A DNA stretch of 64,000 nt, taken from a phage. A model generated the notes under the pieces. The model worked only from the letters and a program-made list of their open reading frames with translations. It searched no databases and was not told the origin of the DNA. Positions 1 through 64,000 of this stretch are shown here, one piece after another. How positions within the stretch are numbered: the first letter of the stretch is position 1; every line of letters starts with the position of its first letter. The position numbers were made by a program, and so were the translations under genes. Location of the stretch: the NCBI GenBank assembly GCA_020381345.1, contig GCA_020381345.1_3636.1. The stretch is one strand, 5' to 3'.

Positions 1-1
1 C

Positions 2-556
2 TGGTATAATAATACATTTAAGACAGAGGGTCCAGTTGCCTCGCGTTATGTATGGCAGAGAGGTAATGAAGGGCTGACTGGTTGGTGGGAGATGGTAGAT
101 AACTCTAAGCTCCAGTCAAGATCTTTTGTTGCTGCGTGCCGCACAATCTATGAGCTCAAGAAACATAAAGAACCTGTTGATGAAAGATTATTCCTGTTCT
201 GCCAGAAATGGGCATGGTTTCTCAACAGATTCCAGTCATCTCATTCAGGAAATCTGCCTACAGACTTTAACACCTCTGGGGGATATTCTTATCAAGACAG
301 AGGGGACAGGATGTGGGTGGTAGGTGAATGGCTTGCAGGTTGCTGCTGGCTAGGTCTGTGCGGGTATTCAGAGACAATACCTCAAATAGATATTGTTGTA
401 GAAGCCTGTATGAAGCTACTGCAAAAGCACCACTTCATCAATGGGGATAATGTTTTAAACGGCTGCTGGGCAGTTTCTGATCCGGTGGGCTATCACTCTG
501 GCGAAATCCTTCGCGGTCTGGGCCTCTATGCTCAATACCGTGGATTGTACCTTTAA
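2..556 (+). CDS. hypothetical protein, C-terminal fragment (5-prime end lies upstream of window)
   Basis: Frame is open from position 2 with no stop until 556; Trp/Cys-rich; followed by hairpin and RBS of next gene. Confidence 0.4.
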   Translation, partial: WYNNTFKTEGPVASRYVWQRGNEGLTGWWEMVDNSKLQSRSFVAACRTIYELKKHKEPVDERLFLFCQKWAWFLNRFQSSHSGNLPTDFNTSGGYSYQDRGDRMWVVGEWLAGCCWLGLCGYSETIPQIDIVVEACMKLLQKHHFINGDNVLNGCWAVSDPVGYHSGEILRGLGLYAQYRGLYL

Positions 557-591
557 CATAGGGGGCTGTTTGCCCCCTTTCAGGAGAAAGA

Positions 592-3500
592 ATGGCTGAT
601 ATTAAAGTTGTCAGAATTGAATCTCTTCCTGCCACTACCGCAGTGACAGAGGATGATTACCTGGTTGTTCAACAACCAGACCTGACCCGTCGTGTAAAAA
701 TTGGCGATGTTGTCCATGTGGATGGGACTGTTTCTCATGTAATCTCCTTTAAGGAAGGTGGTAAGTTAAACGGCCCAATGGATTTTGCCTACTTCGAAGA
801 GGAAGACCTCTACCTGCGTTGGAAAGGCGAATTTCCACACACTGTTCCTGCACTATCTTCACCGTACGCTGATGGTGGGATTACTGACGCTGCATGGATG
901 GTATATACTGACCCGTCCTTAAGGGAGGAGTTGGAATCTACCATTGGCGCATCTATGATCATGACAGCCGAAGGGCAGTCTGTCCAGGATGTAATGGATG
1001 TTACTGTTCAGACAGCTAACGATGCTAAAGCCCTTGCACAGCGTGTAGATTTTGGTACAGTGCACACTGTAGGTGATGTTATCCACCTTGATAACTTTGT
1101 TGGCCCTGCAGTTATTGAAGAGGGAAGAACCACCAACTATCCCTCTGTAGCAGCTGGTGAAAAATTTCTGAACGGTGTGGTATCTCGTCGTGATACTACA
1201 ACTGTTGATGGTATTTTCCGTGGAGCTACCTCCGGAGCTATGTATACCATCTCAGTAACCAACGGTGTAGCGACAACAAAAAGAATAGCACTTCGTGATG
1301 AATTTAAACGCCTGGAGGCAAACAACCCAACAAGAACAGTTATCCGTGCTGGAGATGATTTAAACACGGCAGGGTACTTGCAGCTTGATGCAACAGGCCG
1401 TTGGGGTATGTGGAACCAACAAACAGCCTCGTGGCAACCTCTTGCTATAGAGCAAGGCGGTACAGGGGCCAGAGATGCCGCTGGAGTCCGTATCAATATC
1501 GGGGCTTTCTATAAGCAACGTGCAGCCCTTGAGCCAAATTTCAATATCAATAACTTGACTGGTAATCAGGATGGTGTATACTACCAGCCGATGACTGCTT
1601 ATGCAACTGAGGCAAATGGTTACCCTGCAGGTTCTGGTGCTGGTCACTTGATTGTTTGGCAGAACAATGCTAACGGCGGTACAGGTTGTCGTCAGGAATA
1701 CTACCCATTCTCTAACGTAGATGTTTGGTATTTGAGAACCTATCAGGCCAACACAAACCAGTGGACTGCATGGCAGCCGATGGTCAGACCTCGTAACGAT
1801 GATACCTTTAGAGCGCACATCGGTCTTGGGCCTAGAAATACCCCTACCTTCGGGCACATTTACCTGTCTCAAAGTTCTGCTGATGTTAAGTCAGCCTCGG
1901 GTATTGTTAACGGGGACAAATACAGCGCTGACGGTGTCCTTGAGCATGGATATAGGATCTATTCTGAGGTAAGAAACGACAATAAGGCTTGGTTGACAAT
2001 CCACCTGCACAAAGGTGCAAAAGGATCTGAAACTCACAGATATTTAGGTTTCCGCGAAGACGGCGTATTAGACTGTCCTAAATATATGCAGGTTGGGGAT
2101 CTTACTGGTCAGCTGACAAACTGGGGACTTGGAGAATGGATCCGTAGTTCAGGAGCAGAAAGAGGCTTTTGGGGGTCCAAGAAAGCCGCCAAGATGGTGG
2201 TCTGGGATGGAGGAATGGACGAATCCGGTAACGGCACTCTGGAATGGGGTGTTTATAACAACCGGAAGGCCAAGTGGGAACCTTTACCTCAAGCCGCAGG
2301 TGGCACTGGAGCTACAACTTTAGCAGATGCTCAGAATCTGTTCAAAGTTCCTGTAGCGGCAGGAGTAAAAGATTTCTTAACATTGCCAAGAACTGCAGGA
2401 ATGGAAGATGGGAAATACTACCCAATCATCGTTAGAACAGATCCATACTATGCGTCCACAACTGGTACTGATATTACTATAGTTACCAGATCGTCATCTG
2501 GAAATGACCCTATGAACTGTGCGACCTTACAGTGTCACTATAGAACTGGTGGTTGGACAGACAGAGGGGATTCTTTCCAAGGGGTTATTAATTTCTACCA
2601 AAACGAGAAAGCAATTCTTGGGTGTATAGCTCCAACCAGAGGAAGGCAGGAGTATGTTGCATTCTATGTTGAGTCGCGCGCTTTCCCTGTCAGTGTCTAC
2701 GCAAGCAGAAACGTTCTTGAGGTATTTACCAGAGAAAATGACTGGCAGGTAGGAAATGTGACTAACAACCAAGATGGTGTCAAGTTTTGCGCCCCTCTTG
2801 CGTCAGATAATTTAAGTCTTGCAATTAAAGGTGATGATGTAACAAACACCAGACCTCTTGCTGAGTTCAGGGGAACATCAGGGTTCTATACGGGTGGTGC
2901 TACAGGCTGGCACTATGTAGGCACACCTGACAGAATGGTTCTGATGAGTAAGACAGAGATGCCTCCTGTAGAGATGTGGTACAACGGTCTTAACTACATT
3001 TGCCCGGGTAGCCAAACCACTAGAAAAGCACTGTTCTCTAACGCAGGGTTCCAAGCTGCATCGGAAGGAACAGAGGATCTGATCAACAATACCTTTACCT
3101 CTAAATGCGGTAATGGCGCAAGACTGCAAGGACAGGCAGAGTTCAGATCCACCCCAGAGGCTGGTCAAGTTATTGTTCGTGATATTGTAGGCACAGCTCA
3201 TAGATTCTACAACTTCAACAAGGATGGTACTTTCTCAGCTCCTGGCGGTTTTGTATGTCATACTGGTGCTGACTGGAACAACCAGTTTGGTCCTAACAAC
3301 CCGTCAAAAATAATGGCTGGCAACGTCAACGGACCTGAAGGTTCAATGGTTGTTGGCGGGTTGTCTGTGGCATTTTCTGGAAACTACGCTTTCCAGATGG
3401 CAGGTCGTTTAGACCAGTTGTACACTCGTTCCATAGAGCAGGGAAACCACAGGGCGTGGAACAAAGTTATTCAGCACCGTGGTCAAGGTCTGGGGACAGA

Positions 3501-4404
3501 AGACCTTGATGCCTACGATGGTAGCCGTGAAGGTTTCTATCACCAGGGTTCAAACGCTGACGCACTTGTAATAGATCGCCACTACCCTGCTCCGTACGCT
3601 GGTACACTGCTTGTTTACAAAAACACAGCTAACAGACCTCAAGGTTGTGTGCAGGAATATATCACCTATTTTGGTGACAGATATACTCGTGCTGGTAACT
3701 ACGTTGGCGATGTCTTTACTTGGGAAGAATGGAGACACGATGCTGGTAAGGGCATTCAGTTAAGACCTAATTACACTTTCGGTGAAACCAGTACTCAACT
3801 GGAAATTCATGTCGGTGCTAATGGTCTTCCCTCCAACGCAGATGGCTTACCCAAGGATGATGCTGTACTCCATTATTGGGGTAACGGCAGCACAGGGGAT
3901 CGTCCAAACGTGTTAGAGTTTAAGGTTCGTGACGAGTCTCAAGCAAATTGGGTATGGCATTGCGGTACCTTGCCGGATAAATCAAGATATCTTTCTGTAA
4001 ACGGTGCTGTGAATTGCACATCTGTCAATCAGAGTTCTGACAGAGACCTGAAAGATAACATAGCTGTTATTCCTGATGCGTTAGAAGCTATCCGGAAGAT
4101 GAAGGGTTATACTTACACTCTTAAAGAGAACGGTATGCCTTATGCAGGTGTTATAGCACAAGAAGTGCTTGAAGCGCTGCCGGAAGCAGTTAGCTCTTTC
4201 GTGCAAAGAAAGGAAATCCCAAACCCTGATCAAGATGGAACTCCTTTGATAACAGAGGAAAGATTCTACAGCGTGGATTACGCAGCCGTAACAGGCTTGC
4301 TTGTCCAGGTTTGCAGGGAACAGGACGATAAAATAACCGCCCTTGAGGAGCAGGTTAAAAAATTGACAGAGGTTGTTACTGGGTTGCAAGAGAAACTGAA
4401 GTAA
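592..4404 (+). CDS. tail fibre/tailspike protein with C-terminal intramolecular chaperone (peptidase S74-like) domain
   Basis: RBS AGGAGA 7 nt upstream; 1270 aa; C-terminal ~120 aa (SSDRDLKDNIAVIP...GYTYTLKENGMPYAGVIAQEV...coiled coil) matches the autoproteolytic chaperone domain seen at the C-terminus of endosialidases and L-shaped tail fibres; rho-independent terminator follows. Confidence 0.7.
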   Translation: MADIKVVRIESLPATTAVTEDDYLVVQQPDLTRRVKIGDVVHVDGTVSHVISFKEGGKLNGPMDFAYFEEEDLYLRWKGEFPHTVPALSSPYADGGITDAAWMVYTDPSLREELESTIGASMIMTAEGQSVQDVMDVTVQTANDAKALAQRVDFGTVHTVGDVIHLDNFVGPAVIEEGRTTNYPSVAAGEKFLNGVVSRRDTTTVDGIFRGATSGAMYTISVTNGVATTKRIALRDEFKRLEANNPTRTVIRAGDDLNTAGYLQLDATGRWGMWNQQTASWQPLAIEQGGTGARDAAGVRINIGAFYKQRAALEPNFNINNLTGNQDGVYYQPMTAYATEANGYPAGSGAGHLIVWQNNANGGTGCRQEYYPFSNVDVWYLRTYQANTNQWTAWQPMVRPRNDDTFRAHIGLGPRNTPTFGHIYLSQSSADVKSASGIVNGDKYSADGVLEHGYRIYSEVRNDNKAWLTIHLHKGAKGSETHRYLGFREDGVLDCPKYMQVGDLTGQLTNWGLGEWIRSSGAERGFWGSKKAAKMVVWDGGMDESGNGTLEWGVYNNRKAKWEPLPQAAGGTGATTLADAQNLFKVPVAAGVKDFLTLPRTAGMEDGKYYPIIVRTDPYYASTTGTDITIVTRSSSGNDPMNCATLQCHYRTGGWTDRGDSFQGVINFYQNEKAILGCIAPTRGRQEYVAFYVESRAFPVSVYASRNVLEVFTRENDWQVGNVTNNQDGVKFCAPLASDNLSLAIKGDDVTNTRPLAEFRGTSGFYTGGATGWHYVGTPDRMVLMSKTEMPPVEMWYNGLNYICPGSQTTRKALFSNAGFQAASEGTEDLINNTFTSKCGNGARLQGQAEFRSTPEAGQVIVRDIVGTAHRFYNFNKDGTFSAPGGFVCHTGADWNNQFGPNNPSKIMAGNVNGPEGSMVVGGLSVAFSGNYAFQMAGRLDQLYTRSIEQGNHRAWNKVIQHRGQGLGTEDLDAYDGSREGFYHQGSNADALVIDRHYPAPYAGTLLVYKNTANRPQGCVQEYITYFGDRYTRAGNYVGDVFTWEEWRHDAGKGIQLRPNYTFGETSTQLEIHVGANGLPSNADGLPKDDAVLHYWGNGSTGDRPNVLEFKVRDESQANWVWHCGTLPDKSRYLSVNGAVNCTSVNQSSDRDLKDNIAVIPDALEAIRKMKGYTYTLKENGMPYAGVIAQEVLEALPEAVSSFVQRKEIPNPDQDGTPLITEERFYSVDYAAVTGLLVQVCREQDDKITALEEQVKKLTEVVTGLQEKLK

Positions 4405-4411
4405 CTGTTTT

Positions 4412-4440
4412 GCCCTCGCTTCGGCGGGGGCTTTTTGTTT
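4412..4440 (+). terminator. rho-independent terminator
   Basis: GC hairpin with TTCG loop then CTTTTTGTTT. Confidence 0.6.
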
Positions 4441-4503
4441 GTATTGCGTATTAACTTAAAATCTGGTAAAATAACTATCATGATTGTTTAACCTGGAGGC
4501 ACA

Positions 4504-5094
4504 ATGTTTTTATGGGAAAGGCCTAGATACCTTCCAGATATTAGATTGGAGCTGCTGGCAGATATTGTTACGTTTAAAAGTCCGTTTACAGGTAAAACGC
4601 AAAAAGTAACCTATGCCACACCTAACTGGAAAGGCACTTTGACGGTTTCCAATATCAGCGAGTCACAGTTGCTAGAGCTTAAGAGCTTTGTTGATCAGGT
4701 GTATAAAGATGGAAACATCTTTCTTATTAAAACTTACGGTCACTCAGTTGCAGCTAATGAGCCAATCGCCCTTGGGCCTACTGGTAACGACGATTTTTTG
4801 AAGACTGTTGGGTGGGAGCCAAACAGAGACATAGCCAGAGCTGGGGATAAGATATCTGTCAATGATGAATTGAAAGTGGTAACAGCTCCAGTGCGTAGCG
4901 ATGGTGTTGGGTCTGCTGTTATAAGCATATCTCCAAGACTTAGAAAACCTATTGCCGCAGGGGACACTATGAAGATAATAACTCAATCCCCGAAGGGTAG
5001 GTTTCATATCAGAGATATTTATAAAATTAAGCAAAAAGTCGATGCTATGCAAAAAGGCGATAATATAGTTATCAACTTCTTTGAGGATTTCTAA
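4504..5094 (+). CDS. tail-tip/baseplate assembly protein (hypothetical)
   Basis: GGAGG RBS; position in tail module; overlaps next gene start (translational coupling). Confidence 0.4.
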   Translation: MFLWERPRYLPDIRLELLADIVTFKSPFTGKTQKVTYATPNWKGTLTVSNISESQLLELKSFVDQVYKDGNIFLIKTYGHSVAANEPIALGPTGNDDFLKTVGWEPNRDIARAGDKISVNDELKVVTAPVRSDGVGSAVISISPRLRKPIAAGDTMKIITQSPKGRFHIRDIYKIKQKVDAMQKGDNIVINFFEDF

Positions 5095-5647
5095 GATGAT
5101 CAGAGCGCCATTAGATAATTTATTTCTTGAAAAGCTGGAGCTTGATGGTGTTGAGATCTTAATTGCTGCAAAGCTGGAGCTACCGACAGGAACTGTCAGG
5201 GTGTGCTCAGGCACTGGTGTTATAGTAATTGAGGGGCAACATTTTATAGGGATAGGGGGATCAGCAACATTAACTGCTGTGTCTGAGAAAGATGCCACCA
5301 ACTTCGGATCTGTGGTAGCAACATTGAACGGGTTTGATCCTAAGTATGTGGGTGATCTGCTGAAGACGGAGTATTCTGGTTGTCGTGCCACGTTGTACAT
5401 TACCGCTATGGAGAATGGTCTACCTGTCACAACTAATGGCTTGTTTGACGGCCTTATAACAGATATGGCTATTCAGACAGGTGAGAATAGTGCTTTGTCA
5501 ATATCCATCTCTTCCATCTTCAACAGTTGGTTAAGAGGTTTTCCTTATCGGTACACGGAGGAAAGCCACAGCTCAAGAAACGATAATGACAGATTTTTTA
5601 AATATGTGGATCAGGTGGCGAGCCGCCCGATCATTTGGGAGGTTTAA
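5081..5647 (+). CDS. tail-tip/baseplate protein (hypothetical)
   Basis: 188 aa ORF, coupled to neighbours, Gly/Thr-rich beta-type composition. Confidence 0.4.
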   Translation: MRISKMIRAPLDNLFLEKLELDGVEILIAAKLELPTGTVRVCSGTGVIVIEGQHFIGIGGSATLTAVSEKDATNFGSVVATLNGFDPKYVGDLLKTEYSGCRATLYITAMENGLPVTTNGLFDGLITDMAIQTGENSALSISISSIFNSWLRGFPYRYTEESHSSRNDNDRFFKYVDQVASRPIIWEV

Positions 5648-6072
5648 TGAGCACACACCCTCGTTTAGTGGATTGGCAAGAAAGATTGTGGAAAGTGTTT
5701 GACGAAGAGGCCACCATACCTTTTGAATGGGGATTCCACGATTGTTGCACCTTTGCGGCTAAGTGTGTTGATGCCCAATACGGAACAGATTTTCTTTCCA
5801 ACTTCGAAGGAACGTATAAAACAGAGTTGGAAAGCAAAAGATGGTGCATGCTTCGTTTCAAAACTACACACCTGCCTACTATTTTTGATCTCTTTATGAC
5901 TCGACTGGATACTCCTAAACAGGTTCAGCGTGGCGATATTGTTATTTTCGAAGGTCTGAACGGGCTCACCGCTGGTGTGTTCTGGAACAACCAGATTTGG
6001 GCGAAAGGTGATAAAGGGGTCTTTATGTTCGACATGAAAGATTCTATCGTTGTTGATGTCTGGAGGTATTAA
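5635..6072 (+). CDS. small tail protein with possible NlpC/P60-like fold (lambda gpK-like position)
   Basis: GGGAGG RBS; motif GFHDCCTF and GDIVIF reminiscent of NlpC/P60 Cys region; directly precedes the large tip protein. Confidence 0.3.
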   Translation: MGGLMSTHPRLVDWQERLWKVFDEEATIPFEWGFHDCCTFAAKCVDAQYGTDFLSNFEGTYKTELESKRWCMLRFKTTHLPTIFDLFMTRLDTPKQVQRGDIVIFEGLNGLTAGVFWNNQIWAKGDKGVFMFDMKDSIVVDVWRY

Positions 6073-9000
6073 TGCCAATTGCAATGATTGATAACATCGT
6101 TGCTTCTGCAAGATCTTCAAGTTATGACTGGAACGCATCCAAGGCAGCTCTGGCTGACAGCCTGAACACTGTGACCACCAGAACTTTGGATAAGATTTTT
6201 GAGGGCAACAAATCTTACAGAAGTCAGCAAGATAGACAAAAGCTTCTCAGATCTTCTGCTGCACCTTGCTCTGTAGTGTATGGAAAGACACGCACATCTG
6301 GATTGCTTGCGTTTTTGGAGCAGGATAGCGACAGAACCCTCCATTGTGCTATTGTTCTTGCCAATCACCCTCTGGAAGGTATAGAAGATATACTTATCGA
6401 CGGTAATCCTATTTCCTCGTATGGAGATCTGGTATCGTGGGAGCTACATAACGACAGAAAAACATCTGATCCTTTCATGGGTACACACTGCCCATCATGG
6501 TCACCCGACATGATAGGTAGAGGGATCAGTTGGCTACGTGCCAGCTTCAGGTTTGACCCTAACAAGTTTCCTTTTGGGTTGCCAAACGTTACACTTGTCA
6601 AGGTTGGTAAAAAATGCTATGATCCTCGTATCAGTAAAGAGGTGTATACCAATAACGCGGCCTTGGTGATCCTAGACTATTTAAGAACGTACCTTAAATG
6701 TCCTGACGAAACCATTAACTGGGAGTCCTTCAAGGAGGCTGCCAACATATGCGACGAGGCGGTAAAAAACGCTGACGGAACCAGTGAGCGACGTTACACC
6801 ATTAACGGTGAGTTTGACATGGATGAGGCCCCAGCAAGCATTATGGCAGAAATGCTGAAAGCTTGTGGTGCAGATCTCAGCTATGTAGCTGGTAAGTATG
6901 GTTTGCTGGTTGGTGCATACTATGGCCCAGCAACAATGACACTGAGTGAGGATTGTGTCTGTGGTGAGGTCAAGATCTATCCGGAAGCCTCATTTGACAA
7001 AAGATCCAACACAATAACTGGCAGATTCACCAGTCCTACCAAAGGGTATTCTGAAACAGATTTCCCATCAGTGTTTGTCCCAGAGTGGATAGAGAAGGAT
7101 GGAGAAAGAAAGATAATCGATATAGACTATCGCTTTGTTACCAGTCCTTATCAAGCTCAGCGTGTTTCTGCAATCTTCCTAAGACGTGCCAGAGCTGGCA
7201 GGATTATTGAAGTCACCTGCAATATGCGAGGTTTCAAATTTAAACCTGGTCGTTACGTTACAATGGACCTCCCAAGTATTGGTATAGTGGGCCAAGAAAT
7301 GAGAGTTCTTGAATGGGAGTTTACCAAAAAGGGTGGTGTCAAGGTAAAACTTCGTCAAGATGCTAAAGAGTGGAATGATGCCACAGGACAACTTCCGGAT
7401 TCTGGCGATGTAGATATTCCAATATCTCCATCTGGTGTAGCTCAACCGCAAAACTTCAGATATTCCGTTCTCCAAGCTGGAGAAGTAACTCACGGTGTTT
7501 TGGCTTGGGACAACGTTGGGACCTACGCTCAAAATATTGTGCAGGTAAGAAAGAACGGAGAGATTGTTTGGACAGCACAAACAGTTGAGCAGTTTGTCCG
7601 AGTAGAAGGCTTGACCAAAGGGTCATACACAGCAACCGTGGTTGCAACATCTTATAAAGGTGGCGTATCTCCGGAAGCATATTGTGAGTTCAACATTCAG
7701 GCACCTGAAGCTCCTGTTTCTGTGGAGGTTAAACAGGGATACTTTGCTATTACCCTGATCCCGCACAGCAGAGACTTGGCTAGTGTAAGCACCCAGTACG
7801 ACTTTTGGACATCTGGGATGACAAGATTGCCAGATACCAGTGATGCAACCGTTACTTCAAAAGCCACTCGTATGGGTGTTGGTTCAACTTGGACATCTGA
7901 AGGTCTGCAGAACGATAAGATTTATTACTGGTATATCAGGACAACAAATGCTTTTGGTTCATCTGCTTTTGTGGAGTGTGCAGCCCACTGTTACACATCC
8001 ATAGAAGATCTTATGCCACAGATTGATGCTGAGTTCAAAAAGACAGAGACTTATAAAGAGCTTACCGCCAATCTTGATAATGCAGTCAAGGAAATGGATA
8101 AAAATGTTGGTGCAGTCAATGACCGTGTTACTAGCATTTTTGAAGAGCTTGGGGATACAATAGAGGGTGTTGTCAGAGAGACGACAGAAAAATTTACAGG
8201 GGTTAATGGAGAAATTTCTGCCCTTAACAGTAAGCTGGTAGCAGCTCAGCAATCCTTTGACGATAAACTTGCAGCAGAGTCTGGTAGGCTTGGGTCACTA
8301 ATCGAGACAACAAATAGATCAACCGTTGATCTTGTTAATCGTAAAACTCAAGCATTGAGTGAGCAAATAACTGCAACTCAAGGTACTCTGCGGGAAGAGT
8401 TGAAGAACACTGAGAGCAAACTTAACTCCTCTATTCAAGAAACCAACAAGGCAACAACCGACCTGCTAAATAAGACAACGGAAGCTATTAAGCAGGATCT
8501 GGTGGCAGCTACAGGGAAGATCACCAAGCTGGAAGATGATGTGCAGAAAGAGGTTGCCAATCTGCAAGCATCTATTCAAGAAACTAATAGTACAACAGTT
8601 GATCTTGTTAATAATACAGCCACAGCGATCCGTCAAGAACTTACCTCTGCAAAACAAGAAATTGTTGACGAAATGGGTAATATTGATGAGCTTAGGGCTA
8701 CAGTATCTAATACCTCTAAAGCTGTAACAACACTTGAGGGTAAAATAGATGCTCAGTGGGGGGCTAAGATTCAGGTTGACAGCCATGGTAATAAATATGT
8801 GGCAGGTATCCAGCTGGGCATGGAGGGGTCTGGAGGACAAGTTCAATCATACTTTATGGTTAGTGCAAACAACTTTGCGGTGTACAACCCTGGTAACGGC
8901 ACAGCAACCCTTGCTTTCGCAATCAAGAATAACCAAGCGTTCTTGAAAGACGCTTTTATAGAGAATGGCACGATCTCCTCTGCCAAGATCGCACAAGAAA

Positions 9001-9671
9001 TTTCGTCAAACAACTACGATAGCAACGGGTACCATAACTACGGTTGGTATATTAACAAGAACGGGCACGCCCAATTTATGGATGTGTGGGTGAAAGGTAA
9101 CATCAACGCCAGTTCTGGTAACTTCACAGGGGCAGTTAACGCCACCAGTGGTACCTTCCGTGGTGATGTTTATGCCAATAATGGTAGCTTTAGAGGCACC
9201 ATAGATGCAACCGGAGGTACCTTCCGTGGTCGTGTAGAAGCTTCTGTTATCCGTGCTAACCAGTTCGAAGGTGCGATTGTTGCACACAGGACTTACGGAG
9301 ATTGTGCTCCAGTATATAACTCCCAGCAAAGGGTTTGCCGTTGGAGGTGGAGATACGTAGATAACGTTTCAGGTCAGGGTAAGAACGTAACATTCTTCTT
9401 TAAACTTAATGGTACTCTTGCCAGCTCCCAACTGAATGCATGGATAGCTGGTCATCAGATCCTTGCTGGCAAGAAGTATTTTAACGACAACAACGGCATG
9501 TGTGCGGTAGGGATAACAGGTCTGGGTGAACAAACTATAGACATTGTTATCGAGATTTACACACCGTGGTCAACGTCGAGCGTGACAGGTGTCACAATCT
9601 CCTGTCCTACTGTAATAGTAAGTCGTTCAAACTCTAGCTTCCAGGGACCTTGGAACGAGTCTCACGACTAA
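6072..9671 (+). CDS. central tail fibre / host-specificity (J-like) protein with coiled-coil shaft and Gly-rich C-terminal repeats
   Basis: GGAGG RBS; 1199 aa; globular N-terminal region, ~250-aa heptad-like region with repeated ETN..TVDLVN motifs, C-terminal repeats GNFTGAVNATSGTFRGDVYANNGSFRGTIDATGGTFRG; terminator follows. Confidence 0.5.
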   Translation: MPIAMIDNIVASARSSSYDWNASKAALADSLNTVTTRTLDKIFEGNKSYRSQQDRQKLLRSSAAPCSVVYGKTRTSGLLAFLEQDSDRTLHCAIVLANHPLEGIEDILIDGNPISSYGDLVSWELHNDRKTSDPFMGTHCPSWSPDMIGRGISWLRASFRFDPNKFPFGLPNVTLVKVGKKCYDPRISKEVYTNNAALVILDYLRTYLKCPDETINWESFKEAANICDEAVKNADGTSERRYTINGEFDMDEAPASIMAEMLKACGADLSYVAGKYGLLVGAYYGPATMTLSEDCVCGEVKIYPEASFDKRSNTITGRFTSPTKGYSETDFPSVFVPEWIEKDGERKIIDIDYRFVTSPYQAQRVSAIFLRRARAGRIIEVTCNMRGFKFKPGRYVTMDLPSIGIVGQEMRVLEWEFTKKGGVKVKLRQDAKEWNDATGQLPDSGDVDIPISPSGVAQPQNFRYSVLQAGEVTHGVLAWDNVGTYAQNIVQVRKNGEIVWTAQTVEQFVRVEGLTKGSYTATVVATSYKGGVSPEAYCEFNIQAPEAPVSVEVKQGYFAITLIPHSRDLASVSTQYDFWTSGMTRLPDTSDATVTSKATRMGVGSTWTSEGLQNDKIYYWYIRTTNAFGSSAFVECAAHCYTSIEDLMPQIDAEFKKTETYKELTANLDNAVKEMDKNVGAVNDRVTSIFEELGDTIEGVVRETTEKFTGVNGEISALNSKLVAAQQSFDDKLAAESGRLGSLIETTNRSTVDLVNRKTQALSEQITATQGTLREELKNTESKLNSSIQETNKATTDLLNKTTEAIKQDLVAATGKITKLEDDVQKEVANLQASIQETNSTTVDLVNNTATAIRQELTSAKQEIVDEMGNIDELRATVSNTSKAVTTLEGKIDAQWGAKIQVDSHGNKYVAGIQLGMEGSGGQVQSYFMVSANNFAVYNPGNGTATLAFAIKNNQAFLKDAFIENGTISSAKIAQEISSNNYDSNGYHNYGWYINKNGHAQFMDVWVKGNINASSGNFTGAVNATSGTFRGDVYANNGSFRGTIDATGGTFRGRVEASVIRANQFEGAIVAHRTYGDCAPVYNSQQRVCRWRWRYVDNVSGQGKNVTFFFKLNGTLASSQLNAWIAGHQILAGKKYFNDNNGMCAVGITGLGEQTIDIVIEIYTPWSTSSVTGVTISCPTVIVSRSNSSFQGPWNESHD

Positions 9672-9680
9672 CCTTTAAAG

Positions 9681-9706
9681 CCCCGCTTCGGCGGGGTTTA
9701 TTTTTA
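9681..9706 (+). terminator. rho-independent terminator
   Basis: CCCCGC TTCG GCGGGG then TTTATTTTT. Confidence 0.65.
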
Positions 9707-9776
9707 TGCTCAGATTGACTATTGTTACAAAATTTGGTAAAATACCTTGTAGAGATTTTCATACCGGAGGAGTGAC

Positions 9777-11267
9777 GTGGCTAAGTATGGATTGACAGAG
9801 GCTGGTTTCGTTATACCAACCCTAAATGACCTAATCGTTGAAACTAAGCAAAGCCTGATCCGTGCTTTTGGCGAAAACTTCAACGTACAGAGTAACTCCG
9901 TTGCAGATAAGCTGACCACTATCTTCAACGAGCGAGAGTATCAACTTATTCTTATGGCAGCATCTGTATACGCATCACAGACGCTGTATGGGGCAGAAGG
10001 TATTTACCTGGATGAGCTTCTTGGAAGACAGGGTATTTACCGAAGAGGCCGTTCTAAATCATCAGGTACCTGCCAGTTGACGATCAACACAACTGTGCCG
10101 TACAATATGATTTATGATTCCAAAACTTATACGCTGGATAGTGGCAACTTTGTTCTTAGCAATGATGTGCAAGTGGCAGGGAATCTTATTGCCCACAGAA
10201 TAAATGCTCCAGACCTGAGGATTGGTAAATACAACTTTCAAATTACCAACCAGACAGATGGAAGTATCAAAACAAAAAGTTTGGTTTTAACAGATAAGGC
10301 TCTGGACTCTTCTGATCTGCCAAGCTTTTACGGAGAGATTAAGCAATTCATTGTCGATAATACAACCCTGTTGAACGACGATTTGATTCAGATCGATATG
10401 TTGACAGGAACGTTGTGGATAGGGTACAATTCGAATCTTGATCAAGTTGGACTTAATAGTAGGGTAGATTTCAGAGTATCCCCGATTGTAGGGGAAAGAA
10501 CTATCACACTGGATGTTATCGCTAACGAGGCTGGTGAGCTGTCAAGAGAAGCAGAAACCGTGACAACAATGTCACCTACTCCTAGTGGATTTATCAAGCT
10601 TACCAACCGAGAAAGATTCAATGAGGGCAGGGATGTTGAGAAAGACTCAGAGTATCGCTTAAGAGCTTCCAGCACAAAACAGTTAACATCTAAGGCTACC
10701 CGTCCTGCAATCCTTAGCGCTGTAAGCGAGGTGAAAGGTGTTGAGAAAGTGAGAGTGTTCTCCAACAACACCGATAAAACTGATGCTAAAGGTATACCTC
10801 CTTACAAGTTCCAAGTGGTTGTGTTTGGTGGTGCAACGGAAGACATTTGCCAAGCACTTTACCAAACTATAGCCTGTACGAACAGGACTTATGGTAATAT
10901 TTTCTACGATGTCACTACATCTGACGGTCAAACTGAAAGAATTTATTACTCCAAGGCAAACACCTACCGCCTGGATATGAGAATTACCTACTCCGGTGCT
11001 GCGCTTTCTACAACCGAAAAAGATGCCATTATAGAGGCTCTTTTGCAGGTTGTTAACGGACTGGATGTTGCAGATACGTTGTATAATATCCAATTGGTAG
11101 GTGCTGCATCTGCTGCTGTGTCAATAGGCAGATTTAATAGACTGGTAATTCAAGTTAAATCCGTAGGAGCTTCTGATGAAGCTTACACTACAAACGATAT
11201 TGTTGCGAACATGACCGAGGTGTTTGACCTCGACGAAAGTAATATAACTTTCCAACAAACTATTTAA
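9777..11267 (+). CDS. baseplate J-like (wedge) protein
   Basis: GTG start with GGAGG RBS; N-terminal segment LDELLGRQGIYRRGRSKSSGTCQLTI resembles the conserved baseplate-J family motif; followed by I-like, fibre and Tfa genes as in P2-type baseplate modules. Confidence 0.5.
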   Translation: MAKYGLTEAGFVIPTLNDLIVETKQSLIRAFGENFNVQSNSVADKLTTIFNEREYQLILMAASVYASQTLYGAEGIYLDELLGRQGIYRRGRSKSSGTCQLTINTTVPYNMIYDSKTYTLDSGNFVLSNDVQVAGNLIAHRINAPDLRIGKYNFQITNQTDGSIKTKSLVLTDKALDSSDLPSFYGEIKQFIVDNTTLLNDDLIQIDMLTGTLWIGYNSNLDQVGLNSRVDFRVSPIVGERTITLDVIANEAGELSREAETVTTMSPTPSGFIKLTNRERFNEGRDVEKDSEYRLRASSTKQLTSKATRPAILSAVSEVKGVEKVRVFSNNTDKTDAKGIPPYKFQVVVFGGATEDICQALYQTIACTNRTYGNIFYDVTTSDGQTERIYYSKANTYRLDMRITYSGAALSTTEKDAIIEALLQVVNGLDVADTLYNIQLVGAASAAVSIGRFNRLVIQVKSVGASDEAYTTNDIVANMTEVFDLDESNITFQQTI

Positions 11268-11278
11268 GGCGGCGAGAT

Positions 11279-11965
11279 ATGGCAGAGATTAAGTCGGATG
11301 TTAACCACATCCACACTCTGCCAGATTTTGTTCAGGGAGGTCTTGACTACCTACCTGGAGATTTTCTGGCTGAGAAGGTTAATTTAGTCACATTCTTAAC
11401 CGTATACCTTAAAAGGTTGGAGGATGTTGATAAGATGCTGGTAGGTTTGGCTGAAGGAAGATTGCTTAACAATGCCAGCGGAAGATACCTTGACGAAGTT
11501 GGTAATCAACTTGGTATTCTTAGGAATGGACTTTCAGATGCTGATTTTCGTGCCACACTAATTATTCAGCAGGCCGCAGCATCAAGGGGCGGGACTCGCG
11601 AAGATGTCATCTCCACCTTGCGACAATTGTTCGGAAGAGACAATTTCGATACGTGGAAAGGAGACAACTTCAGGTTTGACATAAATATTAGAAAAACTTG
11701 CTTTGACATATTGCAGTCTATCGATCAGATCTTAGATATGCTACCATTACCTTGTCATTTACGTCTTACAGAATCGCAAGGGCAAGCTTTTGGTTTTGAA
11801 GGGGACTCTACAGCTCTTGGCTTCGGATCAGTGTGGGAAGAAAGCCAATTCGGAGTTGGTGGGCTGGCTACTTTGCTATATGTTCCTGACGTAAGACCTG
11901 ATTGGGACACCACAACCATTTATTGTGAAAGTATTACAGTAAACGCAACTAGACAGGAGGGTTAA
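11279..11965 (+). CDS. baseplate protein (gpI-like position), hypothetical
   Basis: 228 aa ORF immediately downstream of J-like gene. Confidence 0.35.
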   Translation: MAEIKSDVNHIHTLPDFVQGGLDYLPGDFLAEKVNLVTFLTVYLKRLEDVDKMLVGLAEGRLLNNASGRYLDEVGNQLGILRNGLSDADFRATLIIQQAAASRGGTREDVISTLRQLFGRDNFDTWKGDNFRFDINIRKTCFDILQSIDQILDMLPLPCHLRLTESQGQAFGFEGDSTALGFGSVWEESQFGVGGLATLLYVPDVRPDWDTTTIYCESITVNATRQEG

Positions 11966-14037
11966 TGGCAACAGCTGTTTTTAAACCTTACCGTGATTAC
12001 TCTACAATGGCTGCACAGTTTCATTACCGAACAGTTCAGGATACTGCCGTTCCTGGTAGGGATTATAATCATGTTGAGGGCGATGTAACTATCCCAATTG
12101 GGGCAACCAGTATTGAGATCCCCGTGGAAATTGTTGACAAATTACCCAACAGGTTGCCAAGAAGCTTCTTTATGGAGTTTTCATCAAAATCTCAAGGGGT
12201 GATGATTGGAACACAAAGGGCGAAATGTACAATAGTTTCAGATGAGAATCTTGACAGGATATCTTGGGATACTGTTGAGGAGAGAATGTTTCACCCAAGG
12301 TATTGGGTTACAACTACTCAGCAGACTGAAAGTACCTGTATTGTTGCAGATAACAACTGTTGTATTAACCGTTTAGTGTCAAGAACATATGGAGGTATGG
12401 CTGGGTGCATTTGGGAAACAGTTGACAAGTATGACCATTTCGGTATTGGGTTTGATGATCACTATGAGATGAGAAACACCAAGCTTTGGTTCAGAATGTC
12501 AATAACCAATGCCAGCAACTTCTCCACCCCTGAAAAGATGATTATGACTGTAGACCTTGTTGATGGCACAATCATCTATGTTCCTTTAGCTCAATATGCT
12601 GTCAGCATCTCAGAGGATAAGAATGTTGCAGAGATTCATATTGATTTCGAGGACTGCGTCGGGATGGATCAGAACAACAACATGATGGGTGTTGATCCTC
12701 GACAGGTGAGAAGGATTTTAATACCGCTTATGCCTAAAGACTGGGTAAGTAATAGCACAGACCCGAGAACGGAAAATGTAGAGTGTGAGTTACGCCTAGA
12801 TCTGCTTCAGCCAGACACAGGCTGGAAAATGATGCAACTTAACAATATTCAGGTTAAAGAGCACGACGTTGGGATCTGCACCGCATATGACGATATGTGG
12901 AACGTATCTCCTTTAAGGGTGTTGAACAATATCAAGCGTCTGGGCTATACCGGAACCATAAACCATTATGTTGGTATGAGTCATTATTATGACTACACAT
13001 GGTCAGGAACCCAATGGTCTATAAACAGAACAGGGGCGCTAAACGCTGCAGCTTATAAATGGCATGATGATTTTATGTACAATGCCAAACGACATAACTT
13101 CGACGTTATGCAGTCTGTAAGTTTTGAGCTTTATAGCGATGCCTGCCCGTTGGAATGGACCCAAAGAGACTGGAATGATAACTACGCTAAAACAGGATAT
13201 ACACCTTGTAGCTACCTCCTGTCTCCAACCATTGAAGAGGGTATGAATTTCCTTACTGCAGTATTTAAGAATTTTGCATCAGCCGCTATGAGAAACAACC
13301 TGCCAGTGATTATGCAGGTTGGTGAACCGTGGTGGTGGTACAATACCGATACTCGTAGACCTTGTATTTATGATTACCCTACAAAGCAGGCGTTTTATGA
13401 TGAGACAGGTGAGTATGCATTAGATATTGGGACTATTGACGATCCTAAAACTGGCGGTGTTTACGACAAGTATGTAGCATTTTGTCGTGGTAAGCTTGGC
13501 GCTCGTATTGCGGCTATTTCAAAGGCAATAAAGGCACACGCTGCATCAGCTCAGATGACAGCTTTGCTGTTTTTCCCAACCATCATGGAAACCGAGCTTA
13601 CGCAAAAGCTGAACCTTGCTGACCAATATAAAAAGGAAGCAGGTGCTCTTGATTTCTTCTGCACCGAGTGCTACGATTGGGTGATGCAGGGAGGTATTGA
13701 AAAGGCAAAAGAGTCTGTAAACATACCTATCGTTAAGTTAGGTTGGCAACCGTCTGAAATACAATACCTTGCAGGGTTCGTTCCTAGTAAAGAGCTTGCT
13801 CCGGTATATGGCTACGACCCAACCAGGAATTACCAAGAATTTTTATGGAGATGTATTTGCGGAAACATGGCAACTATAGAGTATAGATACCCTGAGGTAA
13901 AACAGTATGTGTGGGCATACCCGCAAGTAATGTCTGACAGCATCACTGTTACCGCTAGAGATTCTACCGTGCTTCATATGGGGCAGGTTGCTCTGAAAGG
14001 GTATGTAGAGGATGTTGTCCCGCCAGACTTCTCATAA
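11965..14037 (+). CDS. large baseplate/fibre-associated protein, Trp/Tyr-rich, possible carbohydrate-active domain
   Basis: GGAGGG RBS; 690 aa; aromatic-rich segments (VGEPWWWYN) suggestive of a sugar-binding or hydrolase fold, inference only. Confidence 0.4.
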   Translation: MATAVFKPYRDYSTMAAQFHYRTVQDTAVPGRDYNHVEGDVTIPIGATSIEIPVEIVDKLPNRLPRSFFMEFSSKSQGVMIGTQRAKCTIVSDENLDRISWDTVEERMFHPRYWVTTTQQTESTCIVADNNCCINRLVSRTYGGMAGCIWETVDKYDHFGIGFDDHYEMRNTKLWFRMSITNASNFSTPEKMIMTVDLVDGTIIYVPLAQYAVSISEDKNVAEIHIDFEDCVGMDQNNNMMGVDPRQVRRILIPLMPKDWVSNSTDPRTENVECELRLDLLQPDTGWKMMQLNNIQVKEHDVGICTAYDDMWNVSPLRVLNNIKRLGYTGTINHYVGMSHYYDYTWSGTQWSINRTGALNAAAYKWHDDFMYNAKRHNFDVMQSVSFELYSDACPLEWTQRDWNDNYAKTGYTPCSYLLSPTIEEGMNFLTAVFKNFASAAMRNNLPVIMQVGEPWWWYNTDTRRPCIYDYPTKQAFYDETGEYALDIGTIDDPKTGGVYDKYVAFCRGKLGARIAAISKAIKAHAASAQMTALLFFPTIMETELTQKLNLADQYKKEAGALDFFCTECYDWVMQGGIEKAKESVNIPIVKLGWQPSEIQYLAGFVPSKELAPVYGYDPTRNYQEFLWRCICGNMATIEYRYPEVKQYVWAYPQVMSDSITVTARDSTVLHMGQVALKGYVEDVVPPDFS

Positions 14038-14049
14038 TCAGGAGATAAA

Positions 14050-15090
14050 ATGTCAAAACCTAGTTTTCCATTAGAGATTTGGGCAGAGGAGGATCAGGTT
14101 CTGCCTAACACCCACAGACAGAACAGGCTACGCCCGATTGATGATTTGTGGAGAAAAGGTTGGGATCTTGGTCAAAAGCCCTCATGTGAAGAACTTAACT
14201 ATATTTTCAATATGCTCGGAACTTGGGCAAAATACATTGCTGACGAGCAGATCCCCGCTCAAGAAGGCCGTTATCTGGTACGTGATAATAACTTGAGTGA
14301 TCTTTTGAACATTCCTGTTGCCCGTAGAAACCTTGGGATTATTACTAAGGAAGAGGCAGACGCCAGGTATGTAAAAGTTACAGGTGATACAATGACAGGC
14401 CCATTGGGTTTGCAACGTATCAACTTTAAAGCTGCCGAGACAGATAAGGCTTGGATAGAGACAACTATTGGCCCAGATAAGACAACTCTCGACTTTGGGT
14501 TAAGTGATAATACCGGGTCGTTTGATGATGGTGGTACATCTACAGTAGATGCGTTTCGTTGGAGATTCCAGCCAACTCAGCCGGATATTAATCCAGAGTT
14601 CACTTTGATGTACCTTAACGCGATCACGGCTAACCGTGCGCTGTTGAAAGTGGTCGGCAATGTTGAAGTTGTCGATAACATGAGGTGTAATAACCTTACT
14701 ATCAGCAATACAGCAACATTCACCAACTGTAATGTGGCTAGTCAGTTGACGACTGGGTCAGTGTATGTTAATGGTGGTGCAAGTTGTGACAGTATGGTTG
14801 TAAGAAGTCAGCACTGTGTTGTCGGTAACAGAAATGTGGTGCGCTCTGTGAATGGAGTGACGGCTAACGGTAACGGTGATGTAACAATCACTATCCCGCA
14901 GACAGGTGTGCAAGACATCAGAATCGGTGCAAGACTTGTTGACGGCGTTTCTGAATCTCCAATTCGCAACGGCTACGTTGTCACAGGCTGGCATTTCGGT
15001 GACAAAAAAGAGATGCGTGGTTCAACCTACTGGGCAGGACCTTTACAAAAACTTGTAAATGGTCAATGGATCACTGTTAATTATGCATAG
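14050..15090 (+). CDS. tail fibre protein (P2 gpH-like C-terminus)
   Basis: RBS AGGAGA; C-terminus GPLQKLVNGQWITVNYA resembles the conserved C-terminal end of P2 H-type fibres (..IQKYINGTWYNVAQV); paralog of 16105..17148. Confidence 0.6.
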   Translation: MSKPSFPLEIWAEEDQVLPNTHRQNRLRPIDDLWRKGWDLGQKPSCEELNYIFNMLGTWAKYIADEQIPAQEGRYLVRDNNLSDLLNIPVARRNLGIITKEEADARYVKVTGDTMTGPLGLQRINFKAAETDKAWIETTIGPDKTTLDFGLSDNTGSFDDGGTSTVDAFRWRFQPTQPDINPEFTLMYLNAITANRALLKVVGNVEVVDNMRCNNLTISNTATFTNCNVASQLTTGSVYVNGGASCDSMVVRSQHCVVGNRNVVRSVNGVTANGNGDVTITIPQTGVQDIRIGARLVDGVSESPIRNGYVVTGWHFGDKKEMRGSTYWAGPLQKLVNGQWITVNYA

Positions 15091-15104
15091 ATCGGAGGAC
15101 TAGC

Positions 15105-15689
15105 ATGAAAATACTTCAAGAGTTTAAACTTTACCAACCGGGATCTGGCGAATACCACGCCAACAAGGAAACCAAGGAGCTGACCCCCCAAGAGGTTGAG
15201 GATTACACCGCATACACTGGGTATTTTTTACGTAATGATGATGGAGATTGGTATGTGCAGTCACGAACATTACGACAAGAAAATCCGGGTTGTATCTTCC
15301 TACTTGTTGACGAGAAGGGAATTCTTAAGACATCTACAGAAGAACCTGATGCCTTATGGCCTGCTCCAGGTCTTCGTGTGGTTATCGCCAAAAAAGAAGA
15401 GGTACCAGAAAACATTATGCTTCACCACGACGCTTTGCGTTTAGTTGGTGATGAATTTGTCACAGATAATGAATTCTTTGTTCAACAGGCAGAGGGTGTC
15501 ATAGAGACAGAACTTGCTTGGGCTACTGCTAGAATTGGTGCCTATCAAGACATGATTGACCTTGAATATGATCTTACTGATGACCAGAAACGTAACATCA
15601 GAGATTTGAAAATGTACAGGGTAAAACTTCTTGAAATAGATACATCTAAAGCCCCTGACATTTTCTTCCCGGAGCGACCTACCCTCTAA
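15105..15689 (+). CDS. tail fibre assembly chaperone (Tfa-like)
   Basis: Immediately downstream of fibre; C-terminal motif YRVKLLEIDTSKAPDIFFPERP matches the Tfa family signature (YR..L..D.S.APDI.WP..P). Confidence 0.55.
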   Translation: MKILQEFKLYQPGSGEYHANKETKELTPQEVEDYTAYTGYFLRNDDGDWYVQSRTLRQENPGCIFLLVDEKGILKTSTEEPDALWPAPGLRVVIAKKEEVPENIMLHHDALRLVGDEFVTDNEFFVQQAEGVIETELAWATARIGAYQDMIDLEYDLTDDQKRNIRDLKMYRVKLLEIDTSKAPDIFFPERPTL

Positions 15690-15700
15690 GAGGAGGTGTT

Positions 15701-16015
15701 GTGGAGTTGGATTTGGCGGCATTGTACGGTATCTGCATGGGTACCGTTGTCCCGATCTGTGTATGGGCTTTCAACCAGTGGCACACCAAATGGAAAGGCA
15801 TTTCCAAGAGGTTGGATGAACTGGAGAAAGACCTCATCTTAGTGAAAAACAGTATGGTTACAAAAGATAAACTTGATTCCGTTATCGAGACCCGGTTAAG
15901 CAAGCTAGAGGCCGATATTAACGACCTTAAGCAGGATGTCAGGACAGATGTCTCCGGTATCCGAGCTGATGTACAAAAGATTTTGCACATGCTCGTAGAG
16001 CATAGTAAAAGGTAA
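15701..16015 (+). CDS. membrane-anchored coiled-coil protein (holin/spanin-like?)
   Basis: GTG start 4 nt after AGGAGG; N-terminal hydrophobic helix then coiled coil; function inferred only. Confidence 0.3.
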   Translation: MELDLAALYGICMGTVVPICVWAFNQWHTKWKGISKRLDELEKDLILVKNSMVTKDKLDSVIETRLSKLEADINDLKQDVRTDVSGIRADVQKILHMLVEHSKR

Positions 16016-16104
16016 ACAAAGGTCAGAACGGAAAGGACTCCGTTCTTGCATTTTGTTCTCTAAAGTGTTAAAATAGTCCTAAGGAATTTTCTCAGGAGAA
16101 CGCG

Positions 16105-17148
16105 ATGACTAAACCAGTTATCCCTCTTGATATTTGGGCCAATCAGGATGTTGTGCTTGAAAATACGGGAGAGTTGAATAAGTCTCAACCAAAAAAAGAA
16201 GAGAGATTGAAAGGTTGGGATATGACACAAAGAGTGGCATGTGAAGTTGTTAACTTTGAACTTCACATGCTTTCTGCGTGGTTAAAGCATCTAACAGAAG
16301 ATGTTGTCCCAGGATGGGATAATAGATTCTTAAGGGTTACTAATAATCTAGCAGACGTTCCAGACAAAGCTGCTGCACGTCAAGTTCTCAATGTATACTC
16401 GCCTGAAGAAATGGACGATCTGTATGTTGACAAGTCTGGAGACATAATGACTCAGACTCAAACTTTGGGCCTTCAAAGAATCGAGTTTGCATCTGCGTCA
16501 ACAGACAATGCGGCAATATATACCACCATAACCTCAGACAAGACGATGATGGATTTCTGGATTATGGACAACATTGGTGGTGCTGACGGCACAGATCTTG
16601 ATGATCCTTCTCACCAAATAGACGGGTTCCGTTGGAGATTTCAGCCTTCTGGTGGGCAGCCTGTGTTTTCGGCTATGAAGCTCAATGCTATAACTGCCAA
16701 CCGTGCAAGACTGGCTATCCAAGGAAATCTTGAATGCAACGATGCAAAAAGTTCCTCTGCAAATGCCAATGCGGTCACGATACCAAGAGCCACTGTTAAC
16801 GGACAACAATCCTGCGGAAGCGCTCAAATAGGTGGAAGAGTTGATTGTAACGATGAAACCGTTAGAGGCCAATATGCAACAGTTGGTGGAAGAAACGTGG
16901 TCCGCAGGGTAAATGGTAACAGCGCAGACGGTAGTGGTAACCTTACTATCCCTATGCCTAGTAGAGGGGTTGACGATGTAAGGATAGCAAACCGTTTCAA
17001 AACCACCTACAGAGAGTCAAGAGTCTACCCTGGACATGTGATGTGCTCTGGTAACTACGCTTATAAACACCCTTATCAAGGTGATTACTGGACAGGTGCT
17101 ATCCAAAAACTTGTAAACGGTCAATGGATCACTATATCTTATGCTTAA
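16105..17148 (+). CDS. tail fibre protein, paralog of 14050..15090
   Basis: N-terminus (KPVIPLDIWANQD...LKGWDM) and C-terminus (IQKLVNGQWITISYA) match the first fibre, middle region divergent. Confidence 0.6.
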   Translation: MTKPVIPLDIWANQDVVLENTGELNKSQPKKEERLKGWDMTQRVACEVVNFELHMLSAWLKHLTEDVVPGWDNRFLRVTNNLADVPDKAAARQVLNVYSPEEMDDLYVDKSGDIMTQTQTLGLQRIEFASASTDNAAIYTTITSDKTMMDFWIMDNIGGADGTDLDDPSHQIDGFRWRFQPSGGQPVFSAMKLNAITANRARLAIQGNLECNDAKSSSANANAVTIPRATVNGQQSCGSAQIGGRVDCNDETVRGQYATVGGRNVVRRVNGNSADGSGNLTIPMPSRGVDDVRIANRFKTTYRESRVYPGHVMCSGNYAYKHPYQGDYWTGAIQKLVNGQWITISYA

Positions 17149-17159
17149 AAAGAGGGTAA

Positions 17160-17426
17160 ATGAAACTAACTCAGTTTTTATGGGGATTGGTTGCGGCATC
17201 TGATGACCCTACGAAAGTGTCCCAATCTAAGCTATGGTCGAACATAGGCATGGCGGTGATGACTGGGGTGTTTATTCATATGGGGTATAATGATACGCTT
17301 CCTGAATGGTATGCGTGGATATACGCGCCTTCAGTAGCTTGCCCCCAGCTTATTAGCAAATTCATCTCGCTCCGGTGGGGTTGCCAGCACCCTGACCACG
17401 TTAAAAACGAAGAGCAAAAAGCTTAA
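17160..17426 (+). CDS. small hydrophobic protein
   Basis: RBS AGAGGG; 88 aa with hydrophobic segments. Confidence 0.3.
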   Translation: MKLTQFLWGLVAASDDPTKVSQSKLWSNIGMAVMTGVFIHMGYNDTLPEWYAWIYAPSVACPQLISKFISLRWGCQHPDHVKNEEQKA

Positions 17427-17435
17427 GGAGAAATC

Positions 17436-19181
17436 ATGGCGCAAGACATGACAAGCTTTGAGCAGGCGGTAGATCAAGTAATTGTTGATTCTGAACGTTT
17501 GCACTTGGTTGTCAACGGCAACGCTGTGGATGAAGTTGTCGTAGAGGATGGAACCACCATCCCTACGGTACGAAAAGCCATGCTTGACAACCTTTATTTT
17601 AAAACGCCACCGATCCCTTGGGCGTATGGTGCATCCACAACAGTTTTTAACCAGCTGTACGAGTTTAAAGGAGATACAGGTCCTCAGTGGTGGTACGCTC
17701 CCGCAGCATCAAAATCTAACCCTGTTAGAATGCCAGCAGATCCTTCACAATCTCCAAACTGGAGATTATATACCGACTCTGCAGTAATGGCAAAATACTA
17801 CGCAAAACTTAACAGCCCTAGGTTCGAAGGTGACCCGCGAGTACCTACACCTCCAATGGACGATAAGTCAGAGTCCATAGCAAACACAGAGTTTGTTGTT
17901 GACTATGTTGATAGCATATTTAAAGCCATGGAGGGGATGAAAGTTACTGTAGGGTCTTTGGTGGTAAAAGGTCTTACAGAACTCGCTAACACCATAGTCG
18001 GTGGCACCCTCACCTTACATGGGCCTGTTAATGGAGCAGATTCTACTGCACGCTTCAGGAATCTAATCCTCACGGCAAATACTTCTACACTTACTTTTGC
18101 GTGGAGCGATCCTAAGCATGCAGACTGGAGAAGCACAGAGCTGCAACCTCATGAAGTGTCCACCCACAGGATTATAGCTGACACTATAACTTCTGGGAAA
18201 CCAGTGGCTAATAATAACGATGTGCATTTTGATGGTCTAGGTAATAACTTTTTTGACTACGTGTACATTCGTGGTAATGCCATGAAGGCAGCAACCGAAC
18301 CGACATTACAGGTTGATGGGACCACCAGGGTTAAGAACCTTGAGGTGACAGGTACTGTTACAGGGATAACCTACTCTGTCGATGGCACCATGATCTACCC
18401 TAGCTATATTGAAAGCACGGGTGACGCATTAATAAATGGTGATTTGGAGGTTGGTGGATCTGTAGTTATTCGAGGTACAGCCTCTATCCAAAACATAGCT
18501 CTGAATACCTTAAGAGTTAATGAGCGTGCAACTTTTGAAGGAGAAGGGCTTACAGCTAATAAAGGTACAATTACCGAGCTGACAACCACCACTTTAACTG
18601 CAACAACTACAAACTCTGAAAACTGCAACGTTACCCGAAACTTGCAGGTAAATGGAGATGTTAGTTTAAACGCAGCAGGTACGGGCACCACCTACCTTCA
18701 CAACCTTGAAATATCCGGCACAGTGACTGGGTGGCTGCCAGACTTCTCTAATGTCAACTTTGTTTGTAATGGCATTAACTCCAGCGGTAAGATAACCACC
18801 TCTCAAGAAATTGAGGCTGGTAAAACCATTACTGCCCCTACTTTCCACGCAGGAAAGGTAGATTTTGATTTAGAGGAGGTTGACGCGTCCAGTGGGACAT
18901 GGACACCTAACGGGCAGGCCAGTATGTATGTTGTCCACGCTAAAGGGGATTTTACAATAGGGCAGTGGCCTGGTACATCAGCGGAAGATAAACCTTATCC
19001 ATTCACTGCAGTTATCTATGTCATTCAGGATGCTGTAGGTCACAACGTGACTTTGCACGATAAGTATGCTATCCTGTCGGCAACACCTGTTATTAACAAC
19101 AAGGCTAACAGTGTTACCCTGCTGCAATTAACATATTGTGGTGTTGGTGATATCGTAGACGTAGTAATTGCACAACGTTAA
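17436..19181 (+). CDS. tail fibre / receptor-binding protein
   Basis: AAGGAG RBS; 581 aa; Thr/Gly/Asn-rich repetitive beta-type sequence typical of fibres; terminator follows. Confidence 0.5.
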   Translation: MAQDMTSFEQAVDQVIVDSERLHLVVNGNAVDEVVVEDGTTIPTVRKAMLDNLYFKTPPIPWAYGASTTVFNQLYEFKGDTGPQWWYAPAASKSNPVRMPADPSQSPNWRLYTDSAVMAKYYAKLNSPRFEGDPRVPTPPMDDKSESIANTEFVVDYVDSIFKAMEGMKVTVGSLVVKGLTELANTIVGGTLTLHGPVNGADSTARFRNLILTANTSTLTFAWSDPKHADWRSTELQPHEVSTHRIIADTITSGKPVANNNDVHFDGLGNNFFDYVYIRGNAMKAATEPTLQVDGTTRVKNLEVTGTVTGITYSVDGTMIYPSYIESTGDALINGDLEVGGSVVIRGTASIQNIALNTLRVNERATFEGEGLTANKGTITELTTTTLTATTTNSENCNVTRNLQVNGDVSLNAAGTGTTYLHNLEISGTVTGWLPDFSNVNFVCNGINSSGKITTSQEIEAGKTITAPTFHAGKVDFDLEEVDASSGTWTPNGQASMYVVHAKGDFTIGQWPGTSAEDKPYPFTAVIYVIQDAVGHNVTLHDKYAILSATPVINNKANSVTLLQLTYCGVGDIVDVVIAQR

Positions 19182-19188
19182 TATATCT

Positions 19189-19217
19189 AACCGCTCCTGA
19201 CGGGGCGGTTTTCTTAT
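19189..19217 (+). terminator. rho-independent terminator
   Basis: AACCGC...GCGGTT hairpin then TTTCTT. Confidence 0.5.
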
Positions 19218-19254
19218 CTGGAGAACACAATGCTTCCAATCCCTTTGCTAAAAC

Positions 19255-22200
19255 TTGGTCGTCATTTCCTCGATAAGAGGGGGTGGAATTAAGGAACTTG
19301 CTGTTCTGTCATACCCAATAGACAACAGTGATGGCACAAGCACTACAGTATCCTATGTAAATAGCTTAGCTATACTTTTTGATGATGGTCAGCTTAATAT
19401 CACGGGCTATAACAGGTTCGGGGAGTGCCGCACTGGGGATCTTGACACGATAAACTATCCCAACGAGGCTGCCTGGAACGTTGATCATGTGTGGAGAGCA
19501 GACCGTGCGTTTGTGATCCGAACTTTTGATAACCAGTTTTTCTACATCGGCTGCACTGCAGGACTTATTGGGTCGGATGCTGCAGGCGGTAATGATGTTT
19601 GTGTAAGAGAGTGGACACCTCTTCCTGAACAGATCGTTAAAGGGTTGCACCTTGACACCCACCCAGAGCGCCTTATTGAGGTGATGGGTGGTATTAACAA
19701 CACGGTCTGGGTTATTGCAGAGGCAGAAGGCACTGGCATACTTAACCTGTATGGGTCTGGTAACAACACCTACGGATCTTTACATGTAGATAAAAATCAG
19801 CATGCAACCCCTGTAAAGATTGGTGAGACATCGGAAAATCCTGAAACAGGCCCTTGGAAAAACCCAAGCATCAACTGTGAGGTGCATGACAACTCTGTTA
19901 TTTTCGGTGGTCCTAGGGGTTTCTGGGTTGCTGGACACGACTTTCTGAGAAATAACAGTAGAAACGACCTTGTTTGGCCTCCTGTGCAGATTACTCGTAA
20001 CGATTTGAGAGGCATTCCTGCAGATGAGGAGTGGAAAGGGTTTATGTGTGGTCCTAACGGGGCAGTAATTGCTACACAGAGGATGCATAGACCCGATGAC
20101 CAGCAGCTTGTTAACGTATTTTATGGTCAAAACATTTGGGGAGATGATACATGGCGGGAACTGAATATCACCTACACCCATGAGGTAATGATGGCTCGTG
20201 GGTACGGCACAAGTGGCATTTTCTTCAATAATGGCACTAAGCAGTACCGTGGGTTCTCTCGCAACTTATGTAATGATATTGGTGCACAATCTGCAAACAA
20301 TAGTCCTAGGGCCGATTTTATCCACTATCAAGCTCTTGCTACAGCTAAATATGTTGAGCAACGCCTGCCAGTCAGCTGGACAGAGAGTGTTTATTTCCAA
20401 GGCATCCACAGAGAAGGTTTCTTAGGGACCTTTACTGTTGTTAATGGTAAACTTTGGTGGTCAGGTATCCCAAGGGGAAGTTTTACAGGCTCTAATAACC
20501 TGTTTGGCGGCAGACTTAATAGTCAGGGGTTCACAGAGGTTCCTGAGAATTGGTATAAAAATGTCCCAGTAGACAGTTGGGGCGTTGATGATATTTTCGA
20601 CGTTAATGGTGTTAGCAGTGTTAGCAATATCTACATTGGTGACACGGTCAAGATGAAATTGAAGCCTCAGCCAGAGGGAGCTACGTTCATCATTGACAAG
20701 ATTGAACTGGTGAATGCTGCAGGTACGGTTGTTACAGATGCAAATTACCAATTCTCCACCAACTGGAACCACGGCGGGGCCAACGAAGTTGTTGTTACCC
20801 AGTATAACAGAAATGTTAACAGACGTGGCCTGTACTCTGTAAAAATAACCTATCATGACAAGCATGGCACAGGCAGAACTCACACGACAAGGACTTTGAA
20901 CTGGAACACCATAGTTCCTGCGTATCCGTCCAACGGCAAGTGGCATACCGTTGGTAGAAACAAGCAGTTCCATGTTAACGATACTGTATACTTTGGGCTG
21001 AATGGGACCCAGCCTGCAGTAGAAGGGGATACATCGTATATGGTCAGACTCCACAGAATGGATGCTGAATCAGTCACTTATGATGTGACCCAAGAGATCT
21101 ACGATCAAAGACGCGCCACGTATGACAATATTGTAAAAACACAAGCCTTGTGGGAGTTCAATCCTAATGGCAAGGGTGGTAAAATGTTGCAGGTTAATGA
21201 GCAGAACGGAACGTCGTTGACTGTTCACGAACACCCAGACCCTTGGCCTGATCCTGGAAAACCTCACCCGGGAGCTCGTACACTGAAAATTGTCAGCCAT
21301 GATGCAGGATATTTCGGAATACGCTGGGAAGCTACAGTAAGATATGTCGACGGGACAACAAACAACATAGGGATTACACTTGGCGGCACTAGTGAAGATA
21401 ACTCGCTGAAAATTGCCTACACGCCCAGAGGTATCTCTATTGATAATATGGATGTTGTTCGCAATGGTTACGGCGATGTGAATGTCAAAGTTACTCTTGG
21501 CGAACATCTTGGTGGGGAAAGGATCATCATGTATGCCTTTGATCATGATCCACGCACCAATGGAACTTATGCAAATCAGGCATGGAGTTACCTGATAAAT
21601 GCACCTGAGCCGAATACTAAAGAGTTCTACTATGGTATGAAGCGAGATGTGTGCAAGAAAACAGGAACACATGACTGGATTGCTATCTGCGTTAAAGATG
21701 AGCGCACAGCTTGGGATGAGCCTGTTAACAGATGGTTCATAGGTATTCCTACCAGAAGTGATAAGTATGTCGCAGAATATATTGTATGCATGGGCGGTAC
21801 CAACCTAAACATGTGTTGGAACGAAGATGTAAACAAATACTCTGATTATGACTATATGAGGGATTACTCTTGTAATTTGTGGTTTAACCAAACTACAGGT
21901 TACCCTCCGCGTCAGGCAAGGGTAAATCCTGCAATCTTTACAGATACGCAGGTTTTCTTGACAAAACAGGCCAACGAGGTTCAGACCTTCAAGAATAACT
22001 ATGACCCTAACAAATGGTTCTATAATTGTTACGGAGCATACTTTTGGGGGCCTGCTGAACTGCCTGACAGCGGTTCTTGCTTCGAGGCTGCAACCTACGG
22101 CAGCGACTATATTATGGGACAGGTCAAGAAGTACAAGATGATCCCAGGGCCTGAAACTTTAGGTAACGCTGTTGACCCATACATAAATTTCGCAGCTTTG

Positions 22201-24858
22201 CATGCGAATATGGATGGTGCAAGGTATCCGTTCGACGTTCCAGTTGCCAATGGGTACAGACGTGTCGTGATGATTATTAAATGCGATCTGATCGGAAAGC
22301 AAGTTCTTGCAGAAAACGGAACATCCACACATCCTTTTGAAGTTGCTCTGCACTACCAGTTTGCAGACTCACCATATGCGGGAGATAAAAGAATCTCCGA
22401 CACAGACTCTAAGCGCTGTAAGAAAGTTTTACTTGGAGCCGGGTGGTGGTGGTACGAGTTTGATTTAACAGATAAGTTCACAGATGATACCAAAACTCTC
22501 ACAGGTATCCGTCTGGACCTTGGTGAGGACATGCACAAAGCTGTTTGTGATGGCACCTACGGTGATCCTACAGTATACTTGAAGTATGTCTCTCTTGAGC
22601 ATCCAGAGGATGCCGTAATCGGTCCTAAACTGAAATTGTTCGGCTCATGGATTGCCGAGGATAGAGTAGGAATGGGTAAGAAAGTGAGAGGATTCCTGAT
22701 AGACGCAGGGACAGAGGACATGCTGGTTAATGCAGTGTGGCCTACGCTAGAAGGCACTGCCTACAACAATGCAGCCAGGTCTATAAATTGGTTCAACATT
22801 CACAGAGCTATGTGGACCACTAACTGCTACTTGTGGAGAGAGCTTAACGATCAGGCCTTTGGCTTTAGTGACGGCAGAAGGATGGCGATCATTTGCTGGA
22901 CAACATTGCAAAGATGTTATGACCATGACTACGAGATTGGCGGTAGAGCATGGAAAGATATCAGAGATAGGGTTATATACAATTTTGCAGACGATAACGG
23001 TGGAGGGGCATATAACTTTGGCACAAGCCGACTTATCCACTTGAACGGATCTTCAGCCTACAAGAAAGAAGGTTACTCTGGGTCCATGATCGAGTGGGGT
23101 CTGGTGAAAGATGCTCGTGTATTGATGGGCCAGCAACTTGCTGCTGCAATAGGGCCTAGTGCAGTGCAGTCTGCTAAACCAGCGTGGTTCGATATCCCAT
23201 TATGGTCCTCTGGAACACCAGGAGCTGCTGCAATCAACCCTACCACTGGGGATCTGGAAATCTCCTGGGAAGACCTGAAGCAGGTCGGTGGCTGGGATAA
23301 GACCGGGTACCAGGTGCAGTGGTGGAGGGCTGACGGATCTTTAGCCGCTGATGAGTTTGTTAAGGACAATTTCTACACCATGTCCTCTGCAAAAGCACAG
23401 GAATTGTTCGGTCAGGCAACTCCGTCAACGATCACCATGTCTATGTGCTGTAAAGACAACAGGACTGGAGCTTTGGGGCCAAGGGTTGCTAAGGTTTTCT
23501 CAGGTATTAAATGGAATCCCTCTGTTCAAAGTGTTTCATGGAAGCAAATAGGTGATAACAAGCTGCTAGTTACCCCAGCCTGTCAGTTCAACGCAACTCT
23601 TAACGTTGATCCTGCTGCTGCGGCAAACTCAGCTAAAGCTTCTGACTTCTCTGTGTCTAACACTGCTATGGCAGATGTGAGGAAGATTGACACGCTGAAC
23701 GCCAGAATTACCTGTAAAAACACTTATGGCACATTCCAGATCATCAACAACTTCACAGATGCTGATTCTAAGGTAGTGAGGACAGCAAGCCAGACTCTGA
23801 GTTTAGGAACTCTGGCCTATGCGGCACTGATCACCGAACAGTCGGCAACACTCCAAGGAGGCGGTGTAGGCAAGTCCATTGCAACACCTGTGTGGAAGCC
23901 GAATGAGTGGGTTGTGTTTGATTTGACTGTGGACTTCTCCAGTGATAATAACTGGACATGGGTAAGGAATTGTTTGTCACAGTTGATGGGCGGTCCAAGC
24001 TCCATTAGCGATAGTCACGACTCTACTGACCCGAGCGTGTTCCAGGTGGGTAAAACTCACCCAGAGACTGGAGAAACGTTGCCTGACAGGAAGTATGCTT
24101 TGGTTTGCATCTCCAACGGCAAGGCAGATGTCACATTCTCAGGCACACACGCTTATAACGGTACATATAACTTCTCAAGGAAGTATAGTCTCAAAGCAGG
24201 GAACATTATAGACGAGGTTGGTGTGCTGTATAATCCGGGAAACGGCATAGGGATTGTTGGTGGTAAACTGCAGATGCAGGAACCTTCTATTACCCCTTCC
24301 AACGTAGCCGGGATTAGAAAGACTTGGGAAAGTAGTAATACCAACATTGCAACAGTGGATGCCACCACAGGGCTGGTAACATTTAAAGCTACTGGGAATG
24401 TCACCATAAAGTTTGTAGTTACAGATGATGCAGGCCGCAAAACGTCTTCAACATCGTTTACTGTCAGACAGATGGCACCTCAGTGGTTTATTTGGGAAGG
24501 AAATCCTCTTGACGGGGCTTACCCTAGACCTGCAGGAACGTCCAATATGAGGGTCTTTACCGGTCCGGTCATGGACAATCCGACCACAACCACCAACCCT
24601 ACATTTTTTGGTGCTTACATACCTGAAATTATTGGCCTACCAAGGAACCAGATACAACTGCTTTTCGGAGCAGGTGTTGATGGTCTAGCCACCTTTGGGT
24701 ACAGTGACAACATCGATGCAGCCAGAAGCTCGGGCTGGATTGGATTTAAGTTCCAGTGGAACCCTGGTGGTAGAACATTAGGTCTTGCAAGTATAGGTAT
24801 TATGCTACCTGGTAACCAGCAATACCATCTCGAAGCTTATACAAACTTCCCTAGTTAA
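19255..24858 (+). CDS. giant virion-associated protein (1867 aa) with Big_2-like Ig domain; start codon uncertain
   Basis: Long uninterrupted ORF; C-terminal segment SSNTNIATVDATTGLVTFKATGNVTIKFVVTD resembles bacterial Ig-like group 2 domains; TTG start without RBS, while a well-placed ATG (19230) is in another frame; bidirectional terminator follows. Confidence 0.5.
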   Translation: MVVISSIRGGGIKELAVLSYPIDNSDGTSTTVSYVNSLAILFDDGQLNITGYNRFGECRTGDLDTINYPNEAAWNVDHVWRADRAFVIRTFDNQFFYIGCTAGLIGSDAAGGNDVCVREWTPLPEQIVKGLHLDTHPERLIEVMGGINNTVWVIAEAEGTGILNLYGSGNNTYGSLHVDKNQHATPVKIGETSENPETGPWKNPSINCEVHDNSVIFGGPRGFWVAGHDFLRNNSRNDLVWPPVQITRNDLRGIPADEEWKGFMCGPNGAVIATQRMHRPDDQQLVNVFYGQNIWGDDTWRELNITYTHEVMMARGYGTSGIFFNNGTKQYRGFSRNLCNDIGAQSANNSPRADFIHYQALATAKYVEQRLPVSWTESVYFQGIHREGFLGTFTVVNGKLWWSGIPRGSFTGSNNLFGGRLNSQGFTEVPENWYKNVPVDSWGVDDIFDVNGVSSVSNIYIGDTVKMKLKPQPEGATFIIDKIELVNAAGTVVTDANYQFSTNWNHGGANEVVVTQYNRNVNRRGLYSVKITYHDKHGTGRTHTTRTLNWNTIVPAYPSNGKWHTVGRNKQFHVNDTVYFGLNGTQPAVEGDTSYMVRLHRMDAESVTYDVTQEIYDQRRATYDNIVKTQALWEFNPNGKGGKMLQVNEQNGTSLTVHEHPDPWPDPGKPHPGARTLKIVSHDAGYFGIRWEATVRYVDGTTNNIGITLGGTSEDNSLKIAYTPRGISIDNMDVVRNGYGDVNVKVTLGEHLGGERIIMYAFDHDPRTNGTYANQAWSYLINAPEPNTKEFYYGMKRDVCKKTGTHDWIAICVKDERTAWDEPVNRWFIGIPTRSDKYVAEYIVCMGGTNLNMCWNEDVNKYSDYDYMRDYSCNLWFNQTTGYPPRQARVNPAIFTDTQVFLTKQANEVQTFKNNYDPNKWFYNCYGAYFWGPAELPDSGSCFEAATYGSDYIMGQVKKYKMIPGPETLGNAVDPYINFAALHANMDGARYPFDVPVANGYRRVVMIIKCDLIGKQVLAENGTSTHPFEVALHYQFADSPYAGDKRISDTDSKRCKKVLLGAGWWWYEFDLTDKFTDDTKTLTGIRLDLGEDMHKAVCDGTYGDPTVYLKYVSLEHPEDAVIGPKLKLFGSWIAEDRVGMGKKVRGFLIDAGTEDMLVNAVWPTLEGTAYNNAARSINWFNIHRAMWTTNCYLWRELNDQAFGFSDGRRMAIICWTTLQRCYDHDYEIGGRAWKDIRDRVIYNFADDNGGGAYNFGTSRLIHLNGSSAYKKEGYSGSMIEWGLVKDARVLMGQQLAAAIGPSAVQSAKPAWFDIPLWSSGTPGAAAINPTTGDLEISWEDLKQVGGWDKTGYQVQWWRADGSLAADEFVKDNFYTMSSAKAQELFGQATPSTITMSMCCKDNRTGALGPRVAKVFSGIKWNPSVQSVSWKQIGDNKLLVTPACQFNATLNVDPAAAANSAKASDFSVSNTAMADVRKIDTLNARITCKNTYGTFQIINNFTDADSKVVRTASQTLSLGTLAYAALITEQSATLQGGGVGKSIATPVWKPNEWVVFDLTVDFSSDNNWTWVRNCLSQLMGGPSSISDSHDSTDPSVFQVGKTHPETGETLPDRKYALVCISNGKADVTFSGTHAYNGTYNFSRKYSLKAGNIIDEVGVLYNPGNGIGIVGGKLQMQEPSITPSNVAGIRKTWESSNTNIATVDATTGLVTFKATGNVTIKFVVTDDAGRKTSSTSFTVRQMAPQWFIWEGNPLDGAYPRPAGTSNMRVFTGPVMDNPTTTTNPTFFGAYIPEIIGLPRNQIQLLFGAGVDGLATFGYSDNIDAARSSGWIGFKFQWNPGGRTLGLASIGIMLPGNQQYHLEAYTNFPS

Positions 24859-24870
24859 CAGGAGGCAAAT

Positions 24871-24900
24871 AAAAAAGGGGCCGTTTGGCCCCTTTCTTTT
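24871..24900. terminator. bidirectional rho-independent terminator between convergent operons
   Basis: AAAAAA GGGGCC GTTT GGCCCC TTTCTTTTT. Confidence 0.65.
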
Positions 24901-24905
24901 TATAG

Positions 24906-25106
24906 TTAGTAATACTCCCAACATGCCCCATCTTCAGACGGCTTGACGCGCTTACCTTTATGGTCAACATAGGTATAGCCACAACCTTCACAAATAACAG
25001 GTGCTGCATAGCCTTCCTTCCACTGATCCTCAGTGATCAGACCTTCCAAATCTTTGCAGTCAAAGCCAAACAACTCTTCAGAGCAATCTTTACAAAAATC
25101 AGCCAT
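24906..25106 (-). CDS. small zinc-ribbon protein
   Basis: 66 aa with CxxC...CxxC (CKDCSEE...CEGCGYTY). Confidence 0.4.
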   Translation of the reverse strand: MADFCKDCSEELFGFDCKDLEGLITEDQWKEGYAAPVICEGCGYTYVDHKGKRVKPSEDGACWEYY

Positions 25107-25109
25107 TTC

Positions 25110-25517
25110 TCAGTCCTCGCATTTAACAAATTTTTCTACAGATCCACCAAGCACAGCTTGTTGTTTGATGGCACTTTCTTCATCATAGTGAATAGACTTA
25201 TGTTCCGTACCTCCAAACTTACCTGTGTGGAAGGTGTGCACCCAAATCTCTTTAGGAAGGGATTTATTCTCTTCTTCCACCAACTCCCACATTCCCCATA
25301 AGTGATCTGTGATATCTCTGATGAAATATCCCTCGCCTAGGTTTGTATTCACACTATAAGCTGATTCGTGATCTCCACAAATATAACGGAAGGCTGTGTA
25401 CTCTTTACCTGGTGTGAAGTGGGTATCCATTAGTATAGCTGTTAAAGAATAAGGGTCTCGAAAGCCCAAGAACTTTAGTTTAACAATTTCGACATTCACA
25501 CTTGCAAGATTCTCCAT
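25110..25517 (-). CDS. hypothetical protein
   Basis: 135 aa ORF in leftward operon. Confidence 0.4.
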   Translation of the reverse strand: MENLASVNVEIVKLKFLGFRDPYSLTAILMDTHFTPGKEYTAFRYICGDHESAYSVNTNLGEGYFIRDITDHLWGMWELVEEENKSLPKEIWVHTFHTGKFGGTEHKSIHYDEESAIKQQAVLGGSVEKFVKCED

Positions 25518-25680
25518 GGCAGTCTCCTCTGTTTGGTTGGTGAGATAATCCTATACAAATCTGTTGTTGGTGTCAAGATTAATTTTAAGAGATCTGAGAG
25601 GGTATTTTATTCAGGAAGGCAATCGCACAGGGTGGGGCAATTTATGAAGGCACAGGCCTCGTTTGAGGCCTTAAATTCTA

Positions 25681-26061
25681 TTATGACACTTTGACATAGC
25701 GCTCTGACAAAGCTGGGAAGCCAAAAGTAGTGCCTATACTACCATAGGCTATCCACCATTGAAGTTCATCGTGACACCATTTTCCGATCAGGAAGGTGCT
25801 GGGATAGCGGGTCAGTATTTTGGCATAAGCTTTAGGATCTGCATCTTCTGGGATAATGATGCTTGGAACATCTTTGTTATGACCACAGCAGCAGTTTAGC
25901 GTTTTCAAACCTGCTGCCCACAAACTCATGATAGGCTTAGCCATACACTTATCAAGGCACACACGTTTTTTGCCGTCACGGAGCTTTTTAGGCACATCAA
26001 CGATAACATTTTGATGCTTGGCACCTTTCACTTTCCAATTATAGGATTTACACTTGCACAT
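25681..26061 (-). CDS. Cys-rich hypothetical protein
   Basis: 126 aa; multiple Cys incl. NCCCGHN. Confidence 0.4.
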   Translation of the reverse strand: MCKCKSYNWKVKGAKHQNVIVDVPKKLRDGKKRVCLDKCMAKPIMSLWAAGLKTLNCCCGHNKDVPSIIIPEDADPKAYAKILTRYPSTFLIGKWCHDELQWWIAYGSIGTTFGFPALSERYVKVS

Positions 26062-26091
26062 TTAGTCAGTCTCCATCTAGAAAGCTATACT

Positions 26092-26298
26092 TTACTTAAA
26101 GTCTTTATCACCTGCCACGATTGCATGAATCCACTCATTGTGATGCTCAATAGCGGTGAGATGTAACATGATGTAGTGATCGTCATTGCCAAACATGATA
26201 TGATAGGCTTTGGCAGCATTTTGATATAACTTCCACATCAGGTAATGATATCTTCGCCTCATGGCCTTACTCCGGTTCAGGATCTGGGTAATCTTCAA
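26092..26298 (-). CDS. hypothetical protein
   Basis: 68 aa ORF in operon. Confidence 0.3.
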   Translation of the reverse strand: MKITQILNRSKAMRRRYHYLMWKLYQNAAKAYHIMFGNDDHYIMLHLTAIEHHNEWIHAIVAGDKDFK

Positions 26299-26737
26299 TA
26301 ATAAAGGGCCATCCGTTCCGCTTAGCCGCAGACTTATACTCGATCTCCTTCATTGCAAACTCTAACTGATTCTTAGCCGGAATACATGCCGGAGAATCAT
26401 CAATCCAGATATCTGGGTAGATATCAAACTGCGCCAGATAGGCTGCCTTCTGGACACCACCAGTATAAAACACACCAACATCGAGATCCTTACGCCAATA
26501 CTCAATGTCTACATTATCTTGAGTAATGAATCGGAAAGTCACAAGGTATACTGTCCACCCTTCCTTTTTCAAGTCCCTAATCAGGCGGGAGAAGATGAAA
26601 GGACTCGCATTAAATGTTCCATCAAAGTCAATGGCAATGATGTGTGTGCCGTGGCGTGTCTCATATGGATTGCTTGTGGTAAGATTGCTGTAGTTAAAAG
26701 GGACCTCTTCCCCGCAGTAGCTGTAGTCCATATTCAC
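26267..26737 (-). CDS. HAD-superfamily phosphatase-like protein
   Basis: Motif IIAIDFDGTF (DxDGT, HAD motif I) near N-terminus. Confidence 0.5.
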   Translation of the reverse strand: MNMDYSYCGEEVPFNYSNLTTSNPYETRHGTHIIAIDFDGTFNASPFIFSRLIRDLKKEGWTVYLVTFRFITQDNVDIEYWRKDLDVGVFYTGGVQKAAYLAQFDIYPDIWIDDSPACIPAKNQLEFAMKEIEYKSAAKRNGWPFIIEDYPDPEPE

Positions 26738-27009
26738 ACCTTCTCGTTGATAAATTTACGGGCGGTTTGGTGAGTTGTTTCTGCTGTCTTCAGAATGATA
26801 TTAATTTTATCGTCAAGATCATTCATCTCAGCAGTTAATTCAGGAATCTCTCCGGCATGCATGGTGAAATCATACATAGACATACCCAGGATCTCATTGA
26901 TTCGGCGGTTGCATTCTGCAGCACGCTGGTTCATTTTCCAAGCCAACACCAGAGCCTCTTGCGTAGCCTCCAGTGCAAAGTCTAATACGTCAGCTTCTTC
27001 TTTCGTCAT
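26734..27009 (-). CDS. hypothetical coiled-coil protein
   Basis: 91 aa ORF. Confidence 0.35.
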   Translation of the reverse strand: MTKEEADVLDFALEATQEALVLAWKMNQRAAECNRRINEILGMSMYDFTMHAGEIPELTAEMNDLDDKINIILKTAETTHQTARKFINEKV

Positions 27010-27064
27010 CTCAGTCTCTCTTGTTGTATTGTTAGTAGGTGCATGAACACCTTATATCTCACTT

Positions 27065-27631
27065 TTATTCAAACTGCAATAGCAAGTCCACCACCGCGCT
27101 AGGTCTGTCAACAAATTCCCCAGGTCCACATGCCCACAGAGGGTATCCGTCCACATACCGCCAAATCCAACCTGCAGTGTGGAGTTCGAGCAGGGCAGCA
27201 CCGTCCTTACTGTCAACCACTCTTTCCCACAGTGTTGGGCAGCGAAGCTTGAGAATCGGATCACCTCCCTTATACCCGTCCATGTAGATACCCATTGCAA
27301 AGTTCAGCATCATCTTTTTGTGCACTGATCTCTTACTGAGGGTGCTCATCACTTCCTCTTTGTGAATGTTTGTAAGCTTCTCTTTGGCTACCCGCAGATC
27401 GTTGCAACCATTGTTCAGCAGATCTTCCAGACACTTGATCCGAAGGTCGTGAATGTCTTTGTCGTGTACCGTTGGCACAGGGTCGTAGCGGTATAGCACT
27501 GTTGATACAAGGTTGCTCGGGTGTGGGTCTGACAGCAACCCATAACCCCAATACTCTTCTGTATCTGAAAGGACAAGACACCCAATGTCTCTGTCAAGCT
27601 TTCCTGTGTTGTAAGCCACATTGACCGCCAT
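27065..27631 (-). CDS. hypothetical protein
   Basis: 188 aa ORF. Confidence 0.4.
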   Translation of the reverse strand: MAVNVAYNTGKLDRDIGCLVLSDTEEYWGYGLLSDPHPSNLVSTVLYRYDPVPTVHDKDIHDLRIKCLEDLLNNGCNDLRVAKEKLTNIHKEEVMSTLSKRSVHKKMMLNFAMGIYMDGYKGGDPILKLRCPTLWERVVDSKDGAALLELHTAGWIWRYVDGYPLWACGPGEFVDRPSAVVDLLLQFE

Positions 27632-27633
27632 GA

Positions 27634-27879
27634 CTATAGCTCCACTAGCAAAGTGCTTTCAAAGTGCCGTTCATGCAGACCGTTGTAAGGGACCACTTCC
27701 ACAACGCCATCACGGACATATGGGGCCATCATGGTGGTATAATCTCCAAACGGGTTGGTATTGTCACTAACCACAACCACCTTCTGCCCTTCCTTGGCAG
27801 AGTGCCAAATAGATCTGCACTTCATCAGGTGTTCGAGAGCTCCAGGTAAAATTTTGTTACGTTCTTTACGGGTCTTCAT
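27634..27879 (-). CDS. hypothetical protein
   Basis: 81 aa ORF, coupled. Confidence 0.35.
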   Translation of the reverse strand: MKTRKERNKILPGALEHLMKCRSIWHSAKEGQKVVVVSDNTNPFGDYTTMMAPYVRDGVVEVVPYNGLHERHFESTLLVEL

Positions 27880-28325
27880 AACAGATATAGCTCCTTATGA
27901 AAGTGGTCTTTTAATTTCTCACTGAGAAACTTCTTGATACCTTCCTCTAAAGTGTTTTCGATGTAGTCCAGCTTAACTGCTTCGATGGACATATCATAGA
28001 TCGCCAGCTCTAAGCTGTCAAGTCCCATCATAGCATGAACCATAAGATTTTCATCTTCAGATACATTCAGGGGACTTCCTATAACATCTGTAGGTAGGAT
28101 AGTTTCCCAATTATTCTGGGGGGTAGTTCTCCCACCATCCACTTTACGGCGCAGTTCGAAGGTGTTCTTAGTGTAGAACACTTCATAAGAAACGATACGA
28201 CTATCGCTCTCATAATAAACGAAGTTCAGGTAGGAGCCTAGCCGCAGTCGGCAAACTTCTACCCCAAACCATTGTTTCTTATAAGAATTCAGGCTAATGC
28301 TGTCGCATTCACGCTTGCTCAACAC
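27876..28325 (-). CDS. hypothetical protein
   Basis: 149 aa ORF. Confidence 0.4.
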   Translation of the reverse strand: MLSKRECDSISLNSYKKQWFGVEVCRLRLGSYLNFVYYESDSRIVSYEVFYTKNTFELRRKVDGGRTTPQNNWETILPTDVIGSPLNVSEDENLMVHAMMGLDSLELAIYDMSIEAVKLDYIENTLEEGIKKFLSEKLKDHFHKELYLL

Positions 28326-28341
28326 GGCTATCTCCTTTTTG

Positions 28342-28575
28342 TTAATCTTCGTAAATCAAGATTTCTGCTTTAGGTTTTCGTGCTTTCAAGTCCAGCTCTA
28401 TCCAGTGCACCATAGCTGTTTCAAGAAAAACAGCTTGGATGCATCCGTCCTCAGCGTGCCCCACCAACATAACAAGATCTTCACCTTCGTCATCTGCATC
28501 ACGAACATACAGAATCTCTCCAGATTCAAAGTCTTTCACAACCTGATTGCTGGATAATTTACGAATTTTTGCCAT
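28342..28575 (-). CDS. small hypothetical protein (possible member of a 3-gene paralog set)
   Basis: 77 aa; similar size and composition to the next two genes. Confidence 0.35.
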   Translation of the reverse strand: MAKIRKLSSNQVVKDFESGEILYVRDADDEGEDLVMLVGHAEDGCIQAVFLETAMVHWIELDLKARKPKAEILIYED

Positions 28576-28576
28576 A

Positions 28577-28840
28577 TCAGAAACCCTCTAAAAAGCTCTT
28601 GTAGAAAATAATTTCAGTGTCCACACCTGTCACGATCTTATCGTTTCGGATCTCATCTGTGAGGTAGGTATCGAAACGTAGTACTTGTGTGGTATTGTTA
28701 CACATCCACTCAGCTGTGACCATTGCGAAAATCTTAGCATCTTCATTATCTGGTGTGAATGTTACCACCTCGCCGCACTTAAACTTTTCGATAGGTTGAG
28801 TGTTAGCTTTCGGTTCTGCGATAGTGATTTTCGTGGTCAT
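28577..28840 (-). CDS. small hypothetical protein
   Basis: 87 aa. Confidence 0.35.
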   Translation of the reverse strand: MTTKITIAEPKANTQPIEKFKCGEVVTFTPDNEDAKIFAMVTAEWMCNNTTQVLRFDTYLTDEIRNDKIVTGVDTEIIFYKSFLEGF

Positions 28841-29106
28841 TACTCTTCCTCCATAGTTTCACCAAATACTTCGATACGAGCATCGAGCTCGGTTGCTTTC
28901 AGCTCCCCAACAAAATCTTTTAGTTCTTTCTCGTCCAGATCGTAAGCCCACACACAAGAAGAACATGCAGATTTCACAATCAGCAGCGTAGATACACGGC
29001 CTGACTCTGTGATCATGCTCACAATGGTTCCAACAGGGAACGTGTTGATAGCTTTTTTAACTGGTCGTTCAGCTTTGATTACTACCTCTGTTGCCATAAA
29101 TAACAT
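28840..29106 (-). CDS. small hypothetical protein
   Basis: 88 aa. Confidence 0.35.
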   Translation of the reverse strand: MLFMATEVVIKAERPVKKAINTFPVGTIVSMITESGRVSTLLIVKSACSSCVWAYDLDEKELKDFVGELKATELDARIEVFGETMEEE

Positions 29107-29112
29107 CCTCTC

Positions 29113-30573
29113 TTACTTAGCGTACTCAATTAATTCCACAGTTTTCCCAAAGCTCGGGATATAATTTTTATTATACCCCTCGGTGAGAACCCATAAAGTA
29201 TCGTACTTTTTCCACTTGTTGTCAACAGCCTTTTGTTCAAAGTTATGCTCAAAGTATAGGTCTGTCAATACGATGACATCTTTTGCATTCGGTATGTTGG
29301 CATCCAGATACTCGAACACGCAAGCAGCTGTTGTGCCCCATGTTGAGTGGACCTCATAGTTGATCATCTCATCTATGTTACCGCGAGTGTATACTTTAAC
29401 CTCTCCAACCTCAGTTGACCAACAGAACATTGTAACCTTAAACTCTTTATACAGATTGCACAATCCGGTGATTTCATTGAACATTTTCTTTAAAGTTCTT
29501 TGAGAGATCGAGCCAGAAACGTCTAAAGCTACCACAATATCTATGGTGTTTTCCGGATTACGACCAGGAACAATAACGTGCTGGTTCTTGTTTATAGCCC
29601 CAACTTTTCGCATTGTGCTGGTCAAAGACCCAGATCGGCGACCAGGTTTTCTGTAGGTCAGTTCAGCCTTTCGTTTAGACAACATGCGTTGCTTGATGAT
29701 GTCTATATAATTGATTACAGGCTTACCTCTATTCTTGACAAACTCACGAACCGCCTCAGGGCAACGGCCTCCGGAAGCTTGCATTGCTGCCTCCAGCATG
29801 TCACCAGAGTCCTGCATGGCCTGATCTTTATCAGATTGACTGATTACAGGTTGTGGCTGATCATACCCCATAGCCTTTCCAAGATCATCACTGGTGCCAC
29901 CGTTACCACTCATGTGATCATCGGTTTGTCGCTTATCTCCTTGAGAGTTCTCACCTTTACCGCTCTTACTTTTACCGTTATTCTGATCTCTTTGCTTATC
30001 AAGAACTGCATAGACGTTCTCAGCAATCCATCCATGAAACTTCATGTCGCAGTAGCAGCTGGCTAAGAATCCAAAAGGCTTACCTTTCACGAACGTAGTG
30101 CTTTTCCCCTTCGGGAAGAAAACACAAGGGGGCTTGCTAAAGTCAACCACAAGACCTGTGTTGATAACGTGATCACAAGCAATATTGAACAGTTCCGGCT
30201 CAAAGCTTTTACCACGGACCAGGTGATCACAGATAATATGTCCCACCTCATGTGACAGAAGGAAGGCCACCTCTTTCACAGATTTTGGGGAATAGAAAAC
30301 TTCAGCCATCTCAAACTGCTTGTCAGTTAGAGAAGCCTTAAGAATAGCCTTGCGTTCATCAGCCAATCCCATAATGAACTCAGGACTGTAATAAATGCGT
30401 TTATGGTCGGTTGCCATGGTGGAGCACCATGTGTGGTTTTCTACGAACTGCAACCCTGACAGCAGTGTGCCATAAAACGGCAGCTTTTCAAGGAGATACA
30501 TACGTGCAGCCTGCAACATTCTCAGGGCATCATCTTTTTGTGAGGCAATGATTTCTGAACTTCTGCTATCCAT
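29113..30573 (-). CDS. metallopeptidase-like (HExxH) + von Willebrand factor A domain protein
   Basis: HEVGHIICDH zinc-protease-type motif in N-terminal half; VALDVSGSIS (DxSxS MIDAS) in C-terminal half; start placed at the second ATG (MDSRSSEI) which has a GGAG RBS; the track start at 30594 lies inside a hairpin. Confidence 0.6.
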   Translation of the reverse strand: MDSRSSEIIASQKDDALRMLQAARMYLLEKLPFYGTLLSGLQFVENHTWCSTMATDHKRIYYSPEFIMGLADERKAILKASLTDKQFEMAEVFYSPKSVKEVAFLLSHEVGHIICDHLVRGKSFEPELFNIACDHVINTGLVVDFSKPPCVFFPKGKSTTFVKGKPFGFLASCYCDMKFHGWIAENVYAVLDKQRDQNNGKSKSGKGENSQGDKRQTDDHMSGNGGTSDDLGKAMGYDQPQPVISQSDKDQAMQDSGDMLEAAMQASGGRCPEAVREFVKNRGKPVINYIDIIKQRMLSKRKAELTYRKPGRRSGSLTSTMRKVGAINKNQHVIVPGRNPENTIDIVVALDVSGSISQRTLKKMFNEITGLCNLYKEFKVTMFCWSTEVGEVKVYTRGNIDEMINYEVHSTWGTTAACVFEYLDANIPNAKDVIVLTDLYFEHNFEQKAVDNKWKKYDTLWVLTEGYNKNYIPSFGKTVELIEYAK

Positions 30574-30606
30574 TAAAACTCCAGAAGGGGCCATTGGCCC
30601 CTGTCA

Positions 30607-31650
30607 TTATTTAACGTGTTTGAAAATACCTGCCAACTCGGTCATTGTCATGCGGGTGGTCTTCATAAGATCTGTCATAGCTTTCTCCATAATTGGAGAT
30701 ACTACCATAAAGTTTCCTTTAGTGAAACCTTTATTCCAGTCGGTCACCAACAGCGGTTTAAGTCCAGCTCCGAGACGTTTACCAGTTAAAGCACAGCATT
30801 TGCGAATATACGAACTCTTAAATTGGCTGAACGATAGATCAACTTTCATACCTGCATCGTAGAACGTTTGACAATAGAAAGTGTAAGCCTTAGCAATCTC
30901 AACATCATCAGGTAGTGCAGGAACCTCTTCTGCAATCTCCTCTTCAACCACCTGAGGCTCTTTTTCCTCTTCAGAGGTCTGTTCTTCAATTTCTTCTGTC
31001 ACAGTCTCGTTTACGATGTCTGAAATGTGTTTGTTGGCTGCACGATCAGCCATGAAATTTTTAAAATCCTGCATCGGTGACATATCTTCTTCCTCTTCGT
31101 CAAATAGTGCTAGTTTATCTTCTTCTGACCCGTATTGCAAGATGAAATCTTCAAAAGTATATTCATCTTTTAATTCCTCCATACGCTCTTCGCTCAGGTG
31201 GAGCATCATCTGCTGGACAATTTTTCGATCAGTTTTGTCTTTAATCAGGATTGCAGTCTTTTTATCTACCAGACAGTCCTTCAGAGCGTTGCACCTCAAC
31301 CCTACCACACAACAATTATCAATTGCGTAAGGACCTTCATCATCTATCCGCTCCAGAGATGGGTAGAAAGGATTTCCCAGTCCGTTTTCATCTGTGTGCA
31401 TGTCGAAAGGTATAAGGGTATAGTCGCATACCCCCTCTCCTAAAAGTTTTTTACCAAATAGGAGGTATTCTTCCCACGACAGGTCGAACTCTATATCTCG
31501 TTTCCGTGCGTTATTCTGTTTGCGTCTATATTTTTTGAGCAAGCGCTCTAACTCTTCTGGTGTATAATATTTTTCAAGATTCATGAGTCGTCTCTCGTGC
31601 TCTGTAAGTGAAGAAATCGTATCAATTGTCTCAACAGATGTCAACATCAA
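30607..31650 (-). CDS. hypothetical protein with acidic linker
   Basis: 347 aa; first gene of leftward operon; glutamate-rich central segment. Confidence 0.45.
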   Translation of the reverse strand: MMLTSVETIDTISSLTEHERRLMNLEKYYTPEELERLLKKYRRKQNNARKRDIEFDLSWEEYLLFGKKLLGEGVCDYTLIPFDMHTDENGLGNPFYPSLERIDDEGPYAIDNCCVVGLRCNALKDCLVDKKTAILIKDKTDRKIVQQMMLHLSEERMEELKDEYTFEDFILQYGSEEDKLALFDEEEEDMSPMQDFKNFMADRAANKHISDIVNETVTEEIEEQTSEEEKEPQVVEEEIAEEVPALPDDVEIAKAYTFYCQTFYDAGMKVDLSFSQFKSSYIRKCCALTGKRLGAGLKPLLVTDWNKGFTKGNFMVVSPIMEKAMTDLMKTTRMTMTELAGIFKHVK

Positions 31651-31657
31651 AAACGTG

Positions 31658-31686
31658 TTGACTTTACTCTAACTCCACAATATAGT
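31658..31686 (+). promoter_or_regulatory. sigma70-like promoter for rightward middle operon
   Basis: TTGACT-17-TATAGT, ~40 nt upstream of ATG 31727 in divergent intergenic region. Confidence 0.5.
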
Positions 31687-31726
31687 GCACCCATTCGAAA
31701 GAAAACTAACATAGGAGCACTTACTT

Positions 31727-32626
31727 ATGGCAAATCTTAACAGTTTTAGTACGCGGTGGAAACAGGACATAACAACCAATCTTTCAGCTGGGGACATCCT
31801 TTCTGCAATTTACGAGGCTTTAGATGATAAAGCTACTTCAAAAGCGGTTTGTACCAACCCACTAATTCCTGTAGTGATGAAGGTTATTGAGCGTAGATTG
31901 GTATCTGGGTCTGATAAGTGGACATATTTAGATAATGAAGGACACACCTATTCCAATGGGTACGTCGATATAAAAGTAGAATACGCGGTATCATACCGCC
32001 GGAGCGGTTCTGTAACTTTCAACTTCTCTGGAGGTTTTCGATCTCTGGCTACCTCACCTTTTGTTTCCTCAGAGGAGAAGTATGAGCTGCCATTTCTTTG
32101 GATGATGGCTAACGCGACAGGAAAAACCCCCGTTAGCATCCGAGTAAAATACAACTACAACGGATCTAGTAAGATCTATGCCGAAAGTGTCTCAGCAAGT
32201 TTTTATTTTGTGATGGGGGATGGAATCCTCAAACATATAAAGATGTGCGATATGCATGATGTTATAAATGAAGTGACTGATAAGAATGTTCTAGTGAAAG
32301 ACCTCAACAATTTTTATACACCCGGAGACTATTACGTCAGCCGTCCACTGTGCATCTTTAATGCCGCACACCCTCTAGGTGAGTATTTGATCGCCAATAG
32401 CGATATTGCCAATAACCGCTTCGAGGTAGCAAGAGTTCAGAATGAGGTATTGACATCCTGCAAAAGTGGTGATAAATTTACTGATGAAGAGATGGGTGTT
32501 TTAGAAATGATGGGGTATAAATGCAGTCTTTGGGTAGATGAGGTGTTTAATGACTACATCTCCGGACAGGATATTTACCCGTTAAAGAAGTATACTGATA
32601 CAAGTTTAATTTATGCGGGGATTTGA
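31727..32626 (+). CDS. hypothetical protein
   Basis: AGGAG RBS 9 nt upstream; promoter TTGACT-17-TATAGT upstream. Confidence 0.45.
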   Translation: MANLNSFSTRWKQDITTNLSAGDILSAIYEALDDKATSKAVCTNPLIPVVMKVIERRLVSGSDKWTYLDNEGHTYSNGYVDIKVEYAVSYRRSGSVTFNFSGGFRSLATSPFVSSEEKYELPFLWMMANATGKTPVSIRVKYNYNGSSKIYAESVSASFYFVMGDGILKHIKMCDMHDVINEVTDKNVLVKDLNNFYTPGDYYVSRPLCIFNAAHPLGEYLIANSDIANNRFEVARVQNEVLTSCKSGDKFTDEEMGVLEMMGYKCSLWVDEVFNDYISGQDIYPLKKYTDTSLIYAGI

Positions 32627-32901
32627 CTATGATGAAGACATGTGGTAATGTATATTACGTCGGTGAGCATGTTCAGGCAGACAGTGTGTGGAAATCTATT
32701 AAGTCCACCACTGACGATGCCTTTCTGAGTGGACTATGTTTCCCCAATCCGGGAGACATCCTCCCTCACCCTGGAGATTTTGTTGTCAACAAGATGGACG
32801 GTTATACCGTGTGCCTGATGGTTGAGAAAATCTTTTTAGACACTAGGCACAATCACCGTCTTGTGTTAAAATTTCAAGAATGTAAAATGACAATTGCCTA
32901 A
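32623..32901 (+). CDS. hypothetical protein
   Basis: 92 aa coupled ORF. Confidence 0.3.
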   Translation: MTMMKTCGNVYYVGEHVQADSVWKSIKSTTDDAFLSGLCFPNPGDILPHPGDFVVNKMDGYTVCLMVEKIFLDTRHNHRLVLKFQECKMTIA

Positions 32902-32914
32902 GGAGGCCTTACCT

Positions 32915-33271
32915 ATGTCTAAAGTTACTTATCGTGCAGCTATTTACTGCAATGAACACCCGATCAATAATGATGGTCACTGCCTTTTTAAAGAAAATCA
33001 GTTGGGCTGTATTGTCCTACCTGATGAAGGGGAAGGTTATCTGATTGCATTGACAGGGTTTGAGCCTGAAGCTCTGGAAGCCAATCTGGACTACCTGGTA
33101 GAAGAGGGTGCTGCAGACCTGGTTGCCAATGGCTTCTCCGTAAGCCTTGACGAAGTGGAGCGCTTCATGGGTAATTACCGTGTAGTGCGTGAGTTTACTA
33201 TCGAGGTTGAAACTCCAGAGTGGGGCAGCCCTGAAACCAATGTCGAAGAAAAAGAAGAGGAGGTAGAATAA
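32915..33271 (+). CDS. hypothetical acidic protein
   Basis: AAGGAGG RBS before ATG at 32915. Confidence 0.4.
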   Translation: MSKVTYRAAIYCNEHPINNDGHCLFKENQLGCIVLPDEGEGYLIALTGFEPEALEANLDYLVEEGAADLVANGFSVSLDEVERFMGNYRVVREFTIEVETPEWGSPETNVEEKEEEVE

Positions 33272-33528
33272 TGAAAGTGCAGATCTTGACTAATGCCGAG
33301 AAGATGTTTATTGAAGATACACCTTTTGAAGCTGGTGAGCTACAGTTTGTTTATTTTGTTGACTTAGATAAGGTGTTTCCTGCACTGAATCTGGGTCTGG
33401 ATGAAGTTCCTCATAAGGTTTTGTGCCAAGTTGTTCGTGCCTTGGCGGCAGAGGGGGAGTTCCACACCCTTCAAAATGTCCAGACCTACGGGTATCTTGA
33501 ACTACAACGAGAAGAAGAGGTGGACTGA
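33271..33528 (+). CDS. hypothetical protein
   Basis: GGAGG RBS. Confidence 0.35.
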   Translation: MKVQILTNAEKMFIEDTPFEAGELQFVYFVDLDKVFPALNLGLDEVPHKVLCQVVRALAAEGEFHTLQNVQTYGYLELQREEEVD

Positions 33529-33530
33529 TA

Positions 33531-33911
33531 ATGGCACGGTGGAAGACAACAGTTGACCTTCATGATCAGTGGTTAGGACGCATCACTGAAGACGGGAAAC
33601 TAGTGGAGTGGGACAATAAGCATGTTAGCGAGTTGGCAAGCATTGTGGCTGGCAAGTTACGCTCCAAGTTCCCTGAACAACTGGATCCTGATAATTCAAA
33701 GTTCGATCCTGAGTTGGAGGATGTTGTATACTACTTCGATACCGTGGATGACTACGATGCGTGGTTTGCAGCACGAGAGCTTTACCCACAAGGCTCTGCT
33801 ATGCGCCAGATGGAAGAAGATTATCCTCCGTGCGAGCAATTTAATAGCGCAATGACTTGCCTCTACGATTGGGCAGATAAGAACCTTGTCTGGATTCGGA
33901 CTGTATTCTAG
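33531..33911 (+). CDS. hypothetical protein
   Basis: 126 aa ORF. Confidence 0.4.
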   Translation: MARWKTTVDLHDQWLGRITEDGKLVEWDNKHVSELASIVAGKLRSKFPEQLDPDNSKFDPELEDVVYYFDTVDDYDAWFAARELYPQGSAMRQMEEDYPPCEQFNSAMTCLYDWADKNLVWIRTVF

Positions 33912-33917
33912 CAGGTA

Positions 33918-34220
33918 GTGGCAAGGATGCCACTTAAAAGAGTAATAAACATGTTATACCAGAAACACGAACTTTGTGCAGAAAAAGAGTTAAATTTTGA
34001 CAAAGCTATCCACAGATATTGTTATGGAAAAACCGGAAGACAAGTAAGAAGATGCACTCCAGCATTCTTTCACCCCAGCAGGCGGCTAAGTCCTGAAGAG
34101 GCGACAGCAGAAAGGGTTGCATACAACTGGGAAGTTGTGTACGATATTGACAGATCCGATGTGACATCTGTTTTGGAAAACTTTGAAAACACTTACACAC
34201 AAGTAGAGGACTTTTACTAA
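33918..34220 (+). CDS. hypothetical protein
   Basis: 100 aa ORF, start uncertain (GTG 33918 or ATG 33927). Confidence 0.3.
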   Translation: MARMPLKRVINMLYQKHELCAEKELNFDKAIHRYCYGKTGRQVRRCTPAFFHPSRRLSPEEATAERVAYNWEVVYDIDRSDVTSVLENFENTYTQVEDFY

Positions 34221-35404
34221 TGTCAAGAAACGTATTTGAAAGTGGTCAAATCACTGTCCGTGAGTTGCCAGCTATCATTCAGTTTGCCCAGCGTCATAAC
34301 CGATCTGTCCTGATTTTAGGACCAATGGGTGTGGGAAAGAGTCAGGTGATGAAGCAGATCGCTGATAATATGTTCGGTGAGCGAGATGACAACCTGGTTG
34401 ACGTGCGGCTGTCAGATAAAGATCCTGCCGACTTATCTGGGCTACCTATCCCTGTAGAAGCGGATGGGACTACACGTACAGTGTTTGCAATCCCAGAATT
34501 TTGGCCTGCGGATCCTGACTGGAGCGGAATTGTCTTTCTGGATGAGCTCACTCATGCAGATAACTACCTGCAAAAGGTTGCAATGCAGATTATGCTCGAC
34601 CACAAGTGCGGCACCTATGCATTCCCTAAGGGCTCTGTTTTTGTAGCTGCAGGTAACCGTTCTACAGATGGTGCTGTTCTTTCGGCGCTCGAAGCCCCTC
34701 TGGCTAACCGCTTTATCATTGTAGAAGTTACAAGCAACGCAGAGGTGTTTATTGAGGACTACGCATTCCTTAATGGGGTGCACTCCTCTGTAATTGGATA
34801 TCTGAAAAGAGTTCCATCAGCTATTGATAATTATGAGGCCATGGCTGAGATTAATTGTCCATCTTTTGCCACACCGCGATCTTGGGTTGCTGCATCTGAT
34901 ATCTTGCACGATTTTGACAGCGGTATTATTTCTGACGCTATGGCCCGTGTTCTTCTGCAAGGTGCTATTGGTCACACTGCAGCGGTAGAGATCTGGACTT
35001 ACCACACCAAGAAACGCAATTTACCGGAAATCGGTCGGATTATGGCAGGTGGCTGCAAAGAATACGTAGGCCCTAAGCAGCCAGACATTTTGTGGATTCT
35101 TGGATCTGAAGGTTGTATCGCTATTCGTAATATGATGGAAAATGCAAGTATCTCAGACGAAGATCTTGTCAGCTGCGTGGCAAACTTCCTCGATTTCCTT
35201 TGGGAAAACTTCAAGGACGAGAACCGAGATTTTGTATTCTCAGTCTTTATGGCGATGATGAAACCTAATGCCTTAGGAAATGCCTTGCTTATCGGTAAAG
35301 GGCGTGACAAGATTGTTGCTCAGCTGATCAAAGCATACCCAAACCTGATGAAGATTGTAAAAGAGTTTGGTGAAGAGTTTAGCGCCATTTTGGCTAAAGC
35401 TTAA
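34220..35404 (+). CDS. MoxR/AAA_5-like AAA+ ATPase
   Basis: Walker A GPMGVGKS, Walker B IVFLDEL, sensor AAGNR. Confidence 0.65.
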   Translation: MSRNVFESGQITVRELPAIIQFAQRHNRSVLILGPMGVGKSQVMKQIADNMFGERDDNLVDVRLSDKDPADLSGLPIPVEADGTTRTVFAIPEFWPADPDWSGIVFLDELTHADNYLQKVAMQIMLDHKCGTYAFPKGSVFVAAGNRSTDGAVLSALEAPLANRFIIVEVTSNAEVFIEDYAFLNGVHSSVIGYLKRVPSAIDNYEAMAEINCPSFATPRSWVAASDILHDFDSGIISDAMARVLLQGAIGHTAAVEIWTYHTKKRNLPEIGRIMAGGCKEYVGPKQPDILWILGSEGCIAIRNMMENASISDEDLVSCVANFLDFLWENFKDENRDFVFSVFMAMMKPNALGNALLIGKGRDKIVAQLIKAYPNLMKIVKEFGEEFSAILAKA

Positions 35405-35413
35405 GGGGGTTGT

Positions 35414-35794
35414 ATGGCTAAAGTAGGTAAGCGGGGAAACTACCTGGTGGTATTGACCGAGGAGCCGGAGAAGGAGTACGAATGCAGCTCCACTTGCGTG
35501 ATCGATATCCGAGAAAAAGATGTAGATGAAATCTGGTTTAAAATATTGGACGCTTGCGATAGCAGTGATTATTTCTTCATCTATGTCAACGATAAGGCTG
35601 GGTTCTTCCATGACGACGGAGAGTTGCCGTATGAAATCTATGAACTTGTAGAGGCTTGCCATCGTGGAGATGCGGAGTTGTTTGGCTTACGGCTGAAAAG
35701 CGGTAAATTCTTCTATCAAGATGAGTGCATGAATCTTCATAACTTTGTAGAGGGAACTTGCAACGATGGAGAGATTTTGGCACACTACGATTAA
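35414..35794 (+). CDS. hypothetical protein
   Basis: 126 aa ORF; terminator follows. Confidence 0.4.
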   Translation: MAKVGKRGNYLVVLTEEPEKEYECSSTCVIDIREKDVDEIWFKILDACDSSDYFFIYVNDKAGFFHDDGELPYEIYELVEACHRGDAELFGLRLKSGKFFYQDECMNLHNFVEGTCNDGEILAHYD

Positions 35795-35806
35795 TTTCTA
35801 AGACCT

Positions 35807-35832
35807 CCCCCGCTTCGGCGGGGATTTTCTAT
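35807..35832 (+). terminator. rho-independent terminator
   Basis: CCCCGC TTCG GCGGGG then ATTTTCTATTT. Confidence 0.6.
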
Positions 35833-35843
35833 TTGGAGTTATT

Positions 35844-36344
35844 GTGAAAATTAAGATCTTTGCTATTATTTTGAGCGCATTTTTATCGCTGCCTGTTGTT
35901 GCAGCACCAAAACAAAAAGTATATCATACTTGCAAGCCCTCAGATACTAAGGAAAACATTCTGGCATGCAATATCTACAGGGAGGCTAGAGGGGATGGCA
36001 CGATGGGTATGCTGGCATCCGGGTTTGCCACACTAAACAGGAAATCTCACCCCAAATACCCAGACACTATAAGAAAGATTGTCTACCAACCTAACCAGTT
36101 TTCGTGGACAAACCACGGCAAAACTTTTAAGGTGACAGAAAAAGATTCATGGGATCACGCTAAAAGTCTTGCAAAGATGCTTCTAAAGGTCTATAATAAC
36201 AACCATGTTGCATACATGGCTATGGACATAACAGGTGGAGCAACACACTACCATACAACCAAAGCACGACCGAAATGGGCAAAAAAGATGCAGAGGACAG
36301 CTCAATTCGGGAGTCATATCTACTACAAGGAGCGCAATAAATGA
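35844..36344 (+). CDS. secreted cell-wall hydrolase (SleB/Hydrolase_2-like), candidate lysin
   Basis: GTG start after GGAG; N-terminal signal peptide-like segment MKIKIFAIILSAFLSLPVVAAP; motif NIYREARGDG...ATLNR resembles the SleB-family signature. Confidence 0.5.
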   Translation: MKIKIFAIILSAFLSLPVVAAPKQKVYHTCKPSDTKENILACNIYREARGDGTMGMLASGFATLNRKSHPKYPDTIRKIVYQPNQFSWTNHGKTFKVTEKDSWDHAKSLAKMLLKVYNNNHVAYMAMDITGGATHYHTTKARPKWAKKMQRTAQFGSHIYYKERNK

Positions 36345-38323
36345 TTGTAAACAGTAATGAAACTAAAGCAGTACTAACCGGAAATATGGAGGTCACCAGG
36401 GGCTCAATTTCTCTGAACAAAGAGACTTTTGGGCTAATCATTAAAGGGATTTACGAAGATAAGGTGCTGGCAAGCTGCCGTGAACCAATCTTCAATGCTG
36501 TGGACTCCCATGTTGAGTCTGGACGGGGTGATGTACCGATCATCATTCACTCCCCTACAGACCTTGAACCATACTTCTTTGTGCAGGACGTTGGATTGGG
36601 CATGTCAGAAGAGATGGTCCGCAACACTTTCATGAACCTCGGGGAGTCAACCAAGCGCAACAGCAACGCTCTGGTAGGTAATAAAGGTGTTGGTTCAAAG
36701 GCTCCGTTCAGCATGGTGGACACTTTCGATGTTATCAGTGTGCACAATGGTGTTGAAAGCACATATCTATTGTTCTTGGATCAGGGTATCCCAAACGTTA
36801 CCAAGATCCGCGAGCGGAAGACTGAAGAGCACAACGGGGTAAAAGTTCAGTTTCATGTTAAGAAAGAGCATGTCCTGAAATATCGCACTGCTATTGCATC
36901 GTGCTTACGCTATGCGAAGTTTCCGTTCACCGTCACCGATCCCATGACTAGTAAGATGTTAGAAGGTGACAAGGTTGAGGCGCAGTATCGCTACGAGAAA
37001 GATGGTTGGAAAATGACTATCCTGAAAGGTTATACCAGCTCTGATGAGAGCCGTGTGGTGATGGGACACCAACCTTACCGCTCTAAGTTTCTGGAAACAT
37101 TGACCGATTACCCTGCAATCTGCGTGGAAATTCCTATTGGGGATTGCAATATTAACCCTGGGCGTGAATGGACCATAGAGGGCCATGACGACGGTGGATT
37201 CCAGGATCGCCTGGAGGCCTTTGTCAAAGAAGGTATACGTCTTCGCGGGGCAGAAGTTGTTGCAGAACTGGAGACGGCAAAAACCTCCGCAGAAGCACGT
37301 GAAATGATGAAGAATAGTGGAGTGTTCGGACACATCTTCGGCAAAAACTTTATGTGGAACCGTTGGGAAGAAACAGGGCTTGGCGACTTAGGCGATTGTG
37401 AAATTTTCGCTGGCGGCTTAAATAAAGGCCGCATAGGCTATGCCAGTTACGGAAAGTCGGAGTTCTTACGAGGCGTATACCTTGTATTTAACGACGGAGA
37501 CGGCAAATATAACCGAAATAAGTGTAACTACTTAAGCGAGATCACCGGACGCAACGTTTTCTATTGCCGTAACACGGATCTGGTGGAAGAGTTTAAAGAA
37601 GCGGCACACCACCCGTTCTTTGCAGATACGGTCAAATTGTTATCAGAACTCCCTCGCCGACCTGTCAAGAAAGGTGAAACAAAAACTCGTTATGAGCCAG
37701 GCTATTGGGTTAAAAAACTTGAGAAGGATGGTTACTTCCGCCGTGAGCGTATTACTAAGGCAGAGTTCCGGAAGATTAAACACTGCATCCCTTATGAGGG
37801 TGATATCCAACGTGGAAGTTGTTGGCTGGGGCAGATGAGTAACATCTACCAGCAAGATTATGACCGTGTACGTGCGGCACTTCAGATTCCTGAAGGTGAA
37901 GATCTGTATCTGGTATCTGAATCTCGTCTGCTTTGGACTGATCCTGATTGCCAGTATGTTACAGAGAAGAATGTGGAGCACCTGTTGAAAGAGGATGCTT
38001 GGAAATTCTTACTGACCCGTGCAGCAAATGAGACTTCTTATGACAGCCTGTATAGACAATTAGGGAAAATTATTCCCATGCAAGATTTTGGAAATTATCG
38101 GCCACATTTCCACAAGTGGGAAGGTAACACCACGTGGAAGCACAGTGAGCTAAATCATCGTGCCAAAATCTTAATCGCCAACCGAGTTAAATGCGGGAAG
38201 GCCTATATTGCAAGATTGGAAAAGAAATACCCGCTTTTGAAGCATGTAGGCTTGAAATATTGGGACACTCCTGCTATGATTGAATACCGTGAACTGATCG
38301 ATACAAAGAATAACATCAAATAA
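36341..38323 (+). CDS. Hsp90/MORC-like GHKL ATPase domain protein (660 aa)
   Basis: Bergerat-fold motifs in order: N-box EPIFNAVD (ExxxNAxD), G1 DVGLGM, G2 GNKGVGSKAPF (cf. Hsp90 GQFGVGFYSAF); AAGGAG RBS. Confidence 0.6.
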   Translation: MIVNSNETKAVLTGNMEVTRGSISLNKETFGLIIKGIYEDKVLASCREPIFNAVDSHVESGRGDVPIIIHSPTDLEPYFFVQDVGLGMSEEMVRNTFMNLGESTKRNSNALVGNKGVGSKAPFSMVDTFDVISVHNGVESTYLLFLDQGIPNVTKIRERKTEEHNGVKVQFHVKKEHVLKYRTAIASCLRYAKFPFTVTDPMTSKMLEGDKVEAQYRYEKDGWKMTILKGYTSSDESRVVMGHQPYRSKFLETLTDYPAICVEIPIGDCNINPGREWTIEGHDDGGFQDRLEAFVKEGIRLRGAEVVAELETAKTSAEAREMMKNSGVFGHIFGKNFMWNRWEETGLGDLGDCEIFAGGLNKGRIGYASYGKSEFLRGVYLVFNDGDGKYNRNKCNYLSEITGRNVFYCRNTDLVEEFKEAAHHPFFADTVKLLSELPRRPVKKGETKTRYEPGYWVKKLEKDGYFRRERITKAEFRKIKHCIPYEGDIQRGSCWLGQMSNIYQQDYDRVRAALQIPEGEDLYLVSESRLLWTDPDCQYVTEKNVEHLLKEDAWKFLLTRAANETSYDSLYRQLGKIIPMQDFGNYRPHFHKWEGNTTWKHSELNHRAKILIANRVKCGKAYIARLEKKYPLLKHVGLKYWDTPAMIEYRELIDTKNNIK

Positions 38324-38333
38324 GGAGACCAAG

Positions 38334-39539
38334 ATGATTTTCATCTACGAACATTTCAAAACTCGTAAAGAAGCACGCGACCGCCGTGCAGAACTTGAGA
38401 AGAAGGGTTTCACATGTGCCATTGAGAAAGGTGACACAACCTGGACACTGGCAGTGGGTGCCCCAGAATTGTTCGATCCTGACCGTGACAGCGTCTGCTA
38501 CACCCGTGAGGATTTTGAAACCCGTGAAGAGGCACGTCTATTTCGATATGGGCTGGAAGATAACGGTAAGTACGCCATGATCTTAGACTTAGGCGAAGGT
38601 TCCGTTAAACGTTGGGGCGTGATATACCCACTGTGTGTTGTTCACGGTGTGGGGTTCACCGGGGTGGCAATCAAGTCAGAAGAACCTTTAGTAGAAGTCA
38701 AAGACCCGGTGCTGGAGGTGGTGAGCAGTGTGTCTCAGCAACAGACTCGAAGCATCGAGCCTTTAGTAGTTATTTGTGGGGAACTCCTCCAGATCACCTG
38801 CAACGAAGGCATTTTTGAAATTCGCCGCAGCGAAAGTGAGGAAGTTTACCAGAAAGTCTTCGACCATATCTCTGTTCAGGAATATGATGAGGCAATTGGT
38901 GAAATCCTTGTCTGGCTGGAACGCAAGAATGAGTTCACCACACTTGCAGACAACCTGATCATGAAAGATGGTAAGCTCTACTACTACGGTGTAGAGATGC
39001 GATCCACCATTGCAAAGAAAATTGAGAAAGACTATGCAGACGGAACACTGGATGACCGCTATGTGAAATTCCTCGTTCGCCTGCTACGCAATCCTTCTGC
39101 AAAATCTGTAAACATGCTCTACGATTTTATGCAGGCCAACGATATCCAGATTGCAGAAGATGGTCGAATCATTTGCTACAAAGGGGTTCAGTTTAACGGC
39201 AGCAAGTGGGTGGATTGGCACAGTGGTAAAGTTCCACAATACCAGGGTGCTTTTGTATCCATGCCTCGTAACTTTGTAGAGGATGATCCTGAAGCTGCGT
39301 GCTCCTATGGCTTACACTGCGCCAGCAAGGAGTATGCAAAGAGCTACGGCACTGTAATGACTGTCATGGTTGACCCTGCAGATGTGGTTAGTGTGCCATA
39401 CCAACACAATAGCGCTAAGTGCCGTGCATGCCGCTATGAGATTGTGGTAGCTCCGGAAGCACGCAAGGACGGAGACCCGATTGAATACGTGGTTGACCGA
39501 GACGGTAACACTATCGACATTCTTTACGAGGAGGCGTAA
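38334..39539 (+). CDS. hypothetical protein, likely partner of the GHKL ATPase
   Basis: AAGGAGA RBS; 401 aa; start 10 nt after upstream stop. Confidence 0.45.
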   Translation: MIFIYEHFKTRKEARDRRAELEKKGFTCAIEKGDTTWTLAVGAPELFDPDRDSVCYTREDFETREEARLFRYGLEDNGKYAMILDLGEGSVKRWGVIYPLCVVHGVGFTGVAIKSEEPLVEVKDPVLEVVSSVSQQQTRSIEPLVVICGELLQITCNEGIFEIRRSESEEVYQKVFDHISVQEYDEAIGEILVWLERKNEFTTLADNLIMKDGKLYYYGVEMRSTIAKKIEKDYADGTLDDRYVKFLVRLLRNPSAKSVNMLYDFMQANDIQIAEDGRIICYKGVQFNGSKWVDWHSGKVPQYQGAFVSMPRNFVEDDPEAACSYGLHCASKEYAKSYGTVMTVMVDPADVVSVPYQHNSAKCRACRYEIVVAPEARKDGDPIEYVVDRDGNTIDILYEEA

Positions 39540-40909
39540 TGGAAAAAGGGCAGTATGATGTAGGCACAGATGCTGCCCTCGTTGCAATCATGAGCGGTGA
39601 GAATGTCTTCGTTTCAGGACCCGCAGGTTGTGGGAAGACGTACCTCATCAACATGATCCAGTCAATGTATGGAGACTCTTGCATAACGGTTGCCCCGACA
39701 GGGGTAGCCGCTTTAAACGTTAATGGAGCAACAGCACACCGAACCTTCGATCTTGCAGCAGGTGTGAGCATGGAGTCAGACTGGACCGCAATAAGGGCAA
39801 AAACAGCAAAGCCTTTGAAAAGCAAGGCATTTACCATCCTAATTATCGATGAAATCTCTATGATCCGTGCTGATAAGTTTATAGAGATGGATAGGAAACT
39901 CCGCTTCCTTCGAAAAAATGACAAACCTTTCGGAGGCATACAGGTCATATTGTTTGGCGATTTTTACCAGGCACCTCCTGTTGTCTCTTCTATGGAGAAG
40001 GAAGCCTACTTCAACTTCTACCATACGGACCTGTGTTGCTACACCGAATCTTGGAAAGAACTTGACCTCCACAACATAGCTCTAATAGATCAGTTCCGAC
40101 AGGAGTCTATTCGATTTGCCACAATGCTCAACTGTGTTCGTGAGGGTCGTCGCATAAAAGAGGTTGTAGCAGAACTTAATGCTCGCTGTTACAAAGGCGG
40201 TGTACCAACAGACGCTCTCACAATTTGCGCCACCAACAAACAAGCAGAGGAAGTGAACAGAAGGTTCTATGATGCCATCAACGCCCCAGAGAAGGTATAC
40301 ACTGGTGAAATGAAGGGTAAGTTTCCCTCCACCCTGCCAGTTGAGCAGGAGATGAAGTTGAAAATTGGCATGAAAGTTATGATAACCGCCAACGATGTTG
40401 ACCCGACGCACAAAGTACCTTATTATGTTAACGGAACACGTGCCACAATTGTTAAATTTAAGAACAAGGCAGTGGTGGTAGAGCTTGAAGATGGAACACA
40501 GGTTGACATAGAGCAGAGGTTGTGGGAGAATAACGAGTATAAGCCCTCTCAGAGATACAACATTGCAGAAAGGAAGATGGAGAAGTTTATAGAGAGGGTA
40601 GTGATTGGGTCATACAAGCAACTTCCTCTGAAATCTGGGTACGCCGTAACATCTCATAAAAGTCAAGGACTTACTCTAGATTGTTACAACCTAGACCTTG
40701 GAAAGAACGGAGCTTTCTCTCCTGGGATGACGTATGTCGCTTTGAGTAGAGTTAAGACAATACAGGGAATAAACTTGTTGCGTCCACTAAGAGAAGTTGA
40801 CATTATTGTTGACCCGCGAGTCGTAGAGTTTTACAATACAACATTCCCTGACTTAGACAAAATTGTCAGGAAAGATTTTGAAACCAGAGCAGAAGAGGGG
40901 GACGTATGA
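39539..40909 (+). CDS. dda: Dda/RecD/Pif1-like superfamily 1 DNA helicase
   Basis: Walker A GPAGCGKT, Walker B ILIIDEISM, C-terminal motif AVTSHKSQGLTLD, motif VALSRV. Confidence 0.75.
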   Translation: MEKGQYDVGTDAALVAIMSGENVFVSGPAGCGKTYLINMIQSMYGDSCITVAPTGVAALNVNGATAHRTFDLAAGVSMESDWTAIRAKTAKPLKSKAFTILIIDEISMIRADKFIEMDRKLRFLRKNDKPFGGIQVILFGDFYQAPPVVSSMEKEAYFNFYHTDLCCYTESWKELDLHNIALIDQFRQESIRFATMLNCVREGRRIKEVVAELNARCYKGGVPTDALTICATNKQAEEVNRRFYDAINAPEKVYTGEMKGKFPSTLPVEQEMKLKIGMKVMITANDVDPTHKVPYYVNGTRATIVKFKNKAVVVELEDGTQVDIEQRLWENNEYKPSQRYNIAERKMEKFIERVVIGSYKQLPLKSGYAVTSHKSQGLTLDCYNLDLGKNGAFSPGMTYVALSRVKTIQGINLLRPLREVDIIVDPRVVEFYNTTFPDLDKIVRKDFETRAEEGDV

Positions 40910-41247
40910 GTTTGTGGAGAAATATCGTTAACTACGTGTGTGGCAATCCAACTCCTGAAGAGAAGGATGTTGTGATTCACGATTTTACTAAAAGATCTCG
41001 TGAAAAAGATCTACTGCTAACAAAGGTGACTGATAAAGATCCTGCAGTAGGGGACTGGGCAGGTTTTGCGTTTACATCGGACGAATACACCTTTAACAAA
41101 GGTGACTACCTTGTTGTGGATTTTAACGAAGACATTGAGGGTGCTGAACCTTACTATCAAACCCTTATTGTTGCAGGGTGTGTTAATCTCTCTGCAGGTA
41201 TGCACAGTTTGATTCTTTTTGAGCTTGACTCTGAAGACCTTCAGTAG
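40906..41247 (+). CDS. hypothetical protein
   Basis: 113 aa coupled ORF; hairpin follows. Confidence 0.35.
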   Translation: MSLWRNIVNYVCGNPTPEEKDVVIHDFTKRSREKDLLLTKVTDKDPAVGDWAGFAFTSDEYTFNKGDYLVVDFNEDIEGAEPYYQTLIVAGCVNLSAGMHSLILFELDSEDLQ

Positions 41248-41307
41248 TAAGATGTAAGTCTAAAGGGGAGGCACTCCTCCCCACAAAAACTAAGGAAGCA
41301 CTAAACG

Positions 41308-42633
41308 ATGAGTAAAACCAAATTAGAACTTACCTGGATAGGTAAAAACGAGCGCAAAAAGTTAGAGCCGCACATTTTGTTAGAAGATTCTAGCAAATCT
41401 TACCACAGCCAGAAAGTGACCGAAAACGATATTTTTGATAATAAACTGATTTTTGGAGATAACTTATTAGCATTGAAGGCGCTAGAGCAAGAGTATGCAG
41501 GCAAAGTGAAGTGTGTTTACATAGACCCGCCATTCAATACCGGGAGGGCTTTTGAGCACTACGATGATAGCCTGGAGCATTCCATTTGGCTGGGCTTAAT
41601 GAGGGATAGGTTAGAAATAATTCGTAATCTTCTAAGTGATGATGGGGTAATATTCGTTCACTTAGATGATTGCGAAATGGCGTATTTAAAAGTTTTGATG
41701 GACGAGATTTTTGGTCGTGCAAATCAGTTAAATACCATATCGATGACCACAAATTCCCCTTCGGGATTTAAGGCAACAGGAGCCACAGTTTTCTCCACAG
41801 CAAACTTTTTGCTTGTATATGCAAAAGATCGCACCCAGAAACCGCTTAACAAAATCTATATACCTAAAGGGTATGATACAGGATATAACAAATACCTATT
41901 AAACCCGGATGACCATTATAAAAATTGGACGTGGTGCGGTATTGCCGATGCGTTTGCAAAGGCCAATGGCTATAAAGATGCAAAAGAAGCCAAGAAAAAA
42001 CTGCCTGATACATTCGATGATGAATTAGCACAATTCGCAATTGATAATGCAGAACGTGTATTTCAATCTGTTGCAATTGGCGGTGGTGCTAAAATAAAGA
42101 GAAAAGAAACTATCGAGAAGTCAAAGAAAGATAGGGATAAGGTTTATGTACATCCAAATGAAGATGTTGAAGGATTTTATATCGCAAATGGTAGGCAAAT
42201 GGTCTTTTACTCCAACAGGCTTTTGGAAATTGACGGTGATATGCAACCTGCGGAACTAATAACTGATGTTTGGACAGACATTAGTTGGAATGGAATAGCA
42301 AATGAAGGCGGCGTTAGTTTCAAAAATGGGAAAAAACCAGAAGCGCTTTTGAAGCGAATTTTCGAAATGTGTACGCGAGAAGGCGATTTGGTATTGGATT
42401 CATTCGGTGGTTCGGGAACTACTGCTGCTGTAGCTCACAAGATGAAAAGACGTTGGATCTCCATCGAGATCGGTGATCATTGCCATACCCATATTATTCC
42501 GCGCTTGGAAAAAGTGATCGATGGGGAAGATCAAGGTGGTATTTCTAAGTCTGTAAACTGGCAAGGTGGTGGTGGCTTCCGTTATTACAAACTTGCCCCG
42601 ACCTTAATTGCGAAAGATAAGTCTGATCAATAA
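41308..42633 (+). CDS. DNA N6-adenine (or N4-cytosine) methyltransferase, beta class
   Basis: Catalytic motif IDPPFNT precedes the AdoMet motif DSFGGSGTT (beta-class order). Confidence 0.7.
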   Translation: MSKTKLELTWIGKNERKKLEPHILLEDSSKSYHSQKVTENDIFDNKLIFGDNLLALKALEQEYAGKVKCVYIDPPFNTGRAFEHYDDSLEHSIWLGLMRDRLEIIRNLLSDDGVIFVHLDDCEMAYLKVLMDEIFGRANQLNTISMTTNSPSGFKATGATVFSTANFLLVYAKDRTQKPLNKIYIPKGYDTGYNKYLLNPDDHYKNWTWCGIADAFAKANGYKDAKEAKKKLPDTFDDELAQFAIDNAERVFQSVAIGGGAKIKRKETIEKSKKDRDKVYVHPNEDVEGFYIANGRQMVFYSNRLLEIDGDMQPAELITDVWTDISWNGIANEGGVSFKNGKKPEALLKRIFEMCTREGDLVLDSFGGSGTTAAVAHKMKRRWISIEIGDHCHTHIIPRLEKVIDGEDQGGISKSVNWQGGGGFRYYKLAPTLIAKDKSDQ

Positions 42634-42646
42634 AGAGTACAATCAA

Positions 42647-42952
42647 ATGATGAAACGTTATAAACCATACACTTTTGAAATCGATTTCGAACTTGACGAT
42701 ATGTTTACTGTAGAAGCTCAGGCAGTTGTCCAGTTACCAGACTCGGATTGCCGGGATTCTGATGTTGACTATTACGGATTTAGACAAATCACCGATGTGC
42801 ATGTTTACCACAACGGTGAAGAGGTGGACTTCCACCAACTGCCAAACGATATGCGTCACTCAATTTACAAACGTGCAGCCCGTGAACTAGAGTCCTATCT
42901 GGATGCAGCGACGACAGCAGCTGCATTTGCTGAAGAAGTGGGAGGTTTCTGA
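42647..42952 (+). CDS. hypothetical protein
   Basis: ORF; start chosen at ATG beyond the methyltransferase stop. Confidence 0.3.
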   Translation: MMKRYKPYTFEIDFELDDMFTVEAQAVVQLPDSDCRDSDVDYYGFRQITDVHVYHNGEEVDFHQLPNDMRHSIYKRAARELESYLDAATTAAAFAEEVGGF

Positions 42953-43341
42953 TGATTACAGGTGTGAAGATTATCCAATACCACTTAACCAAATTGGAAG
43001 ATGCTGAAAAAGAGCTTGCAGAAGTTCTGAATAGTGGATATACTTTGCTATCATGCGCCTGCTCAGACACCTACGCTGTGTGGACACTTATCCGGAAGGA
43101 AGAGCCTGCAGGGATCTTGGTGCCAAACCCTAAGATTATTAGTGAGGTGGATGACTATCCCCAGGACGAAGGCTGGGAAGTATGGGAAGGTGGTGAAAAC
43201 CCTGCACCAGGTAAGTGGGTAAAATATAAACTACGTAGTGGTGCACAGTACGCTGACTACTCTGATGACCTAGACTGGAGTCATTCTTCACCAGGATCGT
43301 CTGCAAGTTCATATGATATCGTTGCTTTTCAGGAAGAATAA
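42952..43341 (+). CDS. hypothetical protein
   Basis: 129 aa ORF. Confidence 0.35.
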   Translation: MITGVKIIQYHLTKLEDAEKELAEVLNSGYTLLSCACSDTYAVWTLIRKEEPAGILVPNPKIISEVDDYPQDEGWEVWEGGENPAPGKWVKYKLRSGAQYADYSDDLDWSHSSPGSSASSYDIVAFQEE

Positions 43342-43353
43342 GGAGATAGTGTT

Positions 43354-43836
43354 ATGTCAGATTTTATGTGGAAAGTAGGTTACGCAGCTCCTGAAATGTG
43401 TGAGGCTTGCTTTGTGAAAATAGGCCGCGAGGATATCGACAAAGTGATCCTTAAGTTTCGTGATGTAGCTGTGATCGGCAACCGAGTGCTTAAGCACTTA
43501 AAGAATCTGAAGCTCACCAAAAAGAAGTTCTTCGGACTTTTCGAAGAGAAAGTTGATGCTTGGACCCATTGCATTCAGGAAGCTAAATCTCACTACAGTG
43601 CTATCGTTACCCCAGAACGGGTAGCCAAGATGGAAGGACTCATCAACAGCACAGAGTTTGAGTGCCTAAAGGCTGCCCTTGATAGTTATCCGAAATGCCT
43701 CAAGCACTTGGACAAGTATGTAGAAAAGGATGGGGAAATGTATCTCACCCTGGATGCATACTATGAGATGCAAGAAATTTTAAATTTAGATTTGACATTG
43801 GTATCCACCGAGTATACAATAGGTATCCGGGTTTAA
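43354..43836 (+). CDS. hypothetical protein
   Basis: 160 aa ORF; terminator follows. Confidence 0.4.
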   Translation: MSDFMWKVGYAAPEMCEACFVKIGREDIDKVILKFRDVAVIGNRVLKHLKNLKLTKKKFFGLFEEKVDAWTHCIQEAKSHYSAIVTPERVAKMEGLINSTEFECLKAALDSYPKCLKHLDKYVEKDGEMYLTLDAYYEMQEILNLDLTLVSTEYTIGIRV

Positions 43837-43842
43837 CACTAG

Positions 43843-43870
43843 GCCCTGCCCGAAAGGGTGGGGCTTTTTG
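43843..43870 (+). terminator. rho-independent terminator (repeated element, copy 1)
   Basis: GCCCTGCCCGAAAGGGTGGGGC then TTTTT; identical 22-mer at 54265. Confidence 0.55.
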
Positions 43871-43887
43871 CATTAGGAGACAGCAAA

Positions 43888-44652
43888 TTGAAATTTATCT
43901 ATAAAGAACACTACCACAAAGGTGTTGTGTGGAGTCTATTTGACGGATCTGGCGGTGCAGTCATTGACTGGGCAAAAGCTGGATATCTGTGCCTGTGCTT
44001 TAACGCAGAAGGTGCTGACCACGGCAGTTATGCAGAGGTGATCACCGATCATCCAAATATTCACTATGTAGATTATTGGATTGATCCATGGTTCCCTCAG
44101 GAAACTTTCTGCATGTACCCAGCTCCGGACTTTGTTCTTGCATTTCCTCCGTGCACCCACTTAGCGGTGTCAGGTGCTGCACACTTTAAGAAGAAGCTGG
44201 CTAAGGACCCGCTGATCCAGATTAATGCTGTAAAGGATGCTCGGGTTGCAGAAGAGTTGGGAGAGATTTACGATTGCCCGTGGCATGTAGAGAATCCTGT
44301 GGGTGTTATGTCCACACTGTGGCGCAAACCTGATTACCGTTTTCACCCTTCTGACTATGGCGGGTATTTACCGGAGGATGATGTAAACCCCTGGTTTCCT
44401 GAATTTATAGCTCCACGTGATGCCTATCCAAAAATAACTTGCGGCTGGATAGGTAATGGATTTATAATCCCGGCCACAAAACCTGTCCCGCAAATAGTTG
44501 ACGCGGTTAGCGGGTATTCCATGCAACACGCCAAGCTGGGTGGAAAGAGTGCAAGAACGAAGATGATCCGAAGCCTCACACCACGTGGCTGGGCAAAAGC
44601 CGTATTCTTAGCAAACGAGCCTGTAGTAAGGAGCAGAATTAATGGGAAGTAA
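43888..44652 (+). CDS. compact DNA cytosine-5 methyltransferase-like protein
   Basis: Motif I LFDGSGG (FxGxGG), motif IV FPPCTHLAVSGA (PC), motif VI HVENPVG (ENV); TTG start after GGAGA RBS proposed because the track start lies inside the terminator hairpin; only ~255 aa so target-recognition region is minimal. Confidence 0.45.
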   Translation: MKFIYKEHYHKGVVWSLFDGSGGAVIDWAKAGYLCLCFNAEGADHGSYAEVITDHPNIHYVDYWIDPWFPQETFCMYPAPDFVLAFPPCTHLAVSGAAHFKKKLAKDPLIQINAVKDARVAEELGEIYDCPWHVENPVGVMSTLWRKPDYRFHPSDYGGYLPEDDVNPWFPEFIAPRDAYPKITCGWIGNGFIIPATKPVPQIVDAVSGYSMQHAKLGGKSARTKMIRSLTPRGWAKAVFLANEPVVRSRINGK

Positions 44653-46720
44653 ATTTATGGCATCTGCATACAACCGTTTCGGTGAGCCAAACCCGAAAGC
44701 AACTAAGTATAAAAGTGGGGGAAGTGTGAAACGAGACTATCGTGATGAAAAAGAGGTTGAAACTGTAGAGACTGTTTTAGAAAATACTAAAATTGTCCCT
44801 GTTCCACAACAAAATATCGGTCTGATGGCTGCACAATATTTTGGTGTGCGATCAGCATTGTCTCAAGAAGACGGTGTGACAGTTACTGCAACATATTTCC
44901 CATATTACGACCGCTACGGAAATCTGTCAGGTTTCAAAAAGCGTGACTGGACGATTCCTAAAGAGCAAAGGGGCCATTTCTCAGTTGTTGGCATAGTAAA
45001 GGCTAACTCCCAGATGTTTGGTCAAAAGCTGTGTGCATCTTCCAACAACCGTAAGCAGATTAATGTTTGTGAGGGAGAAGGTGATGTTATTGCAGCATGG
45101 CAGGCTGCATATCAGATACAAGTAAAAGGGATTCTCACCAACGCTAAAGCCCCGGCAAAGGTGAAACAGTGGGCTAAAGAGGTCCAGGACGGGATCGATG
45201 CAGTTATCAACGGGGGTGATCTGGCAGGAAAACCCTGCCTGCCTTTTGTTGGAATTAACTGTGGATGTGCAAACGCAGTAGACACTTTTGCAAACAATGA
45301 GAAATTTATCCGTAGCTACGGAACAGTGGTCCTTGCAATGGACAACGATGCAGCTAACGAGGTAGAGAAGCAAAAACACGTTATCAAAGGTGTTGAAGCC
45401 ACACATAATATCGCGGCATTTTTGATGGCGGATAACGTTTACCACGTAGAATATCCTGGTGAAGTAAACGATCCTGACGGTGTAAAAGATATCCGTGACA
45501 TGCTGAAGGCTAAAAAGCTGGAAGATATTGTAAACATGTTCCGGCATCCTGTTAAGTATGTGCCTGATGCTGTGTCGGATTTAGAAGACTTCTCTATCGA
45601 ATCTTTGCGGAAAAAGACTTCCAACGGGGTAGATATTAGCGCAGAGTTCCCAAAACTGCAAAAAATGCTAAAAGGCTTGCACAAAGGGACACTCGTAATG
45701 CTTACAGGTCCATCAGGGGGTGGTAAAACAACTGTAGCTAAAAAACTGGAACACTGTATTGCAAGATACTTAATGGACCCGACATGCCCGAAGGCCGATG
45801 ACTACGAAGAAGATGATCGTCTATGCATGATCCATCTTGAGGAGGACCCAGAGGAAGCAATTAACTCCTTGTATGCAAACCAGTTAGGGTTTGATGTTAA
45901 AGAGTTTGTTGAAGATCCTAGCCAGTTTTTAACTGATCAAGAACACGCAGAGATTCACCAATCATGGGCAAAAGCTGGAAAAATCAAAGTGTTCAAACAT
46001 TTCGGATCTATTCCGGTGGACGAGTTGATTACCAAGCTTAAGCAAATGGTTTGCCTGTACCATTGTCGTTATATTGTGCTGGATCACCTGTCCATGGTAA
46101 TTTCAGGTCTTAATGTTAAGGATGAGCGAAAAGAACTGGACATAGCTATGACCCAACTGGCTGCGTTTTGTAAGCAGTTTAATGTGTTTATCTTGGTGAT
46201 CGCTCACCTCAAACGTACAGAGATTGTGCCTCCTAAAGACAAGGATGGTAACCCGTTACCTTTCTGGTATCCTGTGCGAAAAGAGAATTTGCGAGGATCG
46301 GCTGGGCTTGAACAGTTGAGTTGGGTAGTCATAGGTGTCGAGGCCGAAGAAATGGTGGATCGTTCTCGTGGGCGTGTCCGTTTAGTAGGTCTTAAAAACC
46401 GTCCAGCAAAAACATTGGGTATTGCAGACACTTTGGTTATGGACCCACATACAGGTAAGTTCCATGATGCCAGTAATTGGTACTGGGACAAAGAAATGCA
46501 AATGTTTACAGATGGAGAAGGTGGGGAGGTTGTTTGGAGACCTCAGGCTATGTTTGAGGATCAGGAGCATGCAGTTGTAGAAACACCTATGGGCAAGGTT
46601 GTGGCTGATAAGGTTGTAACTCCTACTGTTAAGCCTGTTGACACGCAGGAAGACCTCCAGTACGATGATCCGTCCTCTGACCATGTTCCTGGTTTTGAGG
46701 ATGATGAAACACCTTTTTAA
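44642..46720 (+). CDS. bifunctional TOPRIM primase / DnaB-type helicase (T7 gp4-like) lacking N-terminal zinc ribbon
   Basis: TOPRIM Glu (VCEGEGDVIA) and DxD (LAMDNDAANE); Walker A LTGPSGGGKTT; acidic C-terminal tail ending FEDDETPF. Confidence 0.7.
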   Translation: MGSKFMASAYNRFGEPNPKATKYKSGGSVKRDYRDEKEVETVETVLENTKIVPVPQQNIGLMAAQYFGVRSALSQEDGVTVTATYFPYYDRYGNLSGFKKRDWTIPKEQRGHFSVVGIVKANSQMFGQKLCASSNNRKQINVCEGEGDVIAAWQAAYQIQVKGILTNAKAPAKVKQWAKEVQDGIDAVINGGDLAGKPCLPFVGINCGCANAVDTFANNEKFIRSYGTVVLAMDNDAANEVEKQKHVIKGVEATHNIAAFLMADNVYHVEYPGEVNDPDGVKDIRDMLKAKKLEDIVNMFRHPVKYVPDAVSDLEDFSIESLRKKTSNGVDISAEFPKLQKMLKGLHKGTLVMLTGPSGGGKTTVAKKLEHCIARYLMDPTCPKADDYEEDDRLCMIHLEEDPEEAINSLYANQLGFDVKEFVEDPSQFLTDQEHAEIHQSWAKAGKIKVFKHFGSIPVDELITKLKQMVCLYHCRYIVLDHLSMVISGLNVKDERKELDIAMTQLAAFCKQFNVFILVIAHLKRTEIVPPKDKDGNPLPFWYPVRKENLRGSAGLEQLSWVVIGVEAEEMVDRSRGRVRLVGLKNRPAKTLGIADTLVMDPHTGKFHDASNWYWDKEMQMFTDGEGGEVVWRPQAMFEDQEHAVVETPMGKVVADKVVTPTVKPVDTQEDLQYDDPSSDHVPGFEDDETPF

Positions 46721-46778
46721 TGTTTAACAAAGAGTGGGAGGGGTAGTACAACCGCCTCCCCTTTAAGGAGAACTGTAT

Positions 46779-49202
46779 ATGAGCATGTGGTCGTTCGATT
46801 TTGAGTCATCCGGTTTACTGGAAGACCCAGATCTTTATTATCACTGCGGTCTGTTTAAAGAGCTGAATAAGAACCGTTTTATGCTGTTCCTTCCTCTAAA
46901 TGACCGCACACACTACTCCGAGGAGGATATAGAAAAGGCTAAGAACTTCATTCTGGCAAAGAAAACTCTTTATAAAGATTTTGAAGTTCGCATAGCAGAT
47001 TTTTCGGAGTTGGAAGGTTGGCTTACAGGCAATTCCGACTGGTCACCAACAGCTTTGAACTGCCATAACTGCTACAGTTATGACTTTATGCTGATGGAAA
47101 GATTATCCGGTATTCATTTTGACATGTTCCGTGATCCTAAATGCATGGGGACTATCAACGACCACCAGGTTAACCTGTTTGATACGTTGGCGATGAGTCG
47201 AATCTTGTGGCCTGATCGCCCTTTACCAAAAGGTTGTCCGGACTCTGTATTCAACCCGGTCACTAAGAAAATGCAGCCTGTTGGTCCTCACGGCCTTATG
47301 GCATGGGGCTATGCTCTTGGTAACCAGAAAGTTCAAATTGATGACTGGCGCGATCTTCCGTTGTGGAAGTATGTGGATCGTGTATTTGAGGACGTTATCA
47401 TCCAGGAGCTGCTCTGGAAAGAACTGGTAGCGGAATCAAAAGGTGTATTCTACGGCAAGTCTGACATGCAGAACTTTATGTACGATCCTGCCAAAGAGAA
47501 GCCAAAAGGGTTCAAGAAGATCACCTGGAAGAACGCATTACGCCGAGGCATGCTGCAGCACTTCCTGATGGAGCTGCAGGCCCGTCAGGGTGTGTATTTC
47601 GACATAGACGGGGCTATTGCTTTACGTGACCGCTGTGATGCGTGGATGAAAGAGATCGCTGATCGTGTTGAACCTCAACTTCCTTTAAAAGAGTTATCAA
47701 TATCTCAGCGGCCTAAATTCCCTGAAAAGCCGTTCAACCAAGATGGGACAATTTCCAATAATGGCTGGAAATGGTTAAAAGATAAGCTTGGCTATCCTGT
47801 AGATATGAGCGCTTTAGAGTTCAAAGCCCCGCCTAAGCGAGCATTTACCTCCACAGGAGATGTCAGTAAGATGGGGATAAAATGGTGTGAAGAGATGGGC
47901 TGCAAAGACCCCGATAAGATGGCTGATTTCTTGAGAGGCTATATTAAGGGCACCTCAACACCACAACCTTTACCTAAAGAGCTAATGGATCAGGCAATAA
48001 GTGATCTACAGCAGAAGCGAATGCCGGACTGCAAGATACCTATGAAAATCAGCAATCAGGACGACATTAAGCGATACCTGATCAGTGCTGGTTGGCTTCC
48101 GACAATGTGGAGAACTAAGGATGTAACTAAAGACAGCAAGAAGAAAGCTCTACCTGATGCAGATGTTGATGCACGAGTATATGCATATATGGACGAGCTT
48201 TTAGAGTCAGAGTATTGTGACCTGATTATCAACTTCTGGAACAAAACTGATGCTAAGTTCCAGACAACCGTGCACAAGTTCCGAAGCTTTCCTAACTCCG
48301 AAAGGATTAAAAAGGAAGTATTCGGGAAAATACGTAGAAAAGCCAGGGCACTTATTACTTCTCCGCAACTGAAAGATACGTTTGGACACCTATGTCCGAA
48401 TCTTGAAAAATTGAACGGAGAGATGGCTAAAGATATCGTCTTGTGGTTATCATTGCGAAACCGCAGATCGGTCCTTGATCCAATCAAGGAGGATAAGGTT
48501 GATACTGGTCTTCTTAATCACCCACGCTTGAAGATTGACCATAAGCTTCCTGCTAAAAGTTCTGGGCTAACAAACACTTCCAGACAGAAACACAGTATTT
48601 GTGCAAACATGCCTAAACCATCTCCTAAAGTGGTTATGGGTAAAGAGATGCGTAGTCTATGGGGTGTTCCTCCGGGATACTTTGAGATCGGTATTGACGG
48701 GTCCAACTTAGAGCAGCTTATCGGAGCTTGGGGTGCCTTTGAGTTCGACAACGGCTTGTATTATGATGTTGTAAGTAACGGGGACGCACACCAAAACAAT
48801 GCTGAGGCATATACAAAAGTAGCAGGTAGAGAGGTGTCTCGTAACGACGGTAAACCTATCACGTATGGGGTTATGTACGGGGCACAAAAAGATAAAGTTG
48901 CAGACATGCTGGATATCTCTCCAGAGTTGGGACAAAGGGTAATCGATGCACTCTGGGATGCCAACCCTGGTCTTAAGGGGCGCAAAGAGGATCTGGAGAA
49001 ATTCTGGGAAGCAACAGGTAAGAAGTTTATCTACTCTTTTGATGGTCATGCTATCTGGACCCGATCTAAACACTCTTTACTTAATGCATACCAACAGAAT
49101 GGTGGTGCATCGCTGTGTGACTTAGTTGGGATACTCATGCACCACCAAATGGTGAAGCGTGGGTGGTACGATGAAGGTGTTCGTCGTATTATTTATTACC
49201 AT
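46779..49202 (+). CDS. DNA polymerase, family A (T7 gp5-like), exon 1
   Basis: Exo I FDFESSG, Exo II-like NCHNCYSYD, motif A EIGIDGSNLE, motif B KPITYGVMYGAQ; ORF stops 1 codon after the His of motif C (..IIYYH K stop). Confidence 0.7.
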
Positions 49203-49478
49203 AAATAACATTGTGGCTTCATAGAGTAATCTATGTCGAATAACCTCTTTAACTGCGGGAAGCCTAAACCTTATGGCAAGGTAATCCGCAACGAAGCGCT
49301 CAAAAGAGCGAACGCTCAGAGGCCATTCCGAAAGGAAGTAGACCAGCAAGTGCGGTCGAAATGGGAGGATTCCTGTGGTTGCTTATCATAGGAATATGAG
49401 ATGGTCCGATCCTACGTGAAAACGTATGGCTATGCACGTAATGGTGCGGGGTAGCTTAACGACCTACCTGAACTATTG
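49203..49478 (+). ncRNA. group I self-splicing intron (no ORF) interrupting DNA polymerase motif C
   Basis: P-like AACTGCGGGAAG (49251), Q-like AATCCGCAAC (49283), R-like GCTCAGAGGCC (49314) in canonical order; P/Q complementary; upstream exon ends in T, intron ends in G; three in-frame stops; joining exons restores ..YYHDEYQLQV (H-D-E motif C). Confidence 0.6.
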
Positions 49479-49832
49479 GATGAGTACCAACTTCAGGTCC
49501 CTGACACACCTAAGTATAAGACTGTGTACACCTTCGACACAATTGAAGAACTGGAAGCATTTAAGGCAGAGCAGGAAGCCAAACTTCATGTGTTCGACGG
49601 TCATAAGTACAAAAAGGCACGCAAGGATGAAAACGGAAACGAGGTGGTTGACAGAGACGGAAACACGGTGTACGATCCTATCCTGAACGATGACGGAAAG
49701 CTTGAACTTATCTGGAGCCCTGTGGGCGAGATGGTGGTACATTGCTTCTGGCAAGCTTCTAAAATGATGGGAGTCCCGTTCCAGATCACAGGTGAATACT
49801 TGTGTGGTCGTAACTGGGGTGATTGTCACTAA
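49479..49832 (+). CDS. DNA polymerase, family A, exon 2 (C-terminal segment)
   Basis: Same frame as exon 1; begins GAT GAG (D-E of HDE); C-terminus ..CGRNWGDCH resembles T7 pol C-terminus ..GPNWAICH. Confidence 0.6.
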   Translation, partial: DEYQLQVPDTPKYKTVYTFDTIEELEAFKAEQEAKLHVFDGHKYKKARKDENGNEVVDRDGNTVYDPILNDDGKLELIWSPVGEMVVHCFWQASKMMGVPFQITGEYLCGRNWGDCH

Positions 49833-49881
49833 TGTAAACTATCAGCACAGGGAGGTGCTGTTGAGCAAAGAGGAGACTTTT

Positions 49882-50166
49882 ATGGTAGTAGAGCCAACAA
49901 AAACATTTACATCCATGACCATTCCTGTTATTATGCAGGTGGAGTGTGTTCAGGTATCTCAAGTGTGGCCTGGCACCAAAATCCCAACAGGGCCTGATTT
50001 CTTTCAGGTTGGGAAAGTGTACAATGTCTGGAAGGCACCAGATTGTTACCCTTTCATTAAAGATGACCGTGGGATGCTGTGGTATCTTGGAAATGACTTG
50101 ACACTGCACCTTGGGAATGCTATTATTGCAGTATTCAGACTTAACAAGAAGGAGACCGATCAATGA
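49882..50166 (+). CDS. small protein, member of tandem paralog family (KDD.G..W motif)
   Basis: AAGAGGAG RBS; motif FFQVGKVYNV ... PFIKDDRGMLWYL. Confidence 0.4.
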   Translation: MVVEPTKTFTSMTIPVIMQVECVQVSQVWPGTKIPTGPDFFQVGKVYNVWKAPDCYPFIKDDRGMLWYLGNDLTLHLGNAIIAVFRLNKKETDQ

Positions 50167-50390
50167 CAACTTTGGTTAAAGCTACTTTTGTAGAAGAAAA
50201 GATGACAGACCTGTCCTTCTTTAAAGAAGGAAAGACCTACGAGGTTTATTACGATAAAAATCGTGCAAACAAGATGATTAAAGACGAGGAAGGGATTGCC
50301 TGGTTTATCTCCCATCTGGCAAACGGTGAGTATCATATCTACGGAACCGCCCTGCTTGCCAAGTTTGTAGCTGTTGAAGAGGGCCTATGA
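50163..50390 (+). CDS. small protein, paralog family member
   Basis: AAGGAGA RBS; FFKEGKTYEV ... MIKDEEGIAWFI. Confidence 0.4.
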   Translation: MTTLVKATFVEEKMTDLSFFKEGKTYEVYYDKNRANKMIKDEEGIAWFISHLANGEYHIYGTALLAKFVAVEEGL

Positions 50391-50581
50391 AAGTAAAGTA
50401 TCTGGCTGAGGGTATGAGTAGGTATTTCACCCTTGGTGAAGAATATTGGCCCTTTACAAGCAACGGCGATGTCTACGTGAAAGATAATTTCGGCACGCCG
50501 TGGTTTCTGCACTCTAATGGGTTGGGATATTCCATTTACTGCGGTGCAGTGAACAACACAACTCTTGCAGAGTTCGTTTAG
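50387..50581 (+). CDS. small protein, paralog family member
   Basis: FTLGEEYWPF ... YVKDNFGTPWFL. Confidence 0.35.
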   Translation: MKVKYLAEGMSRYFTLGEEYWPFTSNGDVYVKDNFGTPWFLHSNGLGYSIYCGAVNNTTLAEFV

Positions 50582-50591
50582 AGGAGGTAGG

Positions 50592-50963
50592 ATGTTAGTA
50601 AAAGGTACCCACACAGTCAAACAACGTATCGAAGTTGAGATCGATGACTGCGAGCTGAAGCATATTTTACGGTCATGTTCTAACGTTTTGCTACTCAGTA
50701 TTCTCCAGGAGCGAGCGGAGAACGAGTTCTTAAATGCATTGGCAGGCCGTCCTGGTGACTTCTGCGTGCGTAAACGTGAAGGTCATAAGTCATGGTTGTG
50801 GGAAATCGATGCCGACTGGGATTACCACAAAAATGAGGGTATAGATGAGCCTATTCGTGAACTGACGGACAAAGAGATTCAGATGTACAATGAAGTTTGT
50901 CATTGGGCAACACGCCAACAAATTTACCTCGACCCTGTGTGGCTGATTGAAAATAGCCATTGA
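50592..50963 (+). CDS. hypothetical protein
   Basis: GAGGAGG RBS before ATG 50592. Confidence 0.4.
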   Translation: MLVKGTHTVKQRIEVEIDDCELKHILRSCSNVLLLSILQERAENEFLNALAGRPGDFCVRKREGHKSWLWEIDADWDYHKNEGIDEPIRELTDKEIQMYNEVCHWATRQQIYLDPVWLIENSH

Positions 50964-50988
50964 CAAGAAGTAAGATTAGATATAAGAT
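50960..50988 (+). promoter_or_regulatory. sigma70-like promoter
   Basis: TTGACA-17-TAAGAT upstream of 51040. Confidence 0.35.
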
Positions 50989-51039
50989 GCTTCACACAAA
51001 CAGAGCGTTGATTTTTAAATAACTAAGGAGACTGCCAAG

Positions 51040-51294
51040 ATGAAAATTACTTTGAAGCCAGAATGCGTTGCAAATGACCGAGCTTTTAAAGATTGCACAG
51101 TCGGTGCAATTTATGAAGCAGAGTTTTGTGAGAACCCTCTGGTAAAAGCCCTTCTGGAAGAAGGGGCCCCTTTATCACAAGAAGAGATCGATGAGCTGGA
51201 AAACTCAGCACAGTGCCTTACCTTTAAAGATGATGAAGGAGACTCTGTCTGGTGCACTGTTAATGAAGTCGTTTTTGTAAAACCTGAACATTAA
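51040..51294 (+). CDS. small protein, paralog of 51358..51630
   Basis: AAGGAGA RBS; KPECVANDRAFKDCTVGAIYEA ... TFKDDEGDSVWCTV. Confidence 0.45.
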   Translation: MKITLKPECVANDRAFKDCTVGAIYEAEFCENPLVKALLEEGAPLSQEEIDELENSAQCLTFKDDEGDSVWCTVNEVVFVKPEH

Positions 51295-51297
51295 TAC

Positions 51298-51335
51298 TTG
51301 ACAACAGCGATAGGACCTAATACAATGGTCCTATC
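51298..51335 (+). promoter_or_regulatory. sigma70-like promoter with overlapping 9-bp-arm palindrome (operator-like)
   Basis: TTGACA-17-TACAAT; inverted repeat GATAGGACC / GGTCCTATC flanks the -10. Confidence 0.45.
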
Positions 51336-51357
51336 AAAACGAAAGGGGACCACAACA

Positions 51358-51630
51358 ATGACCAAACAATACCAACGAATTAAAGCCAAGGTTAAGCCAG
51401 ACTATCTGGAGAAGGACTCTGCTTTTCGGGACTGCACAGCTGACAAAGTTTACACAGGGGCCGTCCTGTTGAACGATGAACTTGAAGTATATATTCTTGG
51501 TAAAGAGGCCACTATTAAGGACGACCAAGGCGATTATGTTTGCTGCACCACACGGGAGCTAGAAATCTTAGAATACTTCGGTGAAATCTTCACCTCTCTT
51601 GATGATTACTTAGATGACGAGGAAGCGTAA
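51358..51630 (+). CDS. small protein, paralog of 51040..51294
   Basis: KPDYLEKDSAFRDCTADKVYTGA ... TIKDDQGDYVCCTT; promoter TTGACA-17-TACAAT with palindrome upstream. Confidence 0.45.
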   Translation: MTKQYQRIKAKVKPDYLEKDSAFRDCTADKVYTGAVLLNDELEVYILGKEATIKDDQGDYVCCTTRELEILEYFGEIFTSLDDYLDDEEA

Positions 51631-52019
51631 TGAAAAATATTTGGGATATTGATATCTTTGAAGCCTCTAAGCTTGACGGTGCTGATGGAGTGATTATGGT
51701 GTCTGATGGCAAGGCAACACTAACTTCCGGAGATATCATCTATGCCTTGGACGAGCTGGCGCTTCTGAAGTCTACCGGTAACACTCTAGAGGAGCGTCTT
51801 CAAGGCTTCGCCTTCAAAGAAGGCACAAATACCGCCATGATGTGCACCACACGGACAGTTCAGGTGGGTAACGGTGTCTATATGATCATTGCTGTGTGTC
51901 CTAAATTCAGCAACGTCAACAAAGATGATACTGACGCTGTCAACGATGTGGTTGTTCTCTTCGTTGGTGACGCTATGGCAGATCTGATGAATGCAGGAGA
52001 GGCAGCAAATGAAGACTGA
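51630..52019 (+). CDS. hypothetical protein
   Basis: GAGGAAG RBS; 129 aa. Confidence 0.4.
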   Translation: MKNIWDIDIFEASKLDGADGVIMVSDGKATLTSGDIIYALDELALLKSTGNTLEERLQGFAFKEGTNTAMMCTTRTVQVGNGVYMIIAVCPKFSNVNKDDTDAVNDVVVLFVGDAMADLMNAGEAANED

Positions 52020-52311
52020 AAACATCACCCCCGCAGGGTTCTTAAAAGTATACCGTGAACTGCTATACACTACAGAGGACAGTATTCTAGAGTATCCAGA
52101 GTATCTTTTGCTGTATAAGTATCTGCAGGAGGCTGGTGAAAATCTGCCAGTTAGTGCAGAAGGTGGTCCGAACTGGATATACAGCGCATGGAGAAAGGTT
52201 GACATTCTCCCAGACCCAGGTAAAGATATGGTAGTTTGGCAGCTTATCAACAACATCGGGATTCCAATCTTTGATGAAGCTGTTAAAATCTATTTTGAAC
52301 TTGACGATTAA
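52009..52311 (+). CDS. hypothetical protein
   Basis: GGAG RBS before ATG 52009. Confidence 0.35.
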   Translation: MKTENITPAGFLKVYRELLYTTEDSILEYPEYLLLYKYLQEAGENLPVSAEGGPNWIYSAWRKVDILPDPGKDMVVWQLINNIGIPIFDEAVKIYFELDD

Positions 52312-52328
52312 TATCAGGAGACCTTAAG

Positions 52329-52574
52329 ATGGCTGAAGTAGTTGCTCGCGCAGGACAGAAAGTACGTTGTGTGGAAGTAGGTTTTGGTGGCAAAGGGTGT
52401 CAAAACTTGACTCAAGGTAAGGAATACGCTGTTATTTCTGGTGGTGGCGACGAGAGTATTGTGTTCGAGGGCCACATCCTGGATGCTGAAAACTTTGAAA
52501 TCTTTGACGACGATGGAGATCCGATCACCTGCCTGCTGGACGGGAATTGGGGAACTTTCGAAGTGATTGGCTAA
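52329..52574 (+). CDS. small protein, paralog family member
   Basis: CAGGAGA RBS; LTQGKEYAVI ... IFDDDGDPITCLL. Confidence 0.4.
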   Translation: MAEVVARAGQKVRCVEVGFGGKGCQNLTQGKEYAVISGGGDESIVFEGHILDAENFEIFDDDGDPITCLLDGNWGTFEVIG

Positions 52575-52657
52575 CAAATACCTATTGTAATTTACAGAAG
52601 GGGATGCTAAAATAGTGTCTCCTTTTATGTTGTTCAAATAAAATCGGAGATTCCATA

Positions 52658-53023
52658 ATGGAACAAATGAACGATCAAGCGTCGGTTGCGATGAACGAGC
52701 AAGAACAACCTCAAGAATTTTTCTTAGGGTTAAGTAAAGATCAAGTGTCTCTTCTGCTAGTGCTTTCTTCTTTCATGGGAAGACTTCAGGAGCTCACACA
52801 ACAGCCAGAGGCTGAACAATTATTCCAAGCTTTGCGTGAAGAAGAAAAATATCGTCGTTTGGACTATGCCTTAGGTTGGGTAGCTCAACAACGGGATATG
52901 CTGATGGCCCTCTCTGGGACCACAAGTTTTGCAATGGGCCTGTTGGCTCAAGTTCAGGACAAATTAATTCAAGCAGGGTTCGCACACACGGCAAGCACTA
53001 ACGAAGAACAAGGAGACAAATAA
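52658..53023 (+). CDS. hypothetical protein
   Basis: GGAGA RBS; 121 aa. Confidence 0.4.
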   Translation: MEQMNDQASVAMNEQEQPQEFFLGLSKDQVSLLLVLSSFMGRLQELTQQPEAEQLFQALREEEKYRRLDYALGWVAQQRDMLMALSGTTSFAMGLLAQVQDKLIQAGFAHTASTNEEQGDK

Positions 53024-54249
53024 TGAGCGTTATTCAACAATTCGCTAACCCAATGAATCCGCGTGAAACTGTTTTACTAGCTCACGGCATGATTAAACGT
53101 GTTAGCATCAAGCCTATTAAAGGTGCTGATCCTACAACAGGTATTAAAACCACTGTGTGGCAAGGTAAGAAAATTGAATCCAGCCACACCATCTCTTTAC
53201 TGATTTCTGAACTGGATTCCTCTGATAACCTGCTTCAAGGTGGTGAAGAAGTCTGGATCAGCATGGGTGATAAGCTGCTTAAACCAGGTCATCAAGACTC
53301 TGTCTCTGTTAAGATTGATGACAAGTGGGAAACCGTAACGCCAGGATGGATCGTAAATATCCCTTTGAAGGCAAACGAGCATAACGGTAAGACCTATTAC
53401 AAGGGCTCACTGGCTAAGATGGTTAAGCTGGGTGCAGGAGAGGCTCCAGCAGCGACTCAGCAGCAAAAACAGCAACAAGGTGCACAATCACAAGGCCAGA
53501 AGCAGAAACCTCAGCAGAATGCCAATCAGGACGTTTTACGCATCTATGGTGATGTGACTCAGATTGTTGGCAACGTGGTTACTGTTAATGACCACAAGAT
53601 TGGCGAAGGTGCTATGGTTGTAACTGATGAGCAGCTTAAAGACCTGGTGGTAGGTGGTCGTGTTGCAGCCATTGTTGACAAAGACACCGGAAACATTATC
53701 AGTGGTTTCAAGGCCTATCCCCCTAAGGCAGAGAACGGCACTCAAGGATCTGGTGGCAAGCGTAAATCCTCTTACGACCCTATCGGTGTGGAAACGGGGC
53801 ATAGCATCAATGCGTTGCAGATCATCCTGGATCGCGGGTTTAAGGTAGACGACCCACTGGGCGTGGCTAAAACACTGCACGTAGTCACCATTGAGCTTAA
53901 GAAAGAGTATGCTCAAGCCACCAACCGAACTGAAGATGAAGTAGGTGCCAGTGTCGGTAATGCGGTGTTGAACGCTTGTCGCCGTATTGACAAGAAAACG
54001 AAAGTTGATGATTTTGCAGCGGCAATTACTGCAGAAGCAAAAGATGTCTTGACTAATCTGGCTGAACCGTTGTACGATTGGATCAAGAACGGTGCTGGGT
54101 CAACCGACCATCAAGAACCTCAGGCTGCCAAACAGGAAGCAGCTCCACAGCAAAACACTGTAGACGCTCCTCCTGTAAATGATGCGGAAGATGACCCAAT
54201 GGATCAGAATCCAGCACAGTACGCCTTTGATGATGACATCCCTTTTTAA
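53023..54249 (+). CDS. ssb: single-stranded DNA-binding protein with acidic C-terminal tip
   Basis: C-terminus ...AQYAFDDDIPF matches the canonical SSB tail (DDDIPF); Gln/Gly-rich linker; AAGGAGA RBS. Confidence 0.6.
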   Translation: MSVIQQFANPMNPRETVLLAHGMIKRVSIKPIKGADPTTGIKTTVWQGKKIESSHTISLLISELDSSDNLLQGGEEVWISMGDKLLKPGHQDSVSVKIDDKWETVTPGWIVNIPLKANEHNGKTYYKGSLAKMVKLGAGEAPAATQQQKQQQGAQSQGQKQKPQQNANQDVLRIYGDVTQIVGNVVTVNDHKIGEGAMVVTDEQLKDLVVGGRVAAIVDKDTGNIISGFKAYPPKAENGTQGSGGKRKSSYDPIGVETGHSINALQIILDRGFKVDDPLGVAKTLHVVTIELKKEYAQATNRTEDEVGASVGNAVLNACRRIDKKTKVDDFAAAITAEAKDVLTNLAEPLYDWIKNGAGSTDHQEPQAAKQEAAPQQNTVDAPPVNDAEDDPMDQNPAQYAFDDDIPF

Positions 54250-54264
54250 CAATTAGTTAACATA

Positions 54265-54292
54265 GCCCTGCCCGAAAGGGTGGGGCATTTTT
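54265..54292 (+). terminator. rho-independent terminator (repeated element, copy 2)
   Basis: GCCCTGCCCGAAAGGGTGGGGC then ATTTTTG, after SSB gene. Confidence 0.55.
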
Positions 54293-54311
54293 GTATAAGG
54301 AGATCTGAAAA

Positions 54312-54728
54312 ATGACATTAGAAGATATCATTGTTAAACCTGAGAACTATGACCAATACAACCTGTCAACTCAATCTGTAGACCTCGGATGCGCCACAGT
54401 CAGTGCATGGCTGGTTAACGGAAAAGAGCTTGACGAGTGCCTGGAAGCACACATGTCGGTGAATAAATTTCTTGATGAAAATACCCACTGGCTAGAGGGT
54501 GCAGGAGTATATGCTTCATGGTTGGAGAGTATGGGATTCGACTACCAATCTGAAGAGGGGTGGTGGAGCTATTTAGCTATCTGCCCAGAGACGCTGCAAT
54601 GCTTCATGAAATATTCTGAAGATTTGGAGTACCGGGCGGTGGTTGATAGTGCCATTGCCCGTTATAGCCGTAAACCTTTTTCCCACGACATTAAAACTGT
54701 GGAAGAATTTGTTGAAGTTTTCTGTTGA
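54312..54728 (+). CDS. hypothetical protein
   Basis: AAGGAGA RBS; 138 aa. Confidence 0.4.
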   Translation: MTLEDIIVKPENYDQYNLSTQSVDLGCATVSAWLVNGKELDECLEAHMSVNKFLDENTHWLEGAGVYASWLESMGFDYQSEEGWWSYLAICPETLQCFMKYSEDLEYRAVVDSAIARYSRKPFSHDIKTVEEFVEVFC

Positions 54729-54824
54729 CACAGGTTGAAAGGTGTGCAATTATAACTTCATATAACGGGAGGACGCGATGAACGAAGAAAACTGGGATGT
54801 ATAACTAACAGGAGGCCACTGCCC

Positions 54825-55022
54825 ATGATTTATCGAATCCGTGTAAGAGAAGATGCACCAGGCTGTTACTTTGACTGGCGTGGGTGGTGGTTTCTCCACC
54901 CAATGGATGGACTCACAGATAGAATGCTGGATGCTGCCCTTTACACAGATACCGACATAGAATATAATCTCTATCTGAAGGACGGTATAGATAACGGCCT
55001 GTTTGAAGCAATTCCTGTGTAA
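54825..55022 (+). CDS. hypothetical protein
   Basis: AGGAGG RBS; preceded by an 8-codon mini-ORF with its own RBS. Confidence 0.35.
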   Translation: MIYRIRVREDAPGCYFDWRGWWFLHPMDGLTDRMLDAALYTDTDIEYNLYLKDGIDNGLFEAIPV

Positions 55023-55090
55023 GAGACTGTGATAACTATGTTTTATGATCTTCCTGTAGCGCCACCACCTGTTGAACCCGGAGAACTAAG

Positions 55091-55516
55091 ATGATCTATG
55101 AAATGCCAAAACTGATTCGTGACGATGCCCAAAACGCTCACACCATTATTATGGGCAAACGCATGGATATTATTTGTCATAAAGATTTCTGGGAAGGAAG
55201 TTACTTCACAGAGTATTTTGGTAAACTGGACAATGGTCTGCTGATCCAGTTCTACACCGATGCGGAAAACAATATCTGCTGGGAGTTCGAAACTGAAGAT
55301 ATCCATAAACTTTTCACCTTCCTCGGTATTAAGGTTGAGGCCAAGTTTGAAGAAGGTGAGTGCGACGATTGTGGATTCTACGAGGTAACAGATTTCTACC
55401 TCCCGAGCGGTGAGAACCTTTACTATGAAAGCCACTTCGGTAACTCCAATATGCCACAGTGCTGGACTGAGTTTTTTGAAATTGCGGAAGAGGAGCTGGC
55501 ATACCGTGATTATTGA
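55091..55516 (+). CDS. hypothetical protein
   Basis: GGAGA RBS; 141 aa. Confidence 0.4.
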   Translation: MIYEMPKLIRDDAQNAHTIIMGKRMDIICHKDFWEGSYFTEYFGKLDNGLLIQFYTDAENNICWEFETEDIHKLFTFLGIKVEAKFEEGECDDCGFYEVTDFYLPSGENLYYESHFGNSNMPQCWTEFFEIAEEELAYRDY

Positions 55517-55964
55517 TACTGTAGGGGGAGATCTAATCTCTCTTTTCAAGAAAGGGTCGGGCCACATGATCCACGGTTGTAACTGCTTTCACACAATGGG
55601 TGCAGGCATAGCGAAAGACATTGCCCGTGAGTTCCCTCAAGCACTGGCAGCCGACAAAGAGACTGCTTATGGTAATCTAGACAAGCTGGGTATGTTTTCT
55701 TGTTGGGAGCATTTTGCCAAGAACAGGGTCGTATATGGAATCAACCTGTATACCCAGTTCTACCCAGGGCCCAATGCTGAATACTTCTCAATCATGAAAG
55801 GTTTTGAGCGAGTCAACGAGGTATTCAAAGGTGTGTCATTGCCGTTCTACATTCCTAAAATCGGATGCGGTATTGGCGGTCTAAAGTGGGAACATGTAGA
55901 AGATGTAATTAATCTTGCAACCACAGATATTGATGTGGTTGTAGTAGAGTACAAAAAGTGTTGA
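55506..55964 (+). CDS. macro domain (ADP-ribose binding/hydrolase-like) protein
   Basis: VIIDTVGGDLIS...HMIHGCNCFHTMGAGIAKDI...IPKIGCGIGG resemble macro-domain N-terminal strand, Gly-rich loop and C-terminal loop; GTG start overlapping upstream stop proposed (an upstream in-frame ATG at 55410 would overlap the previous gene extensively). Confidence 0.5.
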   Translation: MIIDTVGGDLISLFKKGSGHMIHGCNCFHTMGAGIAKDIAREFPQALAADKETAYGNLDKLGMFSCWEHFAKNRVVYGINLYTQFYPGPNAEYFSIMKGFERVNEVFKGVSLPFYIPKIGCGIGGLKWEHVEDVINLATTDIDVVVVEYKKC

Positions 55965-56018
55965 CGACCATCTTCTGAGGTGATATAGTCTCCACAACAA
56001 CTAAGAGAGGAGAGCACT

Positions 56019-56189
56019 GTGGAGACTAAAATCTTAATTCTTGCTGTGGTAGATACAACCGAAGGAGCTATATTCGAATCTGCAGGAGGGTATTTCTACC
56101 TACCATACGGAAAAAGAACTTCCGAGCCAAGTAAAGATTCAATCCGCAAAGTGTTCCCGTGTGCTTTCTGGCTGGAGATTTTGGTATAA
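56019..56189 (+). CDS. small hypothetical protein (56 aa, below track threshold)
   Basis: GTG start 7 nt after GAGGAG. Confidence 0.25.
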   Translation: METKILILAVVDTTEGAIFESAGGYFYLPYGKRTSEPSKDSIRKVFPCAFWLEILV

Positions 56190-56215
56190 GATTGCAGAGG
56201 ATTTGGGAGAGAATT

Positions 56216-56410
56216 ATGAGAAACAAGAAAGAGCTTTACTCTGGTGAGTGGATCAACGATCAACAGGTGGGAGAGGTAACCTGCTTCCGATGTTTTACCA
56301 GGTACAATCTTAAAACTGCACCAAAAAGTGTTCCAAAGACTGATGGTTATTACATAAAAGAACCTTATTGCCCAAAATGTAAATGCCGATTATACTGGAG
56401 TAACCTGTAA
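56216..56410 (+). CDS. small zinc-ribbon protein
   Basis: GGGAGAG RBS; CFRC ... CPKCKC. Confidence 0.4.
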   Translation: MRNKKELYSGEWINDQQVGEVTCFRCFTRYNLKTAPKSVPKTDGYYIKEPYCPKCKCRLYWSNL

Positions 56411-56473
56411 AAGATTGACATCTGAAAACTGCAGTGTATAATATATGCATAAACTAACAGAGAGTGATGTATT

Positions 56474-56665
56474 ATGGTAATTTTTAACCGGGATGGTATC
56501 ATAGTTAGACAGCACCCGTTCCTTGAATACTATCAAATTGAGCAATGGTGCTACGGGGATTGCAGTCACTCCTATGGGCAAAGTTGGGGATATCGTACAG
56601 TTTTTGAATCCACAGACCTTGACAAAGTAAGACAGAAAGTTTTAGAACTTATTAACAACAAGTGA
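56474..56665 (+). CDS. hypothetical protein
   Basis: 63 aa ORF. Confidence 0.35.
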   Translation: MVIFNRDGIIVRQHPFLEYYQIEQWCYGDCSHSYGQSWGYRTVFESTDLDKVRQKVLELINNK

Positions 56666-56672
56666 GTATGAT

Positions 56673-57005
56673 ATGGTAACATTAGAAAGACGTAAAGCTA
56701 TCGCCGCCACACTGGCAGACATCTTTTGGGAGTGCAATTTAAAAGATACTAGATATTGTGGCGCATCTGTAGATGCATTGTTCCCACGGCCTACTATTGT
56801 TGCAATGGGCAACCTGCTCGATGTGGTATATGGAGCATGGGACAAGGAAGGTGGATTCTATATCTGGCAACCTGACTACGGGACTTGGAAAGAGGTTAGT
56901 GGTTCTTCGGACTTCACTCCTGCAGTGGCTAAAATGGATGGCTGGAAAATCTATGTCGGTAACGACATGGAACTGAAAGGCGAAATTGTTTACTGGTTAC
57001 CTTAA
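56673..57005 (+). CDS. hypothetical protein
   Basis: 110 aa ORF. Confidence 0.4.
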   Translation: MVTLERRKAIAATLADIFWECNLKDTRYCGASVDALFPRPTIVAMGNLLDVVYGAWDKEGGFYIWQPDYGTWKEVSGSSDFTPAVAKMDGWKIYVGNDMELKGEIVYWLP

Positions 57006-57026
57006 GAAAGTCCAGGAGATAAAGTT

Positions 57027-57272
57027 ATGAACAAAGGGTGGACATTTGTAGACGGCGTTAAAAACATGCCTCTAGGAAAGTATATTGTAGCCATGGCAGA
57101 TGAGAATGGCAATGTGGATTTCGGAGCTTGCGAGGTTGTTCTTGCAGGATCTGGTAACTATGTGGACAAAACCGGGATAATTAACGGTCAGTTCTACTTT
57201 GATCACAACCCTGTTGTAGCGTATATGGCTATGCCAGAGTTCAAGTTCCCAAAGGAGGGTGCAGATGTTTAA
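57027..57272 (+). CDS. hypothetical protein
   Basis: CAGGAGA RBS. Confidence 0.4.
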   Translation: MNKGWTFVDGVKNMPLGKYIVAMADENGNVDFGACEVVLAGSGNYVDKTGIINGQFYFDHNPVVAYMAMPEFKFPKEGADV

Positions 57273-57462
57273 GCTTAAATCTGCATGGAACATCGCTGTG
57301 GGGGACGAGATCCGTATCCCAGGTGGAAAGACCATTATGAAGATATCTCGTATCGAGTACGAAGGTGATCGTGTATTTCATATCTTTGCAGAGGATGGTC
57401 GAGAAATTTATATACAGGCAGGCTCTCACATCTATATTCGTAAGAAAGGGGACGACAAATGA
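57259..57462 (+). CDS. hypothetical protein
   Basis: AAGGAGGG RBS. Confidence 0.35.
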   Translation: MQMFKLKSAWNIAVGDEIRIPGGKTIMKISRIEYEGDRVFHIFAEDGREIYIQAGSHIYIRKKGDDK

Positions 57463-57788
57463 CAGAGATCATCATTTCAACTGCAGGGTATGTGTTCCTG
57501 ACAATCATTGCACTGACCATTCTGGTGGTGGTATATGGAATTGTTATTCTCCCTATTCTTGAGACAATTAGTTTGTGTCGGTGTTGGAGAAAGGCTTACG
57601 GTCCACAGCCGTGGAAGGACTGGCCCCACCTGGTGCACATAGCGTTCTCTTATGCTTATGATCACGCCAGCAGTGCATGCATAACCGGGTATCACGCCCA
57701 CAACTGGAGCTGGGAAGGGTTGAGGAAATGGAATGTTACAAAGACCATACCTCTGCGCATGTACAAACCTAAAAACAAAGACAGCTGA
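57459..57788 (+). CDS. membrane protein (N-terminal transmembrane helix)
   Basis: AAAGGGGA RBS; hydrophobic N-terminus IIISTAGYVFLTIIALTILVVVYGIVILPIL. Confidence 0.4.
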   Translation: MTEIIISTAGYVFLTIIALTILVVVYGIVILPILETISLCRCWRKAYGPQPWKDWPHLVHIAFSYAYDHASSACITGYHAHNWSWEGLRKWNVTKTIPLRMYKPKNKDS

Positions 57789-57819
57789 TACTTGAAAATT
57801 CCTGGCATATCAAGTATAA

Positions 57820-58300
57820 GGGGGATTTCTAAAATGGATTTCCTCCTTTTGATATTTCACCGGGCCGGATATTTTAAAATTCTTAGAAAATCAGAAAATG
57901 GATCGAAAACTAAAATGGATTTTTCAGAGTAGGCGCGACAAGCTGAATAACTCATCCTATCGTTTGCACCATATTCCAGGCCACCATTATAGATTTCCCA
58001 CACATGCTAACCTCTCTCTACTAGAACTTCCTCCACTTACCCTTGACCTTCTATGGTAACAATCTAACCGCTATCTTGAAGTTGCGGTGCAGCTTTCCAG
58101 GTACTCGATCTACTTTTCATTTCAGGGCTTGGATTTTCTGAAAATTTTTCTCGATAAATTTCTCAGTACTCGATCTGTTTTTCGTTTTCTGAATCGGATT
58201 TTCTGGAAATCGTTCCGGCTCTCAACCTGAAATTTTTGGGGACGAAATCGATTTTTCGTTTTCAGAAATGGATTTTTAAAATTTCTATATGGGAATATTT
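57820..58300. repeat. AT-rich non-coding region with recurring AAAATGGATTT / GGATTTTCTG / ATCGAAAAC motifs
   Basis: No credible ORF; motif recurs at ~57833, 57896, 57913, 58131, 58196, 58270. Confidence 0.5.
58098..58210. repeat. imperfect ~48-bp direct repeat, two copies, ~66-bp period
   Basis: CAGGTACTCGATCTACTTTTCATTTCAGGGCTTGGATTTTCTGAAAAT vs CAGTACTCGATCTGTTTTTCGTTTTCTGAATCGGATTTTCTGGAAAT. Confidence 0.55.
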
Positions 58301-58392
58301 TAGTGGATACTATTTTATAGTAAATTGTTACGGAGGGTAATTAGCGTGCTAATTAAATTTATTAAATGCGAGGAGTTCTCATTTAGAATTTT

Positions 58393-58650
58393 GAATGATA
58401 ATCATTCTCGTTTGCAGAATAACGGGCAGGCCCAGTGATTGTCTCCCGGCCCCTGTTGCCCCGGCTTGTTATTATAGTATCACACAGGACAAAGAAAGCA
58501 AGGATTTTTTGCATAAATTTTTAAATGATAATGATAACCGTTCTCATTTTATGCAGCGCCCATCCCCGGTGGTTGTCTCCCCCGTCACCGGTGCCTGCCG
58601 TCCTTTCGATAGGTATATTGTGCCACCTGGCGGGGCCGCTGTCAACACTT
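58393..58650. repeat. two paralogous GC-rich units in otherwise AT-rich spacer
   Basis: Both start AATGATAAT, then TTCTC, GCAG, TTGTCTCCC, GTGCC; second unit followed by direct repeat CCTGGCGGGG. Confidence 0.4.
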
Positions 58651-58742
58651 TTCAAAAAATTTTTCTAACCTGATGCGCTAACCGCTGCAACCTGGCGGGG
58701 GCGGCAGGTGGATTCTATCATAAAAATAATTTAAAATAGTCG

Positions 58743-58771
58743 TTGACAACAAGGTTAATCATGGTATTATT
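58743..58771 (+). promoter_or_regulatory. sigma70-like promoter (early)
   Basis: TTGACA, ~16-17 nt spacer, TATTAT. Confidence 0.45.
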
Positions 58772-58820
58772 ACCCTACAAGGTGAACAACACCGCACTAA
58801 CCAGTAAAGAGGATAAATTT

Positions 58821-59018
58821 ATGAACGCATACGGGATCAAAGTACGTCGCAACACTCGCCAGGTGGTCACCAATCAAGTGATTTGCCGGGTGGATGTAAC
58901 CATCAACAACGGGCAAGGCCTTTATAAATTTCGTCGCGGTCATAGCTATACCCTGCAACAGCTTAATCGTTGCGCCCTGACAAAAGGTCAGATCAACCAC
59001 TGGTTTAATAAAAAATAA
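58821..59018 (+). CDS. small early protein
   Basis: AAGAGGA RBS before ATG 58821; 65 aa; basic. Confidence 0.45.
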   Translation: MNAYGIKVRRNTRQVVTNQVICRVDVTINNGQGLYKFRRGHSYTLQQLNRCALTKGQINHWFNKK

Positions 59019-59020
59019 AT

Positions 59021-59049
59021 ATTGACATGTAGTCTGACACAAAATATAC
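59021..59049 (+). promoter_or_regulatory. sigma70-like promoter (early)
   Basis: TTGACA-17-TATACT. Confidence 0.55.
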
Positions 59050-59082
59050 TGAAATCACAAAAGACACTAAGAGGATAAAATC

Positions 59083-59481
59083 ATGAAAACCACAACCTTT
59101 AATTTTGATAATGCCAACTTTTCTTTTTCTGATGTCAAGAACTGCCGCCGTGATCGTGGATTTTACAAGGCTTATAATCTGGTGGGCCTGGACGATGACA
59201 ATAATTTGCACGAAGTAGCTGAGATCCGGTATTATGCCGCCGCCAGCGGGAACACTTACTACTGCGTTTTTTGGATACACGACAACAAGAACAATAAGTA
59301 CGGCTATACTGGCGGCAAGGCGAGCGGTCACGGTTATGATAAAGCTAACGCAGCACTTGAGAGCGCATTAAATGCTATGGGGATCACTGCCGACGGCTGG
59401 ATCTACGAAGAAGAGTTTTTGTCGGCACTTGCTGACCACCTAGGCTATAAAAAGCACATTGTAACATGCGCCCACGAATAA
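59083..59481 (+). CDS. early protein, hypothetical
   Basis: AAGAGGA RBS; 132 aa. Confidence 0.45.
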   Translation: MKTTTFNFDNANFSFSDVKNCRRDRGFYKAYNLVGLDDDNNLHEVAEIRYYAAASGNTYYCVFWIHDNKNNKYGYTGGKASGHGYDKANAALESALNAMGITADGWIYEEEFLSALADHLGYKKHIVTCAHE

Positions 59482-59487
59482 AAATCA

Positions 59488-59515
59488 TTGACACGCTGCA
59501 AAATTTAAGTAAACT
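59488..59515 (+). promoter_or_regulatory. sigma70-like promoter (early)
   Basis: TTGACA-16-TAAACT. Confidence 0.45.
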
Positions 59516-59563
59516 AGACACAAAAGGCGGGAATGTTTCCCGCCAGCACAAAGGAAAAAGATC

Positions 59564-59968
59564 ATGAATAAGAACGTACGCCGCATCATGAACGAGTTGG
59601 CAAACGATGAAAAAATTATTGACATGCATTTGATCAACATTTGCCGCCGTTGTGTAACATATAACAACCGCGCCGCAAAAGCGCGTGAGATGAACGCAAA
59701 AGGCACCTTAAAGCCATTCCAGGTGGTGGTAAAGGCCATTAAAGATGTAACTAATACGGCAAACCAGGTACAGGGGAACACCAACGAGAGTACCAACATT
59801 GATCCGGCTTACATCATGAAACGGATCCGGACCTGCAAGAACAAAGAGCAAGTGTATAATGTCATAGACTGGTTGGATTCTATGGGCGATGTGGTTTACA
59901 ATAGGTTTTCTGCAGCTATCGAGATCCAGCTTGACAGGTTGGACGGTAAAGTACTGAAAACTTACTAA
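59564..59968 (+). CDS. early protein, hypothetical
   Basis: AAAGGAAAAAG RBS; 134 aa. Confidence 0.45.
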   Translation: MNKNVRRIMNELANDEKIIDMHLINICRRCVTYNNRAAKAREMNAKGTLKPFQVVVKAIKDVTNTANQVQGNTNESTNIDPAYIMKRIRTCKNKEQVYNVIDWLDSMGDVVYNRFSAAIEIQLDRLDGKVLKTY

Positions 59969-59979
59969 GTTTATTTTTA

Positions 59980-60016
59980 GATGGCCTTGACTTCAGGGCC
60001 ATCAATAAAGTAAACT
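59980..60016 (+). promoter_or_regulatory. promoter cassette: 7-bp-stem hairpin enclosing -35 (TTGACT) then TAAACT
   Basis: GATGGCC TTGACTTCAG GGCCATC inverted repeat; near-identical copy at 60604-60640. Confidence 0.5.
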
Positions 60017-60051
60017 AATCTCAACTAAGCGAAAAAAAAGGGGGCTTTAAG

Positions 60052-60171
60052 ATGAGCACTACACGCCAATACACAAAGGTAACTATTATCGTTTGCGTTG
60101 TCGGTTACATCCTGGCGCAAATGTTAATGAGTAGCGCTAACAGTTTTGCAAAATTTTTCTTAAATTTTTAA
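60052..60171 (+). CDS. 39-aa hydrophobic peptide (below track threshold)
   Basis: GGGGG RBS 7 nt upstream; MSTTRQYTKVTIIVCVVGYILAQMLMSSANSFAKFFLNF; own promoter. Confidence 0.4.
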   Translation: MSTTRQYTKVTIIVCVVGYILAQMLMSSANSFAKFFLNF

Positions 60172-60172
60172 T

Positions 60173-60199
60173 TGACAAACTAACTTAGATCGATATACT
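60173..60199 (+). promoter_or_regulatory. sigma70-like promoter (early)
   Basis: TTGACA-15-TATACT. Confidence 0.4.
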
Positions 60200-60250
60200 T
60201 AAACACGTAAACGGGAAAACTTCCCAGAGCACACAAAAGGAGAAAACACC

Positions 60251-60592
60251 ATGACTACTATGACCGCCGCAGAAAAAGCTATGCAGATCGCCGCGCTGAA
60301 AAAACAGATCGCAGACCTTGAGAACAAGATCGATAACTTTGAAATCGACGAGGACAAGTACGACGAAAACTATGATGAATGGTTAGACGAGATCTACGGC
60401 GAAATTATGATCGGAAACATTTCTTTTCTTCCGTCGCGTATCCTCAAGGAGCTAGATCCTATCGCTTACCGCTGCGGATTTAGCGACTACATTGACAGCC
60501 TGGATATTGAGGACGATGAAGAATACCAGGAACTACAGACAGAGTTAGAAGAAGCAAAAGAAGAGCTTGCGGAGCTGGAAGAAAACGAGTAA
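60251..60592 (+). CDS. very acidic early protein, candidate DNA-mimic anti-restriction protein (Ocr-like by composition and context)
   Basis: AAAGGAGA RBS; 113 aa, Asp/Glu-dominated, ends EELAELEENE. Confidence 0.45.
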   Translation: MTTMTAAEKAMQIAALKKQIADLENKIDNFEIDEDKYDENYDEWLDEIYGEIMIGNISFLPSRILKELDPIAYRCGFSDYIDSLDIEDDEEYQELQTELEEAKEELAELEENE

Positions 60593-60603
60593 GATTATTT
60601 TTA

Positions 60604-60640
60604 GATAGCCTTGACTTCAGGGCCATCAATAAAGTAAACT
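60604..60640 (+). promoter_or_regulatory. promoter cassette copy (hairpin + TTGACT ... TAAACT)
   Basis: GATAGCCTTGACTTCAGGGCCATCAATAAAGTAAACT. Confidence 0.5.
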
Positions 60641-60681
60641 TTATACTGTTAACACTGAACTAATTCAGAGGAGTTAAAACC

Positions 60682-60927
60682 ATGGCAGCACTAATCACCA
60701 AATATTACGCCCCTACCAACACCAAAAGCGCCCGTATCATGGTAAAAGGCTTCGGACGTAAAAAGGTTTACACCTGGGATTATTCCCTAGACATGGAAGA
60801 CAACTACACCAACGCGATGACCGATTTTATTAACGAGCTGAATACGCGGATCTTAACAAATTATAAAATTACCGACATTGCTTATATAGGTGAAGGCGGG
60901 ATCTGTTTTGTAGGCATTGTGAAATAG
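60682..60927 (+). CDS. early protein, hypothetical
   Basis: AGAGGAG RBS; 81 aa. Confidence 0.4.
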   Translation: MAALITKYYAPTNTKSARIMVKGFGRKKVYTWDYSLDMEDNYTNAMTDFINELNTRILTNYKITDIAYIGEGGICFVGIVK

Positions 60928-61002
60928 TTATTTTTTCGGTGGTCCTTGCTGCAGGGCCATCTATAAAGATAATTTACTAACACCATGAAAGGAGAAAGTA
61001 AC

Positions 61003-61356
61003 ATGATCAGCGGGGCTAGTTTTATTATTGGCGCTATTGCTACGGCTTTAATTGTAAACAAGATCCAGGATAAAAAGGAAAGAGGAAGTACCGCCCTTGC
61101 AGAATATCCATTTTGGACATTCAACGATAACGAAGATTATATTGTAAAGTATAAAAATAAAGAAGGTGACCAAGTAACACCGCGACCGATCCCCGCTTAC
61201 AAGATGCAGGAAACACTATACCGCCTGGAGGCGGGGGGCGCAAAAATTGTAGACTTTTGGGGATACGATCACACAGATCAGGAAGCTATAAAGCGACGTA
61301 TCAGGGCTATTCAGGCCAATATTGAAGTTAGCAAGGGGGGAATATATGAAGATTAA
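61003..61356 (+). CDS. early membrane protein
   Basis: AAAGGAG RBS 8 nt before ATG 61003; N-terminal TM helix. Confidence 0.4.
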   Translation: MISGASFIIGAIATALIVNKIQDKKERGSTALAEYPFWTFNDNEDYIVKYKNKEGDQVTPRPIPAYKMQETLYRLEAGGAKIVDFWGYDHTDQEAIKRRIRAIQANIEVSKGGIYED

Positions 61357-61543
61357 TTTTGAGAAAATTGTAAAGCGATCTCATGATTCCGAAGAGCTGC
61401 CGGAACGCCGCCAGCGTAACAATAAACTGAATAAGCCAAAAAGATTTGGGAAGATCTGGCGGAATCATTATGATCGTAAATTGCCGGGCCTCCTTTTGGA
61501 ACGTGAACGGCAGGCGGAACGATACCGCCACAAAGGCAACTAA
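61346..61543 (+). CDS. small basic protein
   Basis: AAGGGGGG RBS; Arg/Lys-rich; terminator follows. Confidence 0.35.
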   Translation: MKINFEKIVKRSHDSEELPERRQRNNKLNKPKRFGKIWRNHYDRKLPGLLLERERQAERYRHKGN

Positions 61544-61551
61544 CAACCAAC

Positions 61552-61580
61552 GCCCCGCCATCGTGCGGGGCTTTTTATTT
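61552..61580 (+). terminator. rho-independent terminator
   Basis: GCCCCGC CATCGT GCGGGGC then TTTTTATTT. Confidence 0.6.
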
Positions 61581-61702
61581 CTATCCTATGAATAGCGCCC
61601 CTGGTTGGCCCCACAACGCCCTAAAGGCCCCCTGCCCATGCAATCCCCTTTCTTAACCTGAAAACATCGTCAAAGGCTGTTTTAAAGCGTTAAAAAATAT
61701 TG

Positions 61703-61730
61703 TTGACATCTAAAAATACTCTAGATATAC
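61703..61730 (+). promoter_or_regulatory. sigma70-like promoter (early)
   Basis: TTGACA-16-TATACT. Confidence 0.5.
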
Positions 61731-61766
61731 TAACCACATCAAAGCAAGAAGGAAGGAGTAAACGCC

Positions 61767-62027
61767 ATGCGTAAATTAAAAAATTTTGATAAAGTTGATG
61801 TTGTCCTGAATAATTTTTACTACTGCAATAACAAGGCCATTTGGTGGCGTGATAGTTCCACCGATAAGGTTAAGGCGCGCTTTCTCCAGGGGCACTGGCA
61901 AGGCCGCCCAGTGATTAAAATCATGGGGCAATTGGTAGCGTTTAAAAATTGCCGCCGTGTTGATGACGTTGAAGAGATTTTAAACATTTTGCGCCACAAT
62001 AATTTAAAAAATAGTGTTGACAAGTAA
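61767..62027 (+). CDS. early protein, hypothetical
   Basis: AGGAAGGAG RBS; 86 aa. Confidence 0.4.
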   Translation: MRKLKNFDKVDVVLNNFYYCNNKAIWWRDSSTDKVKARFLQGHWQGRPVIKIMGQLVAFKNCRRVDDVEEILNILRHNNLKNSVDK

Positions 62028-62044
62028 ATCTCGATAAGTATACT
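62017..62044 (+). promoter_or_regulatory. sigma70-like promoter (early)
   Basis: TTGACA-16-TATACT. Confidence 0.5.
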
Positions 62045-62101
62045 TAAACACACAGGCGGGAAAACTTCCAGCCACTAACAAAGAAAACAGGAGAAAATAT
62101 C

Positions 62102-62725
62102 ATGACCACCGTTAACATTACCACAGGTTGCAATTTATCTTTCGACGTGCTGACCGACGAACAAAAAGAAAAAGCTATTGAAATGGTCCGCGAAAGAGAA
62201 GAACACAGCGGAGAGGATTTTTTCGCAGAAAGTGTAATTGAATATTATAAAGAACAAGTTTTTCCAGAGTACGGCCTTGAAGATACCGATGTACATTGGT
62301 CCGGATTTTGGTGTCAAGGCGATGGCGCGTCAATTAGTGCTGAAAATGTAGACTTAGAAAAATTCTTGCGTAAAGTCAAGGCCCTGACCAAGTTCCGATC
62401 AATTCGTCACTTGTTTGGCACAATGCACGATGGCGAACTATCAGCCAGTGTTGAACGCGACAAGTACAGCCATTATAGCCATGAAAACACTGTAAGCGGA
62501 TACATTGATACTACATGGCTAGACCTGACCACCAAGCAAGAAAACAAAGTGGAAGATCTGGAAGAGCTGATCACCGAGACGGTACGGGAGTTATCCCGCA
62601 AGGTTTACGTAGACCTGGAGGAGGCCTATCTTGAACAATTCACCGCCGAAAACTTGATCGGCCTTATCGAGGCCAATGATTGGCGGTTTGATGTCGATGA
62701 ATATGGTGAGATGACTTTTTCATAA
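62102..62725 (+). CDS. acidic early protein, hypothetical
   Basis: CAGGAGA RBS; 207 aa, acidic. Confidence 0.45.
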   Translation: MTTVNITTGCNLSFDVLTDEQKEKAIEMVREREEHSGEDFFAESVIEYYKEQVFPEYGLEDTDVHWSGFWCQGDGASISAENVDLEKFLRKVKALTKFRSIRHLFGTMHDGELSASVERDKYSHYSHENTVSGYIDTTWLDLTTKQENKVEDLEELITETVRELSRKVYVDLEEAYLEQFTAENLIGLIEANDWRFDVDEYGEMTFS

Positions 62726-62813
62726 ATAAAGTGTTGCAATAACCTAAAAACCTGCTATATTAAAACTCAAGGGGCAAGACGTTTGCCCCACATAGAATAA
62801 AGAGGGAAACATC

Positions 62814-63194
62814 ATGAAAAACACTACTAAAGCTATTGACACCGTTATGTTTAACCTGGTTACCTTTCGCGAGGATATGAAAGATCTTCCACGTGAAACA
62901 GTGTGCGATCACATTGAAAACTATCGCAAACTAATCAAAGAGTTGCCTTTAAAACGTGACCAGTATGCGGCTAACGCTATGCTCAACGCCATGATCAAAA
63001 AGATGATCCAGTGTGATTTAACTTTGGCCTATGATTATGCAGGAGGTCGTTTTGCAGTATACAATCAGCCCGTGCCTGGTATGGGCACCACCGAAGAATT
63101 GCACGCGCTCAATCTAAAACAAGACGTGTGGGATAGTATGCCCCGCGTGGTGGTGTGGGCAGAAAGCGGAAAGATTTACGGCGATAATTTTTAA
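62814..63194 (+). CDS. early protein, hypothetical
   Basis: AAGAGGGA RBS; terminator follows. Confidence 0.4.
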   Translation: MKNTTKAIDTVMFNLVTFREDMKDLPRETVCDHIENYRKLIKELPLKRDQYAANAMLNAMIKKMIQCDLTLAYDYAGGRFAVYNQPVPGMGTTEELHALNLKQDVWDSMPRVVVWAESGKIYGDNF

Positions 63195-63204
63195 TCAGGT
63201 AACA

Positions 63205-63230
63205 GGCGGCATATTTGCCGCCTTATTGTT
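63205..63230 (+). terminator. rho-independent terminator
   Basis: GGCGGC ATATTT GCCGCC then TTATTGTT. Confidence 0.55.
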
Positions 63231-63258
63231 AAACAGAACTGCAAAAGAGGTACATAGA

Positions 63259-63630
63259 ATGGAATTTATTATTTTGGCTGTATTGGTTGCCTTGTTTAAC
63301 GCCTGGATCGCTGGCAAGATGGGCAGATCCGCCTTTTTATGGTTTATTATATCTATTTTCCTGGGGGTGGTTGCAACTATTGTATTGGTTATCCTTGCAA
63401 TTGTTGACAAGGGGAATAATAGAAAGGGTAAAGTATTTTCAGACCTGTACGACGCTCAAACGTTTGTCAACGCCTATTATAGTGATCTTCCAGTCTCCCT
63501 ACGCTGCAGCCTGGCACAACAGGTTTTTGATGAGGCTAAAACCAGAGATCAAGCCCATGAGATATGTTTAACTGAGGCGGATCGCCTATTTGAGAGGAAT
63601 AGAAAATATGTGGGCCAACCGTTTAAATAA
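63259..63630 (+). CDS. early membrane protein (two TM helices)
   Basis: AAGAGG RBS before ATG 63259; MEFIILAVLVALFNAWIAG...FLWFIISIFLGVVATIVLVILAIV. Confidence 0.4.
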   Translation: MEFIILAVLVALFNAWIAGKMGRSAFLWFIISIFLGVVATIVLVILAIVDKGNNRKGKVFSDLYDAQTFVNAYYSDLPVSLRCSLAQQVFDEAKTRDQAHEICLTEADRLFERNRKYVGQPFK

Positions 63631-63740
63631 TGCCACGTTAATTAATCCTTTTAGTGAAGATTTGAAGCCAGCCGCCTGGCGTGACGGATTCAATAACGAA
63701 CGCTTTATTTTCAGGCCTGATCTTGAGGAATTTTATAACA

Positions 63741-63866
63741 ATGGATCGAACAACAGCGGAGATAATTTTTCTTGTGGTGTGTGTCGTGATAGGACTCCTG
63801 GGGGCCATTGTAGATCGCGTCACCACTACCAGGAGGAAAGGGGGAGACGATGACAACCAAGGATAA
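63741..63866 (+). CDS. 41-aa single-TM peptide (alternative to overlapping 63608..63853 frame)
   Basis: MDRTTAEIIFLVVCVVIGLLGAIVDRVTTTRRKGGDDDNQG; the overlapping frame has low-complexity C-terminus; uncertain which is expressed. Confidence 0.25.
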   Translation: MDRTTAEIIFLVVCVVIGLLGAIVDRVTTTRRKGGDDDNQG

Positions 63867-64000
63867 GCCATGCACCGATAAGGTGCGCCGCGTTATGGTA
63901 TAGCTTGAGATTATCGCCCTTGAAATATTGCTAGGCGTAGGGATGTACTTTATCGCTGTAAGTAACTAGGAACGGCCCCCGATCATGGGGGCCTATCTTT

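Follow-up and report, generated by a model that had tools for sequence, protein, structure and literature searches.

A conserved non-coding region with predicted Fur boxes at the border of the early genes in rV5-like phages

Introduction

What is the function of the repeat-rich region at positions 57790-58740 of the window, the whole 64,000-nucleotide stretch of phage DNA analysed here? By sequence comparison, the window belongs to a Vequintavirus, an rV5-like myovirus of E. coli with a genome of ~137 kb. Across 57400-59100 it shares 95-99% identity with the Escherichia phages EdH4, Gotham, nom, FFH2 and Murica, and ~90% identity with rV5. The phage is strictly lytic and encodes NrdAB and NrdDG, which are iron-dependent ribonucleotide reductases. 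The first-pass annotation of this DNA saw in the region a repeat-rich non-coding element, possibly the physical left end of the genome (terminal repeat, pac or injection-control region) or an iteron origin. The reading preferred here, with a probability of roughly one half, is an early control region gated by Fur, the iron-sensing repressor of the host, which is possibly also a replication origin.

Genomic context and conservation

The layout is taken from the annotation of EdH4. In the orientation of the window, the genes for DNA polymerase, helicase-primase and a PIF1-helicase and the rIIA/B block are followed by ~20 small genes, the region itself and ~28 further small genes. All of the latter read toward the physical end and many have a strong sigma-70 promoter in front; a promoter scan placed strong rightward early promoters at 58743, 59022 and 59488. 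The region is the boundary between this end-proximal block of ~28 small early genes and the replication-gene block. The earlier placement on the upstream side of the strong early promoter array stands. The + strand genes on the left, then called ‘middle/late’, are not late; they form a DNA-replication and early-middle block (DNA polymerase, helicase-primase, rII). The product of the gene directly upstream (57459-57788) is a small protein whose N-terminus includes a hydrophobic stretch. A Pfam search with the ORFs of the region and the neighbouring small genes gave no match.

Within the genus, positions 58150-58700 are 96-99% identical among seven relatives, while 50-bp bins of the flanking genes range from 79 to 99%, so that the module is better conserved than the genes around it. 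The least conserved part of the region is 57900-58100. Across genera, alignable DNA between 54 and 64 kb is confined to one early gene (62.1-63.2 kb), the segment 58353-58510 and short pieces of the repeat units; these find matches in PVP-SE1, KpS8, Hena1, Phapecoctavirus and other phages. The predicted Fur boxes and the adjacent segment match Seunavirus, Mydovirus, Certrevirus, Hena1, Av-05-like phages and Phapecoctavirus. In all, the module is present in at least five genera of Vequintavirinae, in Phapecoctavirus and in distant metagenomic phages.

The order of the elements is shared: lineage-specific repeats, an AT-rich stretch, one to five near-consensus Fur boxes, a GC-rich segment with GTGnTTGTCTC, leftward sigma-70 promoters and the first early promoter. 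In the other genera, three to five repeats of 55-75 bp (GGTTCTCGATCGA...ATCGTATTTTTTCT...GAAAAAATTTTT) precede one to five palindromes of the type AATGA(T/G)AATCATTCTCATT, often 29 bp apart, which are followed by an invariant GAAT(G/A)(A/G)C. Their GC-rich segment is 40-50 nt long and contains GGTGnTTGTCTC. In the non-Vequintavirus genera, the first early promoter is preceded by a second conserved leftward element. The arrangement extends to L027 and L045, two distant metagenomic contigs in which the repeats are unrelated but the palindromes are the same, at a spacing of 35 bp. The cis element proposed in the first-pass annotation is in this respect real: it is conserved, non-coding and directly upstream of the early promoter array. 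Its features are listed in Table 1.

Table 1. Features of the region and its borders, in order of position in the window (promoters and Fur boxes are predicted)
Feature	Position	Strand	Description
Inverted repeat	57785-57820	.	11-nt arms, 14-nt loop; spans the stop codon of gene 57459-57788
Two partial repeat units	57787-57948	+	81 bp apart; GATAyTTkAAAATTCyT ... AAAATGGATTT
Spacer without repeats	57949-58090	.	78-88% identity among Vequintavirus relatives, below the rest of the region
Three iteron-like units	58091-58290	+	Form GTACTCGATC-N-TTTTC-N-TTTTC-N-GGATTTTCTG-GAAAATTTTT
AT-rich stretch	58291-58364	.	66-78% AT against a window mean of ~56%; hairpin TAATTAGCGTGCTAATTA (58338-58355) and motif TTACGGAGGG
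Degenerate Fur-box remnant	58365-58383	.	AATGCGAGGAGTTCTCATT, 12/19; 29 bp upstream of box 1
Predicted Fur box 1	58394-58412 (element 58391-58420)	+	AATGATAATCATTCTCGTT; 15/19 to GATAATGATAATCATTATC
GC-rich segment 1	58424-58466	.	Conserved core GTGATTGTCTC (58435-58445) in a potential hairpin
Predicted sigma-70-type promoter P-minus-1	58471-58501	-	TTGCTT (58501-58496), 19 nt, TATAAT (58476-58471)
Predicted Fur box 2	58524-58548	.	Two overlapping boxes 6 bp apart, AATGATAATGATAACCGTT and AATGATAACCGTTCTCATT
GC-rich segment 2, paralogue of segment 1	58556-58612	.	Core GTGGTTGTCTC; CCGGTG...CACCGG hairpin
Predicted strong promoter P-minus-2	58617-58645	-	TTGACA-17-CACAAT, TG upstream; 10/12 matches; divergent from the first early promoter
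A/T tract, then GC-rich inverted repeat	58649-58712	.	
First strong early promoter (predicted)	58743-58770	+	TTGACA-16-TATTAT; 11/12 matches; drives the 65-aa gene 58821-59018

Coding capacity

The region had been described as lacking credible coding capacity. This is borne out by the counts of substitutions at the three codon positions and by frameshifts in relatives. Genuine flanking genes show a third-position bias, with counts of 23/14/54 and 3/4/13; the second set belongs to the 65-aa gene at 58821-59018 and supports it as a real gene. A 92-aa ORF at 58395-58673, annotated in relatives, where it forms phrog_14993, has counts of 7/7/9 and is frameshifted in EdH4. For the ORF at 57898-58059 the counts are 28/26/21. 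The small annotated ORFs were ruled out as genes by this codon-position analysis and by the frameshifts in some relatives. The PHROG match was set aside as coding support, as it mirrors the same annotated ORFs (phrog_14993). Judged by these substitution patterns, rV5 ORF198, ORF199 and phrog_14993 are non-coding DNA.

Known structured RNAs were also sought. A relaxed scan of 56000-61000 and four related loci with the covariance models of Rfam 15 returned nothing at E <= 1, and a tRNA/tmRNA scan found none.

Genome ends

The virion DNA of Vequintavirus has fixed ends with direct terminal repeats of 458-459 bp, as reported for EdH4/HdK5, LL12 and Gotham (PMC6563267, PMC6658697, PMC7471380). The EdH4 record begins and ends with a 459-bp repeat; the sequence of this repeat is unlike the region, which is present once. 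Position 64000 of the window aligns to EdH4 position 5779, and the physical end therefore lies ~5.8 kb beyond the window. The region itself corresponds to 11.0-12.2 kb of the 136-kb EdH4 genome. The ends of Gotham, EdH4 and LL12 are 11-12 kb from the region (for LL12, with its repeat at 104,966-105,424, the distance is 11.6 kb). KPP-1, a Mydovirus, has its repeat at 116,316-116,829, separated from the homologous module by 8.3-8.9 kb.

These positions bear on the proposal that the region is a genome terminus, a terminal repeat or a pac site, which its repeats, its non-coding nature and the adjoining early promoters had suggested. The termini were found elsewhere in four relatives from two genera (EdH4, Gotham, LL12 and KPP-1) and the region is single-copy, not duplicated at the ends of the records. 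A terminal function is thus refuted for close relatives and can be practically dismissed here. Records which start in or beside the module, namely those of phiWec189 and EC152, were considered as termini and rejected; they look like arbitrary cuts of circular assemblies.

Repeats and AT-rich stretch

The imperfect direct repeat of ~48 bp (58098 and 58164) in the first-pass annotation is real and in fact has a third copy: the units occupy 58091-58137, 58156-58202 and 58230-58276, start 65 and 74 bp apart and share 70-74% identity. The first two (58091 and 58156) extend to 57 nt. Conservation of the units within the genus is 96-99%. Homologous repeat arrays occur in the other genera, and BLAST links the units to those of PVP-SE1 and KpS8. 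Counted against the whole window, the short motifs recorded earlier also exceed chance. The region holds three of the five window copies of AATGGATTT, both copies of GGATTTTCTG and, in 1.5% of the window, 7 of the 34 + strand copies of GGATTT. The reverse complement of GGATTT is absent from the region, compared with 12 copies in the window.

An iteron-type layout is present, with three full and two partial units followed by an AT content of 66-78% across 58250-58400. The motif TTACGGAGGG of the AT-rich stretch was seen again in contig L027. No DnaA (TTWTNCACA) or IHF (WATCARNNNNTTR) boxes were found in 57700-58800, and GATC is not enriched in the region. At the left border, rightward transcription may end at the inverted repeat that spans the stop codon of gene 57459-57788. 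Near the right border, comparison with EdH4 and rV5 shows a deletion of 226 bp with its junction at 58689-58700, by which the small gene rV5 ORF197 has been removed.

Predicted Fur boxes

The Fur consensus is a 19-bp sequence, GATAATGAT(A/T)ATCATTATC (PMC5020551). Functional boxes of E. coli depart from it by 5 mismatches in fepB and 3 in entC, and the entC box lies downstream of the transcription start (PMC5020551). Fur works through promoter occupancy and its sites come in clusters (PMC2189734).

By sequence, the palindromes of the region are Fur boxes. Box 2 matches the classical consensus at 16/19, the best match in the window, and together with box 1 (15/19) it makes up the two best consensus matches in the 64 kb; shuffled sequence would be expected to yield 0.5 sites at 15/19 or better over this length. 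Box 1 is conserved across genera, and at the identical site of EdH4 it matches AATGATAATCATTATCATT at 17/19. In the complete EdH4 genome (136 kb), no site elsewhere outscores the boxes of the region with either consensus, and box 2 is tied for the best. With the AATGATAATCATTATCATT form, they alone in EdH4 reach 16/19 or more, against an expectation of 0.1 sites.

The 29-bp spacing from the degenerate remnant to box 1 is that of the box arrays in 4MG, EC152, PBES02, POP17 and F4M1E, and phage 4MG has a perfect 19/19 Fur box. Position and orientation of the boxes are fixed relative to the promoters and to the GAATGAC motif across genera. Taken together, these matches suggest that Fur binds at 58394-58412 and 58524-58548.

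Two other origins of the palindromes can be considered. Recent capture of a host promoter was rejected, as a comparison of the GC-rich/Fur segment with 5,426 E. coli genomes found no DNA similarity. Alternatively, the palindromes could be operators of a conserved phage-encoded repressor, with a likeness to Fur boxes that arose by chance. Palindromic, tandem boxes beside promoters do resemble phage operators. However, the host consensus is matched at up to 19/19, the boxes stay constant in lineages whose repeats have diverged completely, and no gene for a candidate repressor accompanies the module, since the flanking genes differ between genera. A phage repressor is therefore quite improbable. 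Because the boxes are invariant while the repeats turn over completely, it can be argued that the ligand of the boxes is a host protein. Such a pattern would be expected of repeats that bind a co-evolving phage protein beside boxes that bind an invariant host protein.

Fur-like sequences also occur at the genome ends. The EdH4 terminal repeat contains weaker palindromes at 10-28, 126-144 and 145-163, the last of which is identical to box 2 at 17 of 18 positions. The terminal non-coding region of KPP-1 has five sites at 15/19 or better, and no Fur-like site was found between these and the module. With Fur-like boxes in the terminal region as well as in the module, the end-proximal early block is bracketed by them in two genera.

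Could the boxes serve to titrate Fur? As decoys, and not regulators of phage genes, they would allow hundreds of replicating genomes, with several strong boxes apiece, to sequester the protein, which would derepress host iron uptake and feed the ribonucleotide reductases. The number of boxes, which rises from one to five via tandem duplication, would suit this function, as would the additional Fur-like boxes in the terminal repeat region of EdH4 and KPP-1 and the NrdAB and NrdDG enzymes encoded by the phage. Multicopy Fur boxes do titrate Fur in vivo, and the Fur titration assay (cited in PMC2189734) depends on this effect. Against this, a pure decoy would not need the constraint seen in the position and orientation of the boxes relative to the promoters and the GAATGAC motif, and titration as their function is unlikely.

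The predicted host Fur boxes are the most informative feature of the region, and were missed in the first-pass annotation.

GC-rich segments, promoters and possible RNAs

Two paralogous GC-rich units had been noted earlier, and 58380-58480 and 58514-58660 indeed align with 70% identity. A profile built from the other genera only and run on the 64 kb recovers exactly two sites, 58391-58449 (E = 6e-19) and 58530-58582 (E = 1e-5). The predicted leftward promoter P-minus-1 has counterparts elsewhere of the form TTGCAA-17-TATATT or TTGATC-16-TATTAT; across genera the hexamers are kept and the spacer is variable. The spacer of 19 nt in the window is sub-optimal. Read in the directions predicted, GC-rich segment 1 would be transcribed from both flanking promoters. 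The predicted Fur boxes are situated ~50-90 nt downstream (about +52 to +86) of the predicted leftward starts.

A candidate rightward promoter overlies Fur box 1, consisting of TTGAAT (58391-58396), 18 nt and CAGAAT (58415-58420). It is doubtful, since several genera (with CTGAAT, CGGAAT or GGGAAT) lack the critical -11 A.

A hairpin around GTGnTTGTCTC is feasible in 20 of 20 variants, with stems that differ. Folding of the sequence was not distinguishable from that of shuffled sequence (z = -0.9 to -1.8), and RNAalifold on a MAFFT alignment of the GC-rich segment gave no consensus structure on either strand. When pairs were counted as a measure of covariation in a hand-chosen hairpin, only 70.8% of cells paired, and a slid register was equally good. 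As indicators of the transcribed strand, G-U pairs are contradictory, with the window variant pointing to the minus strand and that of POP17 to the plus strand. Targets of the core GTGATTGTCTC were sought in the window and the matches were not above chance. No terminator or defined 3′ end was found for the proposed RNAs.

A proposed early control region

The elements can be combined into a working model of an early control region gated by Fur. The anatomy, its conservation, the rank of the Fur-box matches within the genome and the non-terminal position are observed, whereas Fur binding, the use and direction of the promoters and the role of the repeats are inferred. Host RNA polymerase would start at the two leftward promoters, and a leftward non-coding RNA would cross the GC-rich segments toward the AT-rich stretch and the iteron-like array. 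Iron-loaded Fur, bound to the boxes downstream of the leftward starts, would block or throttle this transcription; the boxes would also cover the candidate rightward promoter TTGAAT-18-CAGAAT. The most likely roles of the repeat array would be origin activation or priming, or the binding of a phage protein. If Fur throttles transcription into the array, then the activity of the array would depend on the iron status of the host. Such gating would be sensible because replication relies on the phage's own iron enzymes, NrdAB and NrdDG.

The closest bacterial counterpart is the bidirectional fepB-entC region of E. coli, which has two Fur boxes. Both have near-consensus 19-bp palindromes, with 3-4 mismatches here compared with 3 and 5 in E. 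coli. In both there is more than one box, over a promoter or just past its start, among oppositely oriented promoters, which in the phage are predicted. The phage boxes differ in lying on a virulent phage, with no gene downstream, iron-related or other. They are also part of a repeat array, in one to five copies at a spacing of 29 or 35 bp.

A replication origin is compatible with control by Fur. A phage initiator would bind the iteron-like units, the AT-rich stretch would unwind and the leftward transcripts would activate or prime replication. Precedents for activation or priming by a transcript are the phage T7 primary origin, the T4 origins and ColE1. The array is a possible origin because direct repeats, three to five in number across the genera, precede an AT-rich stretch, tandem promoters are aimed into the array, the module is conserved independently of the flanking genes and no origin is known in these phages. 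The repeats are moreover lineage-specific within a conserved layout.

Iteron and promoter-activated origins such as lambda ori, P1 oriR, T4 oriE, the T7 primary origin and ColE1 likewise have repeats beside an AT-rich stretch with transcription into it. By analogy with these, transcription from the facing promoters could give rise to short sense and antisense RNAs that overlap. The region differs from such origins in having no initiator gene alongside and no DnaA or IHF boxes (57700-58800). Its units, at 47-57 bp, are long for iterons, being 2-3 times longer than typical ones. Nor is there a skew signal independent of transcription; a published skew analysis of rV5 found no origin (PMC3606486). 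On balance, an origin is possible, if on the unlikely side.

A further comparison is with phage T5. Its untranslated Repeat Region 3, a proposed injection stop, is located at 7.9% of the genome, contains 66-bp repeats, palindromes and DnaA boxes, and is more conserved than the adjoining ORFs (Davison, bioRxiv 10.1101/866236). The region examined here is similarly ~1 kb of untranslated DNA with direct repeats of ~66 bp at ~8% from a fixed end, and bounds small early genes. Clustered boxes for a host DNA-binding protein are a further likeness, the protein being DnaA in T5, and here it would be Fur.

By this analogy, DNA entry would pause after the end-proximal early block, with Fur in the role proposed for DnaA. 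A large untranslated stretch rich in repeats and palindromes and better conserved than nearby ORFs would fit such a boundary. So would its position at 8.1-9.0% of the genome from the fixed end, close to the 7.9% of T5, and its location beside 28 small genes with sigma-70 promoters read toward the end. Arrays of boxes for a host DNA-binding protein, with Fur-like boxes at both ends of the block, point the same way. The differences from T5 are considerable, however. The region lies outside the terminal repeat, which is 459 bp and not 10 kb. There are no A1/A2 genes: the largest annotated gene of the block is 624 bp and thus no large A1-like gene is present, the A1 protein of T5 being ~560 aa. 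DnaA boxes are absent from 57700-58800. Injection in two steps is not known in phages of this group, and even in T5 the role of the site is no more than a model. An injection stop is accordingly a highly doubtful function for the region.

Significance

In a search of the literature on Vequintavirinae and Stephanstirmvirinae, neither Fur boxes nor an origin nor transcript maps were found to have been described for this region. The only Fur boxes known on phages belong to cargo genes carried by temperate ones, such as sitABCD on lambdoid prophages (PMC6969025). There, as is proposed here, a phage genome is plugged into the host Fur regulon. The sitABCD box controls a cargo iron-transport operon useful to the lysogen, whereas the boxes described here belong to the core control region of a strictly lytic phage.

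It is proposed, tentatively and as somewhat less probable than the control region itself, that Fur has become part of the core early control of strictly lytic rV5-like and phAPEC8-like phages. Operators would bracket the early block, and iron would gate early non-coding transcription and the start of replication, or else the multiplying phage DNA would titrate Fur and make the cell import iron for the ribonucleotide reductases. If Fur does bind here, a large group of lytic phages would sense or manipulate host iron by means of a cis element and not a gene.

For annotation, the consequence is that ‘hypothetical proteins’ in more than 100 GenBank records (rV5 ORF198, ORF199, phrog_14993) turn out to be non-coding DNA. 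The module is also the first concrete candidate for an origin or control region in these genomes, for which the published skew analysis had nothing to offer. The phages concerned include ones used in therapy and biocontrol, such as rV5, PVP-SE1, phAPEC8 and the Klebsiella Mydovirus relatives. As iron is limiting in the gut and during infection, the performance of these phages in vivo could be affected if Fur binds the boxes.

Gene content and a probable RNA element beside the proposed control region

The conserved non-coding region, a proposed early control region (the module), carries open reading frames (58395-58673 and 57835-58059) that are listed among the hypothetical proteins of many relatives in GenBank, under the names rV5 ORF198, rV5 ORF199 and phrog_14993. 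These were rejected as genes, as codon-position and frameshift tests found the sequence to be non-coding. In other genera, a leftward gene for a small protein (60-88 aa) separates the module from the first early promoter; the window phage has no such gene. The window is also missing 226 bp at 58689-58700, a stretch present in EdH4 (11,075-11,300), rV5 and Gotham, which encodes the small gene rV5 ORF197. Since the two BLAST pieces flanking the gap overlap by 12 nt, the alignment suggests a deletion through microhomology.

A conserved leftward element of ~100 nt, which has its own sigma-70 promoter, occurs in the related locus L004 and also in L003, L005, L012, L020-L026 and others, across Seuna-, Mydo-, Certre- and Phapecoctavirus. 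It combines a CGCC/GGCG hairpin with a CCCC:GGGG pseudoknot-type pairing, the latter replaced in the Ro1 copy by CCAA:TTGG, a compensatory change. As it has no Rfam match, the element probably represents a phage RNA that has not been described before. The window lacks it and has unit 2, a GC-rich segment of the module, at the corresponding position.

Coordinates of leftward features and terminal Fur-like palindromes
Feature	Locus	Position	Strand
Small leftward gene	L004	2294-2476	minus
Small leftward gene	L005	2327-2518	minus
Small leftward gene	L020	1517-1783	minus
Small leftward gene	L026	1528-1791	minus
Leftward element, ~100 nt	L004	about 2118-2275	minus
Fur-like palindromes	EdH4 (L051)	10-28, 126-144, 145-163	
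Fur-like palindromes	KPP-1 (L057)	116,713-117,460 (record positions)	

Sequence composition, repeats and genome ends

GC skew in the window tracks the direction of transcription and is negative only at 24000-32000, which coordinate mapping equates with rV5 genes 11-26, a set that the rV5 paper (PMC3606486) names and that is transcribed in the opposite direction; no origin signal independent of transcription was found in the window skew. The motif TTACGGAG(G/T)G occurs at 58328-58337, within the AT-rich stretch of the window, and three times, at ~70-bp spacing, in the distant metagenomic contig L027 (about 315-480), as the core of repeats upstream of Fur boxes. The 17 GenBank records titled ‘Campylobacter phage’ within MG065646-MG065666 share 94-99% identity with this E. 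coli phage region and are probably mislabelled or contaminant coliphages.

In two genera, represented by EdH4 and KPP-1, clustered Fur-like palindromes lie within or adjoining the direct terminal repeat. Between the terminal palindromes and the module of KPP-1 there are no intervening sites at ≥15/19. The early-gene block near the end of both phages is thus flanked by Fur-like palindromes on both sides, by the terminal cluster and by the module.

Follow-up and report, generated by a model that had tools for sequence, protein, structure and literature searches.

Promoter-early stem-loops (PeSLs) are mobile regulatory cassettes of T4-like phages, described in RB49/phi1, PST/T4 and nt-1/KVP40 (PMC2839356; PMC4122927). 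Their definition covers stem-loops that overlap the -35 box as well as those lying 3' of the -10 box (PMC2839356). In bacteria, promoter-coupled terminators have been reported whose stem-loop and -35 box occupy the same DNA and whose transcripts terminate some 10 bp short of the start site (Fletcher et al., bioRxiv 10.64898/2026.08.19.745784).

We have analyzed a window of 64,000 nucleotides that belongs to a Vequintavirus (rV5/FV3-like, infecting E. coli) and shares 93-95% identity with more than 100 phage records. One of its regions contains ~10 host-type promoters, each preceding one or two small genes and many of them joined to a conserved RNA hairpin. As judged from comparison with related genomes, the repeated promoter-hairpin units are sites where related phages lost or gained gene cassettes. 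Our literature search found no paper on the hairpin repeat, or on its link to indels, in the Vequintavirus genus, and no transcript data for any Vequintavirus were found in the searchable literature.

An array of host-type promoters

The first-pass annotation of this DNA had claimed eight sigma70-type promoters, and all were found, on the + strand and in intergenic DNA. Between 58740 and 63260, this strand carried eight sites scoring at least 10/12, compared with 0.84 ± 0.88 expected from 1000 dinucleotide shuffles, none of which reached eight. Five sites scored at least 11/12, against 0.07 expected from the shuffles, and the minus strand of the same interval had no site of at least 10/12. Six of the claimed coordinates were correct and two were shifted (59021 to 59022 and 60173 to 60172, respectively); the promoters were near-consensus, with spacers of 16-18 nt rather than the proposed 15-18 nt. 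A ninth promoter, P62734, was missing from that annotation. With nine clear promoters and one degenerate promoter for 11 genes (g1-g11), the picture of a dense near-consensus sigma70 array serving one or two small genes each was borne out. A Shine-Dalgarno sequence and a start codon followed each promoter at a distance of 32-57 nt. The tracts upstream of the promoters were AT-rich, and the leaders contained 46% A and 14% T (regional values, 34% and 24%). We infer promoter activity and strength, and early timing, from sequence.

Six of the eight promoters had already been predicted, independently, in rV5, as P195A, P195, P194, P192, P186 and P185 (Kropinski et al. 2013, PMC3606486). The rV5 tables lack both TTGACT hairpin promoters as well as the GATGGCC/GGCCATC hairpin (PMC3606486), and the putative late-promoter motif of rV5 did not occur at 58-64 kb.

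All promoters are given here with the gene that they are predicted to drive. P58743 (58743..58770, TTGACA-16-TATTAT, g1) is TG-extended with an AT-rich upstream tract and corresponds to rV5 P195A/P195B; its hexamers are kept among relatives and its spacer is divergent. P59022 (59022..59050, TTGACA-17-TATACT, g2) and P61703 (61703..61731, TTGACA-17-TATACT, g9) correspond to rV5 P195 and P186, respectively, and these three promoters have no hairpin. P59488 (59488..59515, TTGACA-16-TAAACT, g3) is rV5 P194. P60172 (60172..60199, g5) and P62017 (62017..62044, g10), both TTGACA-16-TATACT, are rV5 P192 and P185 and have in common a 53-nt unit (repeat family D6), the latter promoter overlapping the end of g9. 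P59987 and P60611, both TTGACT-18-TAAACT, are found inside class I units A and B (see below) and precede g4 and g6, respectively. Finally, P62734 (62734..62761, TTGCAA-16-TATATT) precedes g11; in PBECO4, TTGCAA-16-TATAAT units with a hairpin adjoin the g10 homologue, and Avunavirus 24-2-1 has a similar but weaker unit.

Two classes of hairpin

Class I hairpins surround the -35 box. The unit shared by two of them, described previously as 37 bp long, actually comprises 51 nt beginning at the upstream gene's stop codon (59966-60016 versus 60590-60640, 96% identical). Unit A (59966..60016) contains the g3 stop codon, an AT-rich tract and a hairpin at 59980-59989/59994-60003 that includes the -35 box TTGACT (59987-59992), followed by the -10 box TAAACT (60011-60016). 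Unit B (60590..60640) has the same layout, with the g5 stop codon, an AT-rich tract, a hairpin at 60604-60613/60618-60627 around TTGACT (60611-60616), and TAAACT at 60635-60640. The proposed GATGGCC...GGCCATC inverted repeat around the -35 box is present in unit A; unit B reads GATAGCC in this phage, which leaves one A.C mismatch. As RNA, the class I stem has 10 pairs, including one G.U, with stabilities of -17.8 kcal/mol (z -5.4) and -11.2 kcal/mol for units A and B, respectively. The hairpins were stable when compared with shuffled sequences.

The degenerate unit C (60924..60974, + strand) contains the g6 stop codon, a T-rich tract and a hairpin at 60938-60946/60953-60961 (two G.U pairs, -14.3 kcal/mol), and precedes g7-g8. 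Its -35 box has decayed to TTGCTG (TGGTAG, TGGTTG or TAGTGG in relatives), and its -10-like hexamer is GATAAT. Relatives have a fourth copy, unit D, ~3.4 kb 3' of unit B and just past the window end. Class I is the largest intergenic repeat family of the whole 64 kb, with three copies in the window and four per genome in relatives, all within 4.4 kb. The hairpin always begins 11-12 nt 3' of the stop codon and ends ~20 nt 5' of the predicted transcription start. Since it wraps the -35 box, it would be present in RNA only at the 3' end of transcripts coming from the upstream gene.

Class II hairpins are found on the + strand at P59488, P60172, P62017 and P62734, in every case at +3 to +8 of the predicted transcript. 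The P59488 hairpin (GGCGGGAATGTTTCCCGCC, 59526..59544, ~+4; -14.6 kcal/mol, z -4.25) is kept in 13 genomes, and one relative has the entire hairpin flipped. The weak hairpin of P60172 (GGGAAAACTTCCC, 60213..60225, ~+7; -5.9 kcal/mol, z -1.4) is also kept among relatives. The one at P62017 (GGCGGGAAAACTTCCAGCC, 62055..62073, ~+4) has one mismatch in the window phage and is perfect in relatives, with a flipped loop in A51.2 and a U.G variant in L015. For P62734 (GGGGCAAGACGTTTGCCCC, 62771..62789, ~+3; -12.6 kcal/mol, z -3.1), the stem variants of relatives stay paired via G.U.

Neither class is followed by a + strand U-tract, unlike the canonical terminators of the phage itself, and efficient intrinsic termination is thus doubtful. 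One such terminator follows g8 (61552..61580, + strand, GCCCCGC..GCGGGGC then TTTTTATTT, -15.9 kcal/mol) and belongs to the same family as those at 4413, 9680 and 35807. A terminator-like hairpin after g11 (63204..63223, + strand, AGGCGGC..GCCGCCT then TATTGTT, -16.2 kcal/mol) is labelled a terminator in the annotation of phage Alma.

Selection on hexamers and stems

We have calculated diversity (pi) from a 13-genome alignment. The -35 hexamers (0.043), -10 hexamers (0.038) and hairpin stems (0.021) were conserved like codon positions 1 and 2 (0.037 and 0.019, respectively); promoter spacers (0.128) drifted like position 3 (0.138). Within this alignment, the values show purifying selection on hexamers and stems. 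In the class I alignment, 97.9% of cells were paired and the 3' arm was invariant in all copies and genomes, with four pairs varying on one side only (A-U/G.U, C-G/U.G). All stem changes were wobble-compatible, on the + strand RNA only, and the unit C stem was present in every genome despite the decay of its -35 box. No double compensatory change was found in any stem pair; hence covariation does not prove RNA structure.

Loss and gain of cassettes

Phages ime, magaca and ECP26 and the metagenomic IMG/VR contig L014 are without exactly 624 bp between units A and B. The segment comprises g4, P60172 and g5, and the deletion junction is a single chimeric unit. In ECP26, the P62017 unit is additionally chimeric with that of P60172. 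At P61703, we have found three indel alleles: a 540-bp insert with three ORFs (in L015 and, at 98.5%, in phage MiataMamis), a 24-nt scar where TTGACA is repeated in tandem, and a single promoter. Comparison of these genomes shows natural deletion and insertion alleles with junctions inside the units. Depending on the genome, the same loop variants (TTC, TCC and ACC) are carried by one or another of the paralogous copies, a pattern suggestive of gene conversion. Other nearby indels involve unrelated short repeats or microhomology, so recombination is not exclusive to the units.

The genes served by the array

The genes are all on the + strand. g1 (58821..59018) encodes 65 aa (pI 11.0), g2 (59083..59481) 132 aa, and g3 (59564..59968) a basic protein of 134 aa. 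The 624-bp cassette carries g4 (60052..60171; 39 aa, one predicted membrane helix) and g5 (60251..60592; 113 aa, pI 4.1, acidic and largely helical in character). They are followed by g6 (60682..60927, 81 aa), g7 (61003..61356; 117 aa, a membrane helix at the N terminus) and g8 (61346..61543; 65 aa, pI 10.8), which matched Pfam Phage_1_1, the T7 gene 1.1 family (E 9.5e-11, 42.4 bits, cut-off 21). The last three are g9 (61767..62027; 86 aa, basic), g10 (62102..62725; 207 aa, pI 4.4) and g11 (62814..63194; 126 aa). Homologues of g10 occur in several unrelated large phages, and its confident structure model gave no fold match in the PDB.

Ten proteins were scanned (g1-g3 and g5-g11). Apart from the gp1.1-family match of g8, the other nine had matches just to PHROG families whose function is unknown, and the local proteins yielded no DNA-binding family. 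The suggestion of a host-takeover/anti-defence repertoire receives no support from these results. The description of the products as often acidic or membrane-anchored applies to five of the 12 proteins, and another five are strongly basic.

A proposed composite cassette and its alternatives

We consider that the region is probably a hyperplastic Vequintavirus arm, presumably early-expressed, of PeSL-type composite regulatory cassettes. Each cassette would combine five elements. The first is the stop codon that ends the gene before it, in an AT-rich tract resembling an UP element. The others are a near-consensus sigma70 promoter that host RNA polymerase would read in its unmodified form, usually a GC-rich stem-loop, a leader rich in A and C that carries a strong Shine-Dalgarno sequence, and one small gene, occasionally two. 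We infer every RNA-level role of the hairpins. Class I would most likely attenuate or pause read-through, aided by polymerase on the coupled promoter, and/or cap the 3' end of the upstream mRNA, and such an action would insulate adjacent cassettes from each other. Class II would most likely be a 5'-terminal stabiliser of the cassette's own transcript. As the units are direct repeats of at least 50 bp or have a common TTGACA core, they would also be recombination substrates, and their recombination would delete, insert or convert cassettes leaving the neighbours undisturbed.

Alternatively, promoters and hairpins could be independent, the latter being plain intrinsic or minus-strand antisense terminators that overlap promoters for lack of intergenic space, with the repeat a duplication remnant of no composite function. 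The intergenic spacers are indeed just 60-90 nt long, and the annotators of phage Alma labelled the 59526 and 62055 hairpins as terminators. In addition, class II hairpins are followed on the minus strand by T-rich tails and score there as intrinsic terminators, a role that they may have. However, the region has no minus-strand genes and no minus-strand promoter scoring 10/12 or more, and the + strand U-tract of the phage's real terminators is missing. Moreover, hairpin position is fixed relative to the stop codon (class I) or transcript start (class II), and the stems are more constrained than other intergenic DNA (pi 0.021 versus 0.087). We thus regard this explanation as unlikely.

It is quite unlikely that the hairpins serve solely as signals for RNA processing or stability, capping 3' ends once an endonuclease has cut read-through transcripts and also capping 5' ends, with transcription unaffected and recombination incidental. 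The strand-specific wobble tolerance, the A/U-rich flanks as possible RNase E targets, and the position of class II hairpins at the extreme 5' end of predicted transcripts are compatible with such signals. In E. coli, mRNAs are stabilised by stem-loops at the 5' terminus, as in ompA, and the early mRNAs of T7 are cleaved into units that end in hairpins. Yet a PeSL stem-loop of RB49 lowered downstream reporter expression in the manner of a strong terminator (PMC2839356). Nor would such signals explain why, in three of the four class I copies, the hairpin is locked to the -35 box.

Least likely is a double-stranded DNA operator, GATGGCC...GGCCATC, at which a dimeric phage or host protein would bind across the -35 box and switch three to four hairpin promoters off (or on) jointly, for instance at the early-to-middle transition. 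Although the palindrome brackets the -35 box, its 3' arm is invariant, there are just four sites per genome within 4.4 kb, and terminator palindromes overlapping promoters can double as transcription-factor sites (LexA at yobI/ruvA), the arms of different copies are distinguished by A to G and C to T changes that destroy the symmetry of the DNA and keep + strand G.U pairs, unit C retains the repeat having lost its -35 box, the local proteins offered no DNA-binding family, and the 7-bp arm centres are 17 bp (~1.6 helical turns) apart, which is unusual for dimeric helix-turn-helix operators. For the same reasons of pairing and of unit C, the regulator-binding site once proposed for the repeat fits poorly. 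The other half of that proposal, a terminator-promoter fusion duplicated as a module, was essentially right, given the PeSL architecture, the promoter-coupled-terminator geometry and the recombination as a module in natural isolates.

Comparison with known systems

The composite cassettes proposed here resemble PeSLs in their order. An AT-rich tract that includes a stop codon is followed by a near-consensus sigma70 promoter, a stem-loop in a position covered by the PeSL definition, a Shine-Dalgarno sequence and ATG. The phi1 layout matches (taa, AAAAGTTG-TTGACA, stem-loop, TATACT/TATAAT, CA-rich leader, GGAG, atg). In both systems, units repeated many-fold occupy a region of small orphan genes, indel junctions of close relatives fall inside units, and degraded "half" units adjoin indels. 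However, PeSL phages are Straboviridae and the phage studied here is a Vequintavirus, and the class I stem is GATGGCC/GGCCATC instead of the GGGG...CCCC of RB49/phi1. There are four class I copies per genome compared with ~50 PeSLs, and three promoters are without a stem-loop. Mini-circles and terminator activity were experimentally shown in RB49/phi1.

The array is also similar to those of virulent coliphages (T4 early, T5 pre-early/early, T7 A1-A3), with near-consensus sigma70 promoters, AT-rich upstream tracts and small genes of unknown function. The geometry of class I is that of the bacterial promoter-coupled terminators: the element lies between tandem genes, and the stem-loop shares its DNA with the -35 box of the tandem transcription unit that follows. 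The bacterial elements have a T-tract between stem and -10 box where class I has AATAAAG, and 3' ends are predicted in our case. A class I 3' end 7-9 nt past the stem would fall ~10-13 bp before the start, which is the spacing preferred in the bacterial study.

Promoters of the region 58740-63260

The first-pass annotation had named eight promoter-like sites between 58740 and 63260, all of which we found on the + strand and in intergenic DNA. Six coordinates stood as given (58743, 59488, 59987, 60611, 61703 and 62017), while the other two were off by one and should read 59022 and 60172. Promoters are designated here by the first base of the -35 box (P58743 and so on). We have also detected a ninth promoter, TTGCAA-16-TATATT at 62734 (+ strand), and a decayed one whose -35 remnant lies at 60946-60951 (+ strand) within a third hairpin unit. 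The nine promoter sites had match scores of 9-11 out of 12, with A/T-rich sequence upstream of every one. The distance from each of the eight previously named promoters to a downstream start codon with a strong Shine-Dalgarno was 32-57 nt, and in all 12 genes the ATG was preceded by a GGAG/GAGG-type motif at a distance of 6-9 nt.

We have compared the number of promoter sites with 1000 dinucleotide shuffles of the region. Eight sites scoring at least 10/12 were observed on the + strand (shuffle mean 0.84, no shuffle reaching eight), five of them scoring at least 11/12 (shuffle mean 0.07), and none scoring at least 10/12 on the minus strand. The promoter clustering noted by the first-pass annotation is thus not due to chance. 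Three promoters, P58743, P59022 and P61703, had no stem-loop and can be regarded as plain promoters.

The genome paper of phage rV5 (PMC3606486) lists predictions for 33 promoters and 20 terminators. P195A, P195, P194, P192, P186 and P185 of its Table S4 (PMC3606486) correspond to window positions 58743, 59022, 59488, 60172, 61703 and 62017, respectively, and four of these six are also present in the GenBank record. Most of the promoters were already known, as predictions. Both TTGACT hairpin promoters are absent from Table S4, and neither GATGGCC nor GGCCATC occurs anywhere in the supplement of that paper (PMC3606486).

The region 58700-63300 aligned over its full length, at 93-95% identity and with the same gene order, to more than 100 Vequintavirus records, including rV5, FV3, Murica and A51.2. 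According to GC skew and ORFs, the sequence from position ~32 kb up to the window end is entirely + strand. Seventeen records labeled “Campylobacter phage” (MG0656xx, host C. jejuni) were 93-94% identical to the present E. coli Vequintavirus across the whole region; these are probably mislabeled or contaminant assemblies.

Literature searches returned no Vequintavirus transcriptome. We infer early expression of the region from its host-type promoters, the type of genes it carries and the absence from it of a putative rV5 late-promoter motif. With one mismatch allowed, this motif (TGGTAAAATA) gave 15 matches against 6.5 expected; nine of the 15 lay on the + strand within the first 21 kb (1-21200) and none past 56.3 kb.

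Just upstream of the first promoter there is a stretch of ~950 bp without genes (57790-58740). It contains direct repeats of 65-74 nt in three copies (58091-58276), together with a pair of paralogous units, in both of which a near-consensus Fur-box-like sequence lies beside a GC-rich segment. These sequences, TTGAATGATAATCATTCTC at 58391 (15/19 to the Fur consensus) and GATAATGATAACCGTTCTC at 58527 (16/19), are the top Fur-consensus matches in the 64 kb and are conserved in all relatives; the first is also present in Avunavirus 24-2-1, where the repeat layout is the same. Folds in the stretch were only weakly better than those of shuffles. An Rfam search of 57500-64000 (E up to 1) found no family, either here or in the promoter region. 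The stretch might serve as an origin, encode small RNAs or titrate Fur.

Two classes of hairpin units

The first-pass annotation had described a repeated 37-bp unit with a hairpin around the -35 box. The repeat is real, but it is 51 nt long. Units A (59966-60016) and B (60590-60640) are 96% identical, and unit C (60924-60974) is a degenerate third copy with 71% identity; the first base of each coincides with the stop codon of the preceding gene. In the 64-kb window, no other intergenic repeat family is as large as that of this class I unit. The stems at 59980-60003 and 60604-60627 surround the -35 boxes at 59987 and 60611. Folded as RNA, unit A forms ten pairs, one of them a G.U (-17.8 kcal/mol, z = -5.4), unit B has lost one pair through a G-to-A change private to this phage (-11.2 kcal/mol), and unit C includes two G.U pairs (-14.3 kcal/mol).

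The class II hairpins are GC-rich and begin 3-8 nt past the expected start site of four promoters, namely P59488 (59526-59544), P60172 (60213-60225), P62017 (62055-62073) and P62734 (62771-62789), all on the + strand. A 53-nt unit, hairpin included, is common to P60172 and P62017 (family D6). Stem-loops therefore occupy two positions, overlapping the -35 box (class I, three copies in the window) or downstream of the -10 box (class II, four copies).

On the + strand, no U-run comes after the hairpins of either class, and we rejected both as canonical intrinsic terminators on that strand. The canonical terminators of this phage do have a U-run; a GC-rich stem with an immediate U-run was found at 61552-61580 and, weakly, at 63204-63223. 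Outside the region, an identical 22-nt hairpin (GCCCTGCCCGAAAGGGTGGGGC) with a T-run is present at about 43830-43851 and 54265-54286. The upstream copy lies ~20 nt 3' of an 11/12 promoter at 43792 (rV5 P231), a combination that would yield a very short transcript or an attenuator.

Conservation of promoters and stems

Nucleotide diversity (pi) per site class was calculated from an alignment of the window with 12 relatives. The values were 0.043 for the -35 hexamers, 0.038 for the -10 hexamers, 0.021 for the hairpin stems, and 0.037 and 0.019 for codon positions 1 and 2; promoter spacers, codon position 3 and other intergenic DNA gave 0.128, 0.138 and 0.087, respectively. Hexamers and stems are thus under purifying selection, with the intervening sequence drifting.

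Each relative genome has four class I copies, the fourth lying ~3.4 kb past copy B, just outside the window. With a 55-nt query and at blastn sensitivity, the class I unit was detected in Vequintavirus only (121 records, mostly at three detectable places each). Hence, distant copies are lacking for covariation analysis. When IMG/VR was scanned for the pattern of the hairpin core, two Vequintavirus contigs only were retrieved, the other matches being chance occurrences in coding DNA.

Over all copies and genomes, 97.9% of the cells of the class I stems were paired. The 3' arm was invariant and the 5' arm showed three recurrent transitions (A-U to G.U, C-G to U.G and U.G to C-G). No double compensatory change was found in any copy or genome, and the invariant 3' arm makes the shuffle control uninformative, so that the pattern falls short of proof by covariation. 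The 5' arm changes are tolerated only in the + strand RNA, since the opposite strand, like duplex DNA, would carry mismatches at these positions. A minus-strand or DNA-cruciform reading of the class I hairpin was rejected, as the G.U pairs turn into C.A mismatches.

In unit C, the stem was kept in every genome while the -35 box varied freely (TTGCTG, TGGTTG, TGGTAG, TAGTGG, TGGTAA), so that the hairpin is maintained for its own sake. The suggestion in the first-pass annotation that the inverted repeat is a regulator-binding site fared less well, because the stem changes break the match in duplex DNA and unit C keeps the stem although its -35 box has decayed. The class II stems behaved like that of unit C, with G.U-compatible variants. 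In two relatives, a whole class II hairpin was flipped into its exact reverse complement (the 59526 hairpin in L015 and the 62055 hairpin in L004), with the loops changing from TGT to ACA and from AAC to GTT. From the sequences, this looks like template switching or inversion within a perfect palindrome.

Cassette loss and gain at the units

Exactly the 624-bp A-to-B segment (g4, P60172 and g5) was missing from phages ime and ECP26 and from IMG/VR contig L014. The single unit retained at the junction is flanked like unit A on its left and like unit B on its right, and a junction-specific query identified phage magaca as a fourth carrier. JLBYU08 has the cassette and the conspecific ime lacks it, and the sequence background of ECP26 differs from that of ime; this argues for a loss that is recent and, probably, recurrent. 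Identical loop variants were observed at different paralogous copies in different genomes, and the 5' half of the ECP26 P62017 unit was that of P60172. Both observations point to gene conversion between units.

Three alleles were found at P61703. In the first, 540 bp are inserted that carry three small ORFs together with a TTGACA of their own (relative L015; phage MiataMamis, 98.5%); the second has a 24-nt scar with two tandem TTGACA and the end of the third ORF preserved (rV5 and six others); the third has a single promoter (the window and four others). Such natural alleles show the units to be mediators of cassette loss and gain.

Indels are not confined to the units, and some use other repeats or microhomology. 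Between CCTGGCGGGG repeats immediately 5' of P58743, some 220 bp with a small ORF are absent from the window. At window 58689-58700, relatives have 110-220 bp more, including an ORF of ~55 aa, flanked by direct repeats AACCTGGCGGGG; this segment has been lost in the present phage and partly deleted in A51.2. The 131.9-kb variant rV5_ev146 (LR699804) lacks window 59551-60063, with microhomology CGCCA..CACAAAGG at the junction, and also ~5.5 kb downstream of g8. The rV5_ev146 deletions use microhomology, and the hairpin units were rejected as their sites.

rV5-like phages serve in typing and therapy, and host takeover may not be alike in isolates that are distinguished by entire cassettes.

Genes of the region and probable exchange between phage families

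Among the ten scanned proteins (g1-g3 and g5-g11), nine had matches only to PHROG families of unknown function. Searches of Pfam, PHROGs and PDB sequences gave a single functional assignment, for the small basic protein g8 (61346-61543), which matched Pfam Phage_1_1 (T7 gene 1.1) with 42.4 bits against a gathering cut-off of 21 (E 9.5e-11). Of the twelve proteins, two are strongly acidic, five strongly basic, and a membrane helix is predicted for three. The predicted structure of g10 (62102-62725), modeled with high confidence (pLDDT 86.9), had no Foldseek match in PDB at E ≤0.001. The anti-defense and host-takeover repertoire proposed by the first-pass annotation thus found no support in Pfam, PHROG or PDB sequence matches, nor in the g10 structure search; an anti-defense role is neither supported nor contradicted.

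Homologues of g10 at 58-61% identity were present in the jumbo Asteriusvirus phages PBECO4 and phAPEC6; Klebsiella K64-1, GAP32-like, Caulobacter, Acinetobacter and Bacillus phages had weaker homologues. By sequence comparison, g10 is a widely travelled gene among unrelated large phages. Similar promoter-plus-hairpin cassettes surround its homologues in Avunavirus 24-2-1 and PBECO4, so that the promoter-hairpin layout is widespread among large coliphages. Upstream of the region, a 63-aa gene (56470-56669) shared 84.5% DNA identity (87-89% protein) with ORF260 of the T4-like Krischvirus phi1 and relatives; the similarity does not extend past the ORF, and the promoters are different. In phi1 there are also homologues of three adjacent genes (55286-55504, 55704-55958 and 56216-56413), one of them being Tk.4 (macro domain). 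The phi1-like genes point to recent single-gene exchange between unrelated phage families.

The ORF260-like gene and the g10-homologue cassettes are hints of a wider reading, which we put forward tentatively and consider rather improbable. The units could represent, in Vequintavirus, a general cassette-exchange system that large virulent coliphages have irrespective of family, in which similar units of Vequintavirinae, Krischvirus and Asteriusvirus move single orphan genes. Such genes would pass between unrelated phages co-infecting one cell, perhaps via excised circles, and would bring or adopt their own expression signals.

Comparison with known systems

The promoter-early stem-loop cassettes (PeSLs) of T4-like phages combine an AT-rich tract holding a stop codon with a near-consensus sigma70 promoter, a stem-loop, and a Shine-Dalgarno with start codon. 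The stem-loop may take five positions, including over the -35 box and downstream of the -10 box, and PeSLs are repeated in hyperplastic regions beside orphan genes, where they mediate indels and mini-circles (PMC2839356; PMC4122927). All sequence-level features of PeSLs occur in the window: near-consensus sigma70-like promoters with conserved hexamers (pi about 0.04), an AT-rich tract with the upstream stop codon in units A, B and C, stable stem-loops at two of the PeSL positions (-35 overlap and after -10), a Shine-Dalgarno with start codon closing each unit on its 3' side, repetition amid orphan genes (9/10 scanned proteins in unknown-function PHROG families only), and indel junctions at units between close Vequintavirus relatives. 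The phi1 PeSLs and the window also share the AAAAGTTG-TTGACA context, a CA-rich leader and the TATACT -10 box, which phi1 uses too, but with TATAAT being its commonest -10 box. No direct DNA or protein link was found between phi1 and 58740-63260, the common genes lying upstream at 55.2-56.7 kb. The difference is one of distribution and not of mechanism, PeSLs having been described in T4-like myoviruses and the window belonging to Vequintavirinae. Our literature searches found no PeSLs outside T4-like phages, and for Vequintavirus the hairpin unit and its association with indels seem not to have been described before. If the PeSL-type nature of the units is confirmed, cassettes of this type would not be peculiar to T4-like phages; large lytic phages would have a general way to express, insulate and reshuffle small accessory genes, and there would be a concrete rule for locating cassette boundaries in the many “hypothetical” early regions.

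In the promoter-coupled terminators of bacteria, the stem-loop DNA coincides with the -35 box of the next promoter, the RNA ends ~10 bp before the start site, and termination is enhanced by polymerase at the coupled promoter (bioRxiv 10.64898/2026.08.19.745784). The class I stem DNA likewise lies over the -35 box of the next promoter, which follows in tandem, and its predicted geometry is compatible with the 3'/5'-end spacing of these terminators. In contrast to them, class I units have no T-tract between stem and -10 box, this stretch being AATAAAG in units A and B and TATAAAG in unit C. The class I unit is a compact natural instance of a hairpin locked on a -35 box without a T-tract, and offers a possible test of the promoter-coupled-terminator model.

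The PeSL-type layout, the promoter-coupled-terminator geometry and the unit-junction alleles together suggest that the first-pass annotation came close to the mark in proposing a terminator-promoter module. On sequence grounds, the best description of the region is a Vequintavirus array of PeSL-type regulatory cassettes.

Follow-up and report, generated by a model that had tools for sequence, protein, structure and literature searches.

The rV5 ORF193 homologue of a Vequintavirus phage, a small gene for a putative membrane peptide within a hairpin-repeat-bounded cassette

The early mRNA of phage T7 carries RNase III sites, such as R1.1, that are inter-cistronic hairpins located between small early genes transcribed by the host RNA polymerase. 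Among small membrane proteins, the E. coli inner-membrane regulators AcrZ, MgrB, SgrT, MgtS and CydX are 30-50 aa long, possess one transmembrane (TM) helix and contact a larger membrane protein, and small hydrophobic toxins of this size, the type I toxins of the TisB, Hok, Ldr and Ibs kind, are likewise well established. Cassettes with a promoter-early stem-loop (PeSL) have been described from the T4-type phages RB49/phi1, PST and nt-1 (Arbiol 2010, PMC2839356; Comeau 2014, PMC4122927). The closest described counterpart of the gene considered here is ORF193 of phage rV5, which appears in Table S3 of the 2013 study as a membrane protein of 39 aa and 4425 Da with one TM domain predicted by TMHMM/Phobius (PMC3606486).

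Identity and setting of the gene

The window, a stretch of 64,000 nucleotides, comes from an rV5-like E. coli myophage of the genus Vequintavirus, and its positions 59000-61500 are 94-96% identical to Vequintavirus genomes. The gene and its immediate surroundings comprise the following features.

59488-59515, + strand: strong promoter of sigma70 type for the upstream gene, the equivalent of rV5 P194 (TTGACA-16-TAAACT, 10/12)
59564-59968, + strand: upstream gene, the rV5 ORF194 homologue (134 aa, PHROG 13245)
59987-60016, + strand: candidate promoter hexamers TTGACT-18-TAAACT (-35 at 59987-59992, -10 at 60011-60016; 9/12 match)
60040-60044, + strand: Shine-Dalgarno sequence (SD) of the 39-aa ORF, GGGGG (AAGGGGG), with the 7-nt spacer CTTTAAG to the ATG
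60052-60171, + strand: 39-aa ORF (rV5 ORF193 / PHROG 16391), ATG start, product MSTTRQYTKVTIIVCVVGYILAQMLMSSANSFAKFFLNF, a single-pass hydrophobic peptide
60172-60199, + strand: strong promoter of the downstream gene, the equivalent of rV5 P192 (TTGACA-16-TATACT, 11/12; annotated in rV5)
60213-60225, + strand: small stem-loop GGGAAAACTTCCC within the downstream gene's leader (RNA fold)
60251-60592, + strand: downstream gene, the rV5 ORF192 homologue (113 aa, acidic, PHROG 9294)

The 39-aa ORF is the rV5 ORF193 (ABI79258.1), with FV3_00177, A512_78, bas50_0106 and others as orthologues, of which A512_78 bears the product label "putative membrane protein". The members of the family have products of 39 aa that are 85-100% identical, the same position, an SD and a single predicted TM helix; the allele in the window differs from that of rV5 in six residues (Y7H, V16I, V17I, S27G, S31D and N38D) and otherwise in nothing substantial. 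In an hmmscan search against PHROGs the peptide matches PHROG 16391 with an E-value of 3.8e-31, residues 1-39 aligning to profile positions 1-39 of 39. The gene lies between the ORF194 and ORF192 homologues on one strand in the annotation tables of A51.2, FV3, rV5, JES2013, DrSchubert, Mangalyan, WalterGehring, FFH2 and MiataMamis, within the ORF177-212 series of small sigma70-driven hypothetical genes.

The distribution of the family is narrow. Full-length translations with 76-100% identity are found by tblastn in about 113 Vequintavirus records, and the tblastn matches to the peptide are confined to this genus; weak ones in Av-05, a Bacteroides phage and a faecal contig, with E-values of 6-7, are taken as chance. 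An exhaustive phmmer (HMMER) search of 1.84 billion representative proteins returned one match, the peptide's own family, and ORF193 is therefore a genus-restricted ORFan.

An earlier note on this DNA had placed the ORF at exactly 60052-60171, with a G-rich ribosome-binding site 7 nt upstream and a single-TM-like hydrophobic product, all of which agrees with the present analysis. Its description of the gene as unannotated does not hold, as GenBank has carried the gene since the rV5 genome, the 2013 table gives it as "membrane protein, 1 TMD" and it has a PHROG of its own; of the 46 listed Vequintavirus relatives with annotation, 30 include it and 16 leave it uncalled.

A hairpin-bearing repeat at the cassette boundaries

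The intergenic region upstream of ORF193 contains a 51-nt element (repeat family D1) that recurs downstream.

59966-60016, + strand: copy 1, PeSL-like, containing the -35/-10 hexamers listed above
60590-60640, + strand: copy 2, 96% identical to copy 1 and forming the right-hand boundary of a 624-bp module
60924-60974, + strand: copy 3, 71% identical, with the hairpin kept via compensatory changes and no TTGAC -35

These are the only three copies found by nhmmer in 64 kb, and they occupy three consecutive intergenic regions. The stop codon TAA of the upstream gene (59966-59968) lies in the AT-rich arm TAAGTTTATTTTTA of copy 1, and the sequence at 59968-60016 is predicted to form a two-tier hairpin with a 10-bp AU-rich outer stem and a 10-bp GC-rich inner stem separated by a 2/3-nt internal loop. 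The predicted fold of copy 1 has an energy of -25 kcal/mol (z -6.4), and the three copies give -25, -16.6 and -20.4 kcal/mol with z-scores of -3.5 to -6.4. In an alignment of 22 sequences 96.8% of the cells are paired and four pairs show compensatory changes. As an intrinsic terminator the hairpin was rejected, as no U-tract follows the stem on either strand.

The element resembles the PeSLs in several respects. First, its left end is the stop codon of the preceding gene, set in an AT-rich tract, and on the right it runs up to a small ORFan's SD and ATG. Next, a stem-loop with G-T pairs among its base pairs lies between or across candidate -35/-10 boxes of sigma70 type. Finally, the ORFans that its copies enclose are non-essential and are deleted when two copies recombine. 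In contrast to the PeSLs, the host genome is a Vequintavirus and not a T4-type phage, only three copies of this sequence type exist in 64 kb, the boxes are a weak match where those of the PeSLs are near-consensus (9/12 with an 18-nt spacer, one copy without a -35 and a 20-nt spacer in the relative L004), and a long two-tier AU/GC helix takes the place of the short polyG/polyC stem. Promoter and terminator/attenuator activity and mini-circle formation also characterise PeSLs, and the element here would be a candidate for them.

The role of the repeats as boundaries is seen in natural variants. In ECP32, magaca and phiWec189 the 624-bp ORF193+ORF192 module between copies 1 and 2 is exactly missing, and ORF194 is joined directly to ORF191 across one hybrid repeat copy, while rV5_ev146 is devoid of ORF194 and of codons 1-6 of ORF193. 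ORF193 is lost in at least four relatives with otherwise intact genomes, and these variants demonstrate that it is dispensable. In the comparison with rV5, the ORF194 protein is identical and its gene has a dS of 0.02 against 0.46 for ORF193, which indicates a mosaic junction at copy 1. The hairpin repeats coincide with both the deletion end-points and the mosaic junction, and recombination between two 51-nt hairpin copies would delete the ORF193+ORF192 cassette in the manner of the T4-type PeSL cassettes. A second cassette type, consisting of promoter, stem-loop and SD, is represented by repeat D6, which pairs 60172-60224 with 62017-62069. Upstream of the distant ORF192 homologues at the loci L005-L011 (47-61% identity) there is no related small hydrophobic ORF, so any link between the peptide and the ORF192 family is confined to Vequintavirus. 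Farther upstream in the window, scans of 57800-58740 with TRF and for tRNA genes and Rfam families were negative.

As for transcription, the earlier note had assigned ORF193 a dedicated TTGACT...TAAACT promoter. The hexamers are indeed present, but "dedicated" is not established: the 9/12 match lies inside the hairpin, copy 3 has no -35, L004 retains the ORF with a 20-nt spacing of the hexamers, and the rV5 authors predicted the promoters P192, P194 and P195 and no P193 (PMC3606486). The hexamers are conserved in copies 1 and 2. A promoter scan of 6 kb returned 25 sites, with 12.1 +/- 3.5 expected from shuffles, and the TTGACT-18-TAAACT match by itself is at chance level. A promoter of its own for ORF193 seems to us somewhat doubtful. 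P194, by comparison, is listed in Table S4 of the rV5 study (PMC3606486), and the scan found no plus-strand terminator-like site between it and position 60171, so that co-transcription with ORF194 would suffice. Read-through from P194 would be the likeliest route of ORF193 expression, to which a weak hairpin-embedded promoter may add.

An alternative, which concerns transcription only, is that the hairpin is an RNA element of the polycistronic P194 transcript that serves in RNase III-type processing, in 3′ stabilisation or in attenuation, and that ORF193 has no promoter of its own; we place this reading just short of an even chance. It would account for the roughly 20-bp coaxial helix with its small internal loop, for the many G.U/U.G pairs on the plus strand, positions at which the complementary strand or DNA would be mismatched, and for the retention of the helix by compensatory changes where the -35 (copy 3) or the spacing (L004) is lost, and it also agrees with the lack of a P193 in the predictions of the rV5 authors. 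The T7 early-mRNA sites are likewise inter-cistronic, span about two helical turns with a small internal loop and require about 20 bp of double-stranded RNA. The hairpin is predicted to have this structure between transcribed genes and is a candidate for cleavage; it has no sequence relationship to the T7 sites and also carries the promoter-like hexamers. In nearly all phages, moreover, copies 1 and 2 retain the TTGAC, a -10-like hexamer and the AT-rich tract upstream, and promoter activity has been demonstrated in RB49/phi1 for PeSLs whose stem-loop lies in the promoter (PMC2839356). The two roles can coexist.

ORF193 would be expressed by host-sigma70 transcription soon after infection, and early expression appears probable. 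The literature on transcriptomics, ribosome profiling and functional screens of rV5-like phages yielded nothing relevant, and no transcript, ribosome-profiling or proteomic evidence for ORF193 in any rV5-like phage was found there, so we infer both its translation and the timing and route of its transcription.

The predicted membrane peptide

The hydrophobic core of the peptide comprises residues 10-26 (nucleotides 60079-60129) with a mean Kyte-Doolittle hydropathy of 2.36 over the 17 residues, a value reached by just 2.4% of the 205 ATG-initiated ORFs of 30-60 aa in the window. AlphaFold2 models a single helix over residues 3-37 (pLDDT 86), in agreement with the one TM domain of the rV5 table. 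The peptide is likely to be membrane-inserted, a judgement in which we have good confidence. It would reside in the host inner membrane, its N-terminus with R5 and K9 facing the cytoplasm and its conserved tail of 13 residues (SSANSFAKFFLNF) lying on the outer side, this N-in topology being the most likely because of the positive-inside rule.

Once inserted, the peptide may act by helix-helix packing in the membrane via a conserved small-residue stripe, T11-C15-G18-A22-A29-A33, against a protein of the host inner membrane or against another copy of itself. A host envelope function might thereby be tuned, to the phage's advantage in certain hosts or conditions only. The AcrZ, MgrB, SgrT, MgtS and CydX group provides a parallel, with the same size, one TM helix and an expected helix-helix mode of action, although the peptide has no sequence similarity to them and is phage-encoded, so the resemblance is one of kind only. 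The variable residues centre at 225 degrees and the small-residue face at 0-60 degrees, a bias that is not significant (permutation p 0.22). The proposal that the peptide is a helix-packing modulator is a tentative one, and we would sooner expect it to be wrong than right.

Neither homology nor gene context was found to tie the peptide to any partner or pathway. Pfam gave no families at E-values up to 1, and NCBIfam and PADLOC none at up to 10 with three variants of the peptide; Rfam gave one weak match outside the ORF, to the DUF2693 RNA at 59483-59549 (E 0.82, far below the gathering score). A PDB sequence search produced only chance-level matches, to a thiamine transporter's TM helix (E 1.4-3.5). 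A holin or antiholin was rejected, as the gene lies among ORF177-212, away from the lysis cassette, and the rV5 lysin gp89 is encoded elsewhere in the genome. The roles put forward earlier, namely toxin, exclusion factor or transporter inhibitor, are generic.

Of the specific functions considered, a membrane-damaging host shut-off peptide, which would oligomerise in the inner membrane, dissipate the proton-motive force and so aid early takeover, in the way of the type I toxins or of other lethal small peptides of phages, is an unlikely one. The size, the single hydrophobic helix and the early-type sigma70 context are compatible with it, as is a stripe of polar and small residues (T11, C15, G18/Y19, A22/Q23, S27 and N30), and like the type I toxins (Hok/Gef, Ldr, TisB, Ibs and ShoB) the peptide is short and hydrophobic, with a basic N-terminal flank to its single helix. 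However, it matches no HMM, including those of the type I toxin families in the Pfam, NCBIfam and PADLOC searches at E-values up to 1-10, the absence of an Rfam match in the ORF gives no sign of sRNA pairing, and no minus-strand promoter-like site that could drive an antisense antitoxin RNA occurs in 59950-60260. The helix and its flanks also contain few charged residues compared with pore-forming toxins, and loss of the gene in at least four otherwise intact relatives means that it does not serve a required takeover function.

Less likely again is a superinfection-exclusion or defence-related factor that alters an inner-membrane component of DNA entry, or blocks or triggers a membrane-associated defence, as the unrelated T4 proteins Imm and Sp would exemplify. 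An accessory, variably present and genus-restricted gene in a hyperplastic ORFan region is typical of conflict-related phage genes (general argument in PMC2839356). The peptide nevertheless shows no sequence relationship to Imm, Sp or any PHROG of known function, its sole PHROG match being 16391, PADLOC does not recognise it, and the gene context points to nothing exclusion-specific.

Coding constraint and meaning of the locus

The frame, start and stop of ORF193 are kept in all 15 of the other intact relatives' loci examined, while in a further locus (L013) the start is gone by deletion. Across the 15 relatives the ORF is free of indels except for one codon at the N-terminus in L004, and both flanking spacers have indels. 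L004, the most divergent relative at 78% nucleotide identity, still has an intact 38-aa ORF with conservative replacements. The dN/dS is 0.12-0.26 in the ORF193 frame; in the +1 frame it rises to 0.44-0.82, and in the +2 frame it either exceeds 1 or is undefined. The frame-specific synonymous excess has Fisher p-values of 0.0006-0.008. The value of 0.17 relative to rV5 is above that of the neighbouring genes, which show zero non-synonymous changes; the coding constraint appears weak, measured as it is on 39 codons of closely related sequences. The SD is the canonical GGAGG (AAGGAGG) in most relatives, the G/A change retaining the pairing with the anti-SD, and the ribosome-binding site is annotated in phage Mangalyan; the initiation region is predicted to be weakly structured (-6.2 kcal/mol, z -0.9). 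Finally, ORF193 is separated from its neighbours by 83 and 79 nt, and the other local gaps are 57-89 nt, whereas a gap of 282 nt would result if it were left out, so the gene spacing fits the local pattern only with ORF193 counted.

This evidence makes us highly confident that ORF193 is a real protein-coding gene, as the earlier note had supposed. It would be improbable for it to be a chance open frame conserved through DNA- or RNA-level roles, such as the UP element of P192 or transcript structure. Chance ORFs of this length are common, as the 205 in the window demonstrate, the 3′ end lies where a strong promoter would have its UP element, the gene is dispensable, and of the 46 listed relatives with annotation 16 leave it out. 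Opposed to these points are the frame-specific nature of the synonymous excess, the absence of frameshifting indels next to two spacers that have them, the conserved SD at the right distance with its compensated G/A change, the intact ORF of L004, and the lack of any Rfam match in ORF193.

The C-terminal end deserves separate treatment. P192 begins right after the stop codon of ORF193, which puts the AT-rich last codons at the UP-element position. These codons (GCAAAATTTTTCTTA), directly upstream of the P192 -35, are invariant in all aligned sequences, and conservation of the tail may therefore in part reflect constraint at the DNA level. The aromatic tail ends in A-K-F-F-L-N/D-F-COOH, so that its last residue is Phe and the residues 3, 5 and 7 counted from the C-terminus are hydrophobic; in this it resembles the outer-membrane-protein C-terminal signature read by the PDZ domains of DegS/DegP and by the BAM complex. 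That the peptide is a new kind of early phage envelope micro-effector, whose periplasmic tail triggers or jams envelope-stress signalling or outer-membrane protein assembly, is highly improbable, since the idea draws on this short resemblance and the P192 UP-element overlap may equally explain the conservation.

The reading we prefer for the locus as a whole is that of a Vequintavirus ORF193 homologue, a genus-restricted accessory gene carried in a repeat-bounded cassette of the plastic small-gene region, taken together with the proposed membrane insertion, early P194-driven expression and helix-packing action of its one-helix product; for this combination we see somewhat better than an even chance.

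As a gene call the result is of small importance, as ORF193 has long been in GenBank and was labelled a membrane protein in 2013. It does serve as an annotation check, about a third (16/46) of the annotated rV5-like genomes listed missing the gene despite its coding constraint, and it adds one more membrane micro-protein to a genus of therapeutic phages. The natural deletion variants ECP32, magaca, phiWec189 and rV5_ev146 are ready material for functional tests. The more interesting by-product concerns the repeats: in the small-gene region of rV5-like phages, hairpin-bearing repeats between genes appear to serve as linkers through which ORFan cassettes recombine, a behaviour so far described for the PeSLs of T4-type phages.

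Identity and coding status of ORF193

The 39-aa ORF and the G-rich ribosome-binding site described in the earlier note are present as claimed, and the translation is exactly the 39 residues quoted there.

60052-60171, + strand: 39-aa ORF, homologue of ORF193 of phage rV5
60040-60044, + strand: Shine-Dalgarno (SD) sequence GGGGG, 7 nt 5′ of the ATG

About 120 phage records match the region 59000-61500, with identities of 80-96% (94-96% for the best). Nearly all of them are rV5-like myophages of E. coli in the genus Vequintavirus, to which the unverified entries labelled "Campylobacter phage" also belong. The gene, which had been considered unannotated, is not new and is already catalogued: it is rV5 ORF193 (ABI79258.1), listed by Kropinski et al. 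2013 (Table S3) as a "membrane protein" of 39 aa, 4425 Da and pI 8.2 with one TMD (PMC3606486), an identical protein is annotated in FV3 as FV3_00177, A51.2 and HMD-6 label it "putative membrane protein", and it matches PHROG 16391. Among the tblastn matches listed, 30 of the 46 annotated Vequintavirus records call the gene and 16 miss it, so its lack of annotation reflects inconsistent gene callers and is no discovery.

The length of the ORF is by itself no proof of a gene, and the proof is supplied by comparative evidence. A full-length translation, 76-100% identical, is found by tblastn in about 113 Vequintavirus records. In an alignment of 17 loci picked to cover the identity range, among them an IMG/VR contig (L004) located via the neighbouring gene and thus independently of the ORF, all loci bar one deletion variant have an intact start, stop and frame; the sole length change is one N-terminal codon in L004, and several indels are present in each of the two flanking spacers. 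By the Nei-Gojobori method, dN/dS ranges over 0.12-0.26 when codons are read in the ORF frame; the +1 frame gives 0.44-0.82, and the +2 frame values that are >1 or undefined. The synonymous excess is significant (Fisher p 0.0006-0.008), and the replacements are conservative (V/I, S/G, Y/H, N/D). The SD reads AAGGAGG in most relatives and AAGGGGG in the window, a change that keeps the anti-SD pairing, and it is annotated as an RBS in phage Mangalyan. The gaps to the neighbours are 83 and 79 nt, in line with other local gaps of 57-89 nt, and without ORF193 the ORF194-ORF192 gap would be 282 nt. Rfam holds no family matching ORF193 or either flanking spacer. From frame conservation, dN/dS, SD and gene spacing we conclude that ORF193 is in all probability a genuine protein-coding gene, as proposed earlier, and that purifying selection on it is moderate, weaker than on its neighbours, where no non-synonymous change relative to rV5 is found.

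The family is narrow. A single protein, a same-family 39-mer of 85% identity, came out of an exhaustive phmmer search over 1.84 billion cluster representatives, searches of Pfam, NCBIfam, PADLOC and PDB with the peptide gave nothing meaningful, and no comparable peptide gene lies beside distant ORF192 homologues in other viral contigs; ORF193 is a genus-restricted ORFan. The acidic ORF192 homologue (60251-60592) is much more widespread, since its core motif (I/V)SFxPSxILKELDPIAY is common to small proteins on diverse IMG/VR viral contigs (L005-L011, 47-61% identity).

ORF193 belongs to a long series of short hypothetical genes that all lie on one strand (rV5 ORF177-212); in front of each gene there are sigma70-type promoters or repeated intergenic cassettes of other kinds. 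In this neighbourhood, the ORF190 homologue was placed mechanically at 60985-61356, but it really begins at 61003, as indicated by a repeated SD-ATG motif at 60988-61006 (AAAGGAGAAAGTAACATGA) and by relatives in which it is annotated with 354 nt. Further upstream, 57800-58740 comprises approximately 900 nt devoid of a convincing ORF, with loosely periodic repeats of about 65 nt carrying GGATTTT and TTTTCNGAAA motifs and with TGC(C/A)ACCTGGCGGGG present twice; Rfam, tRNA and TRF scans of it gave no matches.

The predicted membrane helix and its possible role

The single-TM-like character of the peptide is borne out by its core VTIIVCVVGYILAQMLM (residues 10-26, 17 residues), with a mean Kyte-Doolittle value of 2.36 (the window has 205 ATG-ORFs of 30-60 aa, and just 2.4% of these attain it), by a single-sequence AlphaFold2 model with one unbroken helix (residues 3-37, mean pLDDT 86), and by the TMD of the rV5 table. 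With R5 and K9 at the N-terminus and a net neutral to acidic C-terminal tail, the peptide should, according to the positive-inside rule, be oriented N-in, C-out in the inner membrane, which would place about 13 residues outside. The conserved small residues T11, C15, G18, A22, A29 and A33 line one face of the modelled helix, a pattern suggestive of helix-helix packing, although variable residues show no significant tendency to avoid this face (p 0.22). The ...AKFFL tail is invariant at the nucleotide level as well, and its conservation may partly be a DNA constraint beside the protein constraint, as it lies at the would-be UP-element site of P192. The final codons (GCAAAATTTTTCTTAAATTTT, 60130-60171) coincide with the expected UP-element site of the strong P192 (60172-60199), and the stretch GCAAAATTTTTCTTA is invariant across all aligned sequences.

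The reading we favour, tentatively, is that the peptide would be a small inner-membrane modulator whose helix packs against itself or against a membrane protein of the host, made early and useful in some hosts only. The early timing is suggested by the sigma70 promoters and the gene neighbourhood; a literature search found no transcriptome for the genus Vequintavirus. Of the main rival readings, a depolarising toxin seems unlikely, and an exclusion or defence-related factor somewhat more improbable still.

A repeated hairpin element and the putative promoter of ORF193

The promoter-like hexamers in front of ORF193 form part of a 51-nt element; the 64-kb window has three copies of it, one in each of three consecutive spacers.

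59966-60016: hairpin element, copy 1
60590-60640: hairpin element, copy 2
60924-60974: hairpin element, copy 3
59987-60016, + strand: TTGACT-18-TAAACT hexamers, 9/12 match, long spacer
59488-59515, + strand: strong equivalent of the rV5 promoter P194, 10/12 match

The 5′ end of each copy lies at or slightly upstream of the stop codon of the preceding gene, and each forms a two-tier hairpin (-25, -16.6 and -20.4 kcal/mol; z -3.5 to -6.4), in which an AU-rich outer stem and a GC-rich inner stem, both of 10 bp, are separated by a small internal loop. The -35 is within the inner stem and loop, and the 3′ arm of the outer stem forms the -10. When 22 distinct copies were compared, drawn from the window and from 13 related phage loci, 96.8% of the cells were paired versus 35-57% with slid partners. 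Compensatory double changes occur at four pairs of the outer stem, and G.U pairs, functional on the + strand only, are found at many positions. The layout is exactly that of the promoter-early stem-loop (PeSL) cassettes of T4-type phages, in which the stem-loops lie between or over the promoter boxes and promoter activity has been experimentally shown (PMC2839356). In the literature, we found PeSLs described only for T4-like phages and none for rV5-like phages. A second repeated cassette type (59488-59563, 60172-60250 and 62017-62100), with a near-consensus TTGACA-16/17-TATACT/TAAACT followed by a short GC stem-loop (GGCGGGAA..TTCCCGCC or GGGAA..TTCCC) and an SD, alternates with the hairpin element along the gene row.

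The promoter assigned to ORF193 in the earlier note is present as a sequence, but its description as dedicated is doubtful. Promoter-like sites are abundant in the 6-kb stretch (25, versus 12.1 ± 3.5 expected by chance), eight of them match at least 10/12, including the annotated P195, P194 and P192 equivalents, and the rV5 authors predicted these three with no P193 (PMC3606486). Copy 3 carries CCTGGT or CCTTGC in place of TTGAC with the hairpin kept, and in L004 insertions lengthen the spacer to 20 nt with ORF and SD still present, so the conserved feature is the hairpin and not the hexamers. A scan from P194 to ORF193 found no +-strand terminator-like site, hence read-through can express ORF193. 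A functional promoter of its own is conceivable, with the balance slightly against it.

Natural deletions and the hairpin repeats

In three phages, vB_EcoM-ECP32, magaca and phiWec189, the match to the 59564-60592 query stops at 60016, where copy 1 ends. In annotation and junction alignment (against 59966-60640), ORF194 is followed by one hybrid element copy and directly by the ORF191 leader.

L024 (ECP32), 1580-1703: deletion junction
L025 (magaca), 1571-1694: deletion junction
L026 (phiWec189), 1580-1703: deletion junction

The absent 624 bp bear ORF193 and ORF192 and equal the exact copy 1-copy 2 distance; the difference is recombination between the repeats, as a deletion (or insertion). 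ORF194 diverges by up to 12% among the three phages, which implies that the deletion allele arose more than once or moved by recombination. The dS relative to rV5 is 0.02 in the nearly identical ORF194 (59564-59968) versus 0.46 in ORF193 and 0.36 in ORF191 (60682-60927), which points to a mosaic recombination junction at the hairpin element.

A different deletion is found in rV5_ev146 (L013 535-720 versus 59526-60075), spanning the interval between the ORF194 leader and ORF193 codon 7 and removing the ORF194 homologue and the first six ORF193 codons. The two ends are joined at a short sequence that they share, CGCCAGCACA...AAAGG, which occurs both in the leader of ORF194 and within codons 5-10 of ORF193. 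Downstream of P194, the residual frame lacks a start; the 60-aa fusion ORF in the record's annotation begins upstream of this promoter and is improbable.

These natural deletions indicate that ORF193 is non-essential for a plaque-forming phage; it is an SD-preceded, accessory coding peptide with a single hydrophobic helix, conserved within one genus. The repeat-bounded ORF193-ORF192 module matches the PeSL-mediated modular shuffling of T4-type phages, and the analysis is most useful for the PeSL-like hairpin repeats and the natural deletion variants that it brought to light.
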